Shown here: positions 1-24,000 of the stretch, one piece after another
How positions within the stretch are numbered: the stretch's first letter is position 1
Layout of the letters: every line of letters starts with the position of its first letter
NCBI GenBank assembly: GCA_963667575.2
Contig: CAXXHY010000042.1
Coordinates: 115,934-139,933, forward strand
From: Desulfovibrionaceae bacterium
GTDB lineage: Bacteria > Desulfobacterota > Desulfovibrionia > Desulfovibrionales > Desulfovibrionaceae
Length of the DNA: 24,000 nt
Direction: 5' to 3'
The notes under the pieces: generated by a model
What the model was told of the DNA's origin: nothing
Seen by the model: the letters and a program-made list of their open reading frames with translations, nothing else
Database searches by the model: none
Position numbers and translations under genes: made by a program

Positions 1-743
1 GTCTGGCCTGGTACGCGGGCGGCATGCTGCTGGTGGCCATCTGGATGCCCAAAATTCCGGCCCTGCTGGCCTGCGCGCCCAATGCCTGCATGGGCGCCGT
101 ACTGATCTACACGGCAGCCTTTCTGCTGACCACCGGCATGCAGCTGGTGGGTTCGCGTATGCTGGATGAACGGCGTTTGTTCATGGTGGGTTTTTCCATT
201 ATCGCGGGCTTGTCCGCAAAGTACGCGCCCTGGCTGTTCACCCACTTTCCGGACTGGCTCCATCCGCTGACCTCCACGCCCCTGACCATGGCCACGGCCA
301 CGGCCATGGTCCTGAATCTGCTCTTCCGCATCGGGATCAAAAAAAAGGTCGCTGCGGACTGGATCCCCGGTCAGACTCCGGCCACCGAAGTCTACGGCTT
401 TCTCGAACACTGGGGGCGCAAATGGGGGGCGCGTCCGGAGGTGATTCAGCGGGCCACGCAGTGTCTGCTGGAAATGTACGAAATTCTTTCCGGACCAGAG
501 GGGGCATCGGGCGGAATTCAGGTCAACGCCCAGTACAACGAGTTCAAACTGGTTCTGCAGCTTCGCTACGAGGGGCAACCCCTGGATTTTTCCGCACCCC
601 GGCCTGTTCATGGGGAACTGCTGGCCAGCGATACGGCCCTGATGCGGCACGCCCTGCACCTCGTACGCAGCATGTCTCAAAAAGCCGAGTGCCGCAGCGT
701 ACGCAACGGCAGCCGGATCATCCGTCTGGAATTCGATCACTGA
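1..743 (+). CDS. 3' part of an NCS2 (xanthine/uracil-type) permease gene with a ~130-aa soluble C-terminal extension; 5' end lies off-window
   Basis: Frame 3 is open from the window edge, with no stop before the Met at 24. The hydrophobic helices (...PNACMGAVLIYTAAFLLTTGMQLVGSRML...; ...TPLTMATATAMVLNLLFRIG) resemble the last TMs of NCS2 permeases. A non-hydrophobic tail follows, ending at TGA 741-743. The family call is from memory. Confidence 0.6.
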   Translation, partial: LAWYAGGMLLVAIWMPKIPALLACAPNACMGAVLIYTAAFLLTTGMQLVGSRMLDERRLFMVGFSIIAGLSAKYAPWLFTHFPDWLHPLTSTPLTMATATAMVLNLLFRIGIKKKVAADWIPGQTPATEVYGFLEHWGRKWGARPEVIQRATQCLLEMYEILSGPEGASGGIQVNAQYNEFKLVLQLRYEGQPLDFSAPRPVHGELLASDTALMRHALHLVRSMSQKAECRSVRNGSRIIRLEFDH

Positions 744-788
744 TTCGAAAAGCGTTTGAGCGGATTGTTTTGATCCAGGCAGCAGACC

Positions 789-814
789 AAAGAAAAGGGG
801 GCGTTTCCGCCCCC
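789..814 (-). terminator. rho-independent terminator of the 844..1611 gene
   Basis: Stem GGGGGCG (797-803), loop TTTC, stem CGCCCCC (808-814). On the minus strand the hairpin is followed by TTTTCTTT. It lies 30 nt past the stop codon. Confidence 0.75.
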
Positions 815-843
815 TGGTGTATGTTCGTATTTATTGGCCGCCG

Positions 844-1611
844 TCAGCTTTTCCGGCGGATTTTCCACATTCCCAGCAGGCCGATGAGGCCGAAGAGCAG
901 GGCCAGCTGCAAGGGAGTTGCCGCTGGTACGCCGCTGCTGCCGCCGCCGCCGATTTCTCCTGCGCTGTAATCAATGAGCGCGTTGACCAGCTCGTTTCTG
1001 TTGCCTCCATTGGGGCTGTCCAGAACATTGACGTCCAGAATGCTGGTAAGTCTGCCTGTGGGGGCATTGGTCAGCGATCCTGGAGTCCATGCCGCGGCGG
1101 ATCCTGTGGTTGTGCTGCTTGGCTCGTTGGTGATGAAGGTTCCCGTTCCCAAAGCTTCGAATTTGCCGCAGTAAAGGTACGTTACCGAACTGGCTTCGGT
1201 ATTCCACGGAGAATTGATCGTCTGGGAATTATTGCCGGCTGTAGTGCTGGAAATGGTCACGGTTCCGCCGCCGGCGGCAAGAATGGCCGCTGCAACGCTG
1301 TCGTTTCTGGTCTTATAGGTAGTCCCTTCCCCCAAAAGAAAAACCGCTTTGCCACTGGCAAGGAAACTGACCAGAAGCGCAATATCACCCGCGCTGAGAG
1401 CAGTGTTATATCGTATGTCCCAGACCTGATCGTATGCTGAAATGTCCGCGGGCATGGAAGTGGCTTGCGTCACATCCGTATGCCCTTTGGCAACAAGCAA
1501 GGCTTGCAGGTTATTTTGATTGTAATTCTGGTGGACAATGAGCACTTTGTCGGCCAATGCGGGTGTTGCCCAGATTAAAACACATAAAACAATCAATACT
1601 GCTTTTTTCAT
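844..1611 (-). CDS. secreted hypothetical protein with a C-terminal PEP-CTERM/IPTL-CTERM-like sorting signal
   Basis: 255-aa ORF. The SD GAGGGGA lies just upstream of the ATG. Signal peptide: MKKAVLIVLCVLIWATPALA. The body is Ser/Thr/Gly-rich. The C-terminus is GGGGSSGVPAATPLQLALLFGLIGLLGMWKIRRKS (motif, TM helix, basic tail). It has its own terminator. Confidence 0.85.
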   Translation of the reverse strand: MKKAVLIVLCVLIWATPALADKVLIVHQNYNQNNLQALLVAKGHTDVTQATSMPADISAYDQVWDIRYNTALSAGDIALLVSFLASGKAVFLLGEGTTYKTRNDSVAAAILAAGGGTVTISSTTAGNNSQTINSPWNTEASSVTYLYCGKFEALGTGTFITNEPSSTTTGSAAAWTPGSLTNAPTGRLTSILDVNVLDSPNGGNRNELVNALIDYSAGEIGGGGSSGVPAATPLQLALLFGLIGLLGMWKIRRKS

Positions 1612-2408
1612 GCTATCCCCTCGTACATGTTGATTCCCCTAAGTTTTGCGAAATATTCCATTGCCATGTTTTGTATTAAACAAAAATTATATATACTGAT
1701 GCTTTGTATCACATTTTGAAAGACGTTCGATATAACAATGAAAGGCTTCGAACATTCCATTGCTGATTTTTTTAATCTCAATAACAGAATATTTTGTGCA
1801 TCGATTATGCATAAAATTATAAAAGTACATAGGATTTTATAAAAAATTAATAACGTACGACTTAAATAGCAGAACAACTTATACTACAGAACTTAGAAAG
1901 ACCTCAATCTTAACAAGCCAAGACTTAGCAAAGTATCTGTACGTCATCGGATCAGAGTGAGAAAAACTCAATATGTTTACTTTATAGAATACTTTGAGTT
2001 CTGAGTCAATGGGGGGGGAGATTTTGGTTGGTAGAGTGTGCAATATATAAAAGATATTCTCTATTGCCGTGTTTTTAATGGTATCAGCATTTTATGTAAA
2101 AATAAAATGTTAAAATATTAAATTTAGTTATTTACTAATAGGTAAAATATGAAACCAGGAGGACACTGATTTGCTTCTGCTCGGATCTTGTCTAACACTG
2201 ATAGGCATAGGGGATTTATGCCAGATGGCGATTTCTCTGGACCTAAACTAGCTGAAATGTTGAATTTCAGATGTTTGAGGTCTGGAATTGCTGGTCTGCC
2301 ATAGTTCCTGATTCTTTTTTCTCTGGACCTCGTATGCGGCATGGCAGGAAAATTGACTTTTTCTTCGTGCATATATGTTGTTAAATTTTTTACTTGAATT
2401 TAGATCAT

Positions 2409-2434
2409 AAAAAAGGGCCAGCAGGCCCTTTTTT
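2409..2434. terminator. symmetric (bidirectional) rho-independent terminator; serves the 2456..3025 gene
   Basis: AAAAAA-GGGCC-AGCA-GGCCC-TTTTTT. The U-tract is present on either strand. It lies 22 nt past the stop at 2456. Confidence 0.8.
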
Positions 2435-2455
2435 ATATCAATCGAGCGTATTCGT

Positions 2456-3025
2456 TCAGCTTCTGCTGCGTTTGCGCAGAATCACAAAGGTTCCGGCGGC
2501 CAGCAGCAGGGCAATCAGACCGTACTGCCAGGGCGTTGCCGCAGGCGTATCCGAAGCCATGATGATGCCGAAGTACAGGTCACTGCTTGAACTGGCAACA
2601 CCATTCAAAATGAGAGTTCCCCCCGCGTACGTGTCGGACCCGCTGCTATATAAAAGATTAACGGGGGTGGTGGTATTGACAAGATAGAAATTATACGTAC
2701 TGCCGCTGGCAACGTTTACGGATCCGTTCAGATCAATGGTCTGGACGCCGGTTCCGGAAAGCGTAACGGTTTGCATGATTAGATAGTTTCCAGAGGCGGT
2801 GGAACCGCTACGGACATACAGTGTGAATGTGGTAGCGGTGGACGATTGAAAGTTGAGTGTAATGGATTTCACGGTACCGGTGCTGTCTGCCGTCCAGCTC
2901 TGGCCGATCTTGGTTTGAGTGGTGGTGTAACTGGACCCCGAAAAGTAGTTGGTGACATCGGCTTGGCAGACAGAGGCGGAAAGCAGCAAAAGACAGGAAC
3001 AGATGAGTGTCAGACAAGTTTTCAT
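2456..3025 (-). CDS. secreted Ser/Thr-rich beta-type hypothetical protein with the same C-terminal sorting signal as 844..1611
   Basis: I moved the start to the internal ATG at 3025, because GGAAGGG lies 7 nt upstream and the product then begins with the signal peptide MKTCLTLICSCLLLLSASVCQA. The C-terminus is SDTPAATPWQYGLIALLLAAGTFVILRKRSRS. Confidence 0.85.
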   Translation of the reverse strand: MKTCLTLICSCLLLLSASVCQADVTNYFSGSSYTTTQTKIGQSWTADSTGTVKSITLNFQSSTATTFTLYVRSGSTASGNYLIMQTVTLSGTGVQTIDLNGSVNVASGSTYNFYLVNTTTPVNLLYSSGSDTYAGGTLILNGVASSSSDLYFGIIMASDTPAATPWQYGLIALLLAAGTFVILRKRSRS

Positions 3026-3260
3026 GATTAACCCTTCCTGGAATATAGTGAAATATTTTTTTAATACGAATTTAATATACTTATGGCTAAACAAAGTAAA
3101 TATTTAACTATTGTAGGATATTTCCTTCAAAAGGGTAGGTTTTTTGGGGGAAAGTTCCGAGAAACCAAAAGGTGGAAAGGAAAGGCGTTGCCTGAGGCTT
3201 ATGTAAAAAGACAAAAATTGCAGGGGTATTTCCGCCAGGGCACTTGATAGGGAAGTGATG

Positions 3261-3306
3261 GAAAAATGCAGAGCCGCAGAAATCGTGAAAGTTCCTGCGG
3301 CTCTGC
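3261..3306 (-). terminator. rho-independent terminator downstream of the small ORF 3360..3518
   Basis: Perfect 12-bp stem: GCAGAGCCGCAG (3268-3279) pairs with CTGCGGCTCTGC (3295-3306), with a 15-nt loop. On the minus strand it is followed by A-TTTTT. Confidence 0.6.
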
Positions 3307-3359
3307 TGTTTCAAAAATGGAGCTCAAATCCTGCGGCGCTCCATCTGTGGAAAATAGAA

Positions 3360-3518
3360 TTATGCGGCATTCATGGCTGTCCCGGCTTGATTTATACCCG
3401 GAGCGCTTGAAAATGGTTCGCCTTCAAAGGTTTTTCCAACAGGCGCATATTCTGCATCGCAAAAACTGGCAACAAGGAGCAAAAGGCAGCAAATGATGCC
3501 GACAATGCACAATTTCAT
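3360..3518 (-). CDS. small (52 aa) putative secreted peptide
   Basis: ATG at 3518 is preceded by GAAGG 6 nt upstream. The N-terminus MKLCIVGIICCLLLLVASFC looks like a signal peptide, followed by a 32-aa polar tail. A hairpin terminator lies downstream. The ORF is short, so coding status is not secure. Confidence 0.45.
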   Translation of the reverse strand: MKLCIVGIICCLLLLVASFCDAEYAPVGKTFEGEPFSSAPGINQAGTAMNAA

Positions 3519-4032
3519 AACAAACCTTCGTATTGGATAAAAGTTCAATAAAAAAACGCTTTTAGTCCCTCCGATCGCGTAAAGTCAATATTGATAATAT
3601 ATTAGTTTGTTCTGCTTGATATATTGAACTTTTTACTCAGGAACGCATAAAGCAAGAAAAACGAGTAAAAAAACTGTAATATCCTTTGGTTGTCGAAGGG
3701 AGAAAAAGGGCGGGAAAATTTTGTTTTTTTCGGCCCAACAGAAAAAACCGGGAAAAAAGCACTGGCCGAAATAAAAGGTTTGGGGTAAAGACTCTGAATC
3801 GAAAGACGAATGCACCTGTGGAGCCTGTTCAGACGCCTGGCGTCTCAATTGATCTCTTCTTATCCGGCAGGTAATCGGTGCACTTTGAACAGCCCGTATG
3901 GGATACCCGCGATGGTATGTCCGACCGTGCTTTCAGTCACGCCCCTGATTGTAAGCCCCTTAGTTCCGGTTGTGGCAGCCCCTGCCCTCGCGGGTATTTT
4001 TTTGCCCTGTGAACAGGGGCCGTGATACGGGT

Positions 4033-4611
4033 TCAGGGCCGGTCGTTTCTGCCCCAGAGCGTAAAACTCTGGCCGGGGAGAAACTCATGTGCGCCGGTCT
4101 GCGTATAACCTGCATCCTCCATGATGCTGCGGATTTTTCCCAGCGGCGAGACATGGCCGAACAGGGTGATGGGACTCCAGAGCGGTCCCGGCAGGTAGTC
4201 GATGATGGCGACCCGCCCCTGGGGCTGGAGATGGTTTCTGAGGCCGGCGAAGCATTGGCCTGGGTTCTTGATTTCGTGGAACACGCTGCGGGTGAAGACC
4301 AGGTCCAGACCTGCCTCTGGCAGGGGCAGGGGCGTCTGGGAGGCCAGCACGGGTTCGATATTCCGCAGGGCCTGTTTGCGGGATTGCCGCATCACGAAAT
4401 CCAGATATTTTTCCTTGATGTCCGCCGCGTAGACCTTGCCCGTAGCACCCACCAGCCGGGCGAACGCCATTGAGTAATAGCCGCCGCCGGATCCGAAATC
4501 CAGAACGGTCTGTCCGGGTTGCAGTGCGAGGGCCTGCAGGATGGCATCGGCTTTTTTGTTGGGACGGGCTGCTTCGTAATTCAGGGCATGTAGAAAAAGA
4601 TTGCCGAACAT
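4033..4611 (-). CDS. class I SAM-dependent methyltransferase
   Basis: 192-aa ORF. Motif I is VLDFGSGGGYYS, with acidic post-I AADI and LDLVFTRSVFHE. GGAG SD lies 7 nt upstream of the ATG. Confidence 0.85.
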   Translation of the reverse strand: MFGNLFLHALNYEAARPNKKADAILQALALQPGQTVLDFGSGGGYYSMAFARLVGATGKVYAADIKEKYLDFVMRQSRKQALRNIEPVLASQTPLPLPEAGLDLVFTRSVFHEIKNPGQCFAGLRNHLQPQGRVAIIDYLPGPLWSPITLFGHVSPLGKIRSIMEDAGYTQTGAHEFLPGQSFTLWGRNDRP

Positions 4612-4633
4612 TGCTTTGCTCCGGTTGCTGATG

Positions 4634-4661
4634 AAATAAAAAGGGAGGCCTTTGCCTCCCC
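4634..4661 (-). terminator. rho-independent terminator of pspABC
   Basis: The minus strand reads GGGAGGC-AAAG-GCCTCCC followed by TTTTTATTT. It begins 44 nt after the pspC stop. Confidence 0.8.
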
Positions 4662-4704
4662 GTTATTCATATCAATTATGCATGGTGCGTCTTTGTGTCG
4701 CGCT

Positions 4705-5103
4705 TCAACTGCGGCTTTGAAAACGGCGTTCCCAGTCAAAATCCCTGCTGGTGACAATATGTTCCATACGCTGGATGCGCCGGTCCAGGTTGTCGAATTT
4801 GCGTTTCAGCCGCTGCAGTGCCATGCCCCGTGAACCCGTGTAGGAGTTGTAGAACTCGCGTTCGGAGGTGTCCTTGAAAGGCACCACGGGTTCGGGTTTC
4901 ATGAGCAGGCCGCCCAGCAGGTAGAGCCCGGCAGCGGGCCAGAGTCCGGTGAACAGCAGCAGCAGCACGGCAACCACGCGGACCCAGAATACATTCAGGT
5001 CGAAATAGCTGGCCAATCCGCGGCAGACCCCCAGGATCATGCCCTTGCGCGAGCGGTACAATCCGCGATCCTTTCTGTCCGTTCTATTCCGTACGCATGC
5101 CAT
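4705..5103 (-). CDS. pspC: envelope stress response membrane protein PspC
   Basis: LYRSRKGMILGVCRGLASYFDLNVFWVRVVAVLL matches the PspC N-terminal domain pattern. It has one TM helix. The C-terminal RIQRMEHIVTSRDFDWERRFQ parallels E. coli PspC ...REMERYVTSDTFTLRRKF. GAGGAG SD is present. It overlaps pspB by 20 nt. Confidence 0.85.
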   Translation of the reverse strand: MACVRNRTDRKDRGLYRSRKGMILGVCRGLASYFDLNVFWVRVVAVLLLLFTGLWPAAGLYLLGGLLMKPEPVVPFKDTSEREFYNSYTGSRGMALQRLKRKFDNLDRRIQRMEHIVTSRDFDWERRFQSRS

Positions 5104-5380
5104 CGTCGTTCTCCTCGTAGTTGTCCCGGCGGCTCTTGCGTCCGTTGCCCTGGTCGCTGTCCTGGTCCAGAATCAGCGTTTCCAGGGCCTCGATACGATT
5201 TTCCATCCGGTTGAGGCTGTTGTAGATCTCCTGGATCATACGCGCTTCGCTTTCGCTCTCTTCGCTGTCCTGACCCGAGCCGTTGCCTCGCAAGGCTTTG
5301 AATACCAGAACGGCAAGCAAGGTGAGCACGAGTACGCCTATCAGCATCATGCCCATGACGGCTCCCATGAAATGAAACAT
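5084..5380 (-). CDS. pspB: PspB-like envelope stress response membrane protein
   Basis: It has a single N-terminal TM helix, then ARMIQEIYNSLNRMENRIEALETLILD, which resembles PspB ...RMRERIQALESILD. It sits between pspA and pspC, with a GGAGG SD. It carries an extra acidic C-terminal tail. Confidence 0.7.
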   Translation of the reverse strand: MFHFMGAVMGMMLIGVLVLTLLAVLVFKALRGNGSGQDSEESESEARMIQEIYNSLNRMENRIEALETLILDQDSDQGNGRKSRRDNYEENDDGMRTE

Positions 5381-5445
5381 AGATACAGCCTCCTGAATGA
5401 ATTTTCCGCTCTATCCTGCCACGCAAGCCTCGCGGCTGCAAAGCA

Positions 5446-6111
5446 TTACTTGCCTGCTTCGCGTTCCTTTTTCAATTCCTCGAGCTCCTGCTGGATCTCG
5501 TCTTCGCCTTCGAGCAGAGCGAATTCATCGGCCAGGTTGGGTTTGCGGGTCGGATTGATGATTTCGGCTTCGGCTTCCATACGCTCGATACGCTGTTCGA
5601 ACTGCTCAAAGCGCATCATGGCGTCGGAACTCTGGGCCTTGCGGATGTCCTGCTGGGCCTTTTTCTTGGAAGAGGCGCGGATGTGGCGCTGCACCAGCAC
5701 GCGCTGCCGCTCCTGAGCGGTCTTGAGCTTTTCTTCCAGCTGCATGATGTCGTCCTGGGACTGTTTGATCAACTCGTCCAGGTAAGCGGCTTCAGCCTGC
5801 AACTGTTCCACCCGTTCTTCCCAGCGGCGCTTTTCCACCAGGGCTTCCTTGGCCAGGTCTTCGCGTCCCTTGTCCACCGCCAGCACGGCCCGGTCCTTCC
5901 AGGTCCGTACGTGCTGCTGCAGGTCGTCCAGTTCGCGTCCGACCTTTTTGCGATCGGCCATGGTACCCGCGCAGGAGGCCTTGATTTCCACCAGGGTTTC
6001 CTCCATTTCGCGGATCATCAGGCGGACCATCTTTTCCGGATCTTCAGCCTTGTCCAGCATGGCGTTGATGTTGGATCCGACTATGTCTCTGAAACGTGTG
6101 AAAATACCCAT
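5446..6111 (-). CDS. pspA: phage shock protein A (PspA/IM30 family)
   Basis: I moved the start to the ATG at 6111, because AAGGAGG lies 6 nt upstream. MGIFTRFRDIVGSNINAMLDKAEDPEKMVRLMIREMEETLVE is near-collinear with E. coli PspA [42 protein letters not shown]. The rest is coiled-coil. Confidence 0.95.
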   Translation of the reverse strand: MGIFTRFRDIVGSNINAMLDKAEDPEKMVRLMIREMEETLVEIKASCAGTMADRKKVGRELDDLQQHVRTWKDRAVLAVDKGREDLAKEALVEKRRWEERVEQLQAEAAYLDELIKQSQDDIMQLEEKLKTAQERQRVLVQRHIRASSKKKAQQDIRKAQSSDAMMRFEQFEQRIERMEAEAEIINPTRKPNLADEFALLEGEDEIQQELEELKKEREAGK

Positions 6112-6152
6112 GACAGCCTCCTTTGGCATGATTGCGTTCGTTTTCTTTCTTA

Positions 6153-6169
6153 AAGCAGAAGACGTGCCA
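6153..6169 (-). promoter_or_regulatory. sigma54 (-24/-12) promoter of pspABC
   Basis: The minus strand reads TGGCACGTCTTCTGCTT. GG and GC are 12 nt apart, as in the consensus TGGCACG-N4-TTGCW. It lies ~40 nt upstream of the pspA ATG, and the divergent gene encodes a sigma54 activator. Confidence 0.8.
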
Positions 6170-6303
6170 AATTAAGTCAAACTGCTAACCTACTGAATTA
6201 ATGAGAATAGTATAATTGTCTTGGAATGATTAGTGTGGTAAAATTTACTTTATAATAGTTGAAACAATAAAAAGTGCATAATTTTACCAGCAATGGAGGC
6301 GGC

Positions 6304-7332
6304 ATGGCACCGGATAATTTGCCGAGGCACGCGTTGGATATCGAACCGCTGGGCAGCTCCGAGGTTTTTCTGGAGTTCAGCGAACAGCTGACCCAGGCCG
6401 CCCGGGTGGAGCGTCCGGTGCTGCTTGTGGGCGAGCGGGGCACGGGCAAGGAACTGGCCGCGGCCAGGCTGCATTTTCTCTCCGAACGGTGGGAAGGCCC
6501 CTGGGTGGCCCTGAACTGCGCGGCCGTGGCCCCGGAGCTGGCCGAATCCGAGCTGTTCGGCCACGAAACCGGCGCCTTTACCGGCGCGGTGTCCCGGCGC
6601 ATTGGACGATTTGAGGCAGCGGATACGGGCACTCTGTTTCTGGACGAACTCGGGCAGCTCTCCCTGGAGGCCCAGGGCAAAATACTGCGTACGGTGGAGT
6701 ATGGGGTGTTCGAGCGTATCGGCAGTACGCGGACACTGCGTACTGATGTGCGGGTGGTGGCGGCCACCAATGCGGACCTGCCTGCCATGGCGGCCAAAGG
6801 GGAATTTCGCGCGGACCTGCTGGACCGGCTCAGCTTTCTGGTGCTGACCCTGCCGCCCCTGCGCGCGCGTGGTGAGGATATCCTGCTGCTGGCCAACCAC
6901 TTCGCGCAGCGTATGGCGCAGGAACTCAGGTTGCCGGGGTTGGTGTATTTCGGACCGCGCGCCCTGGAGCAGCTGGCCGACCATCCCTGGCCCGGCAATA
7001 TCCGCGAACTCAAGAACACGGTGGAGCGTTCGGTATTCCATACGCAGGGGGAGGAGATCGAAACCCTGGATCTGGACCCATTTGATTCGCCCTGGCGGAT
7101 GGGCGGAACAGATACCACATCCCGTACGCGGCAGATTTCCGAAGCGTCTCCATTGTCGATGGAATCTTTGCCGTCCGATCTGGATGGGGTTTTGCGGGAC
7201 TACACCATCGGGGCGCTGCGTCAGGCTCTGGAAGAGAGCAGGCACAATCAACGTACCGCGGCCGAACGCCTGGGCCTCAGTTACAACCGCTTTCGCGGAT
7301 TGTACCGGAAGTACGAGGCGGAGCTGTCGTGA
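6304..7332 (+). CDS. pspF: sigma54-dependent transcriptional activator, PspF-like (no N-terminal regulatory domain)
   Basis: Start taken at ATG 6304 (GGAGG at 6295-6299). Walker A is GERGTGKE, the GAFTGA loop is HETGAFTGA, Walker B is LFLDELG, plus PWPGNIRELKN. The C-terminal Fis-type HTH is NQRTAAERLGLSYNRFRGLYRKY. It is divergent from pspA. Confidence 0.88.
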   Translation: MAPDNLPRHALDIEPLGSSEVFLEFSEQLTQAARVERPVLLVGERGTGKELAAARLHFLSERWEGPWVALNCAAVAPELAESELFGHETGAFTGAVSRRIGRFEAADTGTLFLDELGQLSLEAQGKILRTVEYGVFERIGSTRTLRTDVRVVAATNADLPAMAAKGEFRADLLDRLSFLVLTLPPLRARGEDILLLANHFAQRMAQELRLPGLVYFGPRALEQLADHPWPGNIRELKNTVERSVFHTQGEEIETLDLDPFDSPWRMGGTDTTSRTRQISEASPLSMESLPSDLDGVLRDYTIGALRQALEESRHNQRTAAERLGLSYNRFRGLYRKYEAELS

Positions 7333-7358
7333 AAAAGGCCGACAAAAGCCGGCCTTTG
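7332..7358. terminator. shared hairpin terminator between convergent pspF and 7379..7972
   Basis: AAAGGCCG (7334-7341) pairs with CGGCCTTT (7350-7357). The minus-strand version is followed by TTTTT. The plus-strand U-tract is short. Confidence 0.55.
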
Positions 7359-7378
7359 CGATCAATACTGCGGATAGA

Positions 7379-7972
7379 TTAGTAAACGAGCTTGTTCTTT
7401 TTCAGGCTGACGGTAAAGGATCCCTTTTGCGTCGGGCAGCAGCCCGGATCCTGGGGACCGTGGTAGACAACATGCGCCACAAGTTTGTCGCCTTTCAGTT
7501 CGAGGCTCTCGAAACGAAGTTTGGAACTTCCCACAGCGGCCTGATTGATGTGGTAGTCCTTGCCTGTTTTGGTGACAATGCAAAGGAAGCGTACTTCGCC
7601 GTTTCCACCGTCAAATTCGCTGAGCAGCAGGGCGGCGGCAGGAGTGGAGCCCAGCGTGCCCGTGGCGATGAGGCTGATTTCCGCGGATTGTTTTTCGTAT
7701 GCGCCGTTCGTAAATTTTACCAGCGTATAGGGCGGATTTTCAACAAAATTGCCTTCCAGGAAGCTGCCGAAGAGCTGAATCTTGAAGGATAAGTTTTCAA
7801 TGGCCTGTTTGGTCAGTTCGCCGCTTCCGGGAACATCATAGGACATGTTTTCATAAAGATCGGTGAATTTTTGCTGTTTGCACAGCCCCTGCACGGGCAG
7901 CACGAACAATGCGGCAAGCAGGATCGGCAAGATCAGGAAAAGGCGCCTGGTACGGTAATCAAAGCAATGCAT
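7379..7972 (-). CDS. secreted/periplasmic hypothetical protein
   Basis: 197-aa ORF. The N-terminus RRLFLILPILLAALFVLPVQG looks like a signal peptide. A G-rich SD is present. I did not recognise a family. Confidence 0.75.
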   Translation of the reverse strand: MHCFDYRTRRLFLILPILLAALFVLPVQGLCKQQKFTDLYENMSYDVPGSGELTKQAIENLSFKIQLFGSFLEGNFVENPPYTLVKFTNGAYEKQSAEISLIATGTLGSTPAAALLLSEFDGGNGEVRFLCIVTKTGKDYHINQAAVGSSKLRFESLELKGDKLVAHVVYHGPQDPGCCPTQKGSFTVSLKKNKLVY

Positions 7973-8028
7973 GCGGGTTCCCCCCCTGATAATGTTGCTA
8001 ATGTAGTAAAGAACATTACAAATAGATA

Positions 8029-8078
8029 AATATGTAAAAATATTTAATTGTAGCTAGAATGAATATGTAAAAATATTT
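8029..8078. repeat. two direct copies of a 17-mer (AATATGTAAAAATATTT), 33 bp apart, in the AT-rich leader of 7379..7972
   Basis: Identical 17-mers at 8029-8045 and 8062-8078. A nearby inverted repeat AATGTT...AACATT lies at 7991-8017. Confidence 0.7.
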
Positions 8079-8167
8079 TTTACGTCCAGTATCTTTTACA
8101 ATTCTTTGGGTATCTTTATGCAATGCCAGAGGGGCAGCTTGGAAGGCTCGGAAGTGAAGCAGCCGTG

Positions 8168-9298
8168 TCAGATCACTTTGCGCAGCAGCGGCAACTTGCA
8201 GAGCAGATGGGCGGCAAGAAAGGTCACCAGTACGGACGGAATGGCGACAAGAACGAAGTTCAGCACCGGGTACTGGGTCATGTGGGGCAGCAGCAGTTTC
8301 CCGAAAATACAGAGCGGAATGACCTGCAGAAGATAGGCTGCGTACGCGGATCGGGAAAGGAGCCGGGTCCAGTTGTTTTTTTGGGCAAAGAGCGTCTGGA
8401 AGCCGAAGAGCAGAAAAATACTCATGCCCAGGACTTCGAAAGGCCGTGAAACCATATCGGAAAAAGGCTTCAGAAAGGTCAGGGCCAGAATCCAGATGAG
8501 AATCCAGGTGAACGCGTACCTGAAGGTAATCTGACCGAGCCAGCTGTTTTTTTGCGCCTGAAGGCCAAGGCAGAACATGGCGATGTACATGGGGAAATAT
8601 TTCAGCAAATGAAAACCGAGAAAATCCTCGCCCAGCGTACGCATCAGATAGAGCCCCAGAAAATTGCAGGGAATCATCAGCACGGCAAAAAGCAGCATGT
8701 GGGCTGTTGGCGGAATCGGGGCGGGCGTCCCAGAAGATGGAGCCTGGGCCGGGCGGAATTTCCTCATCAGAACATACGCGCCGTTGAAAACAATCAGCGC
8801 CCAGCAGAACCAGGTCACTCCCATCAGCATGTTGCCTGTCGCCAGCATGGAGCCGTATAACCCGAATGCGCTGCCCATGGATGCGAAAAACGAGGTGTCT
8901 CCGCAGATATACAGGGCCACGGGGTCGATGAGCAGGATCGTTACCAGGGTGGGAATGCCCAGGCGTACGAGCTTGTCCTGCATAAAAATTCTGGCGCCTT
9001 TTCTGTTGTACGAGGACGCAATAAAATAGGCGGAAATGAAAAAGAACAGGCTCATGAAAAAGCCCTGGTTTATGGACTGAAAGGACCTGAGAATGGAGTA
9101 TTGAAACTGCTGCGCCTTGTCCACCAGGGGCAGATTGATGGGAAATTTGTCCAGTCCGGCAATGGCCGCGGCATGGTGCAGGATCACCAGAACCGCCAGC
9201 GTCCATTTGATGTTGTCCAGATAGTCGTAGCGAATCTTGCGCACCGGTGCTAGCGGCTGATCCGTGGATTTTTCAATGTTTCTATCCGCGTCCGGCAT
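8168..9298 (-). CDS. acyltransferase family 3 integral membrane protein
   Basis: 376 aa with about 10 hydrophobic helices. The N-terminal IRYDYLDNIKWTLAVLVILHHAA fits the Acyltransferase_3 signature (R..xLDxxK/R...V...H). Confidence 0.8.
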   Translation of the reverse strand: MPDADRNIEKSTDQPLAPVRKIRYDYLDNIKWTLAVLVILHHAAAIAGLDKFPINLPLVDKAQQFQYSILRSFQSINQGFFMSLFFFISAYFIASSYNRKGARIFMQDKLVRLGIPTLVTILLIDPVALYICGDTSFFASMGSAFGLYGSMLATGNMLMGVTWFCWALIVFNGAYVLMRKFRPAQAPSSGTPAPIPPTAHMLLFAVLMIPCNFLGLYLMRTLGEDFLGFHLLKYFPMYIAMFCLGLQAQKNSWLGQITFRYAFTWILIWILALTFLKPFSDMVSRPFEVLGMSIFLLFGFQTLFAQKNNWTRLLSRSAYAAYLLQVIPLCIFGKLLLPHMTQYPVLNFVLVAIPSVLVTFLAAHLLCKLPLLRKVI

Positions 9299-9392
9299 GG
9301 TTATTCCCTGTCTTTCTTGAAAAGCAGAAAAAGAAGCAGCCCGATGAAAACAAATATATAAACATTCAACAGGGTGTCCAGCAATTGTTCAT

Positions 9393-10883
9393 TCACGGCT
9401 GTACCGCCTTTTCTTTTTGCAGTGCCTTGAGCAGGCAGACCAGCAGCAGAAGCACTATGAACACAAAGGGATTTGCGGACAGGGCAATGATGGCCCGGAC
9501 GTCGTCCACGCTGTCCGTGATGATCATCACCAGTCCCAGTGCGCCGAGCAGCGCGCCCCAGATCAGTTTTATCCGGGTGGACGGGTTTTCGTCGCCGCCC
9601 GAGGAGAACATGGCCAGCACATAGGCCGCGCTCACCACGCTGGTGACCAGAAACAGGAACGAGGCCGCGATTACGGCCAGGCTGGTCACGTCCGCCAGCG
9701 GAAGCGACTTCAGGAGCGAGAAAGTCGCCAGATCCACGTTGTCGCGGGCCTGCGTCAGATCAAAGCTGCCCGCTTTTGCCGCTGCGAACCCCATGCTGCC
9801 CCAGATGCTGAACCAGGCAATGGAAAAGCCCGTGGGCGCCAGCAGCACGCCGAGAATGTATTCGCGAATGGTCCTGCCCTTGGAAATACGCGCGATGAAC
9901 ACTCCCACAAAGGGCGCCCAGGCCAGCCACCAGACCATGTAGTTCAGAGTCCAGGAGCCGAACCAGTCGGTCATTTCCCCGCCGAAATAGGCATAGGTGT
10001 GAAAACCCTGCCAGATGCATTTGCTCAAATAGTCCCCGGTGGCGTCGAGCATGCTGCCCATGAGAAAGGACGTGGGCCCGGCCAGCACGATGTAGCACAA
10101 CAGGCCGATGGTTATGGCTATGGCCAGGTTGGAGAGTCTGGCCATGCCGTCGCCGAGATCCTTCAGCAAAGGAATGAAAAAGGCGACGCAAAGGGCCGCG
10201 AAGATGCCGAAGCTCAGCCCCAGGCCGCTTTCCTGCATGCCGAGCAGATCCGCGACGCCGCTCTGAACCTGGAAGACGCCCATGGCCACCGAACCGCCCA
10301 GGCCGATGGCAATGGCGTAAATGGCCAGGACGTTGATTGCCCAGCCCACCGTACGGGGAATTCTGCCCGTGCCGAAAACCACCACCAGGGGCGAACTCAG
10401 CAGGGCCGGGGCTCCCTTGCGATAGGAGAAATAGGCGATGACCAGTCCGGTCAATCCGTAGATGGCCCAGGCGTGAAAGCCCCAGTGGAAGATGGTTATG
10501 AAAACCGCCGCGCCGGCGGCCTTGCGCGGGGACAGCTCCTGCGCGGCGAACAGACTATGGGTGGCAGGTTCGGCCACGCCGTAAAACAACAGCCCCACGC
10601 CCATACCGGCCGCGAACATCATGGTCAGCCAGCTGCCCGTGGAGAACTCCGGACGGTCGTCATCACGCCCCAGGCGTATGGCGCCATGGTGGGAGAAAGC
10701 CAGCCAGGCGCAGGCTATGAGCAGAATATTGACCGTGATCATGATGAACCAGCCCCTGCTCTGGAACATCACGCGTACGGAGTCGTTGGCAAATCCGGCC
10801 AGGCTCGTGGCATCGAACGCCCCCCAGCCCACAATGATCCCTGTAAGGGCCAGGGCAGTGAACAACAACCCGCGATTCTTCAT
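9393..10883 (-). CDS. BCCT-family (betaine/carnitine/choline) transporter
   Basis: 496-aa polytopic protein. WTLNYMVWWLAWAPFVGVFIARISKGRTIREY matches the BCCT signature block. It lies 94 nt upstream of the acyltransferase gene on the same strand, so the two are probably one operon. Confidence 0.9.
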   Translation of the reverse strand: MKNRGLLFTALALTGIIVGWGAFDATSLAGFANDSVRVMFQSRGWFIMITVNILLIACAWLAFSHHGAIRLGRDDDRPEFSTGSWLTMMFAAGMGVGLLFYGVAEPATHSLFAAQELSPRKAAGAAVFITIFHWGFHAWAIYGLTGLVIAYFSYRKGAPALLSSPLVVVFGTGRIPRTVGWAINVLAIYAIAIGLGGSVAMGVFQVQSGVADLLGMQESGLGLSFGIFAALCVAFFIPLLKDLGDGMARLSNLAIAITIGLLCYIVLAGPTSFLMGSMLDATGDYLSKCIWQGFHTYAYFGGEMTDWFGSWTLNYMVWWLAWAPFVGVFIARISKGRTIREYILGVLLAPTGFSIAWFSIWGSMGFAAAKAGSFDLTQARDNVDLATFSLLKSLPLADVTSLAVIAASFLFLVTSVVSAAYVLAMFSSGGDENPSTRIKLIWGALLGALGLVMIITDSVDDVRAIIALSANPFVFIVLLLLVCLLKALQKEKAVQP

Positions 10884-11115
10884 CCCCTTCTCCTATGCCG
10901 ACGCCGAAGCAAAAAACAGGCTGGTTTCAAGAGCATTCTGTGAAAGAATCAGTACGCCTATACAATTTTCACGGATAACGTACAGGAAAATACGGCTTGT
11001 TGGCAAATCGGTTGGGATTATTTTGGGGGGAGTGGGACCTGGATAGCTGTTTTTTGCCCTTGCAACTCATGGCCGCAGCACCTACAAATGAAGCATACGT
11101 ATGGGAGGAATGGCC

Positions 11116-11342
11116 ATGGCCAAGTATACGCGCGAAGAAGAGTTTCAGATCATTCAACAGATTAATGCCGCTAAAAGCGCGGGGACAGGGAAGAGGCCAG
11201 GCGCCTGGCCAAGCAATTGCCCCTGGCGCCGCATCTGGCCAAGTCTTTGAAAGAGCAGTTCGGTCCTGAAAACCTGCTTTCCGAGCAATACGATCTTTCC
11301 GAGGCGGAAGCCGTGTATGGGAAAAATTGGCTTAATAAATGA
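11116..11342 (+). pseudogene. small (75 aa if corrected) helical protein gene that needs a -1 shift at GGGG 11181-11184
   Basis: GGGAGGA SD lies 7 nt before ATG 11116. Frame 1 gives MAKYTREEEFQIIQQINAAKSAG and then turns into W/P/R-rich sequence ending at TGA 11248-11250. The adjacent frame opens immediately after a TAA at 11172-11174 and has no start codon. It reads DREEARRLAKQLPLAPHLAKSLKEQFGPENLLSEQYDLSEAEAVYGKNWLNK*. Confidence 0.55.
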
Positions 11343-11850
11343 ACTGACCGAAGGGCTCAACGTCAAGTTCCTTGCTTTTGCGCAAAAGGAATCCACCAGA
11401 GAGGCCGAGGCCTTCAGCGACTGCTGTGCCAATACTTTCGGCATTCTCAGAGACATTGCGGAAACAGGGGATCCTGAAATTATTCTCCGGGCTGAAAAGG
11501 GGTTGCTTGACGACGAGTTGCAGCATTATTCCAATTTCCCTGAAATGGCCAACAGCCTGAAAACAGCCCACAAGGAAATCGATGGCGCTTTCAGGGCGCT
11601 TGAGAGTCTTCAGACTCCGGGGGCGCACCGTGTCCTTGCTGACTCCCTGAGCCACAAAGACATCCAGAACGGCCTTCCTCTGGATGGCTTTCGCAAATTC
11701 GAACGCAGCCATCAGACCAGACTGGCCAATCATCTGAAAGGCAATCTCCCGCTGCATGAAAAGGCGCTTCTGCGTCAACGCCGGGAGAATCTGCAAATCG
11801 CCAGAAATGCCTACATCCATTTCCAACAAAAGGTCCTCGAGCAATTCTAA
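11317..11850 (+). CDS. hypothetical all-helical protein
   Basis: 177-aa ORF with ordinary amino-acid composition. GGAAG lies 6 nt upstream of the ATG. It overlaps the end of the frameshifted small ORF by 26 nt. I did not recognise a family. Confidence 0.6.
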   Translation: MGKIGLINELTEGLNVKFLAFAQKESTREAEAFSDCCANTFGILRDIAETGDPEIILRAEKGLLDDELQHYSNFPEMANSLKTAHKEIDGAFRALESLQTPGAHRVLADSLSHKDIQNGLPLDGFRKFERSHQTRLANHLKGNLPLHEKALLRQRRENLQIARNAYIHFQQKVLEQF

Positions 11851-12003
11851 AAGCGTTGTTCCGGCGTCATTCCTGTAGTATACTGATCTAAGTAATCTTT
11901 TATGCAGAAAAGTTCCGGTCGGCAGAGCTCGGGAGGAATAACGCTTTCAAGAGCTTTTCCTCTGGATTTTAGTGTCTGACCAGTCGTACCAAAGCGAGGA
12001 AGC

Positions 12004-12957
12004 ATGTCCGAATCAGAATCTTTCGAACAGGCCAAGGATATAGCGGGGCGGATCATCGACAACATCCGGACGGTGATGCGCGGGCAGGACCGGGGCATAC
12101 GGCTGTTGCTGGCGGCGTTTGCCGCCGGGGGGCACGCGCTGCTGGAGGATGTGCCGGGCACGGGCAAGACCACTCTGGCCAAGTCCCTGGCCCAGTCCTT
12201 CAAGGCAGAATTCAAGCGCGTGCAGTTCACTCCGGACCTGCTGCCCTCGGACATTCTGGGCGTGTCCGTGTATGAGCAGGGAGAGGCCCGTTTCCGCTTT
12301 TACAAGGGGCCCATTTTTGCCAACATTCTGCTGGGCGATGAGATAAACCGGGCTTCGCCGCGTACGCAGTCCGCGTTGCTGGAGGCCATGGCCGAATTTC
12401 AGGTCAGCATGGACGGCAAGCGTATGCGCCTGCCAGAGCCTTTTTTCGTTGTGGCCACCCAGAATCCGCTGGAGTTTCACGGCACCTATCCGCTGCCGGA
12501 ATCCCAGCTGGACCGTTTCGCCGTCAGCTTCGGCCTGGGTTATGTTCCGGAAGAGGAGGAGATAGCCATCCTCACCGAACAGACCCGCAGCCATCCTCTG
12601 GAACGGCTCAGACCCTGCGCGGAGCTGGCGGACGCTATGCTGCTGCAGGAGGCGGTCCGCGGCATCCGGGTGGACGGGCAGATCAAGGAATACATCGTCC
12701 GTCTGGCCGGGGCCACGCGTACGGCGTCGGGCATCCGCCTGGGAGCCAGTCCGCGCGCCTCGCTGATTCTGATGCGGATCAGCCAGGCCCTTTCGCTGCT
12801 GGACGGCTACGCCTTTGTCACTCCCGACGCCGTGCAGGAGGCCGTTGTTCCGGTGTTTTCCCACCGTCTGGCCCTGGAGCAGCAGGCCAGTTTTTCCGGC
12901 CAGAGCGCGGAGCAGCTTCTGCGCGAGATCATGGGCTCTCTGCCGGTTCCCTCCTGA
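12004..12957 (+). CDS. MoxR-family AAA+ ATPase
   Basis: Walker A is DVPGTGKTTLAK, Walker B is LLGDEINRASP, plus ATQNPLEFHGTYPLPESQLDRF and GASPRASL. GAGGA SD is present. Confidence 0.92.
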   Translation: MSESESFEQAKDIAGRIIDNIRTVMRGQDRGIRLLLAAFAAGGHALLEDVPGTGKTTLAKSLAQSFKAEFKRVQFTPDLLPSDILGVSVYEQGEARFRFYKGPIFANILLGDEINRASPRTQSALLEAMAEFQVSMDGKRMRLPEPFFVVATQNPLEFHGTYPLPESQLDRFAVSFGLGYVPEEEEIAILTEQTRSHPLERLRPCAELADAMLLQEAVRGIRVDGQIKEYIVRLAGATRTASGIRLGASPRASLILMRISQALSLLDGYAFVTPDAVQEAVVPVFSHRLALEQQASFSGQSAEQLLREIMGSLPVPS

Positions 12958-12972
12958 CACGCCGAACTATTC

Positions 12973-14421
12973 ATGGACAGCCTGCGTTTTCTTTTTTTGG
13001 ACCTCCGGGACTTTGCCAGGCGGCGCTACGGGCCGCTTCTGGCATCCTTCTGGCGTACGGGGCAACGCTCCTGGATGCGGTTCACCACCATGGGCCGCGT
13101 GGTGCTCGTAGGCTACGGCATGACCCTGTTGTTTGTGGTCAATACGCGGACCAGCATGAACTACCAGCTTTTTGTGCTGCTGCTGGTGCTGCTCGCCGTG
13201 GCCTTTGCCGGCAGCATGCTCATGAGGCGGCAAAAGCGCTCCATGGCTGTGCAACGTACGCTGCCCCAGTATGCGACCGCGGGCGAACCTTTCAGCTATG
13301 CAGTGACTATCCGCAACACCGGTACGCGGGAAATCGGCCCGCAGCAGCTCATGGAATTTCCGCGCATGGTCCGTTTCACGGATCAGGGCAGCGCAAAGCA
13401 TGATCCTGGTGAATCGGAGAAAATCCGCCGGCACGTTCGGATCCGTTGGCGCGCCCTGCTTGAACGGACTGCTGATCCCGAGGCGGACGAACCGCTGATT
13501 GCGCAGCTTGCCGCCGGAGATAGCGCCACCGTACGTCTGGACGTGCGCGCGCCGGCGCGCGGACTGCTGGAGTTCGGATCCGTATTGCTGGCCAGGCCGG
13601 ATCCGCTGGGTTTGTTTCAGGCGTTCGCGGTGCTGCACCGTGAGGACCGGCTGCTGGTGCTGCCGCGACGCTATGTGCTGCCGCCCCTGGAACTTCCGGG
13701 CGGGCGGCGGTTTCAGCCCGGAGGCGTCAGTCAGGCCGCATCCGCGGGAGAGTCCGGGGAGTTCGCGTCATTGCGGGATTACCGCAGGGGGGATCCCCCC
13801 AAGCATATCCACTGGCGCAGCTGGGCCAAGACAGGTCGCCCCATCGTCAAGGAATACCAGGACGAATTTTATACGCGCCATGCCCTGGTGCTGGATACGT
13901 TTCCGGACCCCAAGCGACTGCCCGGCAGCCGCGATGCCGCCCTGTTCGAGGAGGCCGTATCCGTGGCGGCATCCCTGGCGGTGCTGGAACACGGGCAGGA
14001 CAGCCTCATGGACCTGCTTTTCGTGGCCAACAAGGCCTACCAGTTCACGGCAGGGCGCGGTCTGGCCCAGTCCGGGCAGATGCTCGAGGCCCTGGCCGCG
14101 GTGGGGCCCTGCCTGGAGCAGCCCTTTGAACTGCTGCAGCGTACGGTGCTGCGTCAGGCCGCCCGCATCTGCGGCTGCATCTGCGTACTGCTGAACTGGG
14201 ACACGGCCCGGCAGGAAATGGTCCGCGGGCTGCTGGCCGAAAACGTGGAGCCCCTGGTGTTCGTGTTGCTGGATCAGCGGGCGCCTCAGCCGGATCCCGG
14301 CCCGCTGCAAGCAATGCCCGGAAGGTTTCACCCCTTGCGTATGGGGCGGATTCAGGAAGATCTGCAACGTGCGGGCAGCGGTTTTGCGCAACGTCCCGGA
14401 ACCTCCGGAGGCCATGCCTGA
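12973..14421 (+). CDS. DUF58 domain protein with two N-terminal TM helices (usual partner of MoxR)
   Basis: SLRDYRRGDPPKHIHWRSWAKTGRPIVKEYQDE is the DUF58 core motif. The gene starts 16 nt after the moxR-like stop. At 482 aa it is longer than the ~300-aa DUF58 proteins I recall. Confidence 0.85.
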   Translation: MDSLRFLFLDLRDFARRRYGPLLASFWRTGQRSWMRFTTMGRVVLVGYGMTLLFVVNTRTSMNYQLFVLLLVLLAVAFAGSMLMRRQKRSMAVQRTLPQYATAGEPFSYAVTIRNTGTREIGPQQLMEFPRMVRFTDQGSAKHDPGESEKIRRHVRIRWRALLERTADPEADEPLIAQLAAGDSATVRLDVRAPARGLLEFGSVLLARPDPLGLFQAFAVLHREDRLLVLPRRYVLPPLELPGGRRFQPGGVSQAASAGESGEFASLRDYRRGDPPKHIHWRSWAKTGRPIVKEYQDEFYTRHALVLDTFPDPKRLPGSRDAALFEEAVSVAASLAVLEHGQDSLMDLLFVANKAYQFTAGRGLAQSGQMLEALAAVGPCLEQPFELLQRTVLRQAARICGCICVLLNWDTARQEMVRGLLAENVEPLVFVLLDQRAPQPDPGPLQAMPGRFHPLRMGRIQEDLQRAGSGFAQRPGTSGGHA

Positions 14422-16393
14422 GATGAAACCGCCGCTGTTCTGTCTTTCCGCCGCATTGCTGTTTTGGGGCTGGCTTTCGGGCTTTCTGGTGCCTGCGCTG
14501 GTCATGGCGCTGCTGCTGGAGCTGGCCGGGCCGTCGGGCATCCGGCTGCGTATCCGGCTCAGAGATCTGAACCGGATTGCGGATTTGTGCGTATTGCTTG
14601 TCACAGGGGCCATTGTCTATCTGTTTTTCACGCCCATGGACAATGACGCCATTCTCCCGCTCATCGTGACCCAGTGGAGCCCCATGTTGTTCTATCCGCT
14701 GGCCCTGGCCCAGGCCTATGCGGAAAGTGAAACCTTCGCACTGGTGGCGCTGCTGCCGGTGCTGGGGGCGCGCCGGAGCAGGGAACTGGACCGGAAACCG
14801 CAAAAAGTTTCTGGCGCCAATCTGCTGTTCCCCTATTTCGGCCTGGTGCTGCTGGCAGCGGGCAGCGCGAATCAGCGCTATAACCTGTACTATACGGTGC
14901 TGTTCGTGCTGGTGGCCTGGGGGCTATCCGCAGCCCGTCCGAAATATGCGGGGCCTTCCGGGGCCTCATGGAAAGGGTGGCTGCTCTGGGCCGGGCTGCT
15001 TCTGGCCTGCGGTTACATCGGCGATGTGGGGCAGGAGAAGCTGGACGAACAACAGGCCCGCTTGCGCGGCTGGTCGGCCGGAGCAGACCCGTACCATCGC
15101 GAGACATCCATGGGCAGCATGGGGACGCTCAAGCTCTCAGACAAGATTCTGATGCGCGTACGCCCTGGCCCGGGGCGCAAAGGGCCGCCGCATCTGCTGC
15201 GCGAGGCCAGCTACAATTTTTATCGCGGGCTCTCCTGGGAGGCTGCCACCGGCTTTTTCGGCGTGGTGCCTTCCAAGGATGCGGACAAGACCGACTGGAT
15301 TCTGCATTCGGGGCTCGATGCGGACGGCTACGTGAGCATCTATCGCTATTTCCCGCGTCGTCTGGGATTGGTCCCGGTGCCCGGCGGCACCACCAGAATT
15401 TCGTCGCTGCCGGCCAGGGAAGTCCTGCTGAACAGTCTGGGCGCCATCAAGGCGGAGCGGGCGGACGGCCTGTGCGCCTACAAGGCCTGGTATATTGAGG
15501 GTGGTTTTCTGGAAGGCGGTCCCAATCCGGTGGATGAGGTGGTGCCTCCGGCGGACCGTCCGGCCCTGGAAAAGATAGCTCAAGACAGCGGACTGGATAC
15601 CGCGGCTCCGGAAGATGTCTCCAGGACACTGCTGGAATATATCTGGAAGCACTACAGCTATTCGCTGCGTCTGGAACGGAGCGACACCAAGCTGGATCCG
15701 TTGAGTGATTTTCTGTTGAATACGCGCAAGGGGCATTGCGAGTATTTTGCCACGGCCGCGGCCATGCTGCTGCGCCAGGTGGGGATTCCCAGTCGTTACG
15801 TGGTGGGCTATGCGGTGGTGGAATATGATCCGGAAACGGATTTTTATATTATCCGCGAACGCCACAGACACGCCTGGGCCATTTATTACGCAGGGTACAG
15901 CTGGCATGTGCTGGATGCCACACCGCCGGACTGGAGCGCGCTGGAATACCGCGAACCGGGGTTCTGGCAGAAGCTGGATGATTTTCGTTCGCGCGTGATA
16001 TTCACCCTGTCCAGCTGGCGCTGGCTGGAGGAACGGGGCAAGGTCAAGACAGGCCTGCTGCTGGGAGCCCTGGCCCTGGGGCTGGTGATGGCGGTTCGTA
16101 TTTTGCGGCAACAGGGCAAACAAGGGCTTCGCCGCATACGCCGCAAGAAAAATCCATACGGGGCCGAGGAAAAAGAACTGCCCTTTGCCAGAGTGGAAGC
16201 CCGGCTGCGCAGGCAGGGTTTGGAACGTCCGGAGTGGGAGCCGTTGAAACGCTGGCTGCAGGAAAACAACCAGGAAGCCCTGCTGCCCGGAGTGCGGCTG
16301 CATTACAAACAGCGTTTTGATCCCGAGGGATTCAGCGAAGCAGACCTGCGGCAATTGGAAAAAATCGTGGAGGAATGGCTGCGACAAAGGTAG
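14414..16393 (+). CDS. transglutaminase-like membrane protein
   Basis: The Cys-His-Asp core is GHCEYFATAAAMLLRQVGIPSRYVVGY ... RHRHAWAIYY ... WHVLDATP. There is a multi-TM N-terminal region and one TM helix after the core. The start is ambiguous: ATG 14414 overlaps the DUF58 stop, and ATG 14423 lies 1 nt after it. GGAGG is at 14407-14411. Confidence 0.88.
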   Translation: MPEMKPPLFCLSAALLFWGWLSGFLVPALVMALLLELAGPSGIRLRIRLRDLNRIADLCVLLVTGAIVYLFFTPMDNDAILPLIVTQWSPMLFYPLALAQAYAESETFALVALLPVLGARRSRELDRKPQKVSGANLLFPYFGLVLLAAGSANQRYNLYYTVLFVLVAWGLSAARPKYAGPSGASWKGWLLWAGLLLACGYIGDVGQEKLDEQQARLRGWSAGADPYHRETSMGSMGTLKLSDKILMRVRPGPGRKGPPHLLREASYNFYRGLSWEAATGFFGVVPSKDADKTDWILHSGLDADGYVSIYRYFPRRLGLVPVPGGTTRISSLPAREVLLNSLGAIKAERADGLCAYKAWYIEGGFLEGGPNPVDEVVPPADRPALEKIAQDSGLDTAAPEDVSRTLLEYIWKHYSYSLRLERSDTKLDPLSDFLLNTRKGHCEYFATAAAMLLRQVGIPSRYVVGYAVVEYDPETDFYIIRERHRHAWAIYYAGYSWHVLDATPPDWSALEYREPGFWQKLDDFRSRVIFTLSSWRWLEERGKVKTGLLLGALALGLVMAVRILRQQGKQGLRRIRRKKNPYGAEEKELPFARVEARLRRQGLERPEWEPLKRWLQENNQEALLPGVRLHYKQRFDPEGFSEADLRQLEKIVEEWLRQR

Positions 16394-16406
16394 GGGGGCG
16401 TGGGGT

Positions 16407-16578
16407 GTGGGGCTAATGCCATGTCGCCCTTACAGGGCTTTTCATTTAATTCATGCGTGTTACCCAGGGCTGCACCCTGGGCTGTAAATAACCCGCCCCG
16501 TTGGGGCTAGGGTCTTGGCGATGCGGGATAAATTGCAACCTGCTTAGGGGGTGTACCTGGCAGGGTGCTTGTGCATCG
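16407..16578 (+). repeat. hairpin-rich intergenic repeat, copy 1
   Basis: It contains GCCCT-TAC-AGGGC, CCCAGGG-CTGCA-CCCTGGG and GCCCC-GTT-GGGGC stem-loops. It starts 14 nt after the transglutaminase stop. Confidence 0.85.
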
Positions 16579-16641
16579 TCTCTTTGCCCGCTTCAAAAAT
16601 ATTGTTTGGTGCTCCGGGCTTCAGGCTTCAGGCGTCGGGGG

Positions 16642-16813
16642 CCGGGGCTGGGGCCATGTCGCCCTTACAGGGCTTGTATTTTGTTGCGGTCATCATACCC
16701 AGGGCTGCACCCTGGGCTGTAAATAACGCGCCCCGTTGGGGCTAGGGTCGTGGCGCTGCGGGATAAATTGCAACCTTCTCTGGGGGTGTACCTGGCAGGG
16801 TGCTTGTGCATCG
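16642..16813 (+). repeat. hairpin-rich intergenic repeat, copy 2 (tandem, 235-bp period)
   Basis: By hand alignment, 16696-16813 against 16461-16578 shows 6 mismatches in 118 positions and no indels. The 23-nt head GCCATGTCGCCCTTACAGGGCTT is identical (16653-16675 vs 16418-16440). The 20-nt spacer between head and core is diverged but has the same length. Confidence 0.85.
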
Positions 16814-17048
16814 GATCCATGTCTGTCTTCGTCCCTAGGCCTACCGCATTTATTTTTCGCAGTGCACAGTGGGGTGTCATCTCCATTATTTATCCCGCAA
16901 TGTATTCCTATCGCAACGTGCATACCCTCGCGCATGGCATTCCCTTTTGCTTACCTCTGATGCAACATTTCCCTTTTGGATTTTCACTCCTGCGGATTTG
17001 TACCCATCTTTGGCATTTTGCTCCCCCAGTCGCATCGCATCCGGGGCA

Positions 17049-17140
17049 AGCCCCAACGGGGCGGCTTATTTATAGCCCAGGGTGCAACCCTGGGGGTGGG
17101 TGGGCGATGTTTTTTTGAGCTCTGAAGGGGCGACATGGCA
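17049..17140 (-). repeat. partial inverted copy (copy 3) of the same repeat
   Basis: 17049-17094 equals the reverse complement of 16463-16508 with 3 mismatches in 46, all outside the two stems. GGGCGACATGGCA at 17128-17140 equals the reverse complement of the head. The 33-nt head-to-core spacing is conserved. Confidence 0.8.
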
Positions 17141-17187
17141 GATGACAATCACTGTATACGCCGCATCTGCAGGGCCGGAAAAAGCGT

Positions 17188-17218
17188 AAAAAAAAGCCTG
17201 CCGAAACGTTCGGCAGGC
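17188..17218 (-). terminator. strong rho-independent terminator of 17247..17897
   Basis: The minus strand reads GCCTGCCGAA-CGT-TTCGGCAGGC (10-bp stem) followed by TTTTTTTT. Confidence 0.85.
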
Positions 17219-17246
17219 CATGGAAAGCAGCGGCGGATGGGCTTTG

Positions 17247-17897
17247 TCAGCGGAAGAACCGCGTGTTTTCCTCGATTTTGATCAAAATGGGAATCATCAG
17301 GAACAGCACCAGGAAAATCAGGGAGAAGCATAACAGCATCAGAATATACGTGCGTTCTTTATAGGAAGCGTCCCAGCGTCCTTTTTCCTGGCGTACGAGC
17401 TGGATGAAAATCTTGTTGTACTTGTGAGCCATGTTCAGGAAAAGCGCTTTTTGGTCGACGCCCTCGAGGTTGAGATCCTTTTGTTGTTCCAGCCAGTCCT
17501 TGTAGCCGCCCAGAAAGTCGTACAGACCGTCCACAAAACGGGTCCGGCGGTTGATGGGCGTATTGGCCAGCCATTCTACGATGGTTTCGTAGCTTCCGGT
17601 GTCCAGATTATAATCTTCAATGATGTTCTTGATATGCGAGTCGTACTTGTTGGTGACGGCCCGCTTGGTGTCGATCATGGAAAAGTCGAGCTCTTTCTTG
17701 CTCTGATTGGAAACGTCCAGGTAGGGCAGAAATTCGTCGAATTCCGGTTCCTGCAGTCTGTCCGGGGCTGCTCCGAGATACATGAACAGACCAATCACAA
17801 AAAGAATAAGGCATAGCGATGCTATGCACAGAGAAGTTATTTTTCCAAATCGCAGAAACAGGTTGGTCAACCTGTCGGATTTGCCGGAGTCGAACAT
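17247..17897 (-). CDS. hypothetical membrane protein (N- and C-terminal TM helices flanking a ~140-aa soluble domain)
   Basis: 216-aa ORF. GAGGTG SD lies 6 nt upstream. The TM helices are ITSLCIASLCLILFVIGLFMYLG and YILMLLCFSLIFLVLFLMIPILI. GC content looks lower than in the neighbours. Confidence 0.75.
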   Translation of the reverse strand: MFDSGKSDRLTNLFLRFGKITSLCIASLCLILFVIGLFMYLGAAPDRLQEPEFDEFLPYLDVSNQSKKELDFSMIDTKRAVTNKYDSHIKNIIEDYNLDTGSYETIVEWLANTPINRRTRFVDGLYDFLGGYKDWLEQQKDLNLEGVDQKALFLNMAHKYNKIFIQLVRQEKGRWDASYKERTYILMLLCFSLIFLVLFLMIPILIKIEENTRFFR

Positions 17898-18154
17898 TCC
17901 AGCACCTCACTTGCTTGTTGGTTTATATTTCATCTCCCGGATATGAAAGACCCTAACGGATATCCGGGGCACTTGCAAAGGACAGCATATATGCCTTTCG
18001 ACCGGTCAAATCAAGGGATTCATTTTCATAAAAATCAGTATGCAGCATGGGCGCATACGGCCCTGTCCGTTGCGTTCCTCCGCCAATGATGCGTATAATG
18101 ACCTAGCATGAAGTCGCAAATAACGTAAACCTTGGAACATGCAAAGGCGGAACA

Positions 18155-19807
18155 ATGGAGCTGAGCACTCTCAAACAGATCGGCCGCTTCAATGACATCG
18201 TTCTGACGCTGTTCAAATACGGTTTCCACGACACGGTCGAACGCATCGGACTGCCCTCGGGCATGTTCAAACGCGAACACGAAGGCCCCTACGCCAGGGA
18301 ACACGCTTTTGCGCGCGTACGGCTGATGCTGGAGGAACTGGGCCCCACTTTCATGAAGCTGGGGCAGATTCTGTCCATGCGTCCGGACCTGGTGCCGGCG
18401 CCCCTGTGCGATGAATTGCGCCGCCTGCAGGATCAGGCCCCTGCCGCGCCGTATGAAGAAGTTCGCGTCATGGTGGGGGATGCCCTGGGGCGCCCGCTGG
18501 AGCTGGTGTTCAAGGAGTTCGATGAAGAGCCCCTGGCAGCGGCTTCTCTGGGGCAGGTGCACCGGGCCGTGCTGCGGGAAGAGGACCGGGAGGTCGCCGT
18601 AAAGGTGCTCAAGCCCGGCATGCGCCGGACCATGGAACAGGATCTGCAGATTCTGGTTACCCTGGCCGATCTGCTGGACGGACGAATCAGCGCCCTGCGC
18701 AATCACGACCTTCCGGCGATCGTGGCCGAACTGCGCAAGGGGTTGCTCCGCGAACTGGATTACGGCCACGAGGTCCGCAACATGCGGATGGCGCGCAACA
18801 ATCTGCAGAGCATGCGCGAAGTTCTCGTACCGGGCGTGCTCATGGAATATTGCAACGACCGTATCATCACCATGGACATGATCCGGGGCAAAAAGCTGGA
18901 CGAACTGGGGGATGAAAGCGACTCGGCCCGGGCGCACTGGGCGTCGGTGGCGCTGCGCTGCCTTACCAGCCAGGCCATGGGCGACGGCTTTTTCCATGCC
19001 GATCCGCATCCGGGCAATGTGCTGTTTCTGCCCGAGGGCAGGGTGGCTTTTCTGGACTGGGGCATGGTGGGCAGGCTGACGGCCAACATGCGCCACGCCC
19101 TGGTGGACCTGCTGGTGGCCGCGTCCGAACGGGACAGCGAACGCGTGGTCAACGTGCTTTTCCGGCTCACCAACCACCGGCGCAACGTGAACACCCTGGC
19201 CGTGGAGCAGGAGGTTCTGGATATCCTGGACCTCGGACTGAATACCGCCTGCAAGGACATTCACGTAGGGCAGCTGCTGCAGGAACTGCAGCACGCGGTG
19301 GACAAGTACGGTCTGCAGTTTCCGCCTTCCCTGACCATGCTGGGCAAATCCATCCTGACCACCGAGGGCCTGGCCCGCAGGCTCTGTCCGGAAGTGAACT
19401 CCATTGCCGAAACCGCTCCCCTGTTCAAAAAGCTGGCAAAGGAACGCTACTCCCTGCGCACGGGCGCGCGTACGCTGCGCAATCTGCTTACGGGGTTTCT
19501 GGACCTGCAGCGCAGCCTGCCCGAGCGGCTGGACATGCTTTTCAAAAAGGCCGAACAGGGCGAGGTCAGCGTCCGGTTCAAGCATGAGAATCTGGAAGGC
19601 ATCCGCGAGACTCTGGATCAGGCGAGCGAACGGCTGGCTCTGGCCGTGATTCTGGGCGCGCTGTTCGTGGGGTCGTCCTTGCTCATCACCACGGGCCTGG
19701 AGCCGCTCATCTTCGGCTATCCGGCTCTGGGGGTCATCGGCTTTCTGATCTCCGGCTTTTTTGGTTTGCTGCTGGCCATCACCATCTTTCGCCGCAAAAA
19801 GTTCTGA
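18155..19807 (+). CDS. ABC1/UbiB-family atypical protein kinase
   Basis: GPTFMKLGQILSMRPDLVPAPLCDELRRLQDQAP is the ABC1 signature. Also present are AAASLGQVHRA, VAVKVLKPG, FHADPHPGNV and LDWGMVG. There are two C-terminal TM helices. Confidence 0.9.
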   Translation: MELSTLKQIGRFNDIVLTLFKYGFHDTVERIGLPSGMFKREHEGPYAREHAFARVRLMLEELGPTFMKLGQILSMRPDLVPAPLCDELRRLQDQAPAAPYEEVRVMVGDALGRPLELVFKEFDEEPLAAASLGQVHRAVLREEDREVAVKVLKPGMRRTMEQDLQILVTLADLLDGRISALRNHDLPAIVAELRKGLLRELDYGHEVRNMRMARNNLQSMREVLVPGVLMEYCNDRIITMDMIRGKKLDELGDESDSARAHWASVALRCLTSQAMGDGFFHADPHPGNVLFLPEGRVAFLDWGMVGRLTANMRHALVDLLVAASERDSERVVNVLFRLTNHRRNVNTLAVEQEVLDILDLGLNTACKDIHVGQLLQELQHAVDKYGLQFPPSLTMLGKSILTTEGLARRLCPEVNSIAETAPLFKKLAKERYSLRTGARTLRNLLTGFLDLQRSLPERLDMLFKKAEQGEVSVRFKHENLEGIRETLDQASERLALAVILGALFVGSSLLITTGLEPLIFGYPALGVIGFLISGFFGLLLAITIFRRKKF

Positions 19808-19921
19808 TCCGGCCCGTACGTACTCTGCATTTCACTCGAGCATGGATACCGGGACGGAGGTGGAGTCTTATCCTGCCCCCGTCCCAGGTGTTTTTATGGA
19901 TCTCCCTTGCAAAAAACAGAC

Positions 19922-19944
19922 TTTTCTAGTAATTATCTAGAAAA
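19922..19944. promoter_or_regulatory. perfect 8-bp inverted repeat (possible operator) upstream of the GAF/GGDEF-like/TPR gene
   Basis: TTTTCTAG-TAATTAT-CTAGAAAA, ending 27 nt before ATG 19971. Confidence 0.35.
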
Positions 19945-19970
19945 AATTTGTGTCATAAAGGGAATTCCCC

Positions 19971-22364
19971 ATGCTCCATGCCGACAGTTTGTTTACCAAC
20001 CAGGTCATTCGTCTTACCCGTCAGGATTGCATCACCTACGAGAAGCTTCTCGAAAGCGAAGTGGCGTCGTTCGTCGACTTCGAATCCCACAGCCTGTATT
20101 TTCCGCAGACGCCTCCCCCCCAACATGCGGCCGGAGTCCGAAGGCGCGGGCTGGCGGGCCGAGTATCTGCAGGACGAGCGCAAGCTGTTGATTCCCCTTG
20201 CTCTGGGAGGCGAACTGCTGGGCATTTTTCAGGCGCGGGGCGTACGCTTGCGCGCTCCCAAAAGCATGCTTCCGCTGATCAGCCGTATGGGAGCCGTGTG
20301 TCTGGAAAAACTGCTGCTTTACAAGCGTTCGATCAGTTGCGCCCAGACCGGGCTGCTGGCCCGTGAGCCGTTTCTGGCTTTGCTGGAGCGGGAAATGGGC
20401 AGCGTATGCGATTGCCTGAGCCCGAGCATGGAAGGCAAGGAAGGCCTGAAAGCTCCGGCCTACAAAGCGGGCGTTCGGGTTTTCTGGATCCGGGTGCGCG
20501 GGCTGCGCGAGTTGCAGCGGCGGTTCGGATTCATGCTGGCGGAAGGGCTGCTGCGGGATCTGGCCCGCGGCATCGTACAACAGGCGCCGCCTCAGGCCGT
20601 CTGCGGACGGGTGGGAGACAACGGTTTTGCCCTGATTCTGCCCGAGGCCGGAGGCAACGGCGTCATGGAGCTGGCCCGGAACCTGGTGGCGGAACTGGAG
20701 ACCCGGACCCGGACCCATGACCTGACCGGCGAAGAAGTGGGCGCGGCCTGCTCCGTGGGCATGGCCCATTTTTCCGCGGGACATGGAAGGCGCGGCTTTC
20801 GAGCGTTCGCTGGGGCGAACAGGCCCGTGAGTTGCTGCGCAAGGCGGAGATAGCCGCCGAGGCCGCCGCGGAACCGGGCATGGACAAGGCGCTGCATTTT
20901 TCGCAGATCATCAAGCAGGGCGGCCTGGTCAAGGAACTTTTGCCCCTCAATCAATACCTGCTCTCCGTGGGTCGCGCCACGGGCGCGGTGAAAGGACAGC
21001 GTTTTCTGGTTTACAACCCCCTGACCACCGAGGGACCCGACGCGCCGCACAAGGCCGAGGTGGTGCTGGTGCAGGTGGGACGATACGAGTTCCCGTGCCG
21101 AGATGGTCCATCAGATGGATCCCACCATCAGCATCGAGCCCGGAGACCGCCTGAAGCTGTTGGGGGATGCGCCTTCCGGACTCTGGGCCGAAATGGGGCA
21201 GGTGGAAACGGATAGCGCCGGGAAGCTGCTGCCTTTTCTCGAATTTCTGGCCATGCTGGCCACCAGGCGCGAACAGTGCCAGCGGTTTCAGCTCAGCCTG
21301 GTGCGGCTGCAGCCCGCGGGCGTGGAAGCCGGCGCCCGGATGCATGAAATGGCGGAAAAAAGCGTCCAGACCGTGGTGGAGCTGGCGCGCCAGTGGTTCG
21401 GCGCGGATCTGCCCGCCAGCCGCTTCAGCCTGCACAGCGTCATGTTTTTCCATGCCGACACCGATCCTGACAAGCTCCTGGAAGATTACAAGAAATTCAG
21501 TCCGGTTCTGAATGTGGAACACGGCATCCAGACCGCCGTGGGCATTGCCGCGTATCCGCATTTGAGCTTCAAAAAGGCCGATATTCTGGAAAATTGCCGC
21601 AAGGCCCTGGATTACGCGCTGCTCCTGCCCGCGCCTCATGTGGGGCTGTTCGATTCGCTGGCCCAGAACATCAGCGCGGATAAATTGTTTAGCCAGGGCG
21701 ATCTGTACGGGGCCCTGGAAGAATACCAGCTGGCTTTGCTGGCGGATCCGGCCAACAATCTGGCCCGCAATTCCCTGGGCATCTGCCTGGCCCGGCTTGG
21801 CAAGCTGGGACGACGCGCGCAAGCAGTTCGAGGAGGTCATCGAACGGGGATGGCGCGGACCTGATGGCCATCTACAACCTGGGCCACGTCTACCAACGTT
21901 TGGGCGAGGGCGCCAAGGCGCGCAGTTCCTATGAACGTTGTCTCGAACTGGATGGCGAGCACGTCTTCAGCCTGATCCGCCTCGGACAGATGGCGGAAAA
22001 GGACAGTGATCTGGAACTGGCCCGCAGCTATTATCAGCGTGCGGCGAATCTTGAAGAAGGACGCGGCCTGACTCACAGGCATATGGCCCGGCTGGCCCTG
22101 AAACTGAACAACGCGGAAGAAGCCCGCGAGCACCTGCATCAGGCCCTGCTGTTCGACCCCAAGGATGCCCTGGCCCTGGGGCTGCTGGCCAAGCTCTACC
22201 TGGAAAACGGCGACGATACGCAGGTGGCCGAAACCCTGGCCAAGCAGAGCGTATCCATCCGGCCCGAACAAAAGAGCGCCTGGATCGAACTGTCCCGCAT
22301 CTATGACAGGCAAGGTAAGAACCGCGAGGCGCAGGACGCCCTGGCCAAGGCGGCTTCCTTGTAA
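19971..22364 (+). pseudogene. frameshift-disrupted signalling gene: GAF-like N-terminus, degenerate GGDEF-like domain (GDNGF), small beta-rich domain, second degenerate GGDEF-like domain, C-terminal TPR array
   Basis: Protein-like sequence continues across ORF-track pieces 19971.., 19948..20853, 20832..21215, 21103..21864, 21638..21934 and 21864..22364, plus a short unlisted frame-2 stretch. Examples: ...SLYFPQTPPP|NMRPESEGAGWRAEY...; ...SVGMAHF|PRDMEGAAFERSLG|EQARELLRKAE...; ...LARLGKL|DDARKQFEEVIER|DGADLMAIYNLGHVYQ.... Every junction lies at a short homopolymer. Confidence 0.75.
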
Positions 22365-22443
22365 ATTCAGCCTGTTGCGCGTCCGGCGGCTTCAGCTGCG
22401 TTTTCGAACGCTTCTGCCGGACCTGCCCTGGCGGAATCGCCCC

Positions 22444-22474
22444 TTGACAAAGCCCCCATCGAGCCCATTATATG
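22444..22474 (+). promoter_or_regulatory. possible sigma70-type promoter for miaB
   Basis: A perfect TTGACA lies at 22444-22449, followed 18-19 nt later by TTATAT/TATATG (22468-22474). This is ~125 nt upstream of the miaB ATG. The -10 element is weak. Confidence 0.35.
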
Positions 22475-22599
22475 CCTCCAGCCGGAAATTTGCCTAAACC
22501 GGCCTTGATGCCCCTGCATGAGGCATGGTATGTTCTGTATAAGACGACTCAAGAAACCTTGTGCCGGGATCGTCAGGAAGCAACTGGATCGGATGTATC

Positions 22600-24000
22600 A
22601 TGACATTTCATATCATTACTTTTGGCTGCCAGATGAACGCCAACGACTCCGAATGGCTGGACCGCGCATTGCGTGCCCAGGGACTGGAGCGTGCGGAATC
22701 CGGGCAGGCCAAGATCTACATACTTAACACCTGCAGCGTACGGGAAAAGCCCGAACTCAAGGTCTATAGCCTGCTCGGACGGCTCAAGGCCTACTGGGAA
22801 CAGGACCCGGAAGTGTTTGTGGCCGTGGGCGGCTGTGTTGCCCAACAGATCGGCAAGCGTTTTCTGGAACGCTTTCCCTTTGTCCGCCTGGTGTTCGGCG
22901 GAGACGGCGTACATATGGCTCCCCAGGCCATTTCGCGCTTGCTGGATAATCCGGACCTGCGCATCAGCCTGCTGGATTTTTCCGAATCCTTTACCGAACG
23001 CCCCATATTCGCGCAGCAGCGTTCTCAGTCCGCGGTGCAGGCCTTTGTGAACATCATGCAGGGCTGCGACAATTTTTGCGCCTACTGCATTGTCCCCTAC
23101 GTACGCGGTCGGCAGAAGTCCCGGACCAGCACGGCCATTCTGGAAGAATGCCGCCAGCTGGCGGACAACGGCGCGCGGGAAATCACCCTACTGGGGCAGA
23201 ACGTCAATTCCTACGGCCTGGACAAGGGTGGGGACGGCGTCAGTTTTGCGTCTCTGCTGCGCCAGGTGGCCGCCATTTCCGGCGTGGAGCGCGTTCGGTT
23301 CGTGACCTCGCACCCCAAGGATCTTTCGGACGAGGTCATCGCCGCGTTCGGGGAGCTGCCGGAGCTCTGTCCGCAGCTGCATCTGCCCATTCAGTCCGGG
23401 TCGGACAAAATTCTCAAGTCCATGGGGCGGCGTTACGATTTGAAGCGCTACCTGTCCCTGGTGGACAAGCTGCGGCGGGCACGTCCGGAAATCACCCTGA
23501 GCACGGATTTTATCGTTGGTTTTCCGGGCGAGGACGAAGCTGACTTTCTGGAAACCATCCGGGTGCTGGAAGAAGTGGATTTTGAAACGAGTTTTTCCTT
23601 TCAGTATTGCGACAGACCCGGCGTACGGGCCGAACGTATGGAGCCCAAGGTGCCGGAAGAGGTCAAGGCGGAGCGTCTGGCCCGTCTGCAGGCCCTGCAG
23701 ATGGAACTGACCACCCGTGCGCTGGCCCGCACCGTGGGGACCGAGGTTCAGGTGCTGCTCGAGGGAATCAGCAAAAAGCAGAACCTGCCGGGCAAGGACG
23801 CCTCGGGGCAAATTTCTCTGCGCGGACGCGATGCGCACGGACGCGTCGTGAATTTGGGCTGGCCCGCGCCGGCAGGGTTTATTCACAGTCCGGACCTTGG
23901 CACGGCCATGCCGCCGCTGCTGGCCGGATTGACGGGCAAGATCGTTCCCGCGGGAATTATCGCGGCCAAGAAACACTCATTATTTGGGAAAGCGACAGGT
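22600..24000 (+). CDS. miaB: tRNA-i6A37 methylthiotransferase MiaB (3' end off-window)
   Basis: Frame 1 is open from ATG 22600 to the window edge (467 codons). It is absent from the ORF track because no stop falls in the window. Motifs: MTFHIITFGCQMN, the radical-SAM motif CDNFCAYCIVPYVRG, GQNVNSYG, LHLPIQSGSDKILKSMGRRY, and a TRAM-like C-terminus. Confidence 0.93.
   Translation, partial: MTFHIITFGCQMNANDSEWLDRALRAQGLERAESGQAKIYILNTCSVREKPELKVYSLLGRLKAYWEQDPEVFVAVGGCVAQQIGKRFLERFPFVRLVFGGDGVHMAPQAISRLLDNPDLRISLLDFSESFTERPIFAQQRSQSAVQAFVNIMQGCDNFCAYCIVPYVRGRQKSRTSTAILEECRQLADNGAREITLLGQNVNSYGLDKGGDGVSFASLLRQVAAISGVERVRFVTSHPKDLSDEVIAAFGELPELCPQLHLPIQSGSDKILKSMGRRYDLKRYLSLVDKLRRARPEITLSTDFIVGFPGEDEADFLETIRVLEEVDFETSFSFQYCDRPGVRAERMEPKVPEEVKAERLARLQALQMELTTRALARTVGTEVQVLLEGISKKQNLPGKDASGQISLRGRDAHGRVVNLGWPAPAGFIHSPDLGTAMPPLLAGLTGKIVPAGIIAAKKHSLFGKATG

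Follow-up and report, generated by a model that had tools for sequence, protein, structure and literature searches.

Two genes whose products end in a shared C-terminal tag lie on the minus strand of the window, by which we mean the whole 24,000-nt stretch of DNA analysed. They occupy an AT-rich, variable island (744-4032) between a xanthine/uracil permease gene and the SAM-methyltransferase-pspCBA genes, with a GC content of 29-36% at 1500-2400 and 36-47% at 3000-3900, versus 57% for the window. The flanking permease gene is conserved. At the position of the island, one relative (L155) has a 357-bp gap and another (L153) a 1.3-kb gap with an unrelated ORF; neither of these syntenic loci contains a tag gene or a sortase, and neither relative gave a nucleotide match to 744-4700. 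The gene set of the window is bacterial, including pspF (a sigma-54 activator), pspABC and MoxR-DUF58-transglutaminase, and a comparison with Rfam returned no RNA gene in the window.

Gene 1 (844-1611 in the ORF list, minus strand) encodes the 255-aa protein P0001 (protein 1), which consists of a signal peptide, a GATase1-like/GIFT-like α/β domain, a Gly/Ser linker and the tag. The signal peptide, assigned by inspection of the sequence (1552-1611; residues 1-20, MKKAVLIVLCVLIWATPALA, followed by D), has KK in its n-region, a hydrophobic core and A-L-A before D21, and the AlphaFold2 model of the protein (pLDDT 81.8) places a helix at residues 3-13 within it. The top Foldseek matches of the model in the PDB are the IFT52 N-terminal domain (E 6e-7), OST48 and class-I glutamine amidotransferases, and no Pfam or NCBIfam family scores above its cut-off. 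The flexible linker AGEIGGGGSSG (931-963; residues 217-227) lies in a region with pLDDT below 50 at residues 222-231 and variable length, with indels across homologues. It is followed by the tag, VPAATPLQLALLFGLIGLLGMWKIRRKS (847-930), made up of the signature motif VPAATPLQ (907-930; residues 228-235), the 14-residue hydrophobic segment LALLFGLIGLLGMW (865-906; helix predicted at residues 233-254) and the basic cluster KIRRKS (847-864), after which comes the stop codon (844-846). A terminator-like hairpin with an 8-bp stem, seven G-C pairs and a T-rich tail is found 3' of the gene (796-815, minus strand).

Gene 2 (2456-3025, minus strand) encodes a protein of 189 aa from its ATG (P0008; protein 2). 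The exact 189-aa product is present in the protein collection, and the ORF stays open as far as a TTG at 3094. The signal peptide (2960-3025; residues 1-22, MKTCLTLICSCLLLLSASVCQA, followed by D) was identified by inspection and is conserved in the orthologue P0009; a β-rich domain of unassigned family and the tag complete the protein. The structure model is β-sandwich-like and of low confidence, with no Foldseek match at E ≤ 1e-3; as its pLDDT is 53 and none of the fold matches reaches significance, we ascribe no function to protein 2. Its tag, TPAATPWQYGLIALLLAAGTFVILRKRSRS (2459-2548), comprises the signature motif TPAATPWQ (2525-2548; residues 160-167), the 16-residue hydrophobic segment YGLIALLLAAGTFVIL (2477-2524; helix predicted at residues 165-188) and the basic cluster RKRSRS (2459-2476), followed by the stop codon (2456-2458). 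Direct reading of the sequence 3' of the gene reveals a terminator-like hairpin, GGGCC-TGCT-GGCCC then TTTTTT (2409-2428, minus strand), which is absent from the consensus terminator scan; the hairpin of gene 1 is present there. The earlier note had placed both tails at the correct coordinates. The strand to be read there is the minus strand, as translation of the plus strand gives unrelated peptides.

Both tails, at the extreme C-terminus, open with [V/T]PAATP[L/W]Q, continue with a hydrophobic stretch of 14-16 residues and finish with a basic cluster, which the stop codon follows with no residue in between. This is the tripartite organization that had been described from the sequence, with a hydrophobic stretch shorter than the approximately 18 residues then estimated. 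The W/L difference between the two motifs amounts to one nucleotide (TGG versus TTG). As had also been noticed, the mature parts are unlike: BLASTP of protein 1 against protein 2 aligns the tails alone (E = 8e-4) with no match between the mature parts, and profile-profile alignment of the two families by hhalign is likewise confined to the tails. The modelled folds of the two carriers differ as well (α/β GATase1-like versus β-rich, the latter at pLDDT 53).

We considered whether two ordinary C-terminal helices might share PAATP by chance. When 22 window proteins were compared over their C-terminal 35 residues, the two tagged proteins were the single pair with a common 5-mer. Composition-preserving shuffles yielded any pair with a common 5-mer plus the +2 residue in 94 of 5000 cases (1.9%), and the motif by itself is therefore no more than modestly significant. 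With an empirical background chosen to be unfavourable, the expected value was 0.11; this estimate was discarded in favour of the shuffles, since the fetched loci from which it came had been chosen for PAATPWQ and included duplicates. These are the figures that speak for coincidence. The weight of the argument rests on the position of the motif, which in two proteins with signal peptides lies in the same place before the TM segment and the basic C-terminus, and on its conservation in orthologues.

P0009, an orthologue of protein 2 with 54% identity, is encoded on a related, closed 6.3-Mb chromosome and ends in the tail VPAATPWQYGL. The peptide PAATPWQYGL is the same in protein 2 and P0009, although synonymous changes separate the codons and the linker just upstream has a 6-residue indel, which indicates that the tag peptide is under purifying selection between the two. 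P0002, a homologue of protein 1 with 49% identity, carries VPFASFWQ, so the PAATP core is not invariant as the earlier note had it, being PFASF here. Among the four seed tails P, A and Q are invariant, PAATP occurs in three and position 7 is W or L. The signature of the family thus comes closer to [VT]-P-x-A-[TS]-x-[WL]-Q, with a short TM helix and an Arg/Lys cluster after it. Given that the motif is retained under synonymous change, that it is in register with a known sorting signal (below) and that the DNA of the W/L position differs by one base, we regard a chance resemblance as extremely improbable.

Haft has listed eight attributes for C-terminal sorting signals, the eighth being the existence of homologues with a different sorting signal or none (bioRxiv 10.1101/2023.06.07.544157). 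The window tails display attributes 1 and 3-8, and are minimal with regard to "multiple per genome", with two copies. Each tail has a TM stretch and then a basic cluster of 2-5 residues (attributes 4-5), each carrier has an N-terminal signal peptide by inspection (attribute 6), and the carriers are alike in the signal alone, as judged by BLASTP and hhalign (attribute 7). The eighth is seen in homologues of protein 1, of which P0003, P0004 and P0006 bear IPTL-CTERM and P0002 bears VPFASFWQ.

Comparison with the NCBIfam 20.0 and Pfam models at their curated cut-offs found no CTERM model that accepts either window tail, in agreement with the earlier reading of them as a variant tag. The IPTL-CTERM models TIGR04174 (cut-off 20.5 bits) and PF18203 gave no match to either tail at E ≤ 10, and the tail of P0009 scores 12.3 bits with TIGR04174 in the TM part only. 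With TIGR04143 (VPXXXP-CTERM), tail 1 scores 18 bits (E = 0.002, model positions 1-24 of 25; cut-off 30) and neither tail 2 nor the P0009 tail gives a match. The PEP-CTERM model TIGR02595, whose cut-off is 16 bits, reaches 13 with a match confined to the TM part (model positions 7-23), and the tails contain no PEP motif. Weak matches were also obtained to the internal IPTL-like signal of the "midcut-by-XrtH" model NF033207 (approximately model positions 31-64), at E = 0.006 for the P0009 tail and E = 0.13 for tail 2.

Full-length comparison of protein 1 with its homologues places the tag more clearly. P0003, P0004 and P0006 (36-41% identity) pass TIGR04174 with 34.9, 26.2 and 24.5 bits; P0005 ends in VPTLSAW, yet scores 15.6 bits, below the cut-off. 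The full-length alignment continues through these IPTL-CTERM tails into tail 1, such that VPAATPLQ lies in register with VPTLSAW/APALGEW, V-P falling at positions 1-2 and W/L at position 7. Alignment of the tail profiles by hhalign matches VPAATPWQ to VPTLSAW without gaps (probability 81%, P = 1.2e-5). The closest likeness of the tags is thus to IPTL-CTERM, as the earlier note had judged: protein 1 homologues carry genuine IPTL-CTERM tails at the same position. The sole homologue found for protein 2 carries the same PAATPWQ tag; as no homologue of protein 2 has an IPTL tail, it is protein 1 that supports the argument from homology, and this tempers the application of that argument to both tails.

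NCBIfam naming pairs the signal IPTL(xxWG)-CTERM (TIGR04174, PF18203) with exosortase H (XrtH). The window tags resemble it in being C-terminal and tripartite, in having [I/V]-P at positions 1-2 (T-P in tail 2), a small or hydroxyl residue at 5 and W at 7 (L in tail 1), in the similar length of the TM segment before an Arg/Lys cluster, and in occupying the same place in the protein 1 homologues. Set against the signature I-P-T-L-x-x-W-G, [V/T]-P and W/L are in register, whereas A-A...Q stands for T-L...G/A at positions 3, 4 and 8 and there is an extra Pro at 6. Further differences are the failure to match TIGR04174/PF18203 and the one or two detectable copies per genome.

We therefore think it probable, if by no means secure, that the tails represent a signal of the IPTL-CTERM class that has drifted and is restricted to a lineage, and that an XrtH-like exosortase encoded elsewhere processes them. 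The substitutions T3 to A, L4 to A and G8 to Q, with which the tails fail TIGR04174, count against this. By analogy, we infer how the tagged proteins would be cleaved, by which enzyme and where they would finally reside. Each protein would be exported by Sec by means of its N-terminal signal peptide, and the C-terminal helix would keep it for a time in the inner membrane, its basic cluster on the cytoplasmic side. The cut at or near the signature motif would then be made by a polytopic enzyme of the exosortase family, most likely similar to XrtH and encoded at another place in the genome. The mature domain (GATase1/GIFT-like α/β in one case, small and β-rich in the other) would go free, or else be anchored anew at the cell surface or in the matrix. 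IPTL-CTERM is known from surface proteins, for instance the S-layer protein of Methylomirabilis (PMC8671808).

The same tails could be genuine sorting signals for another or new exosortase/archaeosortase subfamily, such as a bacterial counterpart of the VPXXXP-CTERM/archaeosortase B (ArtB) system or a small dedicated exosortase paralogue. The layout of VPXXXP-CTERM is identically tripartite, V-P-A-A-T-P fits its motif literally in tail 1 and P0009, and the TIGR04143 score of tail 1 is the best sub-threshold match of all. Three loosely similar tails, P0010 (VPAATPLN), P0013 (VPAASPLE) and P0012 (VPANSPLG), likewise read V-P-x-x-x-P-L, and none of them is above any curated cut-off. However, tail 1 remains far under the TIGR04143 cut-off, the TPAATP of tail 2 and the VPFASF of P0002 do not fit the motif, and VPXXXP-CTERM/ArtB is an archaeal system known from methanogens, Methanosarcinales (PMC9723798), whereas the host here is bacterial. 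The IPTL-CTERM register in true homologues is the stronger evidence, and we judge a subfamily other than XrtH to be improbable. PEP-CTERM, read by exosortases XrtA-XrtB of the same presumed enzyme superfamily, has the same architecture and is typical of surface or matrix proteins in environmental diderm bacteria (PMC3237569); the window tags differ from it in having no Pro-Glu-Pro and in a sub-threshold score that covers the TM part.

Several unrelated enzyme classes read tripartite tails (PMC3237569), so a non-exosortase intramembrane protease, be it a rhombosortase, a CPBP/myxosortase-type enzyme or a Gram-negative sortase, was also considered. Tail 2 taken alone nominally reaches the cut-off of the LPXTG anchor model TIGR01167 (16.0 versus 15.9 bits). 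The match spans the TM and basic part (model positions 13-33) and no LPXTG motif, and it is gone when the full protein is scanned; the reading of tail 2 as an LPXTG anchor was accordingly rejected. The signature contains neither the Gly-Gly of rhombosortase substrates nor the Cys of the myxosortase class, and no such enzyme is encoded in the window, making this class of explanation very unlikely.

The drifted IPTL-CTERM reading calls for an exosortase elsewhere in the genome. Consistent with what had been noticed earlier, no exosortase, archaeosortase or rhombosortase gene is present in the 24,000-nt window, and no exosortase-family gene was found in approximately 200 kb of related loci (L001-L004, L124, L150, L151, L153-L156), which weighs against it. 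The sister contig L156 is 99.94% identical to the window over 12334-24000 and extends it to the right by 5.8 kb, with no sortase in the extra sequence. The single tagged gene detected in the closed 6.3-Mb relative has no sortase-like neighbour, a further point against this reading, and no exosortase lies near the genes for P0010, P0012, P0013, P0011 (a spurious match) or the IPTL-tailed P0014. A deacetylase-like gene near the syntenic locus was rejected as a sign of an exosortase locus, its score with the XrtA-system deacetylase model being 16 versus 276 bits.

The tag is also rare. An exhaustive tail-profile search of 1.84 billion representative proteins returned the four seeds and the three loosely similar tails named above and nothing else, with no further copy from the genome of the window or from related genomes. 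Beyond the two ortholog groups no other tagged protein was thus seen, apparently one half of what the earlier note had said would refute its reading, and this argues against a large family of paralogous tags that serves a substrate set of its own. The window has two copies, 845 bp apart, and the closed 6.3-Mb relative has P0009 alone, giving one or two detectable tags per genome in the profile search. A tail search in an index of 5.8 billion proteins produced 14 candidates and no match. At the DNA level, a longer degenerate pattern covering both window tags matched JGI metagenomes 21 times, in no case as a C-terminal tail, which is a true negative for that collection, and a scan of GTDB genomes for [VTAIM]PAATPWQ gave at least 119 stretches, all of which, among the matches listed, are chance occurrences that lack a TM tail.

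Genomes with PEP-CTERM, like those with classic exosortase systems, usually have many substrates, and the one or two detectable tails per genome seen here thus count against an exosortase signal. Together with the empty enzyme searches in the window and related loci, they would suit a plain, uncleaved membrane anchor, a TM segment with a positive-inside cluster being also what a simple stop-transfer anchor looks like. Proteins 1 and 2 would then be bitopic inner-membrane proteins with a periplasmic domain, and the motif a conserved juxtamembrane element (helix breaker) or possibly a PglL-type O-glycosylation site. As a lead for the latter, PAATP resembles the Ala/Pro-rich acceptor WPAAASAP, the documented minimal O-glycosylation motif for Neisseria PglL (PMC4850263). 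A plain anchor does not sit well with two unrelated proteins having the same motif equally far from their TM segments, nor with a curated sorting signal at exactly that place, in register, in homologues; a hydrophobic stretch of 14-16 residues and an end right after the basic cluster are typical of sorting signals and not of anchors that function as such. We find this explanation conceivable but doubtful.

Orphan CTERM signals have been catalogued that have no enzyme assigned, for example WGxxGxxG-CTERM, NF038039 (bioRxiv 10.1101/2023.06.07.544157). Like these, the window tag is a short tripartite C-terminal homology domain with no assigned enzyme; it differs from them in having a plausible parent class, IPTL-CTERM, identifiable through homologues, and is therefore probably not a true orphan. 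If it were a true orphan, the tag would be genus-restricted, with one or two substrates per genome, and would have arisen from an IPTL-CTERM ancestor by co-evolution of motif and enzyme; the dedicated enzyme, its gene not adjoining those of its substrates, might belong to an exosortase clade of its own or be some other protease acting within the membrane. We hold this to be unlikely.

The tag seems to be a rare variant, missing from the catalogues, of a known signal that sorts proteins to the bacterial surface, and its novelty is modest. C-terminal sorting tags decide which proteins reach the bacterial surface or biofilm matrix, and annotation pipelines detect them solely via curated motif models. 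No current model detects these tails, so that an annotation would call the two proteins nothing more than hypothetical membrane proteins. In practice the finding is of modest consequence, the tag being extremely rare and its cargo domains having no assigned function, but the tag could seed a new HMM and lends itself to finding out which positions of the motif an XrtH-type enzyme requires. Within one homologous family, that of protein 1, some lineages have IPTL-CTERM where another has VPxA[TS]x[WL]Q, a small, concrete case of motif drift.

Both tagged proteins are encoded on the minus strand of the window. The gene for protein 1 is an ORF of 255 aa at 844-1611, and that for protein 2 spans 2456-3094 when read from a TTG (212 aa) or starts at an ATG at 3025 to give 189 aa, the form recorded in the protein collection. 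The segments which the earlier note had read as two shared C-terminal tails translate to VPAATPLQLALLFGLIGLLGMWKIRRKS and TPAATPWQYGLIALLLAAGTFVILRKRSRS on the minus strand, and to unrelated peptides on the plus strand. By inspection, both proteins begin with typical Sec signal peptides, MKKAVLIVLCVLIWATPALA and MKTCLTLICSCLLLLSASVCQA, each ending before a D. Protein 1 comprises this signal peptide (residues 1-20), an alpha/beta domain from residue 21 to ~216, a disordered linker (AGEIGGGGSSG) and a tail made up of VPAATPLQ, a hydrophobic stretch of 14 residues and KIRRKS. In protein 2 the signal peptide (1-22) precedes a beta-rich domain, and the tail consists of TPAATPWQ, a hydrophobic stretch of 16 residues and RKRSRS. 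A separate terminator-like hairpin comes after each gene.

An AlphaFold2 model of protein 1, computed from a seven-sequence alignment, has a predicted class-I glutamine-amidotransferase-like fold (pLDDT 81.8), with the IFT52 N-terminal (“GIFT”) domain and OST48 as its closest folds; in OST48 the predicted likeness of the mature domain is to the lumenal N-terminal domain. For protein 2 the model was poor (pLDDT 53) and the fold search returned no significant match, and the Pfam ribophorin II second domain gave a sub-threshold match (15.8 bits, cut-off 23.4). OST48 and ribophorin II are both oligosaccharyltransferase subunits: these likenesses are probably a coincidence, and might hint at glycan binding.

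BLASTP between proteins 1 and 2 gives an alignment confined to the tails (E = 8e-4), as does profile-profile comparison of the two families, so the tails are indeed shared and the mature parts dissimilar, as the earlier note had held. Tails 1 and 2 are the sole pair with a common 5-mer in the last 35 residues of 22 window proteins, and a six-frame scan of the window found no third copy of the tag. Because 94 of 5000 composition-preserving shuffles contain an equally good match (the 5-mer plus the +2 residue), the motif alone is only modestly improbable. It is the context of the motif, rather than the motif alone, that carries the argument, and we regard a chance likeness as highly improbable.

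Among 5.8 billion clusters, protein 2 has one homologue only, its orthologue P0009 (54% identity), which is encoded on a closed 6.3-Mb chromosome as well as in two other assemblies. Its tail is AVPAATPWQYGLLALLLAGCGLAALRRYRRS; the ten residues PAATPWQYGL are identical in both proteins, with a six-residue indel in the linker just upstream of the tag and several synonymous codon differences in the tail. Protein 1 has a closer homologue, P0002 (49%), with the tail SVPFASFWQLAFF...RRKGSQR, and several more at 36-41%, of which P0003, P0004 and P0006 have tails that score above the cut-off of the curated IPTL-CTERM model. In the full-length alignment VPAATPLQ falls under VPTLSAW/APALGEW of these IPTL-CTERM homologues, and hhalign places the tail profiles VPAATPWQ and VPTLSAW against each other without gaps (probability 81%, P = 1.2e-5). 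This register bears out the IPTL-like character proposed before. The W and L of the two window tags differ as TGG and TTG, so that W, the residue found in IPTLxxW, is probably ancestral.

The window tails also show seven of Haft's eight attributes of tripartite sorting signals (bioRxiv 10.1101/2023.06.07.544157) and, with two copies, the remaining one, “multiple per genome”, at most minimally. They likewise show extended homology through a trusted instance, another of Haft's criteria (PMC3237569). They are not ordinary members of an existing model: TIGR04174 IPTL-CTERM/PF18203 gives no match, and TIGR02595 PEP-CTERM 13 bits against a cut-off of 16, over the TM part only. TIGR01167 (LPXTG anchor) is reached only by isolated tail 2 (16.0 versus 15.9 bits), over model positions 13-33, which do not cover the LPXTG motif. 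Tail 1 alone matches TIGR04143 VPXXXP-CTERM, at 18 bits against a cut-off of 30, and a tag for a VPXXXP-like or new exosortase subfamily seems unlikely. Weak matches (E = 0.006 for the P0009 tail, 0.13 for tail 2) were obtained to NF033207, “midcut-by-XrtH”, which describes an internal IPTL-like signal. NCBIfam pairs IPTL(xxWG)-CTERM with exosortase H (XrtH), a pairing whose sole support in this analysis is that model name.

The tag is rare. The four tails were combined into a 33-position profile, and a search of 1.84 billion representative proteins with it, run free of word filters, returned eight matches at E <= 1e-3: the four seeds, one spurious N-terminal match and three tails of looser likeness on unrelated proteins (P0010 GVPAATPLNL..., P0013 AVPAASPLEL... 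and P0012 PVPANSPLGL...). None of these three tails passes a curated CTERM model, and their contigs carry no sortase genes. A degenerate DNA pattern that fits either window tag had 21 matches in 241 million JGI metagenome records, all chance, and no real tail; in the GTDB genome DNA scan the matches listed were all chance ones, so that it says nothing on the presence of the tag in GTDB.

No exosortase, archaeosortase or rhombosortase was seen in the window even at permissive thresholds, in agreement with the earlier note. With few carriers and no adjacent enzyme, outlier substrates of a general system are a better fit than a new dedicated system, and the analysis does not support the idea, implied earlier, of a tag family that has a substrate set and an enzyme to itself. 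That the tail stays uncleaved as an anchor, which may carry an Ala/Pro/Thr site of O-glycosylation type comparable with WPAAASAP (PMC4850263), is a minority possibility, and reading of the tag by a non-exosortase protease is very unlikely. The best-supported reading, which we hold with modest confidence, is that the tag is a signal of the IPTL-CTERM class which has drifted and is restricted to one lineage (roughly [VT]-P-x-A-[TS]-x-[WL]-Q), and that an exosortase-family enzyme whose gene lies elsewhere, likeliest of the XrtH type, reads it. By analogy with other tripartite systems, the tagged proteins would be exported, retained in the membrane via the tail, cleaved at or near the motif by this enzyme and displayed on the surface.

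Both tag genes lie in an AT-rich 3.3-kb island (744-4032; GC down to 29% versus 57% for the window) between conserved permease and methyltransferase-psp genes. The window otherwise encodes the permease C-terminus, a SAM methyltransferase, pspCBA, pspF, acyltransferase-3, a BCCT transporter, MoxR-DUF58-transglutaminase, UbiB and GGDEF/TPR proteins. The order permease - methyltransferase - pspCBA - pspF ... MoxR-DUF58-transglutaminase - UbiB is kept in both relatives compared, with 80-84% nucleotide identity in conserved genes; window PspA shares at least 90% identity with its counterparts in the 6.3-Mb genome and a 4.26-Mb contig. The permease and methyltransferase genes have no tag gene between them in either relative: they stand 357 bp apart in one relative (L155 12091-12448), while the gap in the second (L153 12115-13449) measures 1.3 kb and contains an unrelated ORF. 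On the 6.3-Mb chromosome, which lacks P0002, some 630 kb separate P0009 from psp. The tag genes therefore belong to a variable gene pool.

The phage-shock locus (4705-7332), also kept in relatives, is complete: pspC (4705-5103), pspB (5084-5380), pspA (5446-6129) and the divergent sigma-54 activator gene pspF (6304-7332, plus strand), with the SAM methyltransferase gene (4033-4611) after the psp genes. Near P0009 (L002, its chromosomal locus, 14531-18569), an MBOAT acyltransferase and two DUF459/GDSL proteins form what looks like a polysaccharide O-acetylation arrangement; a LonC-type protease gene lies immediately downstream of P0009. No link between these neighbours and the tag emerged.

A 52-aa ORF (3360-3518, minus strand; MKLCIVGIICCLLLLVASFCDAEY...), whose product is absent from the protein collection, has a signal peptide identical to that of protein 2 at 14 of 24 positions, with many common aligned DNA positions over the part encoding it; it may be a paralogue remnant or a small secreted peptide. 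The non-coding stretch 16402-17140 holds two direct copies of a ~177-nt unit (16402-16578 and 16637-16813; 86% identical, 235-nt spacing) and a partial, inverted third (17049-17094; 46-nt arms 91-93% complementary). These units look MITE- or REP-like, and the arrangement is equally present in L156, a sister contig 99.94% identical to the window over 12334-24000. Where L156 (7639-10026) has a single 795-aa gene, the GGDEF and TPR coding sequence of the window (19948-22364) is broken up over three or more ORFs; the window and L156 differ by 7 gaps over 11.7 kb, which suggests that one of the assemblies carries frameshifts or indel errors.

Follow-up and report, generated by a model that had tools for sequence, protein, structure and literature searches.

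Acido-Lenti-1-type palindromic repeats between convergent genes of a Desulfovibrionaceae bacterium: a probable REP-like element family

The window analysed here, a stretch of 24,000 nucleotides from a Desulfovibrionaceae bacterium, contains two convergent genes separated by an intergenic region of 853 bp in which a cluster of repeats resides. The left flanking gene, on the plus strand (14369..16393, with the ENA call starting at 14414), encodes a transglutaminase-like protein, and the right one, on the minus strand (17247..17897), a 216-aa protein without a Pfam family; both lie outside the element. The gene for the 216-aa protein ends in an intrinsic terminator (17187..17219, minus strand) with an 11-bp stem and a T-run. 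The repeat finder reports a direct repeat of 177 nt (16402-16578 and 16637-16813; 86% identity) with a start-to-start distance of 235, together with two pairs of inverted arms that link the first copy to a third one, of 46 nt (16463-16508 and 17049-17094; 93%) and 23 nt (16417-16439 and 17118-17140; 87%). BLASTN aligns copies 1 and 2 over a core of 118 nt at 94.9% identity (6 mismatches, 0 gaps) and over an identical 23-nt head (100%), whereas the segment joining head and core is of equal length but shares only 8 of its 20 bases. The layout described in an earlier note on this DNA, made from the sequence alone, is borne out in its 235-bp period, its 118-position core with six mismatches and no indels, its identical 23-nt head, its spacer of equal length and different sequence, and its inverted partial copy at 17049-17140. 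A 30-nt pattern taken from the core occurs three times in the window and in none of 100 shuffles.

The part of the repeat that is conserved beyond this locus is a module of about 91 nt, found at 16417-16508, 16652-16743 and, inverted, 17140-17049. In copy 1 (16417..16508, plus strand) a leader, TGCCATGTC, precedes a first hairpin, hp2a (16426-16438; GCCCT-TAC-AGGGC), which is followed by a T. A spacer (16440-16462) then leads to hp1 (16463-16483; CCCAGGGC-TGC-ACCCTGGG-CT), in which the eighth pair is a C.A mismatch, and a linker (16484-16494) to hp2b (16495-16507; GCCCC-GTT-GGGGC), again followed by a T. The minimum-energy fold of this copy as single-stranded DNA consists of exactly these three hairpins (z = -2.05). 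Copy 2 (16652..16743, plus strand) has the same parts, with hp2a at 16661-16673, hp1 at 16698-16718 and hp2b at 16730-16742, and a spacer (16675-16697) unrelated to that of copy 1. Both direct copies continue into a 70-nt tail (16509..16578 and 16744..16813, plus strand; 65 of 70 positions identical) that is common to these two copies only and lies outside the dispersed family. The two direct repeat units are separated by 58 nt of unique sequence (16579..16636, plus strand), and copies 2 and 3 by 235 bp that are likewise unique (16814..17048). Copy 3 is inverted and partial (17049..17140, minus strand), and comprises hp2b (17050-17062), a linker (17063-17073), hp1 (17074-17094), a spacer (17095-17117) and a degenerate hp2a with its leader (17118-17140), for which the fold prediction indicates that folding has been lost. 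Compared with copy 1, its core carries three substitutions. Two of them fall in the linker and one in hp1, where the C.A mismatch at the eighth pair of copy 1 becomes T-A and the stem reaches its full 8 bp.

The ENA gene caller places no gene on this region, none of the seven ORFs scanned there has a Pfam family above threshold, and the only Pfam match listed, to FluMu_N (15.5 bits, E 0.014), falls below the 25.8-bit cut-off. At Rfam gathering thresholds, and in a tRNA scan, the window likewise returns no match. Below those thresholds, all three copies align with the full length (positions 1-46) of RF01687, the Acido-Lenti-1 motif, with both stems paired, at 24.2 bits for copy 1, 23.7 for copy 2 and 32.5 (E 2.8e-5) for copy 3, against a gathering score of 37. 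Sister copies at other loci exceed that score (44.8 and 41.4 bits in L081, 41.4 in L088, 38.8 in L032 and 37.9 in L130). Each window copy also displays the architecture of the Rfam family, with hairpins of 8 and 5 bp, the first followed by GGCU and the second by CU, and between them a linker of about 12 nt that has CG at its end. Judged by these alignments, the hp1-linker-hp2b part of the window element is the Rfam motif Acido-Lenti-1, from which it departs in an hp1 loop one base shorter than that of the model; the model, for its part, does not include hp2a and the spacer. An upstream hairpin resembling hp2 is nonetheless present in the Acido-Lenti-1 seed sequences, about 24 nt before hp1. 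The motif was described by Weinberg 2010 (PMC2864571), where it was scored as likely RNA, and the Lentisphaera seed sequences of that work occur with tandem periods of 69-200 nt and as inverted pairs. Full-text literature searches with the hp1 sequence, on either strand, retrieved no paper.

Beyond the window, the element forms a large family. A single degenerate pattern (GGGCT-N16-28-CCCAGGG-N5-CCCTGGGCT) retrieves at least 120 loci of this architecture from metagenomes, against a chance expectation that we estimate at about 10 loci. The consensus unit spans about 90 nt and consists of hp2a, a free spacer of about 22 nt, hp1, a linker of some 10-11 nt (GgtATGTnnC) and hp2b. The spacer between hp2a and hp1 is not conserved in the family, and conservation ends one position after hp2b (131 units); in the position logo, hp2a is preceded by T-(G/A)-T-n-n-C and hp2b is followed by a T. 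The hairpins are kept by compensatory change, and their stem pairing covaries. A perfect 5-bp stem is found at hp2b in 128 of 147 units (shuffles: mean 36.8, maximum 49), and more than 30 different stem sequences are represented. Watson-Crick pairs account for 702 of the 725 hp2b pairs, with 3 G.T and 9 A.C; at the eighth pair of hp1, 136 units have C-G and 5 have T-A. The earlier note had preferred selection acting on structure to selection on coding.

Family members occur as singletons, direct arrays and inverted doublets. Among the matches listed, the head-to-head doublet is the commonest arrangement (38 adjacent pairs, against 25 direct and 6 tail-to-tail), with hp1-to-hp1 distances of 106-197 nt or wider, and 106-167 nt in most cases. 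The direct and tail-to-tail arrangements of the window are the rarer types. Relative to flanking genes, as delimited by crude longest-ORF calls, all four orientation contexts occur without bias. Our analysis shows the family to be conserved in sequence across very different genomes, hp1 being nearly unchanged in contigs named Verrucomicrobiota, Planctomycetota and Bacteroidota and in the lineage of the window, whose nearest named UbiB homologues are 40-45% identical and come mostly from Desulfobacterota. A stricter pattern run on a collection of GTDB representatives, a set that does not contain the species of the window, yielded six matches, three of which are real (Chitinophagales, Spartobacteria and Anammoxibacter). 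Another (L005) is partial or uncertain, and two (L003 and L004) were rejected as chance terminators on the other strand. The core pattern has no match in viral contigs.

The orthologous site in close relatives, retrieved with the 216-aa right flanking protein as query, is polymorphic for the element. The intergenic region measures 87 bp in L139, which has no element, and 426 bp in L140 and L141, which carry one inverted doublet. The terminator at 17187..17219 is present in all three relatives, and in the empty site of L139 it is the only conserved feature of the region. The empty and filled intergenic sequences are too diverged to align, and L139 accordingly defines neither a target-site duplication nor an insertion boundary. 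Within the 65-70 kb or so covered by the window and its relatives, Acido-Lenti-1 matches are confined to this one site.

The only protein family that recurs next to the element, in an all-against-all comparison of neighbouring proteins among the matches listed, is an HUH/Y1 transposase of about 150 aa. These proteins match Pfam PF01797 (Y1_Tnp) with E values of 1e-22 to 1e-26 and score 63-68 bits against the NCBIfam IS200 model NF033573, above its cut-off of 55; with NF047646 (REP_Tyr_transpos) they reach 24.7 bits, below the cut-off of 80. Searches with tblastn detect 10 full-length Y1 genes and 7 fragments in the 120 fetched loci, and full-length and truncated genes alike lie between two inverted element copies whose hp2a ends face the gene. 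The association holds in the reverse direction as well, since the same element flanks are present at Y1 genes that were retrieved solely through their protein (P0022, P0081, P0302 and P0269). Some of these flanks attain the gathering threshold of RF01687, and in L130 the copy adjoining the Y1 stop codon, at 37.9 bits, is at or above it. All four such genes with enough flanking sequence carry inverted Acido-Lenti-1-type units, and in L145 the same layout is built around a different hp1 sequence. The motifs read in eight of the proteins (DH[VI]H, WQ and YIxNQxxHH), and their own C-terminal domain of about 30 aa, fit the TnpAY1 subclass 1.2 type, an assignment made by motifs alone against Table 1 of Quentin et al. 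2018 (PMC6006769), where this subclass is reported without REPs. Two of the element-flanked members are named Verrucomicrobiota by NCBI, and P0022 recurs as an identical protein in 10 places and samples, always in the same genomic context. The tblastn search detects no Y1 gene in the 24-kb window, in agreement with the earlier note, which had seen no RAYT-like gene nearby, and none in L001 or in L139-L141.

The reading that best accommodates these observations, with a probability of about 0.78, is that the window copies belong to a widespread REP/REPIN-like family of extragenic palindromes, of which they form a non-autonomous, decayed deposit. A REP/BIME-like, non-autonomous element was among the options of the earlier note, and it gains support from the family of at least 120 loci, the covarying stems, the Y1 genes flanked by the element elsewhere and the polymorphism of the site. 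The window cluster itself is probably a passive and old deposit in a convergent terminator region, because there is no Y1 gene within 24 kb and the copies show decay, evident in copies 1 and 2 from the C.A mismatch of hp1 and in copy 3 from the broken hp2a. Mechanistically, the hairpins would act as single-stranded DNA, to which the Y1 enzyme would bind, cutting and rejoining the adjoining DNA; cleavage at the hairpins is a prediction of this model. Each stem is followed by a conserved CT, and hp2 is preceded by TGTnnC; both are candidates for cleavage or guide positions. As in REPIN/RAYT systems and in the peel-and-paste of IS200/IS605, the doublets and single units would be mobilised by an enzyme acting in trans and would represent non-autonomous derivatives. 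Several observations count against a REP-like model, namely that the window copies score below the Rfam gathering threshold, that the GT[AG]G foot and the Y---NP motif are absent, that Quentin et al. 2018 (PMC6006769) found no REPs for subclass 1.2, and that the hp1 sequence is conserved across phyla, which is not usual among REPs.

The resemblance to the REP/BIME/REPIN and RAYT systems of E. coli and Pseudomonas fluorescens encompasses short extragenic palindromes, tightly spaced inverted doublets, which as in REPINs are the commonest arrangement, clusters and arrays, gene-less copies, a preference for intergenic and terminator regions and, in the related loci and not in the window, a single Y1 HUH gene between inverted copies in the manner of a REPtron. 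The unit here is a composite of three hairpins and a free spacer instead of one palindrome of 20-40 nt, and the position logo contains no GTAG or GTGG that could represent a 5' GT[AG]G foot. The Y1 protein is of class 1 (Y---Q--HH, IS200-like) and not of class 2 (Y---NP). REPs normally co-diverge with their RAYT and are usually lineage-specific, whereas hp1 is near-identical in genomes that differ widely in composition. The element also lacks the GTAG and CGTC tags of Di Nocera et al. 2013. With TnpAY1 subclass 1.2 the neighbouring proteins share the motifs, a length of about 148-150 aa, the C-terminal domain and a stable genomic context across samples; they differ from it in being flanked by inverted Acido-Lenti-1-type units. 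The IS200/IS605 family (IS608, ISDra2) and its gene-less derivatives, the PATEs, offer another parallel, in that the proteins of the related loci pass the IS200 model and have HUH and Y---Q motifs, hairpins lie near both ends, a single-stranded DNA mechanism is presumed, and internally deleted derivatives keep the 3' end of the Y1 gene. The ends of IS200/IS605 elements, however, are not mutual inverted repeats, as both flanks are here; there is no tnpB gene, and the persistence of the same Y1 protein in one genomic context over many samples would be atypical of an IS. A MITE would have terminal inverted repeats and a target-site duplication; the doublets constitute inverted repeats, and filled and empty sites are too diverged to define such a duplication.

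Other repeat systems were considered and rejected. A CRISPR array is incompatible with the repeated, non-unique spacers of L081 and L032 and with copies in both orientations, and a scan of the ten largest ORFs of the window revealed no family of cas type. Integron attC sites would form one long, imperfect hairpin bearing R''/L''-L'/R' boxes and would be accompanied by cassette ORFs, neither of which is seen, and no toxin gene comes after the repeats, as it would in a type III toxin-antitoxin RNA array.

An alternative with a bearing on the Rfam classification holds that the copies are genes for small structured RNAs (Rfam 'Gene; sRNA'), multicopy and trans-acting. The earlier note had allowed for this, and it stands to the extent that the core matches RF01687, a family typed as sRNA by Rfam, that its stems covary and that the motif was scored as likely RNA by Weinberg 2010 (PMC2864571). 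Yet stems that are 97% Watson-Crick, with almost no G.U, and units placed in either orientation to neighbouring genes or as inverted doublets around a transposase gene speak against it. So do the differences in presence at one site among close relatives, the lack of a sigma-70-like promoter or terminator framing the units, and the RNA fold of the 177-nt unit on the plus strand, which is no better than that of shuffles (z = -0.98, 0.03). We regard small RNA genes as distinctly unlikely. It is unlikely, too, that the cluster is to be explained by recruitment of the hairpins by the host as cis-acting 3'-end signals of both convergent genes, be it as mRNA stabilisers, terminators or protein-binding sites. 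REPs of E. coli have been described as signals of this kind, and such a role does not conflict with a mobile origin. Directly after the stop codon of the plus-strand gene, which has no other recognisable terminator, copies 1 and 2 follow in sense orientation, copy 3 is sense-oriented after the minus-strand gene, and hp2a with its T-rich spacer scores as terminator-like. In L139, on the other hand, the two genes do without the element and have 87 bp between them, a strong intrinsic terminator precedes copy 3, which is probably not transcribed with its gene, and the family as a whole has no preferred orientation.

Two further explanations were weighed. If the tail encoded a conserved N-terminal part common to small peptides rich in Cys (frame TTG GGG CTA..., 'GLGSWRCGINCNLL[R/W]GCTWQGACAS'), part of the repeat would be duplicated coding sequence, and four of the five substitutions between the tails are synonymous third positions in a frame that is open in both copies, while the tail is 93% identical and the adjoining spacer and 58-nt linker are unrelated. 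Five substitutions are, however, too few to count as codon bias (P ~0.05-0.14 by our binomial estimate), and what the earlier note would have taken as support for a real gene is reduced to a weak hint in the tail. Furthermore, the start codon of the ORF would be a TTG within the hp2b hairpin, unaccompanied by a ribosome-binding site, the similarity of the two ORFs ends after 26 residues, and the tail has no Pfam match, no gene call and no counterpart in any fetched locus, all of which renders a peptide gene very improbable. The earlier note expected an element unique to this locus to be a simple local duplication; on this view the structure would be no more than a tandem duplication, confined to the locus, of intergenic DNA under no constraint. 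Neither the 70-nt tail nor the G-rich leader was found at any other locus, and local duplications that include flanking sequence are seen in other loci (e.g. L084), but for the module the notion is refuted by its presence in at least 120 other loci. Relatives carry the module at the same site in another arrangement, and a local duplication cannot produce a segment of 8/20 identity inside flanks that are 95-100% identical. Uniqueness may hold for the tail; as an account of the whole cluster this explanation is hardly credible.

For the window, decaying selfish repeats in a terminator region carry little wider weight. The mutually overlapping, spurious ORFs over the region follow from such a deposit, and the cluster is a likely place for assembly breaks. 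The locus itself is thus an ordinary decaying cluster, and yet it is informative on the nature of the Acido-Lenti-1 motif. Rfam types this family as an sRNA of unknown function, a status it has held since 2010, and the evidence gathered here points instead to a DNA-level repeat tied to a Y1 transposase, which gives the family a definite identity that can be tested, namely that of a REP-like DNA element. Conversely, a Y1/HUH clade described in 2018 as devoid of repeats and IS properties acquires a candidate DNA substrate, and binding and cleavage assays therefore become possible. The recurrence of hp1 across phyla, in contrast to lineage-specific REPs, raises the question of whether it reflects horizontal spread or a fixed recognition code.

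The REP-like model itself accounts neither for the tail nor for the unrelated 20-nt spacers of copies 1 and 2. A local duplication would have copied the element together with 70 nt of its flank, and the spacer of one copy would later have been replaced, the simplest route being ectopic gene conversion bounded by the conserved hairpins. Under a bolder reading, which we consider unlikely, Acido-Lenti-1 would not be an RNA gene but the missing cognate repeat of the orphan clade TnpAY1 subclass 1.2, with single-stranded DNA cut and rejoined at the CT after each hairpin; the segment of about 22 nt between hp2a and hp1 would be an exchangeable cassette, and the spacers of copies 1 and 2 the footprint of an enzyme-driven swap, as opposed to ordinary gene conversion. 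No fetched locus contains a match to the tail, to the 58-nt linker or to the 235-bp spacer. In L084, a local duplication that includes flanking sequence has a period of about 600 nt. Within the window, a 12-mer of the tail, TGCGGGATAAAT, recurs on the minus strand between copies 2 and 3, at approximately 16888-16899.

The repeat cluster lies between two convergent genes: a forward-strand transglutaminase-like gene ending at 16393, and a reverse-strand gene for a 216-aa protein of unknown family, with its stop at 17247 and a strong intrinsic terminator at 17195-17219. A repeat finder returns a direct repeat at 16402-16578 and 16637-16813 (177 nt, 86% identity, 235 nt from start to start), together with two inverted arms that pair with both direct copies, at 17049-17094 (46 nt, 91-93%) and 17118-17140 (23 nt, 86-87%). 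By BLASTN the direct copies share a 23-nt block at 100% and, without gaps, a 118-nt block at 94.9%; the 20-nt segment in between agrees at only 8 of 20 positions. The window contains three matches to a 30-nt core pattern that 100 shuffles fail to produce even once. None of the seven ORFs drawn across the region matches a Pfam family significantly, and no gene is called there in ENA's annotation of an identical contig. The earlier note's description, two tandem copies and one inverted copy of a hairpin-rich repeat, is accurate by all these measures. Upstream, at 12004-16393 (+), a MoxR-type AAA ATPase, a DUF58 protein and the transglutaminase-like protein form an ordinary cluster that bears no relation to the repeats.

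Scanned against Rfam by E-value, all three copies align through a 46-nt two-hairpin core to the whole Acido-Lenti-1 model (RF01687), with scores of 32.5, 24.2 and 23.7 bits against a gathering score of 37. The 23-nt head in turn aligns to the latter half of RF01687 and is therefore a second copy of the small hairpin. Each unit thus comprises a leader (TGCCATGTC), the hairpin hp2a (GCCCT-TAC-AGGGC, then T), a spacer of ~22 nt, the hairpin hp1 (CCCAGGGy-TGC-ACCCTGGG, then CT), an 11-nt linker and a third hairpin, hp2b (GCCCC-GTT-GGGGC, then T). When single-stranded DNA folding is applied, these three hairpins are precisely the minimum-energy structure of copies 1 and 2 (16417-16508 and 16652-16743; z = -2.05 and -1.76), and the inverted copy 3 (17049-17140) has lost pairing in hp2a. 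The 177-nt unit as plus-strand RNA folds no better than shuffles.

A strict pattern scan over one genome per species, with the window's own species not among the matches, gave six matches, three of them real (Chitinophagales, Spartobacteria and Anammoxibacter). Loci L003 and L004 were rejected as terminators on the other strand, and the match at L005 is partial or uncertain. A looser pattern (GGGCT, 16-28 free bases, CCCAGGG-N5-CCCTGGGCT) found at least 120 metagenome loci, where we estimate ~10 by chance. Aligned on hp1, these give the consensus ..TGTnnC-GCCCTTTCAGGGC-T, 19-25 free bases, CCCAGGGCGTTGCCCTGGG-CT, GgtATGTnnC, a 5-bp hairpin and T. The conserved zone runs from ~6 nt before hp2a to 1 nt after hp2b and, since conservation ends just outside these hairpins, the family-level element measures ~90 nt. 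The 70-nt tail that follows hp2b in window copies 1 and 2 falls outside it and has no match in any other fetched locus. Typical members exceed the RF01687 gathering score (44.8 and 41.4 bits in L081, 41.4 in L088, 38.8 in L032).

Because hp2b was left unconstrained in the search pattern, it provides a fair test of structure. Among the matches listed, a perfect 5-bp hp2b stem stands at the expected place in 128 of 147 units (shuffles: mean 36.8, maximum 49), more than 30 different stem sequences are in use, and 702 of 725 hp2b pairs are Watson-Crick, with 9 A.C and 3 G.T. The eighth hp1 pair, also free in the pattern, is C-G in 136 of the listed units, T-A in 5, C.A in 3 and T.G in 2; window copies 1 and 2 are two of the three C.A cases. 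The stem counts, varied sequences and pair types indicate that pairing is under selection, as the earlier note had proposed, and a DNA-level palindrome explains the scarcity of wobble pairs better than an RNA does.

Adjacent copies in the 120 loci, among the matches listed, are head-to-head in 38 pairs, direct in 25 (periods mostly 66-97 nt) and tail-to-tail in 6. Head-to-head hp1-to-hp1 distances lie mostly at 106-167 nt (mode ~122); wider pairs stand at 195, 197 and 350 nt, and four more at 576-666 nt. The window holds the two rarer classes: its direct copies have a period of 235 nt, and copies 2 and 3 are tail-to-tail. Judged by crude gene calls, the element stands in each of the four possible orientations to neighbouring genes and is therefore not a dedicated 5' or 3' untranslated-region signal.

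All-against-all comparison of ORFs around the matches listed yields one recurrent neighbour, a protein of ~150 aa that starts MPQSL..HLIFSTK.R and carries the motifs DHVHLL, WQ.GYG and YI.NQ..HH. It matches Pfam Y1_Tnp (PF01797; E 1e-22 to 1e-26), scores 63-68 bits against the NCBIfam IS200 model, above its cut-off of 55, and, at 24.7 bits, fails the cut-off of 80 for the REP-associated tyrosine transposase model; its Y1 motifs, length and private C-terminal domain agree with TnpAY1 subclass 1.2, for which no REPs were reported (Quentin et al. 2018, PMC6006769). Tblastn detects 10 full Y1 genes and 7 fragments in the 120 loci, among the matches listed, and none in the 24-kb window, in line with the absence of a nearby RAYT-like gene reported earlier. 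Wherever the flank sufficed, the Y1 gene is enclosed by two inverted copies with hp2a ends on the gene side, and gene-less head-to-head doublets look like this gene-carrying unit minus its gene. The fragments, mostly the C-terminal 35 residues adjoining an element copy, look like internal-deletion derivatives of it; those of the last ~35 residues lie at L048 8043-9002 (three), L116 4591-4695, L061 1542-1646, L017 292-396 and L013 4-120.

In the converse test, four Y1 genes picked by protein alone (P0022, P0081, P0302 and P0269, 43-76% identical to the query) all proved to have inverted three-hairpin flanks; a fifth contig is too short to judge. At L145 hp1 has a different, longer stem sequence in an unchanged layout, which is what co-variation of repeat and enzyme would predict. 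A copy in L130, 100 nt past the Y1 stop codon, scores 37.9 bits and exceeds the RF01687 gathering score, which equates the Rfam motif with the Y1 flanks. A protein search with one Y1 gave 6226 matches at E <=1e-20, named 'REP element-mobilizing transposase RayT' by JGI and 'IS200/IS605 family transposase' by NCBI, with named sources that include Verrucomicrobiota; an exhaustive HMMER search gave 261 clusters of this clade at 50% identity (E <=1e-30). Many of its proteins (P0247, P0249-P0251, P0253 and others) are ~290 aa long with two tandem Y1 domains, and may each represent the usual Y1 dimer in one chain. In L128-L137 (Y1 at 3001-3453 in L130) and L138 (7070-7522), from two Verrucomicrobia lineages, hsdM and hsdS of a type I restriction-modification operon are separated by a subclass-1.2 Y1 gene in the operon's own orientation; an inverted element copy ends 9 nt before the ATG of Y1 and hsdS alike, and the context is unchanged in 10 places from different samples. 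At L092 (~230-1100), an HsdS-like N-terminus (MSLEAFFEKFD...) and C-terminal conserved region flank Y1 and repeats, and from this arrangement it looks as if the unit had inserted into, or rearranged, an hsdS gene. The contigs of L142, L144, L145 and most Y1 protein matches are very often only 0.5-2 kb and end inside the flanking repeats, which fits repeats breaking short-read assemblies; genomic copy number is probably underestimated in MAGs.

The best-supported reading is a REP/REPIN-like non-autonomous family partnered by a subclass-1.2 Y1 enzyme. Family size and architecture, compensatory stem change, arrangements and site polymorphism among relatives were observed directly, as were the inverted flanks around Y1 genes, approached from both DNA pattern and protein. 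The REP-like, non-autonomous option of the earlier note is upheld by the dispersed family, the Y1 flanks, the compensatory stems and the polymorphic site. By analogy with how IS608 TnpA and E. coli TnpA-REP are known to work, the hairpins would act as single-stranded DNA, the Y1 enzyme would cut beside them, and doublets and single units may be mobilised in trans. The element has the layout of REP/REPIN-RAYT systems and presumably works likewise, but it lacks the defining GT[AG]G foot of REPs, and its partner falls outside class 2 (Y---NP); nor does the element have the end structure that defines IS200/IS605. The family is hence not a new kind of system, and the window locus is an ordinary one. 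Its copies look old and passive: hp1 has a C.A mismatch in copies 1 and 2, hp2a is broken in copy 3, Rfam scores fall below the threshold that close sister copies pass, and there is no Y1 within 24 kb.

A wider by-product is the link between Acido-Lenti-1 and TnpAY1 subclass 1.2, which is directly testable and was not found in the searchable literature; the motif is mentioned in five papers by full-text search, and in none of them is it reinterpreted. Acido-Lenti-1 was described from 89 sequences of Acidobacteria, Lentisphaerae and metagenomes and graded a likely RNA, the sole comment being that it sometimes lies near group II introns in Lentisphaerae (Weinberg et al. 2010, PMC2864571). The coordinates of those seed sequences reveal both inverted pairs and tandem periods of 69, 74, 110, 115, 192 and 200 nt, and their flanks carry an hp2-like hairpin ~24 nt upstream of hp1.

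The 90%-identity cluster of the 216-aa protein includes proteins of 4.26-Mb and 6.3-Mb contigs. Between the same convergent genes there are 853 bp in the window, 87 bp with the terminator only in L139, and 426 bp with one head-to-head doublet bearing a lineage-specific TGCCATGTCGCCC head in L140 and L141. In the 65 kb formed by window and relatives' stretches, Acido-Lenti-1-like matches are confined to this site and no Y1 gene is found; presence, absence and rearrangement are polymorphic at one site, with flanks too diverged among relatives for insertion boundaries or target-site duplications. For UbiB, one close relative is 87% identical and the others <=47%, the named ones (40-45%) being mostly Desulfobacterota. 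A second variable spot lies nearby: the DUF58 and transglutaminase-like genes, which abut or overlap at ~14369-14421 in the window, are separated by one or two extra genes (a methyltransferase, an agmatine-deiminase-like PAD_porph) in L139 (12862-14905) and L140 (13257-13724).

Outside the family element, copies 1 and 2 have in common a G-rich leader and the 70-nt tail, identical at 65 of 70 positions, but their 20-nt segments separating hp2a from hp1 show no relation to each other, nor do the post-tail sequences. A plain 235-bp tandem duplication was rejected, since it cannot yield unrelated 20 nt within matching flanks. The simplest account is that the unit was first duplicated locally and then underwent ectopic gene conversion by another family member, in a tract delimited by the conserved hairpins; an enzyme-mediated swap of the inter-hairpin segment is a more speculative alternative. 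Local duplications that take flank along with the element also occur outside the window, as in L084 (1600-2750), where a tandem block of ~600-nt period and ~3 repeats comprises an inverted element pair and non-element DNA. That the tail is instead coding sequence seems unlikely: four of its five substitutions are silent third-position changes in a single open frame (TTG GGG CTA...), which at 16501-16578 and 16736-16813 specifies nearly the same 26 residues (GLGSWRCGINCNLL[R/W]GCTWQGACAS), yet five substitutions are few (P ~0.05-0.14 at best, our own binomial estimate), the frame begins within a hairpin, and past residue 26 the two ORFs no longer agree. A tail 12-mer, TGCGGGATAAAT, stands at 16521-16532 and 16756-16767 (+) and recurs at ~16888-16899 on the minus strand, ~150 nt downstream of copy 3's hp2b (chance expectation ~0.002, our estimate), where it could be a displaced remnant of a tail that went with copy 3.

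Follow-up and report, generated by a model that had tools for sequence, protein, structure and literature searches.

A conserved degenerate-GGDEF and TPR gene split at six short runs in a Desulfovibrionaceae metagenome contig, probably by consensus errors

By virtue of its six frame breaks, the gene at positions 19971-22364 (forward strand) of the DNA analysed here raises the question of whether it is decaying, is read by recoding, or has been misassembled. The DNA, referred to throughout as the window, is a stretch of 24,000 nucleotides from a Desulfovibrionaceae bacterium (assembly GCA_963667575.2, contig CAXXHY010000042.1, positions 115,934 to 139,933). An earlier note, made from the letters alone, had described a coding frame that steps 0, 1, 2, 0, 1, 2, 0 along the gene, and the same order was seen again over 19971-22364 when 19900-22400 was translated in three frames. 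The mechanical list of open reading frames (ORFs) presents the gene as overlapping fragments at 19971-20366, 19948-20853, 20832-21215, 21103-21864, 21638-21934 and 21864-22364. Deleting one base at each of 20121, 20773, 20815, 21079, 21809 and 21849 restores a single ORF of 2388 nt; the repair that had been proposed, one base off per site, therefore holds, while the length of the product is 795 amino acids and not 797. Since the six insertions add up to a net +6 nt, the last segment returns to the frame of the first. Frames, repair, homologues and an intact second copy together define a gene that lies in seven frame segments in this assembly and encodes a protein of 795 aa in which two degenerate GGDEF-like domains are combined with a TPR array. 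As judged from the sequence comparisons below, the six breaks are very probably consensus (assembly) errors in the deposited contig with no biological feature behind them.

The six sites in two assemblies of one clone

When the exact protein of the adjacent UbiB gene was looked up, a second contig of the same clone came to light, ena:ERZ21862665:ctg8551l (170,473 bp; hereafter L002). Window positions 12334-24000 align with L002:1-11662 over 11,668 columns with 0 mismatches and seven one-base gaps. L002 ends at window position 12334, and the window sequence goes on beyond it. When the alignment was walked base by base, all seven gaps proved to be differences in run length. Six of them are the sites reported earlier, with the extra base of the window at the last base of each run and L002 one base shorter.

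The first site is a C7 run in the window (20115-20121, + strand, as are all six) that is C6 in L002, with one base fewer in the orthologue of a related genome (L001) as well. The second is T5 in the window (20769-20773) and T4 in both L002 and L001, and the third, G4 (20812-20815), is G3 in L002. At the fourth (21077-21079) and fifth (21807-21809) sites, a G3 run in the window is G2 in both L002 and L001, while the sixth, G4 in the window (21846-21849), is G3 in both. The true tract lengths are accordingly C6, T4, G3, G2, G2 and G3, such that two of the insertions (sites 4 and 5) merely lengthen a dinucleotide run from GG to GGG. The extra bases thus fall exactly in the six runs that had been named. 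The fourth site, previously left ambiguous between the G3 run and a C3 run at 21092-94, is settled by L002 as the G3 run with the C3 run uninvolved; the pair formed by the T5 and G4 runs of sites 2 and 3, which had been considered the least certain, is confirmed by the same comparison. On L002, an intact 795-aa protein (P0032) is called at 7639-10026, and the repaired model with site 4 placed in the G run is identical to it residue for residue.

The seventh gap is reciprocal. At 13787-13792 (+ strand) the window has a G6 run where L002 has G7 (L002:1454-1460; gap at window position 13793). This run lies in a DUF58 gene (12973-14421, 482 aa) that is intact in the window, whereas the L002 copy is split across two frames. 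By tblastn, the DUF58 orthologue from L001 aligns over 466 aa within a single frame of the window, whereas its match in L002 is divided between two frames, with the change of frame at the G7 run. Wherever one assembly is broken, the other is thus whole, and at every one of the seven sites it is the longer version that is broken. The public records are likewise separate: the 139,933-bp contig (NCBI and ENA) is the only one with fragments of 253, 242 and 166 aa, and the 170,473-bp contig the only one with the 795-aa protein. No third copy of the clone turned up in the JGI metagenome contigs, which were searched with an exact pattern that reaches across sites 2 and 3 and allows either run length. 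The same-clone comparison is one assembly against one, and it is the orthologues and the mutation spectrum that decide between them.

The insertions are confined to 1.73 kb (20121-21849), with none in the other 9.3 kb shared with L002. The tight clustering pointed out earlier is borne out, as six of the six window-specific insertions lie inside 2388 of the 11,662 shared bases. With the gene making up about 20% of the shared sequence, our own arithmetic gives a binomial probability for all six falling in one gene of (0.205)^6, or about 7e-5. Within the same gene, one A6, one G5, one C5, three T5 and five G4 runs were spared, and the longest runs are not specifically affected. Sites 4 and 5 have the local context TGG(G)ACGA in common. 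A systematic error prompted by this context was considered and set aside, because two other occurrences of TGGACGA in the shared region are unaffected.

Relatives and surroundings of the gene

A search of 5.8 billion proteins returned 20 full-length relatives of 792-846 aa that cover 97-100% of the query, the best of them being P0001 (795 aa, 83% identity). The gene is uninterrupted in every relative examined, which comprises the orthologues at loci L001 and L003 and about 20 family members. The repaired protein aligns over its full length to these single-ORF relatives, and the junctions fall in conserved blocks of the family alignment; the orthologues are thus single genes and not genuinely separate ones with boundaries at the same points, an outcome that the earlier note had allowed for. 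P0001 is encoded on a 4.26-Mb contig of a Desulfovibrionaceae metagenome-assembled genome (MAG), the locus L001. There, the gene order is kept: a MoxR ATPase, DUF58, transglutaminase, a 216-aa gene, UbiB, the orthologue of the split gene and a radical-SAM methylthiotransferase. The orthologues at L001 and L003 are syntenic with the window gene and share about 82% nucleotide and 83% amino acid identity with it. In a global DNA alignment of the window with the L001 gene (82% identity), many pairs of gaps compensate one another, and exactly six extra window bases are uncompensated, at 20114-21, 20769, 20812, 21077, 21807 and 21846. In a scan of genome contigs, the only matches were two related MAGs of Desulfovibrionaceae (83-84% identity) and a TPR protein that is unrelated; the window's own species is not represented there. 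The family as a whole consists of only about 20 protein clusters, and the three that could be placed to genomes are all from Desulfovibrionaceae MAGs.

One other frame break was seen in the window. A 75-codon gene (about 11115-11340, + strand; MAKYTREEEFQIIQQINAAK...) lacks one base in an A4 or G4 run at 11172-11181, and the missing base is best placed in the A4 run at 11172-75. The related locus L003:1304-1528 (OY762289.1) encodes the protein in one frame with 81% amino acid identity. The event of opposite sign that had been remarked on at 11181 is therefore real in the sense that a base is missing relative to this one-frame relative. The coverage of L002 starts at 12334, and the break is probably another run-length error. 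As such, it fits an assembly with residual run-length errors.

Several further features of the surroundings may be recorded. Between the transglutaminase-like gene and the 216-aa gene (16394-17246) lies an intergenic element of about 177 nt, present as two direct copies (16402-16578 and 16637-16813) that are 86% identical and as a partial inverted copy (17049-17140). Every copy holds a palindrome-rich core, CCCAGGGYTGCACCCTGGGCT, which occurs three times where no occurrence is expected. The two related MAG loci lack the core, and Rfam gave no match in the whole window, the element included. An island of low GC content (844-4030; GC 0.43-0.45 against about 0.6 elsewhere) encodes two secreted-looking proteins on the minus strand, at 844-1611 and 2456-3094, which are flanked by long stretches devoid of ORFs of at least 100 aa. 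Both proteins end in a similar way at the C-terminus, with PAATP preceding a hydrophobic helix and a basic tail, an arrangement reminiscent of a PEP-CTERM-type sorting signal. The island may be horizontally acquired DNA. It is followed by a phage-shock cluster (4705-7332), recognised by translations alone, in which a PspC-like gene (4705-5103, minus strand) and a PspA-like gene (5446-6129, minus strand) are accompanied by a divergently transcribed gene for a sigma-54 activator resembling PspF (6274-7332, plus strand). All genes of this cluster appear intact.

The encoded protein

The architecture of the 795-aa protein was examined by domain searches and with an AlphaFold2 model of an 83%-identical orthologue, built with 20 family sequences (mean pLDDT 82.9). 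The model begins with an N-terminal alpha/beta module at about residues 17-121; the N-terminal 125 residues, which the earlier note had called GAF-like, had no Pfam match when searched alone. A first GGDEF-like domain follows at about residues 125-300 (20344-20873, + strand). Pfam PF00990 matches it at residues 167-293 (E 3.4e-9, 37.1 bits against a cut-off of 23.8), and the motif column of the alignment agrees with the earlier observation that GDNGF stands in place of GG(D/E)EF. In a Foldseek search against the PDB, TPR proteins come first and are followed by isolated GGDEF domains (6tts, 3ign; TM 0.85-0.89 on the target). None of the 21 aligned members has an intact catalytic GG(D/E)EF motif, and the residues in its place differ within the family. 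Upstream of the motif, no RxxD I-site is evident.

The small beta-rich domain that had been proposed between the two GGDEF-like domains corresponds to six predicted strands at about residues 305-395 (20886-21159, + strand), for which Pfam gave no match when the domain was searched alone. The second GGDEF-like domain (about residues 415-558; 21217-21648, + strand) lacks the motif and has RFSLHSV in its place. It too had no Pfam match when searched alone. A profile-profile alignment of domains 1 and 2 with hhalign nonetheless gives a probability of 97.2% (E 3e-11), and domain 2 has the same order of alpha and beta elements as domain 1 in the model, so that the claim of a second, motif-less GGDEF-like domain is supported by both the profile comparison and the secondary-structure pattern. 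The TPR array, at about residues 560-795 (21652-22361, + strand), runs through three reading frames in this assembly. TPR_2 (E 1.8e-21) and other TPR models of Pfam cover residues 568-791, the model predicts 16 helices over residues 561-794, and the Foldseek matches agree. A domain-HMM search of the repaired protein, as suggested at the outset, thus returns both GGDEF and TPR.

Overall, this is a cytoplasmic protein that opens with the alpha/beta module, continues with two catalytically degenerate GGDEF-fold domains on either side of the small beta domain, and closes with the TPR array. Because GDNGF replaces GG(D/E)EF and domain 2 is without the motif, synthesis of c-di-GMP by this protein is unlikely on sequence grounds. 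Degenerate GGDEF-domain proteins are known that act as non-catalytic receptors or scaffolds, and we infer that a role as a scaffold or receptor is more likely. The protein resembles them in having the GGDEF Pfam domain and fold with the catalytic motif replaced. It differs in its tandem arrangement of GGDEF-like, beta and GGDEF-like domains followed by about seven TPR repeats, with no EAL or PAS domain.

Origin of the extra bases and what follows from it

Seven indels and zero substitutions between two assemblies of one clone are an error spectrum and not a divergence spectrum. Consensus error is favoured as the origin of the six breaks because the differences are exclusively indels and because each assembly is broken where the other is whole. 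Among the candidates first put forward, a local cluster of homopolymer over-calls is the one preferred, given that L002 is without all six bases and shows no substitution in 11.7 kb. Single-base over-calls would each have lengthened one short run by one, and the errors would be limited to a patch of about 1.7 kb (20121-21849) that probably rests on very few long reads or on long reads of low quality. The cluster may thus stem from locally reduced coverage or read quality. A tight cluster with longer runs spared is unlike the classic length-dependent profile of homopolymer errors and requires the extra assumption of a locally poor read; since the affected runs are not the longest in the gene, a local stretch of poor reads is indicated and not a general error that grows with length.

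Contig names of the form ctgNNNNl presumably point to metaMDBG, and these names alone suggest a metaMDBG long-read metagenome assembly as the source. This assembler is described as working on homopolymer-compressed reads and as relying on polishing to fix errors that are "mostly homopolymers" (PMC11392814). Errors of this kind would persist where there is little for polishing to act on. Indels and frameshifts that fragment genes in long-read assemblies are a recognised problem (PMC12007338). The window shares with the homopolymer indel errors of long reads (PacBio or ONT) the single-base changes of run length, the freedom from substitutions and the splitting of a conserved gene into ORFs in successive frames. 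The extra bases are also missing from the other assembly of the same clone, which has an error of its own of the same kind. It differs in that the insertions are packed unusually closely and all have the same direction, six of them lying within 1.7 kb and some in runs of two or three bases.

A genuine and very recent pseudogene, in which a sub-lineage gained six +1 insertions while the population represented by L002 kept the gene intact, is unlikely. The extra bases are present in the deposited sequence, the two contigs are different records whose samples or sub-populations may differ, the loss of degenerate signalling proteins is often tolerated, and lesions that follow a first knockout would be neutral. 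However, natural divergence consists mostly of substitutions, and none accompanies the seven indels in 11.7 kb. No known process gives six insertions of the same sign in 1.7 kb and none in the 9.3 kb of flanking sequence, and neutral decay would be uniform, at odds with the probability of about 7e-5 computed above. Once the first knockout had occurred, the six independent same-sign insertions would have neither a selective nor a mutational rationale. A mutator defective in mismatch repair would strike long runs genome-wide, with both signs and with transitions in addition. The reciprocal frameshift in the conserved DUF58 gene of L002 would have to be real as well, and the lesions are not reproduced in L002, the sole other contig of the clone. 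Other signs of decay are also lacking, as there are no substitutions and the lesions are not scattered by target size. Phase-variable contingency genes and slippage pseudogenes offer a partial parallel, in that changes of one base in mononucleotide runs switch the frame and one of the sites is a C6/C7 tract. Contingency loci have one long tract, usually of at least seven bases, near the 5' end, whereas here there are six sites, five of which have true runs of two to four bases, and the tracts are not conserved in the relatives.

Slightly less probable still, as far as the sequence allows a judgement, is that the six insertions are real in a sub-population and arose in a localised, insertion-biased burst, for example in an error-prone repair patch of about 1.7 kb. 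If this were so, the degenerate-GGDEF/TPR gene would have been inactivated without one substitution in the surrounding 11.7 kb.

It is very improbable that the window is correct and that the intact frame of L002 was made by frame-aware or reference-guided polishing. Correction tools of this kind exist, as discussed in the study cited above (PMC12007338), but L002 keeps the DUF58 frameshift that a frame-aware corrector would have fixed. Moreover, relatives that are about 17% diverged in DNA show the shorter length at six of six sites, so that L002 represents the ancestral state.

Recoding, in which six programmed +1 shifts of the ribosome, or slippage during transcription of the runs, would yield one protein, was already considered much less likely in the earlier note and is practically excluded. 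The six shifts do have the same sign, all lie at runs and return the reading to the first frame by a net +6 nt. The sites are not conserved, however, and a single frame encodes the protein in L002 and in every relative. None of the sites carries a stop or a rare "hungry" codon (stops in the old frame lie about 11-240 nt downstream), and runs of G3, G4 or T5 are far too short for RNA polymerase slippage, which needs at least about 8-9 A/T. Programmed +1 frameshifting of the prfB type is alike in requiring the same sign of shift for read-through, but there the shift occurs at one conserved site, which has an in-frame stop and is preceded by a Shine-Dalgarno-like element, whereas the window gene has six non-conserved sites without stall codons. 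We know of no bacterial gene with six programmed shifts.

With consensus error as the preferred origin, a false pseudogene stands in the deposited MAG contig (139,933 bp; NCBI and ENA). The resulting fragments of 253, 242 and 166 aa (P0033, P0034 and P0036) are stored as separate proteins in public databases, and the 90% cluster to which the true 795-aa protein belongs is represented by the 253-aa fragment, which is why a full-length search returns no near-identical match. Frame errors that cluster locally in a long-read metagenome assembly can therefore mimic gene decay or recoding, and a second assembly of the same clone together with an alignment of orthologues suffices to expose them. Were the insertions real, some localised and so far unexplained process of insertion would lie behind them. 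Should the shifts be artefacts, expression of truncated products from ATG 20125 or ATG 21864 becomes moot, and the organism would carry an intact gene of 795 codons.
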